Part shown: in pieces, positions 1 to 22,684 of the stretch
How positions within the stretch are numbered: position 1 is the first letter of the stretch
Layout of the letters: every line of letters begins with the position of its first letter
NCBI GenBank assembly: GCA_031285625.1
Contig: JAITVV010000041.1
Span: 1 to 22,684 of the forward strand
Length of the DNA: 22,684 nt
DNA from: Prevotella sp.
Lineage (GTDB): Bacteria > Bacteroidota > Bacteroidia > Bacteroidales > Dysgonomonadaceae
Reading direction: 5' to 3'
Program-made: the position numbers and the translations under genes
The notes under the pieces: generated by a model
What the model was told of the DNA's origin: nothing
What the model saw: only the letters and a program-made list of their open reading frames with translations
The model's database searches: none

Positions 1-206
1 CATTTGCTCCTCGCGGATTTAATAATATGTTTGGATGGCACGGAGAATATACTTTAGACCATTTCTTCGGACGATGCGGAGCTGCCACTGGGAATAATTA
101 TACAAATAATACACCCGGCATTAATACTGGTTGTGCAGCTGCTAATAAAAGGCCTCATAGTTTCAATAATGGGGAAGGACGCTATCTGCAATGGTTTGTA
201 AAATAA
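1..206 (+). CDS. 3' end of an unknown, probably extracellular protein (partial)
   Basis: Frame 3 is open from the window edge to TAA at 204-206 and reads FAPRGFNNMFGWHGEYTLDHFFGRCG...YLQWFVK*. It has no start inside the window, so it is absent from the ORF track. Confidence 0.6.
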   Translation, partial: FAPRGFNNMFGWHGEYTLDHFFGRCGAATGNNYTNNTPGINTGCAAANKRPHSFNNGEGRYLQWFVK

Positions 207-280
207 ATATAATACAGAACGGAATAAAATTTATTCCGTTCTGTTTAGTCTCAAAAATGACTTTAATTCTAAATAATTCA

Positions 281-412
281 ATGAAATACCTTTTAGTAGG
301 GCTCATATATTTACTTATATCTATCAATGCTTCGGCACGAGAAGGAAAGCCTTTTACTTATAGAAGGAAGATTAGGCAGATTCGACACTCCGACATTAAG
401 CAAACTAAATGA
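281..412 (+). CDS. Short ORF or gene remnant with a signal-peptide-like N-terminus
   Basis: From ATG 281 it reads MKYLLVGLIYLLISINASA, a hydrophobic stretch with an AxA cleavage motif, but is only 43 aa long. Confidence 0.25.
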   Translation: MKYLLVGLIYLLISINASAREGKPFTYRRKIRQIRHSDIKQTK

Positions 413-441
413 AATCATAGATATACCATAAGGAACTTATC

Positions 442-819
442 TCATTCAACATGCTGTATTTCATGTTCTTTCAATTCCAATACTTCTTTTAGTTGTTTCC
501 ATCCCCCACCATTATAAATATTAGTAAACCCTTCTTCCTCAAGTTTAGTTTTAGCTTTGGCACTACGTCCTCCGCTACGGCATATTACAATAATATTTTC
601 ATATTGCTTTAGTACCCCAATAGAATCACTTAAAGACTGTAAAGGCATATTGATAGACGATTGAAGATGTCCTTCTTCAAATTCCTTAACTGTACGGACA
701 TCCACAATAGCTGTAGTTTCTTTTGCCACCAGCTGTCTTAAGGTATCAGCATCAGCTACCTGTCCTTTACATGACAATGTTATTAACAAAAGTGAGAAGA
801 GATAAATAAATTTCATCAT
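442..819 (-). CDS. Rhodanese-like domain lipoprotein (PspE-like sulfurtransferase)
   Basis: Lipobox LSC, DVRT..EF..GH motif and active-site loop CRSGGRS. Confidence 0.9.
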   Translation of the reverse strand: MMKFIYLFSLLLITLSCKGQVADADTLRQLVAKETTAIVDVRTVKEFEEGHLQSSINMPLQSLSDSIGVLKQYENIIVICRSGGRSAKAKTKLEEEGFTNIYNGGGWKQLKEVLELKEHEIQHVE

Positions 820-834
820 AGTTTGTTTGATTTA

Positions 835-1563
835 TTATTTACATTCACCATCAATAGAACACGACTGCCCCGATGAGATATTCAACCCTGAAGATGTATT
901 GCTTCTCTCCCACTCTTCGTATGCCTGATTCAGTGTTTGAGAAAAGATATGCAACGGTTCAGCTCCGGATATGCCATACCTCCTGTTGAAAACAAAGAAA
1001 GGTACACTCTTTAATCCTATATTGTGAGCCTCCTGAATATCTTTTTTTACTTTATAAGCATAAAATTCATCGCTCAAAGCAGCCTTTATATCTTTCTCAA
1101 CTAAGCCTATCTCCTGCCCTATTTGTACTAAAGTATTATCATCACCTAAATCTAATCCTTCATTAAAACAGGCTTTAAAGAAACGGTTTTCGGCTCTGTC
1201 TGACAAACCTTTTGCTTTAGCTAACTGTAGTATACGGTGTGCTTTAAATGTGTTTGCGACAATCGTTTTATCAAAATTGAAGTCAGCTCCATACTGTTTT
1301 CCCATTTCTTCAATTCGCTTATACATACCCAGTACCTCATTATAGCTCATCCCCTTACGTTCTGACAAGTACTCGAGTGTTGTCACTTTTCCATCCATAT
1401 TTTCAGGAATATCCGGATCAAGCTGATAGCTCAGCCATTCTGTTTCTACTTTATCTTTATGTGGAAATTCATCTAATGCTTTTTCATATAAGTGCTTGCC
1501 TATCCAACAAAACGGGCACATAACATCACTCCAGATTTCCACTTTCATTTTATTTTCTAACAT
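835..1563 (-). CDS. DsbA family oxidoreductase, FrnE-like
   Basis: VEIWSDVMCPFCWIG (CxxC), cis-Pro VPFF and C-terminal CSIDGEC. The true start is likely 1563 or 1548, not 1605. Confidence 0.9.
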   Translation of the reverse strand: MLENKMKVEIWSDVMCPFCWIGKHLYEKALDEFPHKDKVETEWLSYQLDPDIPENMDGKVTTLEYLSERKGMSYNEVLGMYKRIEEMGKQYGADFNFDKTIVANTFKAHRILQLAKAKGLSDRAENRFFKACFNEGLDLGDDNTLVQIGQEIGLVEKDIKAALSDEFYAYKVKKDIQEAHNIGLKSVPFFVFNRRYGISGAEPLHIFSQTLNQAYEEWERSNTSSGLNISSGQSCSIDGECK

Positions 1564-1585
1564 ATTATTTTTTCCTATTTTTATA

Positions 1586-1746
1586 AAAAGTGACAAAAGT
1601 AACAACTTTTCGATATTTTTTTCTGTAACCTTTTTTGATACATTATTATTTATATTCCTATTTTTGATTAATGGATCGCGTCCTTCGTCAACATTACAAA
1701 AGGTAACAAAAGTAACAGCTTTTTATTATTTTCAGGCTGTCACCTT
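1586..1746 (-). promoter_or_regulatory. Two tandem ~48-bp promoter modules upstream of the DsbA gene
   Basis: Imperfect direct repeat 1586-1632 / 1699-1746. On the minus strand each copy contains TACTTTTG (TAnnTTTG -7 box) flanked by GTNAC motifs. Confidence 0.55.
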
Positions 1747-1785
1747 ATGTCTCTTAAAACCCATTCTTATATTAGACAATTTTAA

Positions 1786-2082
1786 TTATTTAAAGTTTGT
1801 CCAACTGCCTCCATTATATACTTCATATCCCCTGTTTGCCAGGATATTAGTTGCCCGGCTGCTACGCATACCACTTGCACAAACTGTAATAATGGGAATA
1901 TCTTTTACTAATATAGATAAATCATAACTCAGATCATCTACAGGTATATTTATAGAATTCTCCACATGTCCCGCTCTGTACTCTTCCTTTGTTCTAACGT
2001 CTAGCAATATGGCTCCATTACTTAATAATGAAGTAAAATCAGTCTTTGGGCCTCGTTTAAAAATATTATCTAAAAAACTCAT
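1786..2082 (-). CDS. Rhodanese-like domain protein
   Basis: LLDVRT.EEY..GH motif and active-site loop CASGMRS. Confidence 0.9.
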   Translation of the reverse strand: MSFLDNIFKRGPKTDFTSLLSNGAILLDVRTKEEYRAGHVENSINIPVDDLSYDLSILVKDIPIITVCASGMRSSRATNILANRGYEVYNGGSWTNFK

Positions 2083-2128
2083 AACATCTCATTTTACCTT
2101 TTTGTACTCCGACCAAAACATAAAGATA

Positions 2129-4582
2129 CTAAATAAACAGATTCACATTTGCGTTTTCGGCTCTGTCCAGATAAGCAGCCACCCCCCCAATGGTAATATT
2201 ATCCAATAACTCCTCTTTTTTGATACCCATCACATCCATCGACATAGAGCATGCTATAAATTCCACACCATTATCCAAGGCTTGTTGCATAAGGCTTTCA
2301 AGACTGTCGATATTTTTATCTTTCATAATCCCGCGCATCATCTTACTACCCAGTCCTCCCATATTCATCTGGGATAATCCTAGCTTTTTACTGCTCGATG
2401 GCAGCATCATACCAAACATTTTTCCCATAAAGTCTTTCTGTACAGCGGGCTTCTTCGCTTTTTTAATTACATTCAGTCCCCAGAAAGTAAAAAATATACT
2501 TACTTTCTTACCCGAAGCTGCTGCTCCATTGGCGATAACGAAAGATGCCAATGCCCGGTCCAAATCGTCACTGAATACCACAAGTGTTTTATTATCTTTT
2601 ATGCTGCCATTCGTTACAGGACAAATCTCATCTTTAGCTTTTTTCTCCACTGTAGCTGTTATTACCCCGCCTGAATTATTCATGCTTATTACTTCAGCAC
2701 CTACCATACGGCACCACCCGTTAAGGTCCTCGCCAAAAGCCTGATCGGTAACTTTTATTTCGAGACGATCGCCCGGAATGATTAGGTCATAGTTCTTTTT
2801 CAGTTGCATTATCGGGCCCGGACATTGCAGTCCGCAGGCATCTATATTGATTGTCTTTATTGTTGTATTTTCTTTATTTTCCATTTTGCCATCATCTTTA
2901 ATAACTACATCACATGTATTTTTAGGTGAATTATCTGCTACAGCACACGAATATGTCTTATATCCTCCTGAAAGATTGTAGACATTAGTATATCCATGCT
3001 GCAAAAGTATGCGCGAACTGATATATCCCCGCAACCCGACAGCGCAGTAAACCACTATTTTCTTATCTGTTGGTATCTCATTTAACCTGCTGCGAAGTTC
3101 ATCCACAGGGATATTCAATGCTCCCTTAATATGTCCGAATTCATATTCTTCTTTTGTACGGGAGTCTATTATAATCGAATCTGCCCGATTCAGATCCGCA
3201 ATATCACGCCATTGAATAATATTTACTTTTCTCTTCAAAATATTTTCAGCCACAAATCCAGCCATATTCACAGGGTCTTTTGCTGACGAATAAGGCGGAG
3301 CATAAGCATGTTCTATTTCTTGTAAATCGTAGATAGTACCGCCATTTCTTATAACCTGAGCAAAGAGATCGATGCGCTTGTCCACACCATCAAATCCGAC
3401 AACTTGTGCTCCTAATAGCTTACCATTATCAGGAGAAAATATTACCTTAACAGAAAGAGGTAAAGCATCCGGATAATATCCGGCATGTGAACTGCCATGC
3501 GTGAACGATGATACATGTTCTATCCTTTCCCTGTTCAGTAATTTGGATGAAGCTCCTGCAGCAGCAACGGTCAGATCAAAAACCTTTGCTATCGAGGTAC
3601 CTATGGTTCCTCTATACTTGTATTTATTACCATCTATAATATTATCGGCAACAATACGGGCTTGTTTGTTTGCAGGACCAGCCAAGGGTATTAATGAATG
3701 TTTATTAATAACAGGATTGAACACTTCTACTGCATCACCCAAAGCATATACATCATTATCGGATGTTTGCATATAATCATCAACTTTAATTCCTCCCAGA
3801 GATCCCAGTTCCAAACCGGCTTCTTTTGCCAGTTTGACCTCAGGACGCACACCAATACTGAATATCACCATATCTGTAGTAATCTCCTTACCACTCTCCA
3901 AGACTACTTTTATCTGATCACTAACTGGTTCGAACCTAGTAACCCCTTCTTCGAGAAGCAATGAAATATTTTTTTGAATTAGATGCTGATGTACGATGGT
4001 AGCCATCGAAAAATCGATGGGAGCCATTACCTGATTATTTTTTTCTACAACAGACACTTCCAAACCTGCGTCGTGCAGATTCTCTACCATCTCTAAACCT
4101 ATAAAACCACCACCTACTACAACAGCTTTTTTAGGTTTATATTGATCTATATATGCTTTTATTTTATCCATATCGGGCACATTACGCAAAGAAAAAATAC
4201 GTTTGTCTCCTATTCCCGGCATAGGTGGCTTAATCGGTTCTGCACCTGTTGATACCACCAATTTGTCATAACTTTCTGTATAATCTTTATTGGCAGCAAT
4301 ATCATGAATTGTTACCATTTTGTTTTGTATATCAATATGAGTTACCTCAGATCTCACCCGGATATCTATATTGAAGCGATTGATAAATCCTTCTACTGTT
4401 TGCACAAACAGCCTGTCACGTTCACTGATAGTGCCGCCGATATAATATGGAAGGCCACAGTTTGCATACGAAACATATTCACCTCTCTCAAATAATACTA
4501 TTTGCGCATTTTCATCCATACGTCTCAGCCGTGCAGCTGTTGTAGCCCCTCCGGCCACACCTCCTACTATTAGTACTTTCAT
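2129..4582 (-). CDS. CoA-disulfide/persulfide reductase-family flavoprotein fused to rhodanese, TusA/SirA and DsrE/DrsH domains
   Basis: GGVAGG FAD site, SYANC redox Cys, GGGFIG NAD site, YAPPYS, rhodanese CAVGLR, TusA CPGP, DsrE-like FFTFWG...ACSMS. Confidence 0.93.
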   Translation of the reverse strand: MKVLIVGGVAGGATTAARLRRMDENAQIVLFERGEYVSYANCGLPYYIGGTISERDRLFVQTVEGFINRFNIDIRVRSEVTHIDIQNKMVTIHDIAANKDYTESYDKLVVSTGAEPIKPPMPGIGDKRIFSLRNVPDMDKIKAYIDQYKPKKAVVVGGGFIGLEMVENLHDAGLEVSVVEKNNQVMAPIDFSMATIVHQHLIQKNISLLLEEGVTRFEPVSDQIKVVLESGKEITTDMVIFSIGVRPEVKLAKEAGLELGSLGGIKVDDYMQTSDNDVYALGDAVEVFNPVINKHSLIPLAGPANKQARIVADNIIDGNKYKYRGTIGTSIAKVFDLTVAAAGASSKLLNRERIEHVSSFTHGSSHAGYYPDALPLSVKVIFSPDNGKLLGAQVVGFDGVDKRIDLFAQVIRNGGTIYDLQEIEHAYAPPYSSAKDPVNMAGFVAENILKRKVNIIQWRDIADLNRADSIIIDSRTKEEYEFGHIKGALNIPVDELRSRLNEIPTDKKIVVYCAVGLRGYISSRILLQHGYTNVYNLSGGYKTYSCAVADNSPKNTCDVVIKDDGKMENKENTTIKTINIDACGLQCPGPIMQLKKNYDLIIPGDRLEIKVTDQAFGEDLNGWCRMVGAEVISMNNSGGVITATVEKKAKDEICPVTNGSIKDNKTLVVFSDDLDRALASFVIANGAAASGKKVSIFFTFWGLNVIKKAKKPAVQKDFMGKMFGMMLPSSSKKLGLSQMNMGGLGSKMMRGIMKDKNIDSLESLMQQALDNGVEFIACSMSMDVMGIKKEELLDNITIGGVAAYLDRAENANVNLFI

Positions 4583-4597
4583 AATTTTGTATTATAA

Positions 4598-4618
4598 ATA
4601 TTTGTTATTAGCAAATTG
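4598..4618. promoter_or_regulatory. Putative MarR operator upstream of the reductase
   Basis: ATATTTGTTA-T-TAGCAAATTG is an imperfect palindrome matching the site at 4997-5017. Confidence 0.55.
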
Positions 4619-4631
4619 TTATTTAAATTTT

Positions 4632-4991
4632 TTATATAGTAATTTTTGTTAGTTCTTTAACTAGTTCGGATAGATTTAGTTCTTGTTTCATCATTTCCTT
4701 TATTTTCTGCGATCCGGCTTCTGTTAATGTAAAAATCATTTGACGTTTATCTACAGCACCCATTTCACGAATGATATATCCCTTTGTCTCAACTGTATTG
4801 ATAATACGTGAAACTCTGGAATTGGATAAACCGACAAAACCACACAATTCATTTGCAGATTTAGGTTTTCCATCTTTCATACAACAAAGAACCATACCTT
4901 CATTAATGGTAATTCCATTTTTTTCGGCAAATTCTTTTTCAAAATTATATAAAGATTTATATATATCTTTTAATTTACAGATCTCTTCCAT
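4632..4991 (-). CDS. MarR family transcriptional regulator
   Basis: wHTH (LSNSRVSRIINTVETKGYI) and DKR...LT..G wing. It has four Cys. Confidence 0.9.
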   Translation of the reverse strand: MEEICKLKDIYKSLYNFEKEFAEKNGITINEGMVLCCMKDGKPKSANELCGFVGLSNSRVSRIINTVETKGYIIREMGAVDKRQMIFTLTEAGSQKIKEMMKQELNLSELVKELTKITI

Positions 4992-4996
4992 TACAC

Positions 4997-5017
4997 ATAT
5001 TTGCTATTAGAAAATAT
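4997..5017. promoter_or_regulatory. Putative MarR autoregulatory operator
   Basis: ATATTTGCTA-T-TAGAAAATAT is a palindrome with one mismatch, immediately upstream of the marR start. Confidence 0.55.
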
Positions 5018-5101
5018 TCACAAAGAAAACTATTTATTTTTGATTTACAAAATAAAAACACGATTTATAATTTTATAATAAGAATTTATGATATATGTAG
5101 C

Positions 5102-5129
5102 TGATTTTTAAAAATCAAATTTATCTTTG
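5102..5129 (+). promoter_or_regulatory. Promoter of the histone H1-like gene with an adjacent perfect palindrome
   Basis: TATCTTTG at 5122-5129 fits TAnnTTTG. TGATTTTTAAAAATCA at 5102-5117 is a perfect 16-bp palindrome. Confidence 0.5.
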
Positions 5130-5156
5130 TGTCTTGATTTTTTAAAAATAAAAAGA

Positions 5157-5333
5157 ATGAAAAATTTAGTAGAAAAACTGAAAGAAGACTTCGAAGCATT
5201 CGCAAAGGATGCAGCATCACAAATTGAAAGCGGAAACAAAGCAGCAGGACAACGTGCACGTAAAGTATCGTTAGACATAGAGAAAGCTTTGAAAGAATTC
5301 AGAAAAGTATCTGTTGAAGCTTCAAAAAAATAA
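5157..5333 (+). CDS. Histone H1-like (Hc1 family) nucleoid protein
   Basis: GNKAAGQRARKVSL...KEFRKVS signature. ATG 5157 follows an A-rich leader. Confidence 0.88.
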   Translation: MKNLVEKLKEDFEAFAKDAASQIESGNKAAGQRARKVSLDIEKALKEFRKVSVEASKK

Positions 5334-5358
5334 TATTACTTACTATTTGTAATATTGT

Positions 5359-5390
5359 AAAGGATTATTCTGGTTGAATAATCCTTTTTT
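5359..5390 (+). terminator. Intrinsic terminator
   Basis: AAAGGATTATTC-tggtt-GAATAATCCTTT followed by a T-tract. Confidence 0.85.
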
Positions 5391-5495
5391 ATTGAATCTC
5401 CTCGCAGATTAATACGAACTTTTAATATTAGGATTAACGATATCAATTATTTTCTCTATTTTTAATCAGCTGAGAAGCAACATCTTGATTATTTT

Positions 5496-5625
5496 ATTAA
5501 AAAAATCTTCTCAAAGCTATTGCAGGATTCAAATCCTTATCCTATCTTTGCATCGCATTTGAGAGATAATGCAACCTCAAAAAAACGGTGTGGTAGTTCA
5601 GCTGGTTAGAATACCTGCCTGTCAC
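5496..5625 (+). repeat. attL direct repeat (tRNA promoter, leader and 5' half of tRNA-Asp)
   Basis: 130 bp matching 17221-17352 except one substitution (GCAACC/GCAGCC) and A7 versus A9. Contains the -7 box TATCTTTG at 5543-5550. Confidence 0.95.
5587..5625 (+). pseudogene. Truncated 5' half of tRNA-Asp(GTC)
   Basis: GGTGTGGTAGTTCAGCTGGTTAGAATACCTGCCTGTCAC, after which identity to the tRNA stops at the end of the anticodon loop. Confidence 0.92.
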
Positions 5626-5660
5626 AAAGTAACAAGTTTAAAATATAACTCAATATATCA

Positions 5661-5696
5661 AGCAATTACAGTAAAATGTAGTTGCTTTTTTCTTTT
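5661..5696 (+). terminator. Terminator just inside attL, overlapping an IHF-consensus site
   Basis: AGCAATTACA-gtaaaa-TGTAGTTGCT followed by a T-tract. TATCAAGCAATTA at 5656-5668 fits WATCAANNNNTTR. Confidence 0.7.
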
Positions 5697-5719
5697 GGTT
5701 AAGGTATTGGTTAAAACAA
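5696..5719 (+). repeat. Putative integrase arm-type sites, left end
   Basis: Tandem 12-mers TGGTTAAGGTAT and TGGTTAAAACAA. The same motif recurs at 16993-17016 and 17050-17061. Confidence 0.7.
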
Positions 5720-5804
5720 GTGTTTTTTACCATGATTGATTAATAATTTATTGTTAATTCACTCTGTAAAATATCCTAACATAATGGATAGGAAAGTTAT
5801 GTTA

Positions 5805-6413
5805 TTATAGTTTATTATTAAAATATAGATTTATGGAATCAAATAATATAAGGACTCCTTTATCTTCATCTATAGATTTTGCATATAGATATAATTCATT
5901 AAGAGTATTTGAAAAATTAAGATTTGGATTATTAAGAAATCTGTTTCTATTATTAGTAGTATGCTCTTTTATCATATCATAGTCATATTTAAAATTACTC
6001 CAAGTTAAATATTTCTCAAACTTTTCATGTAATTCTATAATCCAATCAATAGAAGTATTTACTATTAAATCCCAAGCTAATTTATCTTGATATTTTTCTA
6101 ATAATTCAGCATCCCAACATAATACAGACATATTGAGCCAAAGCATACCCCAATCCCATTTATCAGAGAATTTATTTATTAATTCTACAGACCACTTTAT
6201 ATGCTTATTTGAAGATACTTCTTTCCAATTTAAAACAGCTTCCCATTCTTCTAATAAATCTATATCAAATGGATAATAAAGAGAGAAATTTTTAACAGGT
6301 GATTGCACTCTGTATAACGTTTTTATCTTCTCTTGCATATCTATTCTAATATTATCTTCAAAACCTATTTGAACTATAGTTTTATCTTCTTTAGTGATTA
6401 CTTCTATTATCAT
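5805..6413 (-). CDS. Hypothetical protein with ~25-aa tryptophan repeats
   Basis: Repeating W..EL(I/L)EK(F/Y).DK.(D/A)W...(S).N units. Confidence 0.7.
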   Translation of the reverse strand: MIIEVITKEDKTIVQIGFEDNIRIDMQEKIKTLYRVQSPVKNFSLYYPFDIDLLEEWEAVLNWKEVSSNKHIKWSVELINKFSDKWDWGMLWLNMSVLCWDAELLEKYQDKLAWDLIVNTSIDWIIELHEKFEKYLTWSNFKYDYDMIKEHTTNNRNRFLNNPNLNFSNTLNELYLYAKSIDEDKGVLILFDSINLYFNNKL

Positions 6414-6420
6414 ATTTTTT

Positions 6421-6729
6421 TTAAGTTATAAAACTCATATTGTATTGGATTTTCTTTGATTTACATTTAGGGCAAAATAGTTTTTTTTCTCTTTCTAATA
6501 TACCTCCACAGCTACAATGTATTTGTTTATTATTATGCCAATCTTTGATTGATTGGAATTGTCCACATAATTGACATTGTAGCCCTGTTGTCGAGGTATT
6601 TAAACCATGAGTAAACGATACTATTTCTTTCTGATAGTTGCAGTCTAAGCATTGAATAATTCCTATACCTCCTATCTTCCAAAAATACAGATAGGTATCT
6701 TTTTCTGTAGTTTCTATTTGAGATTTCAT
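6421..6729 (-). CDS. Small multi-zinc-ribbon protein
   Basis: CLDC, CQLC, CSC and CPKC Cys pairs in 102 aa. Confidence 0.75.
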   Translation of the reverse strand: MKSQIETTEKDTYLYFWKIGGIGIIQCLDCNYQKEIVSFTHGLNTSTTGLQCQLCGQFQSIKDWHNNKQIHCSCGGILEREKKLFCPKCKSKKIQYNMSFIT

Positions 6730-6745
6730 TATTTACTTCAAGTAA

Positions 6746-7231
6746 TCATTTTATACGTACATAAGTGACAGAGTCGTTACTGATATTTGGAGTTGGTTGT
6801 ATCAATATCATTTTATTATTTTCTATAAAACCTTCATAGGTGTTTGAAGGAGTTTCATTTGTTGTAATTGATAGAGAAGAATAATTATTTTGATAATAAC
6901 TATATACTTTTTGTGTTGTATTTGTTATAACGAAAGAAACATTATCATTATAGCTATCTTTGGATTCCTCGATCTTTTCAAATAAAACATCTATATTATT
7001 CTGAAAAGTATATTTTATAGTTGTTCTACTCATATGATATTTTGTAATCCATACTTCTCGCCCATTTTCCCATTTATCAAAAACAGGATATGAAAAGGCA
7101 GAGCCAAATTGTGTTTGCCATGATGTACCAATTATATCGTATTTTATATCTTGGGTTTCTTCTTCATTTTTATCACATGAAGTAACAGAGATAAGATACA
7201 TTACTATTAAAATAATTTTTAGTGTTTTCAT
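6746..7231 (-). CDS. Hypothetical lipoprotein
   Basis: MKTLK-hydrophobic-TSC lipobox followed by acidic DKNEEE and a beta-rich body (IIGTSW). Confidence 0.75.
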   Translation of the reverse strand: MKTLKIILIVMYLISVTSCDKNEEETQDIKYDIIGTSWQTQFGSAFSYPVFDKWENGREVWITKYHMSRTTIKYTFQNNIDVLFEKIEESKDSYNDNVSFVITNTTQKVYSYYQNNYSSLSITTNETPSNTYEGFIENNKMILIQPTPNISNDSVTYVRIK

Positions 7232-7233
7232 TT

Positions 7234-7887
7234 TTAATTCATTATAGTGTATAAAATGTTAAATTTTCTAATTGCTGATATGTATTCTGATATATTCTGA
7301 ATAAATAGTGATTTATGAACATACAATTCATAAACTTGGAAGTCCTTACTTACCTTCTTGAAATCGTTTAAATCTAATCCTACTATAATTTTTTGAGGAT
7401 GCTCATTTAGAATAGATAGGAAATTATCACTATTAAATGGTATTATAACACTCATTGTATTAATAGCCTGAGTGTAGAATTTTCCTTCTTCAACCTTTTT
7501 TAACTCTGTTATTTGTAATTCTATAGTGTCTTTTCTTTTATCAGGACTTTTAGATTTATCAAAATTTATGACTAAAAAATCTTTTATCTTTTGAGTATCT
7601 GTATAGCAACTAAGATGTTTATATACAGTTATAATATTACCTTTAGGTAGCTCTTTGGTTTGCACCTCTCTAAAATCATCAAGATTGATAGGTATGTAAG
7701 AATTAACTAAACTCATTAAATCAAATAAGTTCTTTTCTGTTGAAGGATATACTAAGGTTATAGTTTCTGTTGATGAAAAATATGTGCTATTATTTTCTTC
7801 ATTTATAGGTGATACTTCAACAAATAAGACTTCACCTATCTCATTATCTGTTTTTCCATTAATATTCAATATTTTATATTTTTCCAT
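7234..7887 (-). CDS. Hypothetical protein with an apparent two-fold internal repeat
   Basis: 217-aa ORF. INLDDFREV...VYKHLS and LDLNDFKKV...YVHKS suggest duplicated domains. Confidence 0.7.
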   Translation of the reverse strand: MEKYKILNINGKTDNEIGEVLFVEVSPINEENNSTYFSSTETITLVYPSTEKNLFDLMSLVNSYIPINLDDFREVQTKELPKGNIITVYKHLSCYTDTQKIKDFLVINFDKSKSPDKRKDTIELQITELKKVEEGKFYTQAINTMSVIIPFNSDNFLSILNEHPQKIIVGLDLNDFKKVSKDFQVYELYVHKSLFIQNISEYISAIRKFNILYTIMN

Positions 7888-7952
7888 GAAATAAAATGTA
7901 TTAATTGCTTACTCTAAATCAGTTTTCAGCATCCCTGTTTTTATTTATATTG

Positions 7953-9284
7953 CTATAATATATCTTCCCAAAATTTCTGATCTTGTTGGTCTATATCAAG
8001 CCCTGAATTATAATATTCACTATCATAAATAGATTTATGTTCCTGATAATTATTACATTGTTTTTGAATAACTTTAGTATTATTCTCTTTTAATGATAAT
8101 ACTGCTCCATGATTAATTAGAAGCTTAATAATCTCAGTATTATTATCTTCATAAGCCTTATCTAAAACAGTTTTATCTTTATATCCATTATCATTTATAT
8201 CTAATCCATTTTCTATTAAAAGTGCTAACATTGAGGAAGATATATATCCATATGCTTTAAATAGTAAGGAAACAGTATAATAATAATGAGCATCATAATA
8301 TCTTGTTTCAGTATAGTTAGAACAATATTCATAATTATAATCTTCATGCTCATAACTCTCTAATTTCTCTTCATGTATTGATACAGTAAGTTTAGAGCCT
8401 TTTTGAATTAAGTAGTTGACAATATCTATATGGTTATTTTGAATTGCATATAGGAGTGCTGTATTTCCTTTTCTATCTTCTAAGTTTATGTATTCTTCTT
8501 CTCTAATATGGTTAGATATGAAGCTTCTTCTTATAGAAGTTGATTTATTATATTCCTCTTCACATACTTTATTATGCTCTACTAGTTTCTTAACTATATC
8601 TGTATAGCCCATTTTTGAAGCTATATGTAGTTCACAAGGATAACATTCTTCAAGGTATTGATAGCCATAATAAAGGTTAGAAAAATAGGAATGAGAGTAG
8701 CTTGTGCGTTTATGAAATATCAAGCCCCCTTCTTTATCATTATCTAGTAAGTAATCAATGATTTCTGTATACCTATTTTTAACAGCTTCATATAAAGCTC
8801 TAAACCATTCTTCCAAAGGAGTACAATATTGAATATTTTCAACATGAATAAGAAAAAACTTTAAGGCTTCTAAATTTCTTTTTTCAGAAGCATCTGATAG
8901 AGAGAAAATCCCTTGTTTCCTGTATTTTTCTAAAATATTATTCTCTGGTGCTTCATTTATCTGATAATCTTTATTTTCATCTATTTTGGCTTGAATTTCT
9001 TCTTTACTTAAAGTGTTTGGTTGAGTATTATTATCTAATATCGCACTTCTTATCTTTCTTTTTCTTATGGATGGGGGAATAGTAGGTTGAGGATTACTTA
9101 TTACACTATCACTATTAAATAATGAAGTTGCTTCTTCTACTATTTCTCCTACTTCTTCTGTTGTTTCTTCAGATATTACTTGAGCTTTATTAGAATCTAA
9201 TCTTTCTTGTTTTGCTTCATTTAAAGCTGTATTTCTACTAGGTCTTCTCTTTCTAGGAGAAGGTTCTTGAGGTTTTCTTCCCAT
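7953..9284 (-). CDS. Ankyrin repeat protein with a disordered basic N-terminus
   Basis: GNTALLYAIQNNHIDIVNYLIQKG, LHIASKMGYTDIVKKLVEH and TVLDKAYEDNNTEIIKLLINHGA. Confidence 0.85.
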   Translation of the reverse strand: MGRKPQEPSPRKRRPSRNTALNEAKQERLDSNKAQVISEETTEEVGEIVEEATSLFNSDSVISNPQPTIPPSIRKRKIRSAILDNNTQPNTLSKEEIQAKIDENKDYQINEAPENNILEKYRKQGIFSLSDASEKRNLEALKFFLIHVENIQYCTPLEEWFRALYEAVKNRYTEIIDYLLDNDKEGGLIFHKRTSYSHSYFSNLYYGYQYLEECYPCELHIASKMGYTDIVKKLVEHNKVCEEEYNKSTSIRRSFISNHIREEEYINLEDRKGNTALLYAIQNNHIDIVNYLIQKGSKLTVSIHEEKLESYEHEDYNYEYCSNYTETRYYDAHYYYTVSLLFKAYGYISSSMLALLIENGLDINDNGYKDKTVLDKAYEDNNTEIIKLLINHGAVLSLKENNTKVIQKQCNNYQEHKSIYDSEYYNSGLDIDQQDQKFWEDIL

Positions 9285-9310
9285 ATCAATACCTTTGTTG
9301 TTGAGGTATC

Positions 9311-9480
9311 AATAAAATAAAGTAGGCATGATACTATCCTTACTGCTATCAAGGTAGTCACCACAACACCCAGCCACAATAAGGAAGCTCATGCCTATAA
9401 CATGAACATCTACTTATTACTGTTGTGGCTAATTTAAAAGTGGTGAATTTTTGATAGCACTAGTAATAAAGCAATGCTTT
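9311..9480 (-). ncRNA. Putative structured leader/antisense RNA with alternative (terminator/antiterminator) pairings
   Basis: Nested stems 9344-9352/9451-9459, 9358-9364/9440-9446 and 9372-9379/9423-9430 compete with 9323-9331/9389-9397 and 9337-9345/9377-9385, which are followed by a U-rich tract on the minus strand. A TAnnTTTG box lies at 9542-9549 (-). Confidence 0.65.
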
Positions 9481-9697
9481 ATATTATGTATATCCTAATC
9501 TATTTTATCTCTCCATATTATTAATGATTAAATATTTATGACAAAAATAACTATTTTATCAAGAATAGAATCATTTAACAGAAGAAGATTAGACTATAAT
9601 ATTGGCATGAGCTCATAGCCCACTATCTTGATAGCAAATAAATAAAATATATGATTACAAAATAGAATACTACAAGGCTTGCAGTTCTTATATAGTT

Positions 9698-10978
9698 TTA
9701 AAATGGAAAGCTATCTTCTGTATCATCATCAGAAGCAATGTAGTTATAGTGTTTTTTATGTTTGATATATTCAAATGGAGTTTTGATTACATCTACTTTT
9801 ATTTCAACTTCTTCTAATGTGACTAGATTTCTGTCTAAGCTAATCTTTTTTGGAGTGGCTCTATTGCCCGTAATAAAATAGTTATCAGCAATAGCTTCAT
9901 CAAAATGCTTAATAAAGGCTTCTCTTATTCTGGAGCATTTCTCATTGATAGAATTTAATGTTGGATTAACAATATCATTGATGCTTTTCTCCATATCACC
10001 AATATTTTCTCTTCCTGATACTTTCTTATATATAGCAATTAGTTCATCTCTGTAGTCAGGTAAATTCTTAAATAATATTCCTTCTGGATGATTCAAAAAT
10101 AAGAAAAATACAGCTTTAGGAAGTGGATACATGGTTATTTCCAAATTATTATAGTCTGGTAGAATAATCTTATATTCATTAGTGATAATAAGCCTGCTTA
10201 ACTTCACTGAATCAATAGAAAATATGGATTTCAACACCATCTCATTGATACCTTTTTGCTTCAAAGCTGCAATACGTTCCTTAATTTCTTCTATTAGCTT
10301 TTGGGATTCAGAATCAAATTCATAGTCTGCATTGTCATCTGGATTTTCTATGTAAGGATAGGGAGGAGGGGAAGCACTGTATAATACATTGCCAGCACCA
10401 ACAGCACTTAAGTAAGCTCTGATCTGCTCCCATATTTCAGTTTTATCTAAATTGCTGAATTGATAATAGGAGAAGATATAGTAGTCATCTTCATTATCCT
10501 TATATCTTAACAAACCTCCTTCTAATGTAATAGCTACATCAGTGAAAGACATTGTTTTATCAATAATGTTCTGAGAAATTAAGCTGCTAGGTATAACATT
10601 CTTTTTATTTAATGTAGGATTTATATATTGGGCTTCTTCAATGCTTAAAGTCTTTATAAGTTTTGGTATATAAGTGAAATTATAACCTTTCTCTTCAAAT
10701 AAATTACATATCCCTTCATATTCCTTTGAGATAAAATTATTTAACTCCTCATTGAAATACTCTTCAAAATATATTACTTGTAGCTTATCTGGTATAAATG
10801 GAATATTTTTTTTGATTTTAATAATCAATGGTGGTTTTAAATACACTTTATCCATGAGATTTTTCTTTTCATCTAAAATACTGCTTTTTCTACAATAAGA
10901 AAATTTCCTAAGATAATGATATAAAAAATAGCACAGATACTTATTATAGTTTAGAAAGTACCTGTGCTGAAAACTCAT
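9698..10978 (-). CDS. Hypothetical protein with a C-terminal winged-helix-like domain (putative regulator)
   Basis: EITMYPLPKAVFFLFLNHPEGI...SINEKCSRIR...YFITG resembles an OmpR-type wHTH. Acidic tail DDDTEDSFPF. The start may be the downstream Met at 10855. Confidence 0.7.
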   Translation of the reverse strand: MSFQHRYFLNYNKYLCYFLYHYLRKFSYCRKSSILDEKKNLMDKVYLKPPLIIKIKKNIPFIPDKLQVIYFEEYFNEELNNFISKEYEGICNLFEEKGYNFTYIPKLIKTLSIEEAQYINPTLNKKNVIPSSLISQNIIDKTMSFTDVAITLEGGLLRYKDNEDDYYIFSYYQFSNLDKTEIWEQIRAYLSAVGAGNVLYSASPPPYPYIENPDDNADYEFDSESQKLIEEIKERIAALKQKGINEMVLKSIFSIDSVKLSRLIITNEYKIILPDYNNLEITMYPLPKAVFFLFLNHPEGILFKNLPDYRDELIAIYKKVSGRENIGDMEKSINDIVNPTLNSINEKCSRIREAFIKHFDEAIADNYFITGNRATPKKISLDRNLVTLEEVEIKVDVIKTPFEYIKHKKHYNYIASDDDTEDSFPF

Positions 10979-11378
10979 TTCTCTTTTACTTGTAATTTAG
11001 GACATTATAAGATGCAAAATTTAACAGAGAATTTTAGTTTATACTCTTCTGTTACATTTTTTGTCTTAGCTATTTTTATATAGAATGTCTAATTTCAGAT
11101 ACAAAAAAAAGTAATTATTATCACTCTTTCTTTCTGTTGGCTGGTTCATTGCATATCACATATAGGATAATATATCCTACAATAACTTTTAGCACTATTT
11201 CTAAAAATAATATCATAATGATTAAATAATTAAAGCCCCATCCATTACTGAATGAGGCTAATACAATAATAATAAAAAAGGTAATTAATATTCTTATAAA
11301 AGAAGAATATAAAGTTATCTCTCTTTATCTTTGACTTAAGCTCTTTGTTATATATAGATGTAAATGAGAAAGTTTTGA

Positions 11379-12233
11379 TTATTCTCCAATATATATTCTC
11401 CTAAATTTATTAAGACAATAATCTCTAGAATCTTCTATACTACAATCCTTAAATTTCCCAAATAATAGATACTCTAAAACTTCAAGATTATCATTATCTC
11501 TATAGTAATTACTAAAAGGGTTAGGATAAAAATTGAAATCTAAGATTTCAACATTTTCATATCTACTATCAAAGTTTATTGGAATTATTTCGTCTGCAAT
11601 AATCCATTCTATTCTTAAAAAGGAATGAATTATTGAACCAAACATGATAATTTTGTCTTTAAAATATAGAGGGATAGTAGCCCCATTTCCAAGTAAATCA
11701 GCAAATCTATCTGCTTTCAATAAATCTGTTACATCATTAGCAAAATGTATAATAGAATTTATTTGGAAAAATATCTGAAAGTTTTGAATATAATTCTCTC
11801 CTTTTATAAAAGATGATAAACTGCTTACATCAATCAATCTACAGCCTTTATCATCATGGCTCTTACAGCCTGCATGTTTTGCTATATATTTATAAAAATC
11901 TATTTTCTTCTGTTTCCATTTTGTACCATAAATATTCATGAAATCTATCTTGGAAGATGCTGCAATTTCATCATAACTATTTAGTACATAAGATAAGAAC
12001 TCATTGTAAGCATCATCAGCAGGTTTTGTTAATTCATTATTACAAAAATCACAAATTATTTGGGGGAATTTAAGCACTCTATCCTTTGAAGTATTTATTG
12101 AAGTGAGGCCACTTTCATTTATATAAAAACCATTGAATTTTTTACCTTTCATTAGTTTTCTTATTTCAGAAGCTTTAATTTTATGCTCTCCTGAATTAGC
12201 TTGATTCTCATTACATATCCAGCACTTTTGCAT
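11379..12233 (-). CDS. HNH-type nuclease domain protein
   Basis: N-terminal CWIC...EHKI...CDFCNN zinc-binding HNH pattern plus an unknown C-terminal domain. Confidence 0.7.
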   Translation of the reverse strand: MQKCWICNENQANSGEHKIKASEIRKLMKGKKFNGFYINESGLTSINTSKDRVLKFPQIICDFCNNELTKPADDAYNEFLSYVLNSYDEIAASSKIDFMNIYGTKWKQKKIDFYKYIAKHAGCKSHDDKGCRLIDVSSLSSFIKGENYIQNFQIFFQINSIIHFANDVTDLLKADRFADLLGNGATIPLYFKDKIIMFGSIIHSFLRIEWIIADEIIPINFDSRYENVEILDFNFYPNPFSNYYRDNDNLEVLEYLLFGKFKDCSIEDSRDYCLNKFRRIYIGE

Positions 12234-12297
12234 TTTCTAATTTATGTCTATAGTTAGATAAGGCTTCACTTGAAACCCTATCCAAATATAGAAAAAT

Positions 12298-13344
12298 TCA
12301 CTCAATAAACCACCTATACTCCTTATCTCCATGCAAAGCCTTATTAATGCCATGTACTAATTCAGTAGCATTTAAAGACCTGTCTAAGAAATTATCAATA
12401 TAACTACTCTTATTAGCCCCTGTAAACAAGTTATAAACATTCCACAGGCTGATAGAATTTGCTTCTCCAATACTGAAATTATCATCATTATAATAAGATT
12501 TAGCTACAGCATTTATATGAGTATCTGTAAATATCATTTCAGGTAATAACTTCTTCTCTTTTGGTGGTAAACATTGATACAGTTTTGATTTACCTATAAA
12601 TTGTGCAAACTGATGTTCTGTCATAGATGTATCTTTGAAAGAGTTCATCAAATGTAAGTGCCTTGCTGGGTTATAGAGTTGGATTAGTTCCATAACAGCT
12701 TTAAACAAGTCTGTTGCACTCATAATTTTAATCTCAGTCTTATAACCATCAGAAGATACACACATATTGCAACATACCAGATTCTTAAAGCCTATGAATA
12801 CTTTAAACTTCTCTGCTCCTTTCTTACTATACAGGTTCTCATGATTATAAGCTCTTACTCCTCCAATAGATAAATTAAGCCTGTTGCCCTCAATATCCTG
12901 ATAGATAGATGGTATTTCAAAACAGAAAGCCATCCTTTCATAATAAATAGTCTTATCACTCTCTAATAACTGATTGACTGGCTTATGTATTGCTTCTGAA
13001 ACTCTCCCTTTAATAACATGGGAAACTCTTATATCAGGCTCTAAAAACCTCTCATTAGGAAAGAATTTATTGGCTGCATTCCAGACTGTTTCTATAAAAT
13101 TGGAATGACTGATTGTTATTTCATTATCTTTAGAAAAGACAGGAACAACACATTCATTCTTTAAATGGAATAAGTCTGTTTCTTTGGTATTTGCTTCAAT
13201 AAAATGCTTTGCATTACTCCTCTCTAATGGTCTTTCTGATAGTGGGGTAATATCAATAATATTAGGGGTATATTCTGAATGATTATTTCTACTTTCAGGT
13301 AATATAATATTTGGTTTAATTTGTAATAGTTGCATTGTTTCCAT
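12298..13344 (-). CDS. DUF3871 family protein
   Basis: FIEANT...ECVVPVFSKDNE.TISH, YYERMAF, GGVRAYN and NLFTGANKSSYID match this Bacteroidetes family as I recall it. Confidence 0.85.
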   Translation of the reverse strand: METMQLLQIKPNIILPESRNNHSEYTPNIIDITPLSERPLERSNAKHFIEANTKETDLFHLKNECVVPVFSKDNEITISHSNFIETVWNAANKFFPNERFLEPDIRVSHVIKGRVSEAIHKPVNQLLESDKTIYYERMAFCFEIPSIYQDIEGNRLNLSIGGVRAYNHENLYSKKGAEKFKVFIGFKNLVCCNMCVSSDGYKTEIKIMSATDLFKAVMELIQLYNPARHLHLMNSFKDTSMTEHQFAQFIGKSKLYQCLPPKEKKLLPEMIFTDTHINAVAKSYYNDDNFSIGEANSISLWNVYNLFTGANKSSYIDNFLDRSLNATELVHGINKALHGDKEYRWFIE

Positions 13345-13450
13345 ACTTAAATTATGTTTGATAAATTAATAATAGATTGGTTTTTCTTAAAATTTGAATA
13401 GCTATTTATCTTAAATTCATATCATAACTATTTTGTATTTAAAAGGCAGT

Positions 13451-13486
13451 AAAAAAACAGGTAAGGAATATTTAAACTCCTTACCC
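13451..13486 (-). terminator. Intrinsic terminator after the 90-aa gene
   Basis: Minus strand GGTAAGGA...TCCTTACC stem followed by T7. Confidence 0.75.
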
Positions 13487-13508
13487 TTAAATATTAAAGT
13501 ATTGTATT

Positions 13509-13781
13509 TTATAATTTAGCTAAGGTTGTAGCTCCTGATGTTTCTCCTCTTTGATGCAGTAAGAAAAACATTTCTCCTGTCATTGGTACACATACTTGAG
13601 ATATAACAGGCATGGTTACTTCTCCTGTAATAACTCTTTTGGAACAAGCCCCTGTTTCTACTCCATAGGTAAAGAAGCATTTACCTGTAGATTCATTCCT
13701 TTTAATTTCAATCTCATGTACTTGTTGATTGTTTTTGAAGTCATTTACTGACCATGTTTGTAAGAATTTTAGATTTTCCAT
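13509..13781 (-). CDS. Small hypothetical protein (beta-rich, possibly OB-fold/SSB-like)
   Basis: 90-aa ORF with an A-rich leader and its own terminator. The fold is only inferred. Confidence 0.75.
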   Translation of the reverse strand: MENLKFLQTWSVNDFKNNQQVHEIEIKRNESTGKCFFTYGVETGACSKRVITGEVTMPVISQVCVPMTGEMFFLLHQRGETSGATTLAKL

Positions 13782-13811
13782 ATCACTTATTTTTTATATT
13801 AATATTTCAAC

Positions 13812-14013
13812 ATAGGGGGATTAACCCAATTTCCAAGTGACAGGCGGTGTTAAGTTATGATTATCTCACTCTTAAATACATATCTTGTTACACTCTAGCA
13901 GCAGCAGAAGAAAAAAGATAAAATAGTTATGTTATTTTATTGCTTCTGGTGGTGGGGTATTGGATTTATTAATAAAAAGGTAGGGGGATGTATAATCTCA
14001 CTTAAGCACATAT
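13812..14013. repeat. Structured intergenic region (candidate origin or ncRNA)
   Basis: Two TAGGGGGAT copies (13813, 13981), two ATWATCTCACT..TAA..ACATAT copies (13860, 13992) and a central hairpin at ~13904-13948. Confidence 0.55.
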
Positions 14014-14017
14014 AAAC

Positions 14018-14053
14018 AAAAAGCTAACAGGGGATTAATTTTTCTGTTAGCTT
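14018..14053 (-). terminator. Intrinsic terminator after the polymerase-like gene
   Basis: AAGCTAACAG...CTGTTAGCTT stem with a T-tract on the minus strand. Confidence 0.75.
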
Positions 14054-14074
14054 AAAATTGCAATCGTATGAATA

Positions 14075-15670
14075 CTATAACTTCATTAAAGCTTCTTTAT
14101 AATTCCAGTAATCAGTTTCTAATTTTGGAGGCACTCCAATAGTATTAGTTAATTCTTCTTCCATTATATTTTTAACAAAATTGAGATTCTCTACTGTAGT
14201 AACTATTGAGTCATGTATAGTAAATATAGGAATTTCCTGATTGCCTTCTTCCCAAACTCTTTTGCAGCATCTATGTAATACAATCTCACTTTCTATAGAT
14301 TGCAGTAAGCAAGCCAATGTTGCATGGTCTGTTGATTTTATTAATCTAAATACTTCATATACATTTGGGTGTATTTTAGAGAACATTTTTTTATGCTTAT
14401 ACATAGGCTGATTCAGATACTGATTTTTAGAAAAAAACACTTCAAACATCATATCTTTTACCTTTTGTCTGTCTATTTCTCTCCCTGATTCTTTTTTGAT
14501 TTGATCAATCATATATTCATAAAAATTTCCTTCTGAGACTTTTCTTTTATATGAGTTAATCTCCTGTGTATTTGTTATGTTATTTGTATAATCTTTTAAT
14601 ATTTTGTGTAATGGTGTGTTGTTAATAATTGTATTATTTATAAGTGTTTGAATGTTGGTTGGTAGATGAGTATAATTAAATTGAGTTGAAGTATTATCCC
14701 AAAATTGAGGGCTAAATAATATACAGGCTAGGTATGGTTGGCTATTTTTTATATCTAAATTTACTAGCCTTCTTCCTTCAAAAGTGATGAAATTTCTATA
14801 TACACTTTCCATGTTAGTCATTGCAGAGTGTAACCTGTGAACATTTGTATCTATCTTAGCATTATAATCATGTGTAGATAAAGAGTACAAATTGAATTGA
14901 ATAGCTCTTTTTTGAGTTTTGGGATGAATCTTATCTCCTTTCTTAGTCTTACTATTTTTCCATGTATTATATCCATCTTTAATTTTCTTCTCTGTGTAAT
15001 CGGATGCAAATTTTAAGGCTTTGTTAATATCAATATTTAACCCTTTCTGGGCATACCAATATCTTAAATAAGGATAGTTCAATAGAGGGTTATCAATTTC
15101 TATCCCTTCATCATTAAATATGCTGCTAGGAATAGTTTCTGTTTCTTTATTTATATGCCCTTTATATAGAATTATTTTAAGGGGTACATCTGCATACTTT
15201 TCTGTAAATCTATACCCATAAGATTTTTCATTTTTAATATAATGATTATCACACTCAATTACACCAGTATCAATTAAATAATCAAGATAATTTTTATAAT
15301 CTTTGAGAATAAAATCTCTAATTAGAGTTGAGTTAATTGGGACATAATCATCCTCAAAAATATTATTTTTATTATGGGCTGGAATAATAGTAATTAGGCT
15401 AATTACATACAAGAGCCTGTCTTTATCATAATAAATATTACTGCCTTTAGCCTTTAATTTACCATTATCAGACAAATAAAATCTATAATTAACAAGAGGG
15501 TATTTTTCTATATGCTCATCTATATCTAAATTTTCTGGAATAAAAGCCGATTTACCACTATGTTTAAATGCAACAACATTAAAAATGCCAAAAAACTTAA
15601 ATCTTTTATTGTCAGATATATTATCATTATCTTTTCCAAATAAATTCTTTAAATAATTAAATATACTCAT
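14075..15670 (-). CDS. Minimal family-A-like (TV-Pol-like) polymerase with an N-terminal wHTH-like region
   Basis: Collinear PolA motifs: HRLHS (GRLSS), motif A LDIKNSQP, motif B R.KVK.MMF..FF, LQSIESEI (IQGTAADI) and motif C TIHDSI. No exonuclease motifs recognised. Confidence 0.72.
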   Translation of the reverse strand: MSIFNYLKNLFGKDNDNISDNKRFKFFGIFNVVAFKHSGKSAFIPENLDIDEHIEKYPLVNYRFYLSDNGKLKAKGSNIYYDKDRLLYVISLITIIPAHNKNNIFEDDYVPINSTLIRDFILKDYKNYLDYLIDTGVIECDNHYIKNEKSYGYRFTEKYADVPLKIILYKGHINKETETIPSSIFNDEGIEIDNPLLNYPYLRYWYAQKGLNIDINKALKFASDYTEKKIKDGYNTWKNSKTKKGDKIHPKTQKRAIQFNLYSLSTHDYNAKIDTNVHRLHSAMTNMESVYRNFITFEGRRLVNLDIKNSQPYLACILFSPQFWDNTSTQFNYTHLPTNIQTLINNTIINNTPLHKILKDYTNNITNTQEINSYKRKVSEGNFYEYMIDQIKKESGREIDRQKVKDMMFEVFFSKNQYLNQPMYKHKKMFSKIHPNVYEVFRLIKSTDHATLACLLQSIESEIVLHRCCKRVWEEGNQEIPIFTIHDSIVTTVENLNFVKNIMEEELTNTIGVPPKLETDYWNYKEALMKL

Positions 15671-15764
15671 CTGTTAATTCATTATGTTAGGATATTTATA
15701 TTATGGTAAAATTAAGAAAAAGAACACATATAAAAATGTATTCTTTCCCTTAATTATCTCACAT

Positions 15765-16973
15765 TTATAGCAGGTACTTCATAGCTTCATCAATCTGACT
15801 ATTTTCAAAGCTATCTAAATATATCTGAGTGGTCTTTAAATCTGAATGCCCTAGAGTTTCTCCAATTAAGGCAATATTTACACCAGAGTTCTTTAATACT
15901 GTTGCATAACTATGTCTTGAAACATAGGTAGTGAGATTAACCTCAATACCTGTCATCTGTGATATTTTCTTTAAATACCTGTTCACTTTCAATATGACTT
16001 TCTTCTTCCTGTTATATTGCTGCATCTTGGTTTTATGTATAGTGTGATCCAGTATAGGAAAGATATATTCATTATTAGAATCAATATACATCTTCATTAT
16101 CTCTTTGGCTTCATCACAGATAGGTACATTTATTTTTCTGTGTGTTTTCTGCCTAATATACATAAGTCTGTCATTAGTTATATTATTGTGCTTCAAATTA
16201 GCCATATCAGAGAAACTAATACCACTGCATAAGTAGCTAAACACAAATAAATCTCTGCTGAGTTGGATATATTCCTTTTCTTTAGATAGGTCAAGATTCA
16301 TAATGAGCTTTACATTGTCTTTTGAGATAGCTCTTTTCTCAGTTCTTATGCTGAATTTGGAGATTTTGAAGTCATTGAAAGGGTATGTATCTCTTTTAGC
16401 ATATCTTCTCTCTATAGCCTTGTTATAGGTACTTCTCAGAGTTCTAAAAAATAGATTCATGGAGCTATCCTTACAATTTCTACTTCTTAACCACTTCTCA
16501 TAACCTAGCAAAAAGTTCATATCAATATCAGAGAAGGGAATATCTAATTTGCTCTTATAATAGGCTTCTAATGATCTCAGGGAGTCTTTATATACTCTTG
16601 AATTACCTATTTTATCAGATTGTTCCATTTCTTTTATTAGTTCTGTATAGAACTCATTTACACTCTTTAGCCTATGCTTTTCTTTGGGCTTAATTAATGT
16701 TGAGGCTGTAAATTCCTTCTCTTCTGCTTTTAGTTCTAATATCTTCTTTTGAAGCTCTGCTTTTCTATCAATGATTATCTTTTCAATATAATCTCTGTTA
16801 GGACAATTTGTTTTAGGCTGATTCTTGCTAAAATCCCAAAATGTCGGATTTATGGATATGCCTAAACTTTTGTACCTAGTTTTTCTGTCCTTACATATTC
16901 TAATCATTATAGGACTTTCTCCATTTGATAACTTTTTCCCTCTAAAACAAATTACATTTACTGTTGTACTCAT
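15765..16973 (-). CDS. int: Tyrosine integrase, Bacteroidetes IntDOT-like
   Basis: Arm-binding N-terminus (NGESPIMIRI...YKSLG), SAM-like domain and catalytic GISFSD / RQKT / YVSRHSYA / LGHSDLKTTQIY. Adjacent to attR. Confidence 0.95.
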   Translation of the reverse strand: MSTTVNVICFRGKKLSNGESPIMIRICKDRKTRYKSLGISINPTFWDFSKNQPKTNCPNRDYIEKIIIDRKAELQKKILELKAEEKEFTASTLIKPKEKHRLKSVNEFYTELIKEMEQSDKIGNSRVYKDSLRSLEAYYKSKLDIPFSDIDMNFLLGYEKWLRSRNCKDSSMNLFFRTLRSTYNKAIERRYAKRDTYPFNDFKISKFSIRTEKRAISKDNVKLIMNLDLSKEKEYIQLSRDLFVFSYLCSGISFSDMANLKHNNITNDRLMYIRQKTHRKINVPICDEAKEIMKMYIDSNNEYIFPILDHTIHKTKMQQYNRKKKVILKVNRYLKKISQMTGIEVNLTTYVSRHSYATVLKNSGVNIALIGETLGHSDLKTTQIYLDSFENSQIDEAMKYLL

Positions 16974-16992
16974 GATTCATTTAGTTGAATCA

Positions 16993-17061
16993 TGGTTAAA
17001 ACACTGGTTAAAACAAAACACTTCAAACCCTTTATTCAAGCCATTTTCATGGTTCAAACAT
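16993..17061 (+). repeat. Putative integrase arm-type sites, right end
   Basis: TGGTTAAAACAC TGGTTAAAACAA (16993-17016) and TGGTTCAAACAT (17050-17061), in the same orientation as the left-end copies. Confidence 0.7.
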
Positions 17062-17220
17062 TTTACTGAAAAATCAATGCAATTTTCCTGCAATTTTAAT
17101 ATTGAAATGATAAACTTTTAATTTTACTGACTAAGACAAGTTATTCAAACTCCTTTTCTACAAAAGATTCTCTAAAGACTGTATTTTTACCACTCTGATA
17201 AACAACTATTTGCAAAATAC

Positions 17221-17352
17221 ATTAAAAAAATCTTCTCAAAGCTATTGCAGGATTCAAATCCTTATCCTATCTTTGCATCGCATTTGAGAGATAATGCAGC
17301 CTCAAAAAAAAACGGTGTGGTAGTTCAGCTGGTTAGAATACCTGCCTGTCAC
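17221..17352 (+). repeat. attR direct repeat (replacement tRNA promoter and 5' half)
   Basis: Near-identical to 5496-5625. The -7 box TATCTTTG is at 17268-17275. Confidence 0.95.
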
Positions 17353-17390
17353 GCAGGGGGTCGCGGGTTCGAGTCCCGTCCATACCGCCA
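17314..17390 (+). tRNA. trnD: tRNA-Asp(GTC)
   Basis: 77 nt. Acceptor GGTGTGG/CCATACC, anticodon stem CCTGC-CTGTCAC-GCAGG, T loop GTTCGAGTC and encoded CCA. Confidence 0.98.
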
Positions 17391-17395
17391 ATATT

Positions 17396-17436
17396 AAAAA
17401 CAACTCGTTGAAAATCAATGAGTTGTTTTTGCTTTT
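17396..17436 (+). terminator. Terminator after the tRNA containing an IHF-consensus site
   Basis: AAAAACAACTC..TTGA-aaa-TCAA..GAGTTGTTTTT hairpin. AATCAATGAGTTG at 17413-17425 fits WATCAANNNNTTR. Confidence 0.8.
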
Positions 17437-17444
17437 AGATGGGT

Positions 17445-17466
17445 TGTGTTGCATCTGTGTTGCACT
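17445..17466 (+). repeat. Putative arm-type sites of element 2
   Basis: Tandem TGTGTTGCATC TGTGTTGCACT. Confidence 0.55.
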
Positions 17467-17533
17467 TCTGAAAAAATATCGGTTTTGGGGGAATGAAAAT
17501 AACTATTGGGAAATAGTAGAAAATAAGGGAAAG

Positions 17534-18547
17534 TTATTTATATTCTCGCTGTAAATATTTCTCCACATAACGGCGAATAAAATGTTTAATATCTTTACTA
17601 AACATATACATCTCTTCTGATTTTCCAAATATTTCCCTATATATAGGGTGATCAAGCATTTTCAAAGTATTTTCAAAATTTTCCAATGACATCAACTTCT
17701 CAGTTTTAGTTTTAGATGATTTAAGTACTTTATATGTATCGAGTCCAATTTCATATATCCAAGGGAAATCATCTTTTAATAAGCTTATTATCATTAAAAA
17801 AGTTAAACTCGGATTTTCAAACTTCATTTCCATATGTATTATTTCTTCCAGCATCATAGGATGAAATTTTCTACGCCTTCTTATTTCAGGGTCATATAGC
17901 CTACTTTCAATTCGGGAAGGCAGAGCATCGATTTTGGATTTTAGTTCTTCAACAGTTTTAGATGACTGTATCCCCTTATCTATGTTTGAAACTGTAATTC
18001 TTAAATCAGAAATAGCTTCAACAATATCAGCCAAAGACCGTTCCTCAGCATCACCACTTTCCTTTAGCACTTTCAGGTCTAATGATACTGAAATAGGATT
18101 ATGAATTTCATTACTACCTGTTTCAATAGATTTTACTTGTGAGGCAATTTCTTCTTTTGCTGCCGCAACGCTATCTAAGTTGTGAAGATCAAATTGTATT
18201 ATTCTTGTTGCCGCGACATCAAAAGGGATGGCATCACCTTTTCTTATCATTTGGACAAGAGGTTTTCTTACCGCGTGTCTAACAGCTAATTCATAAAACA
18301 CATTTGGATTTCGTTCTGTTAAATCAGCAACAACAAGTTCCGCACTCACTATATATTCAATAATCTGTGTAGTAATAATGCCTGGTTCAGATATTTTATC
18401 AGCTCTAATCACTTCATATCCTAATTGTTTTACAGGTTCAGTAATTATGTGTTTTAATATCTGGTCGGAGCGTTCTCTTGTCTCGGAACCTTCCTCTCCT
18501 ATTGGAGATATAACAAAACAAATTTTCTTATCTTCTTTTTTAGCCAT
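17534..18547 (-). CDS. Nucleoside 2-deoxyribosyltransferase-like (TIR/NDT fold) domain protein with coiled coil and unknown C-terminal domain
   Basis: CFVISPIG...RAD...VVADLTERNPNVFYELAVRHA..KP...PFD pattern. Confidence 0.8.
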   Translation of the reverse strand: MAKKEDKKICFVISPIGEEGSETRERSDQILKHIITEPVKQLGYEVIRADKISEPGIITTQIIEYIVSAELVVADLTERNPNVFYELAVRHAVRKPLVQMIRKGDAIPFDVAATRIIQFDLHNLDSVAAAKEEIASQVKSIETGSNEIHNPISVSLDLKVLKESGDAEERSLADIVEAISDLRITVSNIDKGIQSSKTVEELKSKIDALPSRIESRLYDPEIRRRRKFHPMMLEEIIHMEMKFENPSLTFLMIISLLKDDFPWIYEIGLDTYKVLKSSKTKTEKLMSLENFENTLKMLDHPIYREIFGKSEEMYMFSKDIKHFIRRYVEKYLQREYK

Positions 18548-18566
18548 TGTTATTCAAATTATTAAT

Positions 18567-19443
18567 TCAAATTTTATCAAACCATTCAGGGTTTATCGTA
18601 ATCTCCTCGATCAATTCTGTTTTAACTCCAAGATTAAATTCTTTGAGTTTTTCACAAAGCAAATCTCCATCAATTAAATCAATCGGAGGTGCACCATCTC
18701 TTGACGCTTCCTTTATTGCATCACGTGTGAACTTTCCGGTAGTTATAAATATACCTTTGTCTGCACGCCCCCTGCATAGCACCTCTGAAATCTCGAATAT
18801 ATCCTGATGAAACAGAATCTTTAAACCTTTTACATTGAAAGAAAACATGAAAACTTAGAAAACCATTCAGTCTAACAATTCCTTTGCCATCAATGCCTCC
18901 ATCTCCAGATTTTCCCGTTACTTCAACTTGTACGAATCCACTTTCTCTTAAAATTCTCTGACTAAGCCTTTCAAAAGCAGAAGGATCTATATTTTGAATA
19001 ACTTTAAGAAGTTTATCTTTCCAATCTAATTTATCGGTTTCATTTTCGATAACTACTTCTAAGTTTTTACTCTGTATACCATTTTCTTCATTCGACAGAT
19101 AATTTTCAGTTCTAACAGTTTTAACAATATCATTAGAGCTAAAAGAATCTGGATTTATATCATTATCAATTAAAGCCCAAACAGCCCTTGATGAGTTTTC
19201 AACCAATCTATATTTTTTAAGATACGTTCTAGCCCATGCCAAACGATAATCAATCTCACTTTGTATACCGTCTTCTTTATGGGGAATGTTCAAAATATCC
19301 TCACTTATACTAGCTATTTGATAAACCTTTTCATTAATCTCTTCTATAGTACCAGAGCCATCTAGCTGTTTTAATGCTTTTAAAGTAGGGATAAGTAACT
19401 TGTCATAAGTTGGTACTTGATTGTGTATTTTCTTTTTTCCCAT
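18567..19443 (-). pseudogene. mrr: Mrr family type IV restriction endonuclease, +1 frameshift
   Basis: Mrr_N (YRLAWARTYLK) and Mrr_cat (SGDGGIDG...QCKR...FITT..F...IDLIDG) are split over two ORFs. Removing one G from the G5 run (18768-18772) restores AMQGRADKGIFITT and a 291-aa protein. Confidence 0.9.
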
Positions 19444-19515
19444 GTACTTGTATGTAAGATTTAAATTTCAGGCAATTTACGAATAAATTACTATAATTCT
19501 TTCTATTTTTGTTTT

Positions 19516-20265
19516 ATGTTAAATAAAATCAAATATAAGCTTAAATCAGTCGGCGTTTTTTTGATGGACAATCTCCATCAATCGCTCCATCTTGAATACA
19601 GGCTCCTGAAACGAGGCTACTTATTCTATCAGCATGAAGTAACCAAGCAGGACAAAACATTTGAATTGTATGTACGGGATTATTTGTCCGAAATACAAAA
19701 CTTCAATTACAAAACAGGAAAAGAACTATCAGAGAAAACACGTATACATGCAAGGGTATCTGATATATTTTCTCTTCGTCCTGATTTGATAAAACAATAT
19801 TTCAGCCAAAACGATTTTGTATTCACAGATTATCGAATTCTGACAAAGGAATATGACACTTCAATTATGGAAGAAGAGATAAGCCGACCATTGCCGGATA
19901 CAGAGGAAAATATAGTTGAACAACCGAGTTCTGACAACCTCGAAGAAAAATTAACCAAAGTCAGAGCAGAAATATTAAAATACGAATCAGGAGAGAAAAA
20001 GCCTAAACACATTGGGCAGCGAATATTCGGCTATTTGTTGAAAGCACATTATCTCAATGCTTACAACGATGAACAGCGTTTAGCTGAATGGCAAAAATTT
20101 ACAGGATTAGGGTCTAAACCGGAAATGAGTTACCTCCGAGAACCTGATTACAATAAAAACGAAACAAATAAAATAAATAAGCAACTTAAATCAATTGAGG
20201 AGTTCTTTTACCTAATTGGGTTAAACATTCCAATAGCTTATTCTGAGAAAGGAAAAAAGAAATAA
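19516..20265 (+). CDS. Hypothetical protein
   Basis: 249-aa ORF divergent from mrr. The start may be the Met at 19563-19565 region or later; no motif recognised. Confidence 0.65.
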   Translation: MLNKIKYKLKSVGVFLMDNLHQSLHLEYRLLKRGYLFYQHEVTKQDKTFELYVRDYLSEIQNFNYKTGKELSEKTRIHARVSDIFSLRPDLIKQYFSQNDFVFTDYRILTKEYDTSIMEEEISRPLPDTEENIVEQPSSDNLEEKLTKVRAEILKYESGEKKPKHIGQRIFGYLLKAHYLNAYNDEQRLAEWQKFTGLGSKPEMSYLREPDYNKNETNKINKQLKSIEEFFYLIGLNIPIAYSEKGKKK

Positions 20266-20286
20266 AATCAAAATATAAGAATTGAT

Positions 20287-20685
20287 ATGGAGATAAGAGA
20301 TTGGGTAACGATAGTCTCGGTTATAGCTATAGCTACTGGTTGGTTTATTAACAGTTGGCTTAATAGACGAAATGAGATAGCTAAAGAACGTCTTAAATAT
20401 AGAATGGACACATTAAAGTCAATTGTTATATTAAAGTCACAGATTGTCGAGGCATTACGTTTAGCATCTAATGATTTATCTTATAATTCATCTCATTTAA
20501 GTAAATTGACATATGATACAGTTGACCTAATCAATATATATGGAGAGAATGATGAAATAGAACTATGTGAGAAATTTATTCTTGCTCTTAATAACAGAGA
20601 TTATATTGCTTCTGAAGAAATTCTAAACAAATTCATTCATGTTGCTAGAGTAAAAATAAGAAAAGAATTAAAACTCTTAAGATAA
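20287..20685 (+). CDS. Hypothetical protein with an N-terminal membrane anchor
   Basis: Hydrophobic WVTIVSVIAIATGWFINSWL followed by a helical domain. Confidence 0.75.
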   Translation: MEIRDWVTIVSVIAIATGWFINSWLNRRNEIAKERLKYRMDTLKSIVILKSQIVEALRLASNDLSYNSSHLSKLTYDTVDLINIYGENDEIELCEKFILALNNRDYIASEEILNKFIHVARVKIRKELKLLR

Positions 20686-20706
20686 TAAAAGTTCATTGAT
20701 ATACAT

Positions 20707-20735
20707 AAAAAGCAGGCGGTTAGCCTGCTTTTTTT
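20707..20735 (+). terminator. Intrinsic (probably bidirectional) terminator
   Basis: AAAAAGCAGGC-ggtta-GCCTGCTTTTTTT. Confidence 0.88.
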
Positions 20736-20893
20736 ATGCCTATTTTCTTAAAATTCACTTTATTTTTCTATGATAAAAATAAAGGAAATATCGTAAAAAT
20801 ATCATATAATATCATTAATTATAACAAACTTTAGAAGTCTGGTTATCAATATTATATTCGCAGAAAAATTTGTAATTTCTAAATTCTTATTTT

Positions 20894-21175
20894 ATGCGAA
20901 ACAAAAATTATTTACGCTGGCATAAGCCAGAAGAAGAGGAAGTCAAAGATAACTCTTCCAAGAAAGAAATGTCGCCCATAGATAAGGCGATGAGTAATCT
21001 AATCAAGATGAAAGAGGCTGTAAAACTACTCAAAGCCTCAGCTCCCACAGTTCGCAAGTATGCCCGGCTCGGTTATTATAAAGAATACCGATTCGGCGAA
21101 AAACTTGTCTTTTACGACAAAGAAGAAATCTTAAACTTTATTCTAAACCGATTCAAAACCGCAGAAGATTCTTAA
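20894..21175 (+). CDS. Excisionase-like HTH_17/MerR-type DNA-binding protein
   Basis: MKEAVKLLKASAPTVRKYARLG....RFGEKLVFYDKEEI, located directly before VirE. Confidence 0.8.
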   Translation: MRNKNYLRWHKPEEEEVKDNSSKKEMSPIDKAMSNLIKMKEAVKLLKASAPTVRKYARLGYYKEYRFGEKLVFYDKEEILNFILNRFKTAEDS

Positions 21176-21179
21176 TCCC

Positions 21180-22384
21180 ATGAAAGAAAAAGCATCAGCC
21201 TCTACCCGCAGGTCGAAGAACGAGCGGATTGAAGAAGAGCTGCGGACACTCTACAACTTTCGGTTCAATACCGTAAAGAGCCGAACTGAGTACCGGGATA
21301 TCCATGCACAAGGGGAATTCAGGCCTGTAACCAAATACTTCCTGAATTCCCTCCGCAGGGAAATCGATGTACGCATTGGTATTACCACTTCAGCCGATAA
21401 TATCCGGGCTATCCTCGAAAGCAACTTTGCGGAAAAGATACATCCTATCCGGGAATATCTTTCTAGATTGCCTTTGCTGAATCCGTTGGACTTTGGTTAT
21501 ACTGAGCAACTCTTGCAAACCGTTGAAGTCTCCAATCCTGATAAATGGAACGAGTATCTGGTAAAGTGGCTGATCGGGGTTGTAGCTAATGCTATGAGTG
21601 ATGTCGGTTGCCAGAATCACACTTGTTTAGTACTGACAGGCGAACAGGGTAAATTCAAAACAACATGGCTTGACCATCTTTGCCCAACATCATTAAAAAG
21701 TTATCTGTTCACAGGGAAGATAGATCCGCAGGGAAAAGATGTATTGACCCTGATAGCCGAATATCTGTTTATCAATATTGACGACCAGTTACGCGCTTTA
21801 AACAAACGTGACGAGAACGAACTCAAAAACCTGATAACGACTCCGGCTGTCAAGTACCGCCGTCCATACGATACCTACATTGAAGAATACTCGCATCTGG
21901 CGAGCTTTATGGCATCGGTGAACGGCAACGATTTTCTGACTGATCCCACAGGGAGCAGGAGGTTTCTACCATTCGAGGTTATCCGTATTGATATCGACAA
22001 GGCTTTATCCATCAATATGGATCATGTTTTCTCTGAAATTATTTATACAAACAAAGTGTCCGCTATTGGTTTGACGACAAGGAGATAGAAGAATTACACA
22101 GGTTAAGTTCGGGCTTTCATGTGCAGACGGTAGAATATGAAATGCTGATGCAGGGTTTTGAAAAGCCGGATGATACGGACGATTCGTTTATGACAACGGC
22201 TCAGGTACTGAACTATCTTAGGATGTTCAGCTCTTTGCCCCTGTCAGAGAAACGGATGGGTGAAGCCATCCGGAAGGCTGGATTTATACGGACTCAGAAA
22301 CGGATTAACCGCAATCCCTCTCCTGTATATGGTTACCGGATAAAGAAGATTAAGCCGAATCCCTTTATCGACCACGAACTGTAA
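21180..22384 (+). pseudogene. VirE/VapE family P-loop ATPase (putative helicase), frameshifted
   Basis: Walker A LTGEQGKFKTTW, INIDD, RRPY and DPTGSRRF. Near 22041-22045 the frame shifts, and the alternate frame reads YKQSVRYWFDDKEIEELH straight into ORF 22121-22384. Confidence 0.85.
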
Positions 22385-22407
22385 TAAAGATGATTTATTC
22401 TTCTGCA

Positions 22408-22601
22408 TACTACCTTACTACATAACGGATAATCCTGTGAAAGGAAAAAGATTAGGTGTAGCAGGTAGCAAAAATATCATCTTACTCTCTTGTTACTACC
22501 TTACTACAATTACAAGGTATATAGTTACTACAATTTAGTATGGATACTACATATCTCAATCTGAAAATAAGCTACTTAAATCATTTGTAGTATGTAGTAA
22601 G
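22408..22601. repeat. TACTAC(A/C) iteron-like cluster, putative replication origin
   Basis: TACTACCTTACTACA (22408, 22494), TTACTACA (22525), TACTACA (~22545), and inverted copies TGTAGCAGGTAGCA (22457) and TGTAGTATGTAGTAA (~22587). Confidence 0.7.
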
Positions 22602-22631
22602 AAAAGTTCGGTAAAATTTAAAAACAAGATT

Positions 22632-22684
22632 ATGACAACATATAACGAAGCAAACAAAATAAGTATCAAAGCCTATCTGGCAAG
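22632..22684 (+). CDS. Start of a probable DNA primase (CHC2 zinc finger/toprim), partial
   Basis: MTTYNEANKISIKAYLA resembles the N-terminus of Bacteroidetes element primases and follows VirE and the repeats. Confidence 0.55.
   Translation, partial: MTTYNEANKISIKAYLA

Follow-up and report, generated by a model that had tools for sequence, protein, structure and literature searches.

A mobile element of about 11.6-11.7 kb very probably rebuilds the front of the tRNA-Asp gene at which it is integrated, its attP bringing a promoter, a leader and nucleotides 1-39 of the tRNA. The element lies within the window, the whole stretch of 22,684 nucleotides that was analysed. In the proposed mechanism, the host being a termite-gut Bacteroidales (Dysgonomonas-like), a tyrosine integrase would use the anticodon loop of tRNA-Asp(GTC) as its target for recombination with attP. 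The tRNA piece on attP would be the mirror image of the usual one, consisting of a promoter (TTG, 20 nt, TATCTTTG), a leader of ~40 nt and tRNA nt 1-39, with no 3' part. On integration, the host promoter and leader, together with the 5' half, would move to attL, 11.7 kb upstream, where a terminator-like hairpin encoded by the element follows; at attR the element copy would join the host 3' half, so that the only intact gene would have an element-derived promoter and front half. Transcription of tRNA-Asp would then start from the element-borne promoter.

The direct repeat at tRNA-Asp

The att sites, the tRNA gene and the flanking features are as follows.

5127-5387, + strand: left host flank, with a small lysine-rich protein gene and a terminator-like hairpin (ORF list, translation, terminator scan)
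5157 (probable ATG) to 5333 (stop), + strand: the small lysine-rich protein gene
5359-5387, + strand: terminator-like hairpin after the lysine-rich protein gene (terminator scan)
5496-5625, + strand: proposed attL, with displaced promoter, leader and tRNA-Asp nt 1-39; tRNA nt 1 is 5587 and the anticodon-loop copy is 5619-5625
5660-5697, + strand: terminator-like hairpin (5660-5687) and T-run, 35 nt past the truncated tRNA (terminator scan, fold)
17221-17352, + strand: proposed attR, with element-borne promoter, leader and tRNA nt 1-39, adjoining an integrase-side arm conserved in the G013 and G027 elements
17314-17390, + strand: intact tRNA-Asp(GTC), the sole tRNA in the window by ARAGORN (Rfam 66.1 bits)
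17395-17431, + strand: terminator-like hairpin after tRNA-Asp

The two repeat copies (5496-5625 and 17221-17352) are 97.7% identical over 132 columns by BLAST, with 1 mismatch and 1 gap, and lie 11725-11727 nt apart; a perfect 47-nt repeat (5579-5625 and 17306-17352) was found next to the 132-nt repeat by the repeat search. Chance cannot plausibly account for a 130-bp repeat of 98% identity within 22.7 kb, and BLAST gave no further copy of it anywhere in the 4.84-Mb assembly. The repeat contains 91-93 bp of upstream DNA, including the TATCTTTG box (5543-5550 in the left copy, 17268-17275 in the right copy), and tRNA-Asp nt 1-39; the left copy has 91 bp of upstream DNA, and its last 7 nt are CTGTCAC, the anticodon loop (nt 33-39). 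In the element-borne copy, TTG sits 20 nt upstream of the box. The promoter consensus is TAnnTTTG / TTTG, a term in use for Bacteroides promoters.

The initial annotation had described a duplication of ~91 bp of upstream sequence with the promoter box and tRNA nt 1-39, ending at CTGTCAC, and repeat search, BLAST and alignment confirm it; they also confirm the two differences listed between the copies, an A/G SNP (5574 / 17299) and A7 vs A9 directly before tRNA nt 1. Weak similarity runs ~42 nt farther upstream (174 columns, 88.5%), so the left edge of the repeat is fuzzy and the right edge sharp. The crossover is proposed to fall in the anticodon loop (17346-17352), a placement drawn from where identity stops and from analogy, and the intact tRNA-Asp would be a chimera, element-derived from nt 1 to ~32-39 and host-derived in the remainder. 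The attL copy is read, from its sequence, as the host's original copy. Apart from the tRNA, nothing in the whole window reaches the Rfam gathering threshold, and the region 4950-5800 gives no Rfam match at E up to 1.

The terminator scan found 2 sites between 5000 and 6000, against 0.2 expected. The hairpin at 5660-5697, whose sequence is conserved in attL of the G007 and G013 elements, would end transcripts from the displaced promoter. The region 5100-5337, which has many matches in relatives, was considered as a repeat or small RNA and ruled out; it is the lysine-rich protein gene, single-copy at the DNA level here.

Empty site and assembly support

Comparison with an empty-site strain, proposed in the initial annotation, was possible in one of four public runs compared. 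A 3249-bp contig of X8, an unrelated public run, covers 5176-5578 (3 other letters) and then 17305-17388 (0 other letters); the joint 5578 to 17305 skips 11726 nt, and its shorter side is 84 letters. The contig thus carries the left flank, one leader and one tRNA-Asp without the element, which makes the left flank native and gives the unoccupied locus a single tRNA-Asp. The strain is near-identical to the present one (left flank about 98-99%), and the contig shows that the lysine-rich protein gene natively precedes tRNA-Asp in this species.

These data bear on the possibility, named in the initial annotation as a refuting case, that two tandem tRNA-Asp genes with leaders were present originally and that an ordinary insertion broke the upstream one, with nothing restored. 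G031:C4 does have full tRNA-Asp genes in tandem whose leaders are alike, and paired matches point to further tandems in G015, G020 and G002. At this locus such an origin is extremely improbable, given the single tRNA and the exact skip of 11726 nt in X8, the absence of any remnant of tRNA nt 40-77 from the right end of the element, and a leader that is contiguous with the conserved integrase-side arm in four species.

The initial annotation had also allowed for an assembly artefact. The repeat is not peculiar to one contig, the same layout being found on single contigs of two other species (G007 and G013). It is very unlikely that two separate molecules, an empty chromosomal site and a free circular form of the element, were wrongly joined in this contig at the 130-bp repeat, although Logan unitigs of the probable source run (X1) do break at the repeat and depth, ~44 on flanks and element alike, is roughly doubled in the repeat bins, so that short reads alone cannot span it. 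The copies differ (A/A7 vs G/A9), so an assembler can phase them, and the integrated layout was assembled for tRNA-Ser in G031, G017 and G016 as well; even in a misjoined contig, attP would carry the promoter and 5' half. Two contigs of X2, a metagenome in which they may be another organism's, bridge 17220/17221 between integrase-side arm and leader; the X2 contig over 5625/5626 has 29 letters on one side, too short to count as bridging. Most of the element is uncovered in runs X7 and X2, which does not speak for its absence there.

Genes and integrase arm sites of the element

The DNA between the repeat copies is low in GC (25-30% in the cargo region vs 34-40% in the left flank) and carries the following features.

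5626-5768, + strand: left element end (P' arm of attP), conserved in sister elements
5696-5718, + strand: candidate arm-type integrase sites of the P' arm, TGGTTAAGGTA then TGGTTAAAACA
5805-6413, 6421-6729, 6746-7231, 7234-7887, 7953-9284 and 9698-10978, - strand: six cargo genes
11379-12233, - strand: 284-aa protein of unknown kind
12298-13344, - strand: DUF3871 protein (E 3e-148)
13509-13781, - strand: 90-aa protein
14075-15670, - strand: 531-aa protein with no Pfam match (fold search)
15765-16973, - strand: tyrosine integrase, 402 aa (Arm-DNA-bind_5, Phage_int_SAM_5, Phage_integrase; PHROG integrase)
16993-17060, + strand: candidate arm-type integrase sites in the P arm, two of them TGGTTAAAACA (16993, 17005) and a third with one mismatch to it (17050)

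The integrase has the domain set of Bacteroidota-type tyrosine integrases with an arm-binding domain (Arm-DNA-bind_5, 8e-23; Phage_int_SAM_5, 2e-20; Phage_integrase, 5e-20), and its PDB sequence matches are XerC/XerD/HP1-type recombinases. Its gene lies 341 bp from the intact tRNA-Asp and is divergent from it. The tandem TGGTT-type motifs at both ends of the element are likely arm sites for the N-terminal arm-binding domain: the motif occurs 4 times in the window, each time at one of the two element ends (1.06 expected; 4 reached in 0 of 100 shuffles), and the variable half of the motif changes jointly in both arms in the G007 and G013 elements. The left end itself is shared with the distal ends of those elements (5492-5768 with G007, 87%; 5458-5755 with G013, 83%).

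By tblastn, the G013 and G016:C8 elements encode both the DUF3871 protein and the 90-aa protein (64-67% identity for the latter), and the G007 element encodes the former as well (69-77% over the three elements); both are backbone genes common to related elements. The 531-aa protein has a homologue at 40-45% identity in all three tRNA-Ser elements examined below; 487 homologues were found, some of them named DNA-directed RNA polymerase by UniRef, and a PDB sequence search with it gave nothing (E 0.67). The top Foldseek matches of its AlphaFold model (pLDDT 87.8) are Pol I chains (E 6e-6, at a TM of merely ~0.3), a predicted fold like that of family-A DNA polymerases that makes it the probable replication enzyme of the element. 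One cargo gene (7953-9284) encodes ankyrin repeats, and the other five have no family match; PADLOC found nothing convincing inside the element, its single match being that of the ankyrin-repeat protein to PDC-M72A. PHROGs match 3 of the 11 element proteins (the integrase and two families of unknown function), and four libraries gave no match for 5 of the 11. No capsid, tail, terminase or lysis genes, as expected of a prophage, and no relaxase family, as expected of an NBU-type mobilizable element, were found among the 11 proteins. The Bacteroides elements NBU1 and NBU2 are ~10-kb islands with a tyrosine integrase beside a tRNA gene, on its 3' side, and have no need to supply a promoter.

The element is presumably mobile at present. 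It is possible, though on the doubtful side, that it integrated as described and has since lost excision, leaving the tRNA permanently dependent on element-derived DNA. None of the 11 element ORFs was recognised as excisionase-like, the run contigs, those of X1 included, showed neither an excised circle nor an attP junction (contigs cannot show rare forms), and G024 has upstream of tRNA-Asp, without an integrase, a 49-bp match (82%) to the integrase-side arm that could be such a relic. Against this loss stand the intact integrase ORF, the presence of both arms with their motifs, and the empty site of the near-identical strain, which points to recent gain or loss.

Relatives and 5'-side use of tRNA genes

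Integrases 87% (G027), 86% (G013) and 81% (G007) identical to that of the window all adjoin tRNA-Asp in the same layout, in three other species. The displaced 5' copy lies at 11.9 kb in G007 and at 14.5 kb in G013; the G027 contig stops short of the distal end of its element. Positions 15777-17393 of the window align contiguously to the G013 and G027 elements (78.5% and 85%, respectively), and integrase, spacer, leader and tRNA 5' half form one conserved element block in four species.

The long homology would let element-borne and host copies swap sequence, whether through gene conversion or through recombination within the repeat, and such exchange would explain perfect identity beside the crossover and decay upstream. 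The initial annotation had taken the near identity of the leaders as a sign of recent capture or gene conversion. This holds in part: the 98% identity is not diagnostic by itself because leaders vary little within the genus (3-14 differences in ~93 columns between host-type copies that share a leader type), but exchange between element-borne and host copies is, judging from the G013 sequences, real. The G013 element copy equals that of its host over 189 nt and differs from the copies of other elements in 25-27 of 103 columns. The G007 element copy differs from that of its own host in 15 of 93 columns and from those of other species in 10-11. With the G013 copies identical and the G007 copy no closer to its host, the SNP argument is carried by G027 and the present genome (G000): G is found in attR of both, at 17299 in the window, and A in attL of G000 (5574), in the host-type copies of G004 and G017, and in attL of G007.

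A survey of the integrase family covered 35 loci from 61 genomes, of which gene layout allowed 28 to be classified: 12 lie 5' of a tRNA gene and 16 lie 3' of one. In a tree of 34, one 5'-side clade comprises four Asp loci, Val and Arg(TCT) (support 98) and another five Ser(GGA) loci and Tyr (support 100); at least 3 changes of orientation are required. As judged from layout and tree, this shows that clades within one Bacteroidales integrase family inherit the 5'-side orientation, which is not a one-off. A 5'-fragment repeat was verified in 6 of the 12 5'-side loci: Asp in G000, G007 and G013, and Ser in G031:C4 (-58 to +40), G017:C2 (+1 to +40) and G016:C8 (-4 to +43). All six stop at nt 39-43, and the 7-nt anticodon loop bounds the identity block: in each Asp element the block ends on the final base of the loop (nt 39), and in the Ser elements it ends at nt 40 (G031:C4, G017:C2) or nt 43 (G016:C8). 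G005:C8 and G003:C1, with 5'-side layout, have no repeat within 20 kb, and the contigs of the remaining 4 of the 12 run out before any distal repeat.

Among the 3'-side relatives are those at tRNA-Met (G026:C9), tRNA-Phe (G022, G026) and tRNA-Thr (G165, G205), with integrases 45-57% identical. They share integrase family and tRNA adjacency with the present element but differ in that tRNA and integrase are co-directional and the 3' part is duplicated; in the tRNA-Met relative the repeat starts at nt 32, the first anticodon-loop base, as a mirror image. The only locus returned by a related-locus search of genome contigs lies on the 3' side of tRNA-Phe, in a Paludibacter MAG.

In G017:C2 and G016:C8 the intact tRNA-Ser is preceded by its own TATCTTTG box, nearly alike in the two elements; this element-type promoter is unlike that of either host, left at attL. 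Together with the block conserved in four species and the X8 empty site, these promoters support the claim of the initial annotation that the element carries a replacement promoter and the 5' half of the tRNA. They also bear on where strands are exchanged. Were they exchanged in the leader or at the repeat's upstream end, the intact tRNA would keep the host promoter and 5' half, and the attL copy would be the element's. Because recombination at any point of an identical repeat has one and the same outcome, a single integrated copy does not reveal by its sequence where the crossover fell, and the identical copies in G013 are in keeping with either position. An upstream exchange is nevertheless quite improbable, because identity stops sharply at the anticodon loop in 6 of 6 verified elements at two tRNAs and has a fuzzy upstream edge, because the G017:C2 and G016:C8 repeats are confined to the spans given above yet their intact genes have the element-type promoter, and because the G allele is common to attR of G000 and G027.

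Since a 5'-side element must bring a working promoter, the cases show both outcomes: a near-identical host-like copy, or a promoter of its own. A broader and rather speculative reading, which we consider unlikely, is that clades of this integrase family with the polymerase-encoding backbone moved to the tRNA 5' side and took over host tRNA promoters, the Gly/Thr relatives with whole-gene repeats being intermediates of the flip; the element promoter may then be kept in step by repeat recombination, or swapped for an element-specific one. On this reading, an integrated element could set the expression of a host tRNA, and the terminated transcript of leader and 5' tRNA half at attL might serve as a small RNA.

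Use of the tRNA 5' side has precedents. An integrative element described by Zhao and Williams in 2002, single and from another phylum, reportedly targets a tRNA gene by its 5' part, which obliges it to supply the upstream part of that gene. Compared with that element, the present case involves an element family, several tRNAs, element-type promoters and exchange with the host copy. Williams is said to have defined, also in 2002, sublocation classes of integrase crossover that include the anticodon loop with its symmetric flanking stem. In Islander, 159 of 3919 tDNA islands have a 5' fragment vs 3760 with a 3' fragment, and the crossover is anticodon-centred in 2083 of 3919 (Hudson, Lau and Williams 2015, PMC4383910); the initial annotation was therefore right that most tRNA-targeting elements duplicate the 3' part. 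By the Islander definition, the present element belongs with the 5'-fragment islands: an intact tDNA and a same-strand cognate fragment (17314-17390 and 5587-5625, both +) bracket an island of 2-200 kb with an internal tyrosine integrase, the displaced 5' part lies upstream of the intact gene in the same orientation, the element carries the 5' part, and the crossover would be anticodon-centred. Targeting of the 5' side is already known as a minority class, and the arrangement is not new in kind and less unusual than first thought. In a 2019 study, 5'-distal recombination is 'considerably less frequent' than 3'-distal (PMC6563490); the systems treated there likewise recombine 5'-distally, but have archaeal hosts and other integrase types, and the passage concerned does not mention promoters. 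The 10K genomic island of Riemerella anatipestifer, for which integrase-dependent integration and excision were shown, is a similarly small (~10 kb) Bacteroidota island with a tyrosine integrase beside a tRNA gene, but its 53-bp repeat lies downstream of tRNA-Arg, on the 3' side, with no promoter to supply (PMC6764341). A literature search gave no relevant paper on integrase use of the tRNA anticodon loop in Bacteroidetes, and the Islander tables might already list Bacteroidales islands of this kind.

The locus opens no new kind of biology; it is a clean, well-bounded case of rare 5'-side tRNA use for which an empty site is known. It is of use to island-finding software, often built to seek 3' fragments, and to the design of int/attP integration vectors in Bacteroidales, and it has a bearing on how the target orientation of integrases changes.

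A second, unrelated mobile element, E2, abuts the tRNA-Asp element directly downstream and is not part of its arrangement.

17444-22684, + strand: E2, with HTH_17, VapE and split Mrr genes

No displaced 3' fragment of tRNA-Asp of at least 20 nt occurs elsewhere in the assembly, so insertion of E2 in the tRNA is not supported. E2 runs on into contig C22, where it has a primase, Mob_Pre and an integrase, and a 21-nt repeat pairs 17444-17464 with C22:14471-14491; the element is 99% identical to G004:C5.

Promoter and 5′ half of tRNA-Asp

The window is the complete contig C85 of an assembly of 4.84 Mb in 96 contigs with 37% GC. A direct repeat in the window overlaps its tRNA gene and a promoter-like box.

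17314–17390, forward strand: tRNA-Asp(GTC), the sole tRNA in the window by ARAGORN, with Rfam concordant
5496–5625: left repeat copy (attL), with tRNA nt 1–39 and 91 bp of upstream DNA
17221–17352: right repeat copy (attR), at the intact tRNA-Asp
5543–5550 (left copy) and 17268–17275 (right copy): TATCTTTG box, with TTG 20 nt upstream

The two copies are 97.7% identical over 132 columns and differ by a single mismatch (5574 A, 17299 G) and by a gap in an A-run (A7 versus A9, immediately 5′ of tRNA nt 1). The left copy terminates at the final base of the anticodon loop, CTGTCAC; the repeat's right edge is sharp and its left edge fuzzy, with weaker similarity about 42 nt farther upstream. ARAGORN, Rfam and the repeat alignment thus confirm the duplication of promoter, leader and tRNA nt 1–39 described in the initial annotation. 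The TATCTTTG box and TTG together match the Bacteroidetes −33/−7 promoter pattern; TAnnTTTG is a term in use for Bacteroides promoters. Another tRNA-Asp gene lies on contig C80 of the same assembly, so that the cell is not reliant on the window locus alone. The leader of tRNA-Val(TAC) on contig C79 (5621–5772, L088) is about 73% identical to the tRNA-Asp leader.

The initial annotation proposed that the element supplies the promoter and 5′ half that restore tRNA-Asp, and we hold with considerable confidence that this is the best explanation, given the empty site, the sister elements and the promoters of tRNA-Ser relatives. The empty site comes from contigs of four public sequencing runs aligned to window positions 3000–20000, one of which (X8, belonging to a different study from the probable source run) gave a usable joint; the other three gave none, and the gaps in their coverage of the element carry no weight as evidence. 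The 3249-bp X8 contig follows 5176–5578 with 3 other letters and then 17305–17388 with none, skipping 11726 nt of the window. In a strain whose left flank is 98–99% identical, that flank is thus followed immediately by one leader and one tRNA-Asp. A scenario considered in the initial annotation, in which empty sites hold two tandem tRNA-Asp genes, is thereby excluded. The X8 contig is unlike the window past 17388, so the unrelated downstream mobile element E2 is missing there too. Run X2, from an ant metagenome, matches the left flank at ~97% identity and includes two contigs on 17182–17271 that cross from the integrase-side arm into the leader, each with 3 other letters; the site may hold a related element there as well.

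Sister elements were sought in 61 related genomes. Integrases 87%, 86% and 81% identical to that of the window adjoin tRNA-Asp in G027, G013 and G007, respectively, in the same divergent layout. The block 15777–17393 (integrase, spacer, leader and tRNA) aligns without interruption to the G013 element (78.5%) and the G027 element (85%), and the opposite element end (5626–5768) is kept in G007 and G013 just past the displaced 5′ copies. Both repeat copies lie on one contig in G007 (11.9 kb apart) and G013 (14.5 kb apart); the G027 contig stops before the distal end of its element. The element-side copies of the window's genome (G000) and G027 carry the G allele of the single mismatch, and the A allele is found at attL of G000 and G007 and in G004 and G017. 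Judged by these alignments, the promoter and tRNA 5′ half belong to the element. In G024 (contig C14, L030), a 49-bp match (82%) to the integrase-side arm (window ~17060–17108) lies at ~5650–5700, about 200 bp upstream of tRNA-Asp (5894–5968) and has no integrase close to it; either a lost element left it behind, or it is host DNA once copied by the G000/G027 element lineage.

Element genes, end motifs and the proposed attachment site

GC content between the repeat copies is 25–30%, versus 34–40% in the left flank. All 11 ORFs between the copies are on the minus strand, and none of these encodes a phage structural protein or a relaxase.

Adjoining the intact tRNA and divergent from it: tyrosine integrase, 402 aa, with Arm-DNA-bind_5, SAM_5 and catalytic domains
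14075–15670, minus strand: 531-aa protein, next after the integrase, without a Pfam, PHROG or NCBIfam family
Remaining element genes: a 90-aa protein, a DUF3871 protein, an ankyrin-repeat protein and proteins of no assigned function
5660–5697: terminator-like hairpin and T-run directly beyond the truncated tRNA copy, kept in G007 and G013

The 531-aa protein has at least 487 homologues in Bacteroidales, shares an invariant H-D-S motif close to the C-terminus, and also adjoins the integrase in three tRNA-Ser elements. Its confident structural model (pLDDT 87.8) finds family-A DNA polymerases as best Foldseek matches (E 6e-6, with a TM-score of only ~0.3); the protein is a candidate for a compact, as yet undescribed polymerase carried by small integrative elements.

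The window has four occurrences of the motif TGGTTAAAACA, all of them at one or the other element end; 1.06 would be expected by chance, and none of 100 shuffles has as many as four. G007 and G013 have tandem TGGTT motifs at equivalent positions, and the variable half changes jointly in both arms. These candidate sites behave as arm-type integrase sites would.

In the proposed mechanism, attP would read from the integrase start through tandem arm sites, about 200 bp, promoter, leader and tRNA nt 1–32 to the overlap CTGTCAC, followed by 34 nt, the terminator-like hairpin and tandem arm sites. The anticodon stem-loop of tRNA-Asp would serve as attB, with the stem arms as inverted core sites. Integration would leave the host promoter and 5′ half at attL, now backed by the terminator-like hairpin, and would fuse the element promoter and 5′ half to the host 3′ half at attR; excision would restore the host tRNA-Asp gene.

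Replacement promoters and proposed leader exchange

Two tRNA-Ser elements (on G017:C2 and G016:C8) have repeats that hardly extend outside the tRNA. The DNA upstream of their intact tRNA-Ser has its own TATCTTTG box, is near-identical between the two elements, and differs from the upstream regions that the hosts have at attL; those are similar to one another and run into a host gene. By this comparison the copy before the intact tRNA-Ser is unmistakably the element's, which places the crossover of both elements within tRNA nt 1–43.

The initial annotation read the near identity of the window's two copies as recent capture or gene conversion. This reading holds in part. The leader is conserved genus-wide, with 3–14 of ~93 columns differing among host-type copies that share a leader type; the 98% identity in G000 is thus not diagnostic by itself. 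The element-borne copy nevertheless tracks the host's leader type and not the integrase tree. The copy in the G013 element is identical to the host's over 189 nt, non-conserved DNA included, and differs from other elements' copies at 25–27 of 103 columns. The copy in the G007 element differs from its own host's at 15 of 93 columns and is closer to copies of other species (10–11), as would be expected of a recent arrival. In all three genomes (G000, G007 and G013) identity peaks beside the loop and falls off upstream, and from this gradient we infer repeated exchange within the long homology, atop promoter selection. Exchange could proceed by gene conversion, or by occasional homologous instead of site-specific excision.

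Integrase family, known cases and flanking DNA

The surroundings of 35 integrase loci from the 61 related genomes were compared. The tRNA 5′ end faces the integrase start (5′-side layout) at 12 of 35: Asp (four), Val(TAC), Arg(TCT), Ser(GGA) (five) and Tyr(GTA). The usual co-directional 3′-side layout is found at 16, and 7 could not be classified, for want of a tRNA or because the contig ends. A quick maximum-likelihood tree was built from 34 of the integrases (one was left out for an internal stop); in it the 5′-side loci form two clades, Asp with Val and Arg (SH-aLRT 98) and Ser with Tyr (SH-aLRT 100), the latter containing one 3′-side Ser; the tree requires at least three orientation changes. 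Repeats of a 5′ fragment were verified at 6 of the 12 5′-side loci (three Asp and three tRNA-Ser elements); two have no repeat within 20 kb, and at four the contig stops before any distal repeat could be reached. The tRNA-Val(TAC) of G010:C91 (L034) has at its 5′ side an integrase 64% identical to that of the window, on a contig of 2.6 kb that leaves any repeat beyond reach.

Repeats at tRNA-Ser and whole-tRNA repeats
tRNA-Ser, G031:C4: 98 bp, −58 to +40
tRNA-Ser, G017:C2: 40 bp, +1 to +40
tRNA-Ser, G016:C8: 48 bp, −4 to +43
Whole tRNA-Gly, G031:C11 (L064 and L065): 76 bp, 100%, copies 20.5 kb apart
Whole tRNA-Thr, G388:C30 (L103): −1 to 75, 93.5%, 8.7 kb apart
Whole tRNA-Thr, G284:C4 (L101): 1 to 117, 94%, 10.4 kb apart; integrase divergent from the adjacent copy

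Five 3′-side loci were checked for repeats: that of tRNA-Met begins at the first loop base, nt 32, and ends at +2, those of two tRNA-Phe loci cover nt 20–74, that of tRNA-Gly covers the whole gene, and tRNA-Arg(ACG) has none within 12 kb. In an order-wide sample of 401 genomes, 10, including the window's own, have a match at E 1e-90 or better; the 11 other loci comprise eight 3′-side, one divergent (the tRNA-Thr of G284, with the whole-tRNA repeat) and two without a tRNA. Elements with a whole tRNA gene could be an intermediate for the orientation flip.

Elements that target a tRNA gene by its 5′ part are known but rare, and the window element is a member of this minority class. Table 1 of Islander gives 159 islands with a 5′ tDNA fragment versus 3760 with a 3′ fragment, and 2083 with an anticodon-centred attP (PMC4383910). 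Recombination at the 5′-distal part is described as "considerably less frequent" by Krupovic et al. (2019; PMC6563490), who refer to Zhao and Williams (2002) and to archaeal examples. Experimentally studied small Bacteroidota islands, among them the 10K island of Riemerella (PMC6764341), are described as using the 3′ side, in contrast to the window element. A limited literature search found no paper on 5′-side tRNA use in Bacteroidales, although island databases may list cases. This analysis adds an empty site, the anatomy of the candidate arm sites and the terminator-like hairpin, the element-type promoters in tRNA-Ser relatives, inheritance of the 5′ orientation by clade, and evidence for sequence exchange between element-borne and host leaders.

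The left flank is ordinary chromosome, with genes for rhodanese, DsbA, a CoA-disulfide-reductase fusion, MarR and a small lysine-rich protein, the last followed by a terminator. The small gene (5127–5387) has its own TATCTTTG box and terminator, and its product may be a histone-H1-like nucleoid protein; its DNA has several matches per genome in most relatives (75–84%) and only one in G000.

The right flank is E2, of about 20 kb, which occupies 17444–22684, right behind the tRNA-Asp terminator, and continues on contig C22 of the same genome (1–14500, L087); tRNA-Asp is thus bordered by mobile DNA on both sides. E2 encodes a TIR-like/PHROG 3634 protein, besides a split Mrr, HTH_17 and VapE in the window and, on C22, a primase, Mob_Pre, an ECF sigma/FecR/TonB receptor set, Dcm with Vsr, and, at its far end, an integrase. 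An imperfect repeat of 21 nt links 17444–17464 to C22 14471–14491. E2 is 99% identical to DNA behind tRNA-Asp of G004, whose core genes are only 73% identical. The terminator hairpin of tRNA-Asp (17395–17431) differs between G000 and G004 (L025) by two changes that keep the stem pairing; this region is ~96% identical and the adjacent E2 99%. The Mrr-type restriction endonuclease gene (18567–19443, minus strand) is split, probably through a frameshift, into two overlapping ORFs of 240 aa and 93 aa.

Follow-up and report, generated by a model that had tools for sequence, protein, structure and literature searches.

The integrative element and its genes

The stretch of DNA analysed here, referred to as the window, comprises 22,684 nt of the forward strand of contig JAITVV010000041.1 (assembly GCA_031285625.1, Prevotella sp., Dysgonomonadaceae according to GTDB). 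Its CG-poor part is an 11.7-kb integrative element located at about 5626-17352 and inserted in the tRNA-Asp gene of a termite-gut Dysgonomonas. Besides a recombinase and direct repeats at the tRNA gene, the element carries DUF3871, a family-A-type DNA polymerase of its own and a cargo that varies (Table 1). Virion and conjugation genes were not found in it, and none of its 11 ORFs belongs to a capsid, portal or terminase family.

Table 1. Features of the integrative element, in the numbering of the window.
Feature	Position	Strand	Remarks
attL	5496-5625	+	Host copy of tRNA-Asp leader and 5′ 39 nt of tRNA
TGGTTAA-type repeat	5696-5719	+	Just inside attL; repeat family, 83% identity
Distal cargo, three ORFs (202, 102, 161 aa)	5805-7231	-	No known family
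217-aa ORF	7234-7887	-	No family; fully purged zone starts here
443-aa ankyrin-repeat protein, cargo	7953-9284	-	Ank_2, E 1.6e-20
426-aa ORF	9698-10978	-	No family
284-aa ORF	11379-12233	-	No family
DUF3871 protein, core gene conserved across the element family	12298-13344	-	PF12987, E 3e-148
90-aa conserved core protein	13509-13781	-	64% identical in relatives
531-aa divergent family-A-type DNA polymerase	14075-15670	-	Predicted structure and fold search
Tyrosine integrase with arm-binding domain	15765-16973	-	Arm-DNA-bind_5, Phage_int_SAM_5, Phage_integrase
attR and intact tRNA-Asp(GTC)	17221-17390	+	tRNA at 17314-17390

The attL repeat returns at 17221-17352 with 97.7% identity over 132 nt, including an exact core of 47 nt (5579-5625 and 17306-17352), and its tRNA part (5587-5625) ends in the anticodon loop. 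Judged from this geometry, the tRNA-Asp leader and 5′ half at attR would stem from the element side of the crossover. The leader, about 130 nt in the att region, is conserved at 80-95% within Dysgonomonas, which points to an element adapted to this genus. A second copy of the TGGTTAA-type repeat lies just inside attR (16993-17016), making the pair candidate arm-type integrase binding sites. The sequencing depth of 43.7, compared to 36.8 and 45.7 in the flanks, corresponds to a single copy in the one run holding the element; circular or empty-site joints did not occur among the contigs of that run.

The structural model of the polymerase (pLDDT 90.5) yielded 125 PDB matches in Foldseek at E≤1e-3, the top 50 of which are all family-A polymerases. 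The top matches are all of Pol I-type (best E 2.3e-6, probability 1.00), the TM-scores of the matches being only 0.22-0.36, and Pfam and NCBIfam profiles gave no match. Residues D306 and H486-D487 are invariant across 69 sequences and are candidates for the catalytic carboxylates of motifs A and C. On its predicted structure, the protein is the element's own replicase, of family-A type with a Pol I-type fold. For the DUF3871 protein, whose copies in related elements are 70% identical, the fold search gave no match. The ankyrin-repeat protein also matches the PADLOC candidate family PDC-M72A (E 7e-14).

Depletion of CG

An earlier note on this DNA, made from the letters alone, had claimed a near-total CpG depletion with about ten CG in about 9.7 kb, and the count bears this out. 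Between 7500 and 17220 (9721 nt, GC 28.4%) there are 10 CG (8707, 9042, 9869, 10275, 11591, 13845, 14065, 15001, 15548 and 16845) and, as likewise observed before, frequent GC dinucleotides (238). The observed/expected ratios (o/e) amount to 0.052 for CpG and 1.23 for GpC. A mononucleotide model predicts 193 CG and the GC-matched host median of 0.68 about 132; against the latter the Poisson probability of 10 or fewer is 3.5e-43. The distribution over the genes given in the note (none in DUF3871, two in the polymerase, one in the integrase) agrees exactly with these positions, and the longest run devoid of CG measures 2254 nt. CG is common, as the note had also stated, in the host genes at 2129-4582 (80 CG, o/e 0.87) and in a second element at 21180-22384 (62 CG, o/e 1.04).

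The distal part is indeed less depleted, with 10 CG and an o/e of 0.38 over 5800-7400 (9 CG and 0.32 over 5626-7365). It is enclosed by the element ends, relatives differ in what they carry at this place, and no close homologues of this cargo were found; its later arrival, as suggested by the note, is plausible.

Across 9350 segments of 2 kb that span the genome, the CpG o/e is 0.82 at the median and 0.44 at the first percentile; values under 0.35 are confined to two regions, the element and a prophage on contig C86. The element resembles neither the second element nor AT-rich islands of the host: elsewhere in the genome, DNA with a GC content of 26-32% shows medians between 0.63 and 0.76 and never drops under 0.36, compared to element medians of 0.02-0.08. 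Of 30 tyrosine-recombinase matches in the genome, only that of the element is surrounded by purged DNA.

The lack of CG extends to every codon phase (2 observed and 37.6 expected at positions 1-2, 4 and 51.5 at 2-3, 3 and 71.8 at 3-1) as well as to the spacers (2 and 28.8). The purge therefore acts on the DNA and not on codons. The arginine codons of the element are AGR in 100 cases and CGN in 2, compared to 60 and 74 in host genes.

A family trait that is still enforced

The same degree of purging (o/e 0.02-0.16) marks homologous elements in other Dysgonomonas, in Bacteroides and Parabacteroides, and in a Winogradskyella MAG. Those of two further Dysgonomonas species have an o/e of 0.00-0.06 across 12-14 kb with sharp edges, and records of Bacteroides, Parabacteroides and Winogradskyella contain purged segments of 7-16 kb (5 CG in 14.2 kb for Winogradskyella). 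The same tRNA-Asp site holds two more DUF3871 elements, in genomes G007 and G013. Among 79 loci with the polymerase gene, the o/e of that gene is ≤0.15 in 9, 0.15-0.35 in 12, 0.35-0.6 in 22 and >0.6 in 36. In Alistipes, elements closely related to purged ones have kept their CG, showing that the pressure against CG is not universal. Nine purged elements taken together (97 kb) contain 190 CG (o/e 0.079). In them the loss is independent of context, all ten NCGN classes lying at 0.033-0.167, that is, 6- to 30-fold down, with CCGG at 0.13 and the non-palindromic ACGA/TCGT at 0.065.

The purged family has a phage-like biology. In relatives the cargo comprises the anti-phage genes Abi_alpha, SIR2, TIR, ApeA, NACHT, SieB and Mrr. 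DUF3871 occurs in 48 contigs of IMG/VR; two whole ones (13.7 and 14.4 kb) possess terminal repeats but lack virion genes. A DUF3871 element also lies on a purged 4.2-kb contig of human faecal origin that was deposited as 'Bacteriophage sp.'. Both occurrences are indirect hints of packaging by a helper phage. A literature search revealed no description of this family; a CG-free, chromosomal, satellite-like element family is what is new here.

Two elements with 96% identity over 8.1 kb (L011/L012) differ by 314 substitutions, of which 3 involve CG, where 22.2 CG-creating changes are expected (Poisson P 4.6e-7, in a test that takes no account of protein-level constraint on surviving changes). The exclusion of CG is thus still ongoing. 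A second pair (L018/L017) has CG in 1 of 167 substitutions with 12.3 expected; in a third (L036/L017) the 7 of 152 do not differ significantly from 11.8. In a control pair from Alistipes (CpG 1.19), CG is involved in 77 of 317. Elements that are 96% identical adjoin host flanks of only 75% identity, which indicates recent horizontal movement.

These data bear on one origin proposed by the note, a CpG-poor donor; in this scenario the element would have come from an AT-rich lineage too recently to have drifted to host composition. The GC content of the element (28%, compared to 37% in the host) and the sharp edges of the purged zone are in accordance with such a history. It is, however, already contradicted by relatives in several genera that share only 42-47% identity in the polymerase protein and are equally purged between CpG-normal flanks, and by the continuing exclusion of new CGs. 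The genus-adapted att region speaks against it as well, and we regard an inherited composition as very improbable.

Methylation and decay

The note also considered a loss through deamination of 5-methylcytosine: if the element, a helper or a former host methylated CG, the sites would decay to TG/CA without any selection. Most purged relatives have a CA/TG of 1.14-1.21 compared to 0.97-1.09 in their flanks; in those resident in Bacteroides the rise is moderate (1.15-1.21), so that transitions contributed to the loss. It is strong in the C86 prophage (1.33 vs. 1.04), and the main 7.5-kb block of the closest pair has two CG differences, each of them a CG/CA transition. In the purged stretch of the window, however, CA/TG is just 1.06 vs. 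1.01 in the host, and AG/CT, which is not a product of deamination, rises as much as CA/TG or more in all nine purged elements with flanks. The methylation-decay signature is therefore weak.

No methylase gene lies within the element. The sole C5-methylase of the host (PF00145) is a full-length match to M.HhaI (E 1.5e-70), and PF01555 (N4-type) gave no match above cut-off in the host genome, which is 94% complete. A CG-type methylase, which the note had proposed to look for in hosts, was accordingly found neither in the element nor in this genome. Decay fast enough to reach an o/e of 0.02-0.05 would, by our estimate, still let 10-15 new CGs appear at 4% divergence, out of 22 expected, yet 3 were seen. 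Vertebrate genomes have a CpG o/e of roughly 0.2, and 0.05 in coding DNA falls below even this level. Taken together, methylation-driven decay appears quite unlikely.

Avoidance of further words and possible causes

CG is not the only word avoided. In the purged stretch of the window GATC occurs 5 times vs. 26 expected from a Markov model, and CCGG is absent. The purged class (9 loci) contains 4 GATC and 3 GGCC where 110 and 43 are expected, compared to ratios of 0.50 and 0.58 in the unpurged class (33 loci). The pooled purged elements lack CTGCAG (18.7 expected), have 7 ATGCAT instead of 26, and avoid GAATTC and GATATC. Passages of a study on the B. fragilis group report 639 methylation motifs, with GATC and CTGCAG as the two found in all five species (PMC10333322).

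This raises the question whether the purge is merely the summed footprint of many ordinary restriction-modification (R-M) systems with CG in their sites, among hundreds of Bacteroidales specificities and with no single enzyme reading CG. The number of motifs in the B. fragilis group and the avoidance of the non-CG sites would fit. So would the C86 prophage, where the CG loss depends on context (CCGG 0, TCGA 0.17 of the genome level, GCGC 0.99) and the spared GCGC matches the HhaI-like methylase of the host; this prophage has no sequence in common with the element. On the other hand, the uniform loss over all NCGN classes, non-palindromic ones included, would require site-specific enzymes for every context. 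Several equally short non-CG palindromes are untouched in purged DNA (CATG 31 observed and 27 expected, AGCT 42 and 53, TGCA 32 and 30), and GpC stays at 1.2. We therefore consider such a sum of systems unlikely.

Of the causes put forward in the note, avoidance of a nuclease and a history shared with phages fit best, while deamination and a CpG-poor donor are not favoured: the purge is a family trait, still enforced, accompanied by avoidance of GATC, GGCC and CTGCAG, and common to the Bacteroides phage crAss001 (MH675552; in the first 50 kb CpG 0.03, GATC 0 of 133 and GGCC 0 of 21 expected). We conclude that the near-total lack of CG characterises a whole lineage of Bacteroidales elements at the level of their DNA, is kept by purifying selection and most likely means nuclease avoidance, a reading to which we assign a probability of about 60%. 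The elements would travel from one cell to the next in the form of unprotected double-stranded DNA, probably as satellites in phage particles, and would meet during transfer an agent, presumably a nuclease, that attacks DNA at the bare CG dinucleotide. The same pressure may have emptied crAss-like phages of CG, and continuing purifying selection would remove every new CG, alongside the avoidance of the other sites.

The putative nuclease could be a new host defence acting on entering DNA. If a host enzyme cut unmodified CG, the host would have to protect its own sites with a CG-wide methylase, and the presence of only an HhaI-like one counts against it. Alternatively, a phage-made enzyme might degrade whatever DNA contains CG during infection, and the CG-free phage and its satellite would be the only replicons left for packaging. 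This would explain how the host chromosome keeps its CGs in the absence of such a methylase. T4 offers an analogue: it breaks down cytosine-containing DNA and protects its own by modification. That the DUF3871 elements are satellites of CG-free Bacteroidales phages, crAss-like or others, with the purge as immunity to a CG-cutting nuclease, can be proposed only tentatively.

Comparison with known systems

Small integrative elements with tRNA-derived direct repeats, their own DNA polymerase and recombinase, and exchangeable defence genes are known as pipolins (PMC11551731). The present polymerase differs in its family-A fold from their primer-independent PolB (piPolB), and the element has integrated into the 5′ half of its tRNA gene, unlike pipolins, 99.8% of which reside at the 3′ end; Bacteroidota or CG loss are not mentioned in the relevant passages of that paper. 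Phage satellites such as PICI, P4-like elements, PLE and marine VEIMEs share the size of 10-15 kb, the integrase, an own replication module, defence cargo and the lack of capsid and terminase genes, according to passages of PMC9618062. In contrast to these satellites, no helper phage, packaging signal or capsid-redirecting gene was identified for the element.

The Mollicutes show a strong, genome-wide CG shortage linked to the CG-specific methylases M.SssI and M.MpeI. The purged element is similarly short of CG, but neither it nor its host has a detectable CG-type methylase and the replacement is not dominated by TG/CA.

A further comparison is offered by the restriction-site avoidance of prokaryotic viruses, where short words likewise fall far below the composition-corrected expectation, with GATC, GGCC and CTGCAG avoided as in the purged elements (Rusinov et al. 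2018, PMC6286503, in part). In contrast, the purged elements avoid a bare dinucleotide, and do so in all NCGN contexts. Moreover, the abstract of the same work states that temperate phages show far less avoidance than non-temperate ones, whereas the purged element is integrated and yet strongly avoiding. Word avoidance is normally the footprint of a known enzyme. We know of no R-M system specific for bare CG, and an enzyme reading CG alone was found neither in this genome nor in the literature search. A near-absolute footprint on a two-base word with no matching enzyme points towards an undiscovered CG-directed activity, which would sit in a main bacterial order of animal guts.

In composition the element resembles crAss001, in both CpG and GATC and with Bacteroidales as the host order of both, although the element is small, chromosomal and devoid of virion genes, and a search of crAss001 gave no homologue of its polymerase. 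CrAss-like phages with this footprint are hard to manipulate. With this finding, integrative elements of Bacteroidota that encode a polymerase and carry defence genes emerge as a family, and as small chromosomal elements in cultivable strains (D. hofstadii DSM 104969, B. fluxus YIT 12057) they offer a tractable handle on the footprint that they share with those phages.

CG content of the element

The earlier note had counted by eye about ten CG dinucleotides in the core of element 1 (7500–17220), of which the polymerase gene had two, the integrase gene one and the DUF3871 gene none. Computation gave 10 CG compared to 238 GC dinucleotides, with the same values for the three genes. The core comprises 9721 nt with 28.4% GC and exhibits a CpG observed/expected ratio (o/e) of 0.052 and a GpC o/e of 1.23; its longest stretch free of CG measures 2254 nt. 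The commoner occurrence of CG outside the element (o/e 0.87 in the host genes at 2129–4582, 1.04 in element 2) and the milder loss in the distal part at 5800–7400 (0.38) agree with that reading as well.

AT-richness is not the source of the shortage. Across the 4.84-Mb genome, 2-kb windows of 26–32% GC outside the element gave o/e medians of 0.63–0.76 and a minimum of 0.36, far above the 0.02–0.08 of the element, so that the resemblance to AT-rich islands of the host weighed in the note was not found. Relative to the GC-matched genome median, the probability of ten or fewer CG is 3.5e-43. No more than two regions of the genome lie below 0.35, namely element 1 and a 28-kb resident prophage on contig C86 (0.1–0.33).

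The loss acts on DNA, in all settings. Within codons, positions 1-2 contain 2 CG (37.6 expected) and positions 2-3 contain 4 (51.5 expected); codon boundaries contain 3 (71.8 expected) and spacers 2 (28.8 expected). Arginine is encoded by 100 AGR versus 2 CGN codons, compared to 60 versus 74 in the flanking host genes, and codons ending in C are present but do not stand ahead of G. TA is not depleted (0.94). Nine purged elements (CG nearly absent) pooled to 97 kb contain 190 CG (o/e 0.079), and all ten NCGN classes are low (0.033–0.167), thus placing the purge at the level of the dinucleotide and not of a particular 4-mer. That the purge is the sum of many ordinary CG-containing restriction sites is unlikely, given that every context is depleted uniformly and that non-CG palindromes are untouched.

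Genes and integration site

All 11 ORFs of element 1 are encoded on the minus strand. The 531-aa protein matches nothing in Pfam or NCBIfam, and its profile found nothing among sequences of solved structures. The only PDB matches of its confidently predicted structure (pLDDT 90.5), however, are family-A DNA polymerases (top hit E 2.3e-6, probability 1.00; TM 0.22–0.36), and the label 'pol' proposed from the sequence is therefore supported at fold level. For DUF3871, the fold searches gave no match (Foldseek best E 0.07; VIA-align wide best Z 6.2, which lies in the noise), and the best sequence match among solved structures was a Doc-family protein at only E 0.06. Capsid, terminase, relaxase and methylase families were not found among the ORFs of element 1. 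Scans of the family-less ORFs with PADLOC, PHROGs, NCBIfam and lax Pfam thresholds gave nothing informative. For the 202-aa ORF of the distal cargo, 8 of 300 further genomes of the order gave matches, all weak and repeat-like, too little to trace the source of the cargo or the route of CG loss.

Features of element 1 and its integration site
Feature	Position	Strand	Remarks
tRNA-Asp(GTC)	17314–17390		tRNA gene, intact
Direct repeat of tRNA-Asp leader and first 39 nt	5496–5625		97.7% identity over 132 nt; 47-nt exact core
Tyrosine integrase		minus	with arm-binding domain
531-aa protein (polymerase)		minus	
90-aa protein		minus	
DUF3871 protein		minus	
284-, 426- and 217-aa proteins		minus	no family
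Ankyrin-repeat protein		minus	
Three small distal ORFs		minus	

The direct repeat, whose other copy lies in 17221–17390, delimits the element and therefore gives a span of ~5626–17352 (11.7 kb). Insertion took place in the 5' half of the tRNA-Asp gene, in the anticodon-loop region, and TGGTTAA-type repeats are found directly inside both ends. Since the repeat comprises the leader and the first 39 nt, the element apparently supplied the leader and 5' half that the intact tRNA-Asp uses. Integration of this kind, in which the 5' part is replaced, is unusual; of pipolins, 99.8% are described as sitting at the 3' end (PMC11551731). The tRNA-Asp leader is conserved within Dysgonomonas. A second, tRNA-Asp-like leader on contig C79 of the source genome (5613–7213) is 73–76% identical to the att region; a tyrosine recombinase lies ~1 kb off, and this site may be occupied as well.

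X1, the only run containing the element, yielded it as one single-copy contig of 11,427 bp at flank-like depth. A search confined to the contigs revealed neither a circular nor an empty-site joint, and the missing joint is therefore no evidence against mobility. Next to the tRNA a host defence island (17534–19443) carries a weak match to a TIR effector (PHROG 3634) and an Mrr-type methyl-directed restriction enzyme; it is followed by the CpG-normal element 2 with HTH_17 and a VapE-like primase-helicase.

Distribution among relatives

The stretch derives from a metagenome assembly of termite-gut origin, and its same-genus relatives place it in Dysgonomonas. Of 34 further genomes of this genus, 6 encode a homologue of the polymerase. 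Two of these loci (20 kb, 47% protein identity) show o/e 0.00–0.06 over 12–14 kb with sharp edges, the remaining four 0.15–0.58. A scan of named genomes revealed 79 polymerase loci in Bacteroidota, with a polymerase-gene o/e of ≤0.15 in 9, 0.15–0.35 in 12, 0.35–0.6 in 22 and >0.6 in 36. Purged segments of 7–16 kb, all with CpG-normal flanks, were found in Bacteroides fluxus, B. stercoris, Bacteroides sp. KG123, Parabacteroides, in uncultured Bacteroidales and in a Winogradskyella MAG (5 CG in 14.2 kb). In a FastTree phylogeny of 69 polymerases the element falls into a well-supported Bacteroidales clade of 17 members, which mixes purged elements with unpurged ones (Alistipes, CpG 1.16); the purge is thus labile. 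Descent from a CpG-poor donor is contradicted by these family data and is very improbable.

Two other Dysgonomonas species (G007, G013) carry insertions of 11.9 and 14.5 kb between the same tRNA-Asp repeats, purged and with DUF3871, but without the polymerase. In these different elements (L222, G007:C98:28000-46000; L223, G013:C11:66000-85000) a helicase replaces the polymerase; their genes include SieB, a NACHT/STAND protein and, beside DUF3871, a UDG-superfamily gene. Since DUF3871 also occurs in unpurged elements (Alistipes locus L065, CpG ~1), and the polymerase is likewise found in unpurged elements and is missing from the purged G007 and G013 insertions and from phage crAss001, neither is the cause. 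The huge phage LR756511, with a weak polymerase homologue, is not purged (CpG 0.99).

Relatives share the integrase, the polymerase or a DEAD/ResIII helicase, the 90-aa protein, AAA_24, DUF3871 and RadC. Their anti-phage cargo includes Abi_alpha, SIR2_2, TIR_2, ApeA-HEPN, AAA_21/AAA_15 ATPases, Mrr_cat with an M78 peptidase, an Eco57I/MmeI-type enzyme, NACHT and SieB. DUF3871 was detected in 48 IMG/VR contigs. Two whole ones (L186, L200; 13,743 and 14,396 bp) bear terminal repeats of 83 and 104 nt, suggesting circular molecules, probably DUF3871 replicons; they encode an integrase, AAA_24, a VapE or DnaD-like protein, RadC, a resolvase and an LRR protein, contain no virion genes and are not purged (CpG 0.75 and 0.64). 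Five viral IMG/VR contigs (L111, L114, L115, L137, L143) have an o/e of 0.04–0.06 at 25–27% GC. The three searched (L111, L114, L115) encode a 420-aa homologue of the polymerase and, being 6–8% complete according to CheckV, probably represent fragments of very large phage genomes. Also purged (o/e 0.09, GATC 0) is a human faecal contig of 4.2 kb that is deposited as 'Bacteriophage sp.'; its DUF3871 is 65% identical.

Avoided sites in elements and phages

Element 1 is also poor in GATC (5/26, observed/expected) and GGCC (1/6), while CATG (31/27), AGCT (42/53) and TGCA (32/30) are normal. The purged class (9 loci) shows GATC 4/110 and GGCC 3/43, the unpurged class (33 loci) ratios of 0.50 and 0.58, a comparison that is descriptive only, as the loci are kin and hence not independent. 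Pooled purged elements further gave CTGCAG 0/18.7, GAATTC 6/29, GATATC 10/43.5 and ATGCAT 7/26. GATC and CTGCAG are the two methylation motifs reported for all five species of the B. fragilis group, among 639 motifs overall (PMC10333322), and site avoidance in prokaryotic viruses is already known (PMC6286503). The first 50 kb of the Bacteroides phage crAss001 exhibit CpG 0.03, GATC 0/133, GGCC 0/21 and CTAG 2/170; phage B40-8 has CpG 1.19 and 126 GATC.

In the C86 prophage, GATC (0/72), CATG (2/84) and CCGG (0) are avoided and GCGC stands at genome level, a sparing that matches the single C5-methylase of the host, which is HhaI-like and located on contig C22. The prophage (~111.9–140 kb; L001, L002) encodes a serine recombinase and has a CpG o/e of 0.24 and a CA/TG ratio of 1.33 compared to 1.04 in the genome. 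As it shares neither DNA nor protein with element 1, a link between the two was rejected. At the methylase locus (L010, G000:C22:9461-13348), overlapping ORFs (250 and 136 aa) come after the methylase ORF (1492–2466) and could encode its nuclease and a mismatch-repair (Vsr-type) partner.

Continuing exclusion of CG

One pair of Dysgonomonas elements has 96% identity over 8.1 kb, compared to 75% in the host flanks, which shows recent transfer between species. Only 3 of their 314 differing sites involve a CG in either sequence, whereas 22.2 CG-creating changes are expected (P 4.6e-7) under a spectrum-matched neutral model that leaves out amino-acid constraint. Other pairs gave 1 of 167 sites (12.3 expected; L018/L017) and 2 of 90 (7.2 expected; L021/L036); the deficit for L036/L017 (7 of 152, 11.8 expected) is not significant. 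In an Alistipes control pair, 77 of 317 sites involve CG. By a rough estimate, hypermutation alone, strong enough for an o/e of 0.02–0.05, would leave 10–15 new CGs at such divergence. The pair test also counts against methylation-driven decay of CG, as does the TG/CA excess, which is small and is equalled or surpassed by that of AG/CT in 9/9 elements; we regard such decay as improbable.

We favour, with a probability of roughly 60%, the reading that CG is still being selected against on DNA arriving in cells without protection. CG avoidance would then form part of a general nuclease-avoidance syndrome that the elements share with virulent Bacteroidales phages. A simple host restriction-modification system reading CG is unlikely, because the host keeps its CGs (genome o/e 0.83) and shows no CG-wide methylase. 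Phosphorothioate modification was rejected as the CG reader, C-G not being among the modified dinucleotides named in the consulted part of a gut-microbiome study (PMC12914056). A nuclease cutting at CG that is made by phages or acts on entry, with the elements as satellites of CG-free phages, is a bolder, tentative reading.

Comparison with known systems

The near-absolute purge of a dinucleotide from a family of chromosomally integrated, polymerase-encoding Bacteroidota elements, with evidence of selection, is new. A literature search outside subscription journals and supplements found no paper on such a loss of CG, whether from elements of Bacteroidales or from crAss-like phages, and none describing the element family. 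In its profile the element resembles a phage satellite (PMC9618062) or a pipolin-like defence platform (PMC11551731).

Follow-up and report, generated by a model that had tools for sequence, protein, structure and literature searches.

Introduction

In the c4 layout, segments a' and b' lie in the loops of a short processed antisense RNA, and a2 and b2 lie downstream, at the start of icd. C4 antisense RNA and Icd regulate Ant, as stated in an excerpt of PMC8201110. Attenuators of the trp-leader type consist of four segments, in which pairing of 1 with 2 together with that of 3 with 4 (the terminator with its U-run) excludes pairing of 2 with 3. Viroid RNAs can take rod or hairpin forms, and kissing hairpins can give way to an extended duplex. 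To our knowledge, understanding of RNA-mediated regulation in Bacteroidota is very limited, and we know of no Hfq in this phylum.

Here, we analyzed a 22,684-nt stretch of DNA from Prevotella sp. (contig JAITVV010000041.1 of assembly GCA_031285625.1), referred to below as the window. Its initial annotation had proposed a c4/CI-like antisense switch upstream of an ankyrin-repeat gene. The locus does share with the P1/P7 c4 and P4 CI RNAs short complementary segments that lie up- and downstream within one mobile-element transcript, as well as a supposed control of downstream genes. The competing structures and the terminator proposed in that annotation were supported by our analysis, whereas the analogy to c4/CI was not.

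Results

The RNA locus lies within an integrative element

The RNA locus is located inside an 11.7-kb integrative element that is inserted in tRNA-Asp and bracketed by a direct repeat. The landmarks of the element are as follows.

5579-5625 and 17306-17352: perfect 47-nt direct repeat, which duplicates the 5' half of tRNA-Asp
15765-16973: tyrosine integrase, next to the intact tRNA
9698-10978, minus strand: 426-aa hypothetical protein, a member of the gene family with which the RNA is associated
7953-9284, minus strand: ankyrin-repeat gene (ATG at 9284-9282), first of five same-strand ORFs that extend down to 5805

The perfect 47 nt are enclosed by a 132-nt stretch of 86% identity. The direct repeat (5454-5625 and 17179-17352) copies the region upstream of tRNA-Asp (17314-17390) and the 5' part of the tRNA gene, up to the anticodon loop and hence one half of it. 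The sequence of the window is rich in AT; its GC content is 25-31% across the element and 34-40% to the left of it. The 426-aa gene is followed by a 413-nt gap that contains the RNA, by the ankyrin-repeat gene and by four small ORFs; the element also encodes a DUF3871 protein and several proteins that belong to no family. A Bacteroidales origin is indicated by the arm-binding and SAM-like domains of the integrase, by the DUF3871 protein and by those relatives of the 426-aa protein that carry a name. PADLOC, PHROGs and NCBIfam yielded no function for the core proteins of the element.

The sequence of the ankyrin protein suggests that it may be a host-directed protein of a symbiont. When inspected by eye, its basic, proline/arginine-rich N-terminus resembles a eukaryotic nuclear-targeting signal. 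Comparison with models of Dot/Icm ankyrin effectors gave 46 bits, far below the cut-off of 600 bits. A second island is present beyond the tRNA (17534-22088), and encodes a TIR-like protein (PADLOC effector model, E 1e-8), an Mrr-type restriction endonuclease, an HTH_17 excisionase-like protein and a VapE-like primase/helicase.

Complementary motifs in the intergenic region

The region between the 426-aa gene and the ankyrin-repeat gene carries the motifs listed below.

9622-9636, minus strand: a1, complementary to a' over 15 nt at 93% (I2), itself palindromic and specific to the window
9604-9613, minus strand: b1, complementary to b' over 14 nt at 93% (I6), also palindromic and specific to the window
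9459-9451, minus strand: a2, complementary to a' over 12 nt at 92% (I10)
9407-9399, minus strand: b0, a fifth partner that forms a local hairpin with b'
9397-9386, minus strand: b', complementary to b2 over 9 nt at 100% (I15)
9358-9344, minus strand: a', whose partners are a1 and a2
9331-9323, minus strand: b2, which adjoins the U-run and whose last base is 38 nt away from the ankyrin ATG
9320-9311, minus strand: U-run, directly after the b2 hairpin

Six of these motifs (a1, b1, a2, b', a' and b2) had been described in the initial annotation, and we recovered all of them at the positions given there, together with the U-rich run that follows. The repeat finder also upheld the claim that a' and b' each have several complementary partners, the complementarity being far beyond chance. 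The motif b0, the strand termed S0 below and the part played by a2:a' as the base helix of a conserved rod had been missed. The 376-nt intergenic RNA folds at -104.6 kcal/mol, compared to -73.7 +/- 5.4 kcal/mol for 100 shuffled sequences (z = -5.8, 0/100 as good).

A family of structured RNAs linked to the 426-aa gene

Relatives of the RNA were searched for in 80 loci (of ~8 kb each) surrounding relatives of the 426-aa protein in species-representative genomes, by employing nhmmer, then three rounds of covariance models, and then a pass over all 81 sources with filters off. A single DNA relative, L048, was identified by nhmmer. Full-length members were found in the window and in eight of the 80 loci (L048, L041, L058, L056, L053, L022, L066 and L008), which correspond to about seven lineages; L058, L056 and L053 are near-identical. 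L008 scored only 15.5 bits, and was accepted upon reading of its sequence, in which every element is present. Twenty weaker model matches (E 0.02-2) were left out of the membership: the 14 whose alignments were inspected either lack most of the interior of the model or contain many non-standard pairs, and the other six were dropped by length alone (38-96 nt).

A first hand-written descriptor, composed of the hairpin, the tail complement and the U-run, recovered the six members then known, with 23 hits compared to 4-6 in shuffled sequences. A second descriptor (P0/GAAA/P1) was too permissive (167 hits versus 99-114 in shuffles) and was rejected; its recurrent match in L013, L035 and L039 was also dropped, since the sequence reads as coding. 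The window carries one copy of the RNA. A weak match to model R2 is present at 13592-13720 on the minus strand (16.2 bits, E 4.3); it terminates in a b2-like word, inside the ORF 13509-13781, and is probably due to chance.

The minus strand of the window between 9482 and 9311 is thus a member of a conserved family of structured RNAs of Bacteroidales, which was previously uncatalogued and is absent from Rfam 15. At the gathering score, a search of the whole window against Rfam 15 detected only a tRNA. When region 9150-9800 was searched at E up to 10, seven chance-level matches were obtained, none of them to a C4 family, and in five homologous loci the RNA had no match at E up to 1. These searches revealed no similarity to a BTnc RNA and no aptamer. 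BLASTN searches with the 413-nt intergenic region returned no plasmid, and only two 41-nt chance hits in phages. In the literature, the listings and abstracts returned by full-text searches contained no description of this RNA, which is weak evidence of absence.

The presence of the RNA in eight of the 80 loci is far above what would be expected of an unlinked single-copy element, indicating that it is linked to the 426-aa gene family; it is not obligatory for the family. Its position is variable. In the window and in L048 it is located downstream of the 426-aa gene, on the same strand, while in the L058 group and L066 it is found just upstream. In L041 it lies 3.2 kb upstream, where it heads a gene array, and in L022 and L008 it is on the opposite strand.

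Other features were observed in the vicinity of these copies. In L066 (3300-3400), the RNA locus starts ~190 nt after an apparent tRNA 3' end and a terminator. L056 carries a cobalamin riboswitch (856-1039, 73.9 bits) that precedes a TonB-dependent receptor, 2.6 kb upstream of the RNA copy. In L048, a sub-threshold match to a CRISPR repeat model (2859-2895, 30.2 bits versus a gathering score of 37) is located just upstream of the 426-aa homologue.

Fold A is a long imperfect rod

The RNA can be described by four strands, which are arranged in the window as follows.

about 9455-9482, minus strand: S0, 5' strand of an alternative 5' hairpin
9401-9464, minus strand: S1, ascending strand of the rod (P0 5', P1 5', P1b 5', P2 5' and b0)
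9462-9451, 9446-9440, 9432-9424 and 9407-9399, minus strand: S1 helices P0 5' (a2), P1 5', P1b 5' and b0
9341-9400, minus strand: S2, descending strand of the rod (apical loop, b', P2 3', P1b 3', P1 3' and a')
9397-9386, 9378-9370, 9364-9358 and 9358-9341, minus strand: S2 helices b', P1b 3', P1 3' and P0 3' (a')
9323-9345, minus strand: S3, a tail complementary to upper S2, with b2 as its last 9 nt

In fold A, S1 and S2 form a long imperfect rod with helices P0, P1, P1b, P2 and P3. P0 of the window corresponds to a longer version of a2:a', 12 bp with a single mismatch, and P3, the apex of the rod, is b0:b' (9407-9399 with 9395-9387). Within an alignment of eight sequences, 89.4% of the 282 cells of the rod are paired, as opposed to 39-46% with slid partners. 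Fitting of this alignment to the model favors the structure, and the slid controls employ the same alignment. Changes on both sides occur in 27 of the 37 pairs, and none of 500 shuffles reached any of the observed measures. Compensatory changes, as read from the aligned sequences, thus strongly back the rod.

The helix cells include 40 G-U pairs and seven A-C pairs, and the reverse strand scores far lower (18.6 versus 98.7 bits in L048). The pairing therefore takes place at the RNA level, on the minus strand. These results argue against a feature of the DNA itself, such as operator palindromes or half-sites for a protein encoded by the element, a recombination site, a cruciform or a MITE, as do the U-run, which follows on one strand only, the single copy in the window, and the differences between b0 and b2, which, as read, are transitions that preserve pairing with b'. 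a1 and b1, each palindromic and located upstream of a candidate -7 box, would suit a DNA-level feature, and the adjacent winged-helix-like protein may bind DNA, which is a weak argument; overall, we consider this explanation very unlikely.

An AUG is present 0-4 nt before b0 in five of seven lineages (9410-9408 in the window; L048, L041, L022 and L008), and is missing from L066 and from the L058 group. The ORFs that begin with it are short (4-17 codons) and unrelated in length and sequence, and the AUG may simply be conserved sequence of an internal loop.

Fold B places a hairpin at the U-run

Fold B consists of two hairpins, S0:S1 and S2:S3, and excludes the rod.

9311-9397, minus strand: S2:S3 hairpin and U-run (-34.2 kcal/mol; z = -4.4, 0/200 shuffles as good)

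With b':b2 as its base and the U-run immediately behind it, the S2:S3 hairpin is predicted to be an intrinsic terminator. In each of the six lineages that were folded, a hairpin of this type (-23 to -34 kcal/mol) extends up to the U-run, and it is significant in five of them. When folded alone, the 3' halves yielded z values of -4.4 (window), -4.1, -2.9, -3.9 and -5.2, as well as -1.1 for L048, and the 5' halves formed a hairpin with z of -2.3 to -2.7 in five of six lineages (-0.6 for L048). An AGC..GCU motif in S0 is common to the window, L058, L022, L066, L041 and L008.

In the common register, all 42 cells of b':b2 are paired, compared to 22-71% with slid partners, and two of six pairs display changes on both sides. 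On four of five measures, 12-13 of 500 shuffles reached the observed values, and 59/500 did so on the fifth. L066 is out of register here, and direct inspection of its sequence revealed an 8-bp b':b2 that consists of Watson-Crick pairs and differs in sequence. Compensatory changes thus back b':b2 as well, more modestly than the rod. The nested multi-helix structure and the long hairpin based on b':b2, which the initial annotation had set in competition with each other, hence both recur with compensatory changes in other lineages.

The minimum free energy (MFE) structure of the full-length constructs is the rod in all six lineages, and fold B lies above it by 5.7 kcal/mol in the window and by 11.8-15.9 kcal/mol in the five others. 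In L041, L058, L022 and L066, the MFE structure also pairs S0 with S3 up to the U-run, so that a terminator-like stem is possible in either fold; termination could then be constitutive, and a conditional terminator is less well supported in these lineages. The MFE structure of the window lacks S0:S3, and the rod leaves only a weak A-U/G-U hairpin before the U-run.

By reading of the folds, the internal loops of the rod would pair within each strand in fold B, and the two P1 strands would become two apical loops. These features are reminiscent of viroid rod/hairpin RNAs and of kissing hairpins that convert to an extended duplex; the analogy is one of architecture only, as there is neither homology nor a context of replication or dimerization. 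A tandem duplication of one hairpin was considered as the source of the four strands and rejected, since the halves align no better than shuffles (z -0.4 to 1.6).

The a1-b1 segment and the comparison to c4/CI

The stretch that comprises a1 and b1 pairs with the strand that runs from b' to a' at -41.5 kcal/mol, compared to -30.1 +/- 3.0 kcal/mol when the upstream sequence is shuffled (z = -3.8, 1/200). No counterpart of a1/b1 was found within the 330 nt upstream of the RNA in any of five other lineages (z -0.75 to +0.84), and neither motif was convincingly conserved when the 5' part of the window was aligned to L048. Being window-specific and located upstream of the candidate promoter, a1 and b1 lie outside the conserved RNA. 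They may represent a lineage-specific antiterminator, operator-like DNA sites, or the remnant of a partial inverted duplication. As a third partner of S2, a1-b1 would be present only in read-through transcripts from the 426-aa gene, where, speculatively, it would serve as an extra antiterminator.

These data bear directly on the c4/CI proposal, in which a short processed RNA would employ a' and b' to bind a1 and b1 upstream, and a2 and b2 downstream, and block the operon. The several partners of a' and b', the significant pairing of a1-b1 with the b'..a' strand in the window and the mobile-element setting are what such an RNA would be expected to display. However, the Rfam models C4, c4-2 and c4-a1b1 do not match, either at gathering score or at E up to 10, and a' and b' do not act as loops in a short antisense RNA but belong to intramolecular helices of the conserved rod. 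The order of the elements also differs: a2 is located upstream of a', not downstream, where it forms the base helix of the rod, and b2 ends at the U-run, short of the translation start of the first gene, where b2 is placed in c4. The a1/b1 pair lacks a counterpart in five of five lineages and lies upstream of the best promoter box. Finally, the host belongs to Bacteroidales, not Proteobacteria, and no icd/ant-like genes are present. A c4/CI-like mechanism therefore seems extremely improbable.

Promoter boxes and position relative to downstream genes

The Bacteroidetes -7 consensus is TAnnTTTG, according to an excerpt of PMC7366714. Two features of the window are of relevance for the start of the RNA and of the ankyrin gene.

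9542-9549, minus strand: candidate -7 box TATTTTTG, 79 nt before P0, which would start the RNA near 9535
9285-9313, minus strand: 10-bp hairpin with an A-rich loop, the last helix of the MFE structure, which overlaps the end of the U-run and ends one base before the ankyrin ATG

An exact -7 box precedes P0 by 79 nt in the window, by 76 nt in L041, by 60 nt in the L058 group and by 115 nt in L066; in L022 the box is only 6 nt before P0, and in L048 it is 239 nt away. Such boxes, which belong to promoters of the sigma-ABfr type, occur at chance frequency (39 matches in the window versus 33.6 expected), and only their consistent spacing counts. In the L058 group, L022 and L066, a second -7 box is present 47-129 nt after the U-run, suggesting that the next gene has its own promoter there; the RNA looks like a separate gene in these loci. 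In L066, as in the L058 group, the two boxes that flank the RNA lie in closely similar sequence contexts. A spacer of 26 nt that contains no promoter box separates the U-run of the window from the ankyrin ATG, and in L008 the ATG of an ORF follows the U-run by 5 nt; with no room for a promoter, these genes are reachable from this side only by read-through. The claim of the initial annotation that the switch gates five cargo genes is thus plausible in the window and in L008, and is weakened by the separate -7 box after the RNA in L022, L066 and the L058 group.

From the distance between the U-run and the ankyrin ATG and the lack of an intervening promoter box, we infer a cis-acting role for the RNA as a conditional terminator, or attenuator, in the leader of the ankyrin operon, a reading to which we give an even chance. 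Transcription of the RNA would probably begin at about 9535. Fold B (S0:S1 and S2:S3) would stop transcription before the five cargo genes, whereas the rod, which leaves only the weak hairpin before the U-run, would let RNA polymerase read on. The elements expected of an attenuator are present, namely a hairpin with a U-run, a conserved and mutually exclusive antiterminator that shares S2, and S0:S1 as a sequestering strand. Against it stand the prevalence of the rod at equilibrium everywhere and the small number of lineages, about seven with three near-identical loci.

Shared with four-segment attenuators of the trp-leader type are the exclusion of 2:3 by 1:2 and 3:4 and, in the window and L008, the place immediately ahead of an operon. 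The RNA differs from these systems in the great length of its strands (about 25-60 nt) and in its 2:3 form, a rod of ~40 bp; moreover, the next gene often appears to have its own promoter, and strand 1 is also able to pair with strand 4 in several lineages. They differ as well in the leader peptide: no conserved ORF, and hence no such sensor, was found over S0 or S1, and the L058 RNA is devoid of any AUG. A search for other sensors, by Rfam aptamer models and by a scan of the window for trans targets, also yielded none. Leader-peptide attenuation was rejected on these grounds.

The main rival is a stand-alone gene for a trans-acting sRNA, with its own promoter and a constitutive terminator, whose position before the ankyrin operon would be an accident of cargo insertion, and whose alternative fold would only ensure termination or later refolding. 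The -7 boxes that precede the RNA and reappear after the U-run in L022, L066 and the L058 group argue for it, as do the S0:S3 pairing up to the U-run in four lineages, which provides a terminator stem in both folds, and the variable place of the RNA, which may precede or follow its neighboring genes, occupy the other strand or lie at a distance of 3 kb. In addition, the RNA shares with Bacteroides intergenic sRNAs such as GibS, as described in an excerpt of PMC7366714, a length of ~170-230 nt and a terminal hairpin with a U-run, and its candidate -7 box, where suitably spaced, would also be in keeping with them; it differs from them in its lack of BTnc or Rfam similarity, its rod-like body with a conserved alternative fold and, in the window, its leader position. 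An sRNA gene does not account for ORFs that start 26 nt (window) or 5 nt (L008) after the U-run, where there is no room for a promoter. Furthermore, scanning of the window with b' and a' gave no convincing target except b1, b2 and a1, and the rod leaves few long single-stranded seed regions. We regard this rival as possible, if doubtful.

If the conditional terminator is real, a conserved and structurally well-supported RNA with two folds, carried by mobile elements, would provide a tractable model for the switching of cargo genes. It would also add a new family to RNA databases and to the annotation of Bacteroidales genomes from the gut, the rumen and symbionts.

Bacteroidota do not rely on Shine-Dalgarno-dependent initiation, as stated in an excerpt of PMC7366714. 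The 9285-9313 hairpin could mask the initiation region of the ankyrin gene in an organism that lacks this type of pairing.

The 426-aa protein family

The 426-aa protein has 2495 relatives at E up to 0.001, with at least 569 genomic hits, and its family is covered by no Pfam, NCBIfam, PHROG or PADLOC model. Its closest relatives (72-73% identity) are known only from metagenome assemblies. The predicted structure is of moderate confidence (mean pLDDT 77), and in a structure search its C-terminal part, which is the conserved third, weakly resembled the OmpR/PhoB winged helix (best E 0.07, probability 0.89). This prediction suggests that the protein may be a DNA-binding regulator; the winged-helix likeness says nothing about RNA.

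A broader proposal is that the RNA represents a new class of bistable four-strand riboregulators of Bacteroidales integrative elements, linked to the winged-helix-like family. A factor from the element or the host would flip the RNA between the ~40-bp rod and two kissing-loop hairpins and thereby decide on transcription of the cargo, here genes for eukaryote-style ankyrin proteins. The a1-b1 segment would add control by transcript origin, in that only RNA that reads through from the core operon would carry the extra antiterminator. We consider this proposal, as a whole, unlikely.

Two of the loci display particular neighborhoods or architectures of the 426-aa homologue, which is fused to TPR repeats in L048 and adjoins AbiH and a BspA-type LRR protein in L056.

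Follow-up and report, generated by a model that had tools for sequence, protein, structure and literature searches.

A genomic island at tRNA-Asp in a Bacteroidales bacterium that encodes a predicted minimal family-A polymerase

The DNA analyzed here, a stretch of 22,684 nucleotides that we refer to as the window, contains an integrated element of 11,727 bp (5626-17352, minus strand). On balance, we favor interpreting this element as a non-conjugative genomic island that integrated at the tRNA-Asp gene of a Bacteroidales bacterium, with a maintenance module arranged around a minimal family-A polymerase of the TV-Pol type. The polymerase (pol; 531 aa; 14075-15670, minus strand) fits the TV-Pol kind, specifically its integrase-linked subset, and does not represent a new class. 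The original prediction had proposed an uncharacterised class of possibly self-priming or satellite-like element with a conserved core order of genes. Its minimal family-A polymerase, the catalytic Asp residues and the linkage to an integrase were borne out; the new class and the fixed order were not. A subset of TV-Pols that is linked to integrases and lacks the D5 helicase had already been described (PMC2579912).

The element and its insertion site

The limits of the element were set by the spacing of a direct repeat (11727) together with base composition, with a G+C content of 0.24-0.32 in the element versus 0.34-0.44 in the outer flanks. The repeat, found at both ends (5454-5625 and 17179-17352), consists of the 5' half of tRNA-Asp and its upstream region and has an identical core of 47 nt, in agreement with the earlier claim that the element is bounded by att sites. 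The attL core (5579-5625, plus strand), CCTGTCAC, copies the final bases of the leader together with the tRNA 5' half and ends in the anticodon loop; the wider repeat starts at 5454. The attR-side repeat (17179-17352, plus strand) provides the reconstituted tRNA-Asp with its leader and 5' half and, by recombination logic, comes from the element. The intact tRNA-Asp(GTC) (17314-17390, plus strand; ARAGORN; Rfam tRNA, 66 bits) has its 5' end pointing toward the element, with the integrase gene at the tRNA-proximal end.

Comparison with other genomes supported these limits. In a genome of the same genus (G004), the tRNA-Asp and right flank are 99% identical to the window over 3493 nt and there is no element. 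Two further genomes, G007 and G013, carry sister elements with near-identical integrases at the same tRNA-Asp site, and their far ends have the same junction just 3' of the anticodon loop, with identity beyond the core of 33/36 and 35/36, respectively. In a sequencing run that is possibly the source of the assembly, the word depth, which is not a copy number, was 43.7 for the element contig and 42, 36.8 and 45.7 for flanking contigs. No contig in this run joined the two att sites, a comparison in which rare excised forms cannot be revealed.

All genes of the element are encoded on the minus strand. The integrase gene (int; 402 aa; 15765-16973), with the domains Arm-DNA-bind_5, Phage_int_SAM_5 and Phage_integrase of a tyrosine integrase, is followed by pol, by a gene for a conserved 90-aa protein (13509-13781) and by a gene for a 348-aa DUF3871 protein (12298-13344; PF12987, E 3e-148), at the positions originally given. 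The remaining ORFs (5805-12233, minus strand) encode cargo of 202, 102, 161, 217, 443 (ankyrin repeats), 426 and 284 aa, in which we found no replication or transfer domains. As predicted, there was no match to a Rep, relaxase, helicase, primase or capsid gene among the 11 ORFs of the element, of which ten (all but 6421-6729) were scanned with Pfam (E≤0.01) and nine (all but int and the ankyrin ORF) with NCBIfam and PHROGs (E≤0.1). There was also no recognisable origin or initiator in the element. The ankyrin protein matched a defence-candidate model (PDC-M72A, E 7e-14), and only the 426-aa cargo ORF recurs in 80 related loci, in a single one of them.

A polymerase with a predicted family-A fold

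The 531-aa protein had no sequence match in Pfam, NCBIfam or the PDB. It contains five family-A motifs in the order originally claimed: HRLHS (278-282), LDIKNSQP (305-312), R401..K405..F409, LQSIES (456-461) and IHDS (485-488). We aligned 46 of the 120 listed homologues (37-76% identity). Twelve residues were invariant (R279, D306, N309, S310, Q311, K405, Q457, E460, S461, H486, D487 and S488), including both catalytic Asp residues (D306 and D487), and R401 and F413 were kept in at least 90% of the sequences. Because residues of all five motifs are invariant across these homologues, the alignment indicates that the five motifs are not due to chance. Sequence profiles failed to tie the family to PolA; in a non-significant hhalign comparison with the host PolA (E 0.19, probability 0.3%), R401, K405, F409 and F413 lay opposite the R..K..F..Y of helix O and H486-D487 lay opposite the HD of motif C. 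The spacing of helix O, R-x3-K-x3-F-x3-F, is that of Pol I.

The AlphaFold (AF2) model of the protein (pLDDT 85.4, pTM 0.82) has a disordered N terminus (residues 1-37), a mixed alpha/beta N-terminal domain (approximately 38-175) and a polymerase region (approximately 176-526) with thumb, beta-hairpin (R279), palm (D306 and D487) and fingers (R401 and K405). We found no exonuclease (proofreading) domain, consistent with the minimal polymerase that had been proposed. A Foldseek search of the PDB gave 119 matches at E≤1e-3, and the best 50 listed are all family-A DNA polymerases. In an independent structural search of 48,161 chains (VIA), the top 20 rows were all family-A DNA polymerases or T7, N4 or mitochondrial RNA polymerases. 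The match to apicoplast Pol had a Z of 14.5 (rmsd 4.0, 274 aligned residues), followed by Klenow and T7 DNA polymerase (both 13.5), with yeast mitochondrial RNAP at 12.4, T7 RNAP at 9.6 and the 404-aa N4 RNAP II at 9.5; Z fell to 6.6 at rank 21. The best BFVD matches were phage proteins of 400-450 aa (E 7e-23). We conclude that the protein is, by its predicted structure, a right-hand family-A polymerase of the Pol I / T7 superfamily with all catalytic residues and an extra N-terminal domain.

A subset of TV-Pols without the D5 helicase, found in bacteria including bacteroidetes, has an extra N-terminal domain and is encoded beside lambda-type integrases, resolvases or transposases; the integrase-linked members were proposed to prime and replicate self-replicating mobile elements (Iyer, Abhiman & Aravind, Biol Direct 2008; PMC2579912). 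The fit to TV-Pols that was originally suggested held up, with all four structural hallmarks given for them present in pol, a likeness to a published description and not to named TV-Pol sequences. Like the subset, pol has no nuclease domain, has an extra N-terminal domain and lies beside a lambda-type integrase in a bacterial island. In contrast, its N-terminal domain is predicted to be mixed alpha/beta and TV-PolN to be all-helical, and the partners found here (the 90-aa protein, a Sak4-like AAA_24 ATPase and DUF3871) are absent from the main text of PMC2579912.

CcPol of SCCmec, together with MP, primes de novo using dNTPs (Bebel et al. 2020; PMC7581432), and PolA-SSB pairs are reported from Bacillota only (Rice 2023; PMC10061031). 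Both systems share with the present one an element-borne family-A polymerase with an intact active site in an integrative element, directly followed by a gene for a small, apparently beta-rich protein without a recognisable domain; here the 90-aa protein is a candidate partner by position. The host phylum, Bacteroidota, differs from that of the PolA-SSB pairs. Compared with these systems, the recombinase is a tyrosine integrase and not a serine recombinase, and pol has neither a following helicase nor a remnant of a 3'-5' exonuclease. The likeness to pipolins, which are integrase-bounded, often tRNA-integrated elements with a primer-independent DNA polymerase as their hallmark, is in concept only: piPolB is of family B, whereas pol is of family A by fold, with no homology between them, and primer independence is only proposed here.

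Gene neighborhoods and the proposed role of the polymerase

To our knowledge, polymerase-carrying elements of this kind are a computational prediction of 2008 that was never tested in Bacteroidota. The pol family is widespread in mobile islands of this phylum, to which its 3820 clusters (at 50% identity) are almost limited. Its distribution within the genus is patchy (7 of 35 genomes). A homologue (28% identity, E 3e-43) is found on a 35-kb Hymenobacter plasmid, and distant relatives of approximately 390 aa occur in tailed-phage contigs. The strongest linkage of pol, which is conserved, is to the integrase: an integrase gene lies no more than 8 kb from pol in 68 of 80 loci, in 51 of these within 700 nt, and a tRNA gene lies at most 700 nt from the outer side of int in 45 of the 68. 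The position of pol next to int is fixed across Bacteroidota orders, and the cargo changes.

The order int-pol-small protein-DUF3871 that had been proposed as a conserved core was found in only one of the 80 loci, in Dysgonomonas hofstadii. DUF3871 otherwise follows a Sak4-like AAA_24 ATPase (28 of 29 DUF3871 loci; PF13479, E 3e-19; PHROG 'Sak4-like ssDNA annealing protein', 2e-8), either in the order pol-small protein-AAA_24-DUF3871 (13/80) or as DUF3871-AAA_24 divergent from pol (15/80). The first arrangement, with the RecA-family ATPase directly after the small protein and beside pol, resembles phage Sak4-SSB modules (PHROG 124; Pfam AAA_24), with the differences that the ATPase is absent from the window and that the 90-aa protein is only a candidate SSB. 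We know of no described Sak4 module that includes DUF3871. Eight of the 80 loci have a helicase gene just upstream of pol, either UvrD-type (three loci) or encoding a DEAD-like protein of 700-830 aa (five, including D. hofstadii). In the G007 sister element, the place of pol is taken by a 958-aa SF2 helicase, with AAA_24 and DUF3871 coming next, so that one replication-type enzyme stands in situ for another; the G013 element carries a NACHT/STAND protein. Because both sister elements lack pol, it is dispensable for this type of island and not part of a fixed core.

The most likely role of pol is that of a primase-polymerase for excised element DNA. The integrase would excise the element, and pol would copy the circular form, initiating chains de novo where its N-terminal domain recognizes a site of the element and then extending them. 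The model for this, by analogy, is CcPol-MP, the sole relative of its kind to have been tested biochemically. If pol has an accessory or ssDNA-binding subunit, the 90-aa protein is the best candidate, and DUF3871, mostly found with the Sak4-like ATPase, may belong to a recombination or replication accessory cassette that could also work with other replicative enzymes. Because the element has neither the ATPase nor any helicase, this copy would either have to rely on functions of the host or represent a reduced variant.

Alternatively, pol might not initiate replication but fill gaps or displace strands as the polymerase of a phage-like recombination module made up of the small protein, the Sak4-like ATPase and DUF3871. 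Such a module would serve the repair, or the copying by recombination, of element DNA that is incoming or has been excised. This would account for AAA_24 lying between pol and DUF3871 in 28-29 of the 80 loci, in two gene orders, and CcPol alone only extends primers (PMC7581432). However, 46 of the 80 loci have pol without the small protein, AAA_24 and DUF3871, and the window lacks AAA_24, so pol cannot depend on the cassette. Together with the stronger linkage to the integrase, this makes such a role unlikely. A minimal single-subunit RNA polymerase resembling T7 RNAP or N4 RNAP II, transcribing element genes or making RNA primers only, seems a rather poor fit. The three RNA polymerases scored just 1-5 Z units below the best DNA polymerases, and the N-terminal domain might serve in promoter recognition. 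Because motif C is HDS, the T7-RNAP form (versus HDE in Pol I), and two homologues (P0062 and P0082) are named 'DNA-directed RNA polymerase' in UniRef, the nucleotide substrate could be of either type. Against this, the top five VIA rows, like the best 50 of the 119 Foldseek matches, are DNA polymerases, helix O has Pol I spacing with F413 where T7 RNAP carries its rNTP-selecting Tyr, and the neighbors in relatives are helicases and a Sak4-like recombinase, not transcription factors.

Two readings give pol no part in element maintenance. That pol, the small protein and DUF3871 travel as cargo and act against phages or in some other conflict would be in keeping with the defence cargo of such islands (the NACHT/STAND protein of G013 and the ankyrin protein matching PDC-M72A), but none of the three, nor AAA_24, had a PADLOC match (E≤0.01), and pol stays beside int across orders while cargo varies; we consider this very unlikely. 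That pol is a decaying relic without present activity is scarcely credible: the AAA_24 partner is lost from this copy and, as a weak point, the element contig shows no excess depth, but the reading frame is intact with every invariant residue of the alignment, and the order without AAA_24 is also kept in D. hofstadii. The primase-polymerase remains our preferred reading.

The small protein, DUF3871 and intergenic DNA

The 90-aa protein lies directly downstream of pol in Bacteroidales relatives. It is present in 18 of the 80 loci, with 24 invariant columns in the alignment of 18 sequences, and its family comprises 735 clusters in the protein collection, with a Pfam family in none of the 120 listed; it had no PDB profile match. 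In the AF2 model of DUF3871 (pLDDT 79.3), an N-domain of beta-sheet and helices precedes a helical C-domain, and no solved structure matches it clearly (best VIA Z 6.3; no Foldseek match at E≤1e-3). Its language-model neighbors include DUF932 clusters.

The ORFs, motifs, att ends and gene content of the original prediction all stood; the description of the intergenic DNA as structured did not. The 293-nt spacer (13782-14074) folded no better than shuffled sequences (z -0.95; 29 of 200 shuffles equally stable), and contains instead a terminator-like hairpin after pol and a conserved box. The box (C-rich / G-rich / C-rich; 13811-13849, minus strand) precedes the small ORF and is a degenerate version of one conserved in relatives, in which the GGG...CCC columns are invariant (12 aligned upstream regions); none of its three predicted pairs showed covariation in these 12 sequences. 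A scan of 12200-17400 for terminators with loops of 3-8 nt found a single site, a hairpin with T-run 3' of the small ORF (13459-13486, minus strand). Because of this loop limit, the scan misses the hairpin and T-run directly 3' of the pol stop (14017-14052, minus strand), which has a 9-10-bp stem and a 13-nt loop and was seen in both the MFE and centroid folds. Related spacers have a hairpin at the matching place after pol, with different stem letters.

An integrative island at a tRNA-Asp gene

All long ORFs between the two copies of a long direct repeat lie on the minus strand. A tyrosine integrase gene (int, 15765-16973, minus), with Arm-DNA-bind_5, Phage_int_SAM_5 and Phage_integrase domains, is followed inward by a gene for a 531-aa protein that we call pol (14075-15670, minus). 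Next come an ORF of 90 aa (13509-13781, minus; the small ORF), a DUF3871 gene (12298-13344, minus; E 3e-148) and, beyond DUF3871, seven cargo ORFs. Because the ORF calls and the family scans agree with them, the coordinates and gene list of the original prediction are correct. None of the 11 element ORFs matched a Rep, relaxase, helicase, primase or capsid family in Pfam, NCBIfam and PHROGs, as far as each ORF was scanned against these libraries.

The single tRNA gene in the window, tRNA-Asp(GTC), is at 17314-17390 on the plus strand. The direct repeat (5454-5625 and 17179-17352) has 132 nt in which the copies are 86% identical and then a core of 47 nt without differences; the copies are spaced 11,727 nt apart. 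It contains the tRNA leader and the 5' half of tRNA-Asp and ends in the anticodon loop. The G+C content is 0.24-0.32 between the copies, compared to 0.34-0.44 in the outer flanks. In one genome of the same genus (G004), the tRNA-Asp and the right flank are 99% identical to those of the window over 3493 nt and the element is missing. To the left of the tRNA leader, the G004 DNA does not match the left flank of the window; the close match is confined to the tRNA and right flank. Two other genomes of the genus (G007 and G013) carry sister elements at the same tRNA gene. The far ends of both meet the tRNA 5' half at the identical base, and beyond that junction they match the end of the window element at 33/36 and 35/36 positions. 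Because the sister ends share the junction base and match the end of this element, we place the element at 5626-17352. The element is a tRNA-targeting tyrosine-integrase island: its integrase lies beside a tRNA gene, part of that tRNA is repeated at the opposite end, and a relative has the site unoccupied.

The 5' end of the intact tRNA-Asp points toward the integrase. Islands are usually arranged as the mirror image, with the 3' end of the tRNA facing the element. Among the 68 related loci that have an integrase, 45 had a tRNA gene within 700 nt outside int, and the 3' end faced the element in 41 of these. Only four were oriented as in the window: three Dysgonomonas loci at tRNA-Ser and one further locus (L078). 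The repeat spans the leader and the 5' half to the anticodon loop, so the promoter and 5' half of tRNA-Asp seem to come from the element. By the logic of recombination, and with moderate support, attP would carry the tRNA leader and 5' half and provide them to the host on integration.

Our first reading, drawn from the 99% match to G004 from 17225 onward, was that the leader on the attR side is host DNA. We gave it up for the reading, itself moderately supported, that the 5' part comes from the element; the leader block is nearly identical in both copies (86/87). Upstream of that block, the attL copy resembles the congeners slightly more than the attR copy does (39/55 vs 28/55 for G003, another genome of the genus; 36/64 vs 28/61 for G004). 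Upstream of tRNA-Asp, a block of approximately 80 nt (17226-17305 and 5500-5578) hardly varies, and copies of it are found in multiple places in each genome of the genus; the block probably serves these loci as a common tRNA promoter or leader. Between the last gene syntenic with congeners and the attL leader lies a stretch of low G+C (4632-5453); similarity to the congeners is lost near 5055. This stretch is not related to what G004 has on the left of its tRNA leader and may be the remnant of another insertion or a rearrangement.

In Logan contigs from the sequencing run that is possibly the source (X1), the element and its flanks were equal in depth and no contig joining the att sites was seen; contigs cannot reveal rare forms. 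In three further runs (X2, X5 and X6), the matching DNA was limited to short conserved stretches, the tRNA among them.

Within the cargo, a 443-aa ankyrin-repeat protein (7953-9284, minus) matched the PADLOC defence-candidate model PDC-M72A (E 7e-14). A 284-aa ORF (11379-12233), called as a neighbour of the ankyrin ORF, opens with a CxxC...H pattern. Both are possible defence cargo. A weak match to the Rfam DUF805b motif lies between two cargo ORFs (7906-7939, minus; E 0.005), its 23.7 bits being below the gathering score of 35.6.

The predicted fold of the polymerase and its sequence family

The original prediction expected a right-hand palm fold in pol, and the structural models supply one. 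AlphaFold2, run on an alignment of 46 homologues, gave a model with pLDDT 85.4 and pTM 0.82 in which disorder was confined to residues 1-37. Foldseek against the PDB returned 119 matches at E<=1e-3, and the best 50 of these were all family-A DNA polymerases. VIA, a structure search independent of Foldseek over 48,161 chains, aligned 262-290 residues of the model to eleven family-A or T7-like chains with Z of 14.5-11.4 and rmsd of 3.5-4.7. Its top 20 matches all belonged to this superfamily, and the following, unrelated match had a Z of 6.6. The highest scores were to the apicoplast polymerase (14.5), Aquifex Pol I (13.8), Pol nu (13.7), T7 DNA polymerase (13.5) and Klenow fragment (13.5). Among RNA polymerases, the yeast mitochondrial enzyme scored 12.4, T7 RNA polymerase 9.6 and N4 RNA polymerase II 9.5. 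Family-B enzymes reached only 6.1-5.3, on the shared palm.

The matched part comprises residues ~176-526. In the model, two long antiparallel helices (215-232 and 250-265) form the thumb, a hairpin surrounds R279, D306 ends a strand (300-307), the fingers are a helical block, and a hairpin at 483-492 bears H486-D487. At the level of the predicted fold, pol is a right-hand polymerase of the family A/T7-like superfamily, with the two metal-binding aspartates and the R...K pair of helix O in place. The N-terminal domain (~38-175) is modelled as a separate mixed alpha/beta unit of five helices and six short strands. We saw no 3'-5' exonuclease in pol; when the full model was searched with VIA, residues ~38-175 gave weak winged-helix-like matches (Z 4.8-5.1). 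In BFVD, the structures that matched best belong to 400-450-aa phage proteins (E 7e-23, with a TM score of 0.76 over the target) and rank above ordinary phage Pol I.

The assignment to family A rests on fold prediction because sequence profiles gave no significant link. Searches of Pfam, NCBIfam and the PDB, with a single sequence and with a profile, found no meaningful match to pol, and DNA_pol_A (PF00476) was not above threshold, with no match at the Pfam cut-off of E<=0.01. The one PHROGs match spanned 46 residues and was to an unnamed family (E 9e-4). In the genome from which the window comes, PF00476 picked out only the host polA, on another contig. Alignment of the family to 24 Bacteroidota PolA domains by hhalign was not significant (probability 0.3%, E 0.19); the single local alignment nevertheless paired helix O and motif C correctly.

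Homologues of pol are numerous. We found 487 at E<=1e-3 among the candidates scored from a collection of 5.8 billion proteins, and an exhaustive search gave 3820 clusters at 50% identity, of which 2137 were at <=1e-10 and 574 at <=1e-30. None of the 120 homologues listed had a Pfam family, and those with a source name were called "hypothetical". The conservation alignment consisted of 46 of these 120. Both aspartates that the original prediction took to be catalytic, D306 and D487, are invariant in it. R279 (in HRLHS), the remainder of the motif A region (D306-x2-N309-S310-Q311) and K405 (helix O) are also invariant, as are, entirely or nearly so, Q457/E460/S461 and the motif C residues H486-D487-S488; R401 is present in at least 90% of the sequences.

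The hosts of the family include Bacteroides, Parabacteroides, Alistipes and Odoribacter from the human gut and marine Flavobacteriia. Six genomes of uncultured phages (595-735 kb) also carry homologues, with 22-27% identity. IMG/VR contained 15 pol loci, 12 of them more distant. Ten of these 12 (L123-L132) have a product of 385-473 aa or, where the contig ends within the gene, a 227-aa piece, which leaves no room for the N-terminal domain. At one of them (L126), such a short gene adjoins a tail-sheath gene. We found no fusions of pol at E<=1e-3 among proteins of 931-2655 aa, a result that weighs only weakly against their existence.

The properties of pol are consistent with TV-Pol, the minimal family-A polymerases whose synapomorphies and integrase-linked subset were described from sequence in 2008 (PMC2579912). 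Its four synapomorphies can all be seen in the model of pol: a thumb of two helices (215-232 and 250-265), the hairpin arginine R279, a palm bearing the aspartates D306 and D487, and fingers bearing R401-x3-K405. Like TV-Pol, pol has no fused or linked nuclease domain, its N-terminal domain weakly matching winged-helix-like folds and not exonucleases. TV-Pol genes are found either with a D5-like helicase or next to an integrase, resolvase or transposase gene, and the pol family falls on the integrase side (68/80 loci). TV-PolN is predicted to be all-helical, and the modelled N-terminal domain of pol has six short strands beside its five helices. No BFVD match named Sputnik or V13 was among the best 50 listed, about half of which are unnamed.

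The pair CcPol-MP of SCCmec offers a second comparison. PMC7581432 describes CcPol with MP as a dNTP-using primase-polymerase, and CcPol as the sole TV-Pol characterised biochemically as of 2020; later biochemistry on TV-Pols was not found among the literature matches listed. Both systems have a small gene directly downstream of the polymerase gene, which in the window is the 90-aa ORF 293 nt downstream of pol. Primases of the PolA-SSB (CcPol-MP) type are characterised by an ssDNA-binding partner with an OB fold, in complex with the polymerase. The CcPol-MP operon has a helicase downstream, whereas the window element has no ORF with a helicase domain and a helicase lies upstream of pol in 8/80 relatives. 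Pipolins, to which the island had been likened, have as their hallmark the family-B enzyme piPolB, whereas the fold of pol is of family A. We found no description of a Bacteroidota element combining int, a PolA-like protein and DUF3871 among the literature matches listed, and the supplement of PMC2579912, which lists the TV-Pol neighbourhoods, may show some of the partners. The well-bounded island appears to be a member of a kind predicted by computation in 2008; the recurrent partners (90-aa protein, Sak4-like ATPase and DUF3871) and the integration on the 5' side of a tRNA gene were not found described in the literature covered.

Gene order in related elements

We scanned one genome per species; 155 pattern matches yielded 147 confirmed loci, of which 80 were kept. 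Neighbours within 8 kb were clustered, and HMMs were built from the window proteins and their relatives. By record title, the 80 loci are from Bacteroidota (Bacteroidales, Flavobacteriales, Chitinophagales, Sphingobacteriales and Cytophagales), apart from three MAG contigs labelled Clostridium, "bacterium" and Promethearchaeota. The Clostridium-labelled contig (L001), with a full pol-small-AAA_24-DUF3871 series, and the 2.3-kb Promethearchaeota-labelled contig (L024) have a typical Bacteroidota pol, and their placement is most likely due to binning error rather than transfer.

The linkage of int and pol is conserved. A gene of the integrase cluster was within 8 kb of pol in 68/80 loci; in 51 of these 68 it was within 700 nt, and in 32 of the 68 no ORF of at least 60 aa separated int from pol. 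The complete order int-pol-small-DUF3871, whose conservation the original prediction called for, is not conserved. Partners of pol were found in a minority of loci: DUF3871 in 29/80, the small gene in 18/80, and AAA_24, a family of Sak4-like ATPases, in 31/80. The most frequent arrangement, at 46 loci, was pol with none of these three partners, including the order int, HTH_17, pol and cargo of marine Flavobacteriia. In Bacteroidales, 13 loci had pol, small, AAA_24 and DUF3871 in series, and at two others the contig ended after AAA_24 in such a series. AAA_24 and DUF3871 were divergent from pol at 15 loci (Weeksellaceae and others), usually with int convergent downstream of pol, and at one locus a divergent AAA_24 was followed by the contig end. 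Two loci had pol and small only. The order of the window, with DUF3871 after small and no AAA_24, was seen at a single locus (L023, Dysgonomonas hofstadii). Since int and pol are widely linked while the other partners vary, we regard int plus pol as the conserved unit. Within the genus, pol was present in 7/35 genomes and DUF3871 in 9/35, at times together and at times apart.

The eight loci with a helicase just upstream of pol comprise three with a UvrD-type enzyme (L002, L004 and L009) and five with a DEAD-like protein of 700-830 aa (L001, L008, L017, L018 and L023). No D5-like helicase was seen near pol in the related loci, the helicases found being UvrD-type or DEAD-like, and no nuclease families were found among the recurrent neighbours scanned. 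At four of the loci (L008, L018, L001 and L023), the 700-830-aa family lies between int and pol; its member in L018 (7590-9941) had no PHROG match, and its one family match, to the DEAD box, was faint (E 0.003). This protein may be an uncharacterised helicase partner of pol.

The two sister elements at tRNA-Asp have integrases closely related to that of the window (E 1e-219 and 1e-234), and both lack pol. In G007 (L090, C98), int is followed by a 958-aa SF2 helicase with ~700 uncharacterised C-terminal residues, then AAA_24 and DUF3871. In G013 (L091, C11), int is followed by a NACHT protein and, further on, by a 724-aa protein with no family match, HTH_36, small and DUF3871. The small gene is thus one separable cassette and the AAA_24-DUF3871 pair another, each also occurring with large enzymes other than pol.

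The AAA_24 protein matched PF13479 (E 3e-19) and the PHROG "Sak4-like ssDNA annealing protein" (E 2e-8). Searching all six frames of the window with an HMM gave no sign of this ATPase, and the 284-aa ORF after DUF3871 proved unrelated. The model of DUF3871 (AlphaFold2, pLDDT 79.3) has an N-terminal domain of a sheet plus helices and a helical C-terminal domain. Foldseek found no structural relatives at E<=1e-3 and a PDB profile search found none. The best VIA matches, to Med17 (Z 6.3), actin-capping protein (5.9) and the TnsE C-terminal domain (5.5), are all within the noise range. Language-model neighbours of DUF3871 include DUF932 clusters, mostly viral, and no functional study of DUF3871 or DUF932 was among the literature matches listed.

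The small family comprises 735 clusters, nearly all of 89-90 aa, with no Pfam family among the 120 members listed. Its protein had no PDB profile match and no usable match in the ESM Atlas. The gene has the same position downstream of pol in all 18 loci that carry it, which are all Bacteroidales-type. Prediction of a pol-small complex scored 0.00 in two runs made without controls, a result that weighs neither way on binding.

The 293-nt spacer between pol and small had been described as structured. This was not borne out by its folding energy, which is not unusually stable (z -0.95), and Rfam gave no match in the spacer. A hairpin followed by a T-run just after pol (14017-14052) keeps its position in relatives, with different letters in the stem, and a terminator-like hairpin follows the small ORF. 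Approximately 30-70 nt before the small ORF is a C-rich/G-rich/C-rich box (13811-13849) that is degenerate in the window and strongly conserved in the 11 relatives aligned with it (L001, L004, L006, L008, L014, L016, L019, L022, L023, L044 and L091). Either C-run is a possible pairing partner for the central G-run; when 12 upstream regions were folded together with RNAalifold, three invariant pairs were predicted and no covariation was found. The box may serve as an operator or a leader, or mark a site of priming or an origin. By eye, four relatives (L003, L010, L011 and L021) have two copies of an 8-nt sequence, CT(A/C)ATTAC, ~30-45 nt apart between this box and the small ORF. These copies look like iterons and were not seen in the spacer of the window.

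Possible roles of the polymerase

The reading to which we incline, by a modest degree, is that pol primes and copies the excised island. It draws on the agreement of the findings with the integrase-linked subset of TV-Pol and on the primase-polymerase activity of the one tested relative, CcPol with MP. On this reading, DNA would probably be recognized by the N-terminal domain, and the 90-aa protein would be a candidate for an accessory subunit; the Sak4-like/DUF3871 cassette, half of which is lost in the window, would be a putative helper in recombination or replication. Several results speak against priming and copying. We could identify no helicase, initiator or origin in the window element, the sister elements do without pol, and the contig data contain neither excision nor excess copies, although rare forms would be invisible there. 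In addition, the HDS form of motif C and the names of two UniRef homologues point toward RNA synthesis. That pol is a minimal RNA polymerase, as those two features would have it, seems to us rather improbable. It is unlikely that pol is a non-initiating polymerase of a recombination module. A conflict function for pol, small and DUF3871 is very improbable, PADLOC having returned no match for the core genes, and we consider it extremely unlikely that pol is a relic.

A more specific form of priming by pol is doubtful, and we put it forward tentatively: the island could represent a second, independent invention of PolA-based priming, in Bacteroidota. The N-terminal domain would recognize a site, synthesis would start de novo, and the 11.7-kb circle would be copied without a helicase of the element, aided by the 90-aa protein and by DUF3871, which is mostly paired with the Sak4-like ATPase. 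If this were true, no smaller self-replicating integrative elements would be known from gut Bacteroidales, and DUF3871 would gain a function that in turn offers a lead on DUF932. If pol primes at all, the islands would replicate autonomously, with a bearing on the spread of their cargo (defence genes and TonB receptors) in gut and marine Bacteroidota, and PolA-type primases would not be peculiar to Bacillota. The recurring module of pol, small, Sak4-like ATPase and DUF3871 itself offers a concrete genetic way into DUF3871, and also a lead on DUF932.

A homologue of pol is also found on a plasmid, p_unnamed4 of Hymenobacter qilianensis (L081), where it has 524 aa and 28% identity (2824-4398 of the record). 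The plasmid is circular, 35 kb in length and typed as non-mobilizable. In the 12-kb stretch shown, 10 of 11 genes are annotated "hypothetical protein" and none is a named replication gene; the pol homologue may be the replicase of that plasmid.
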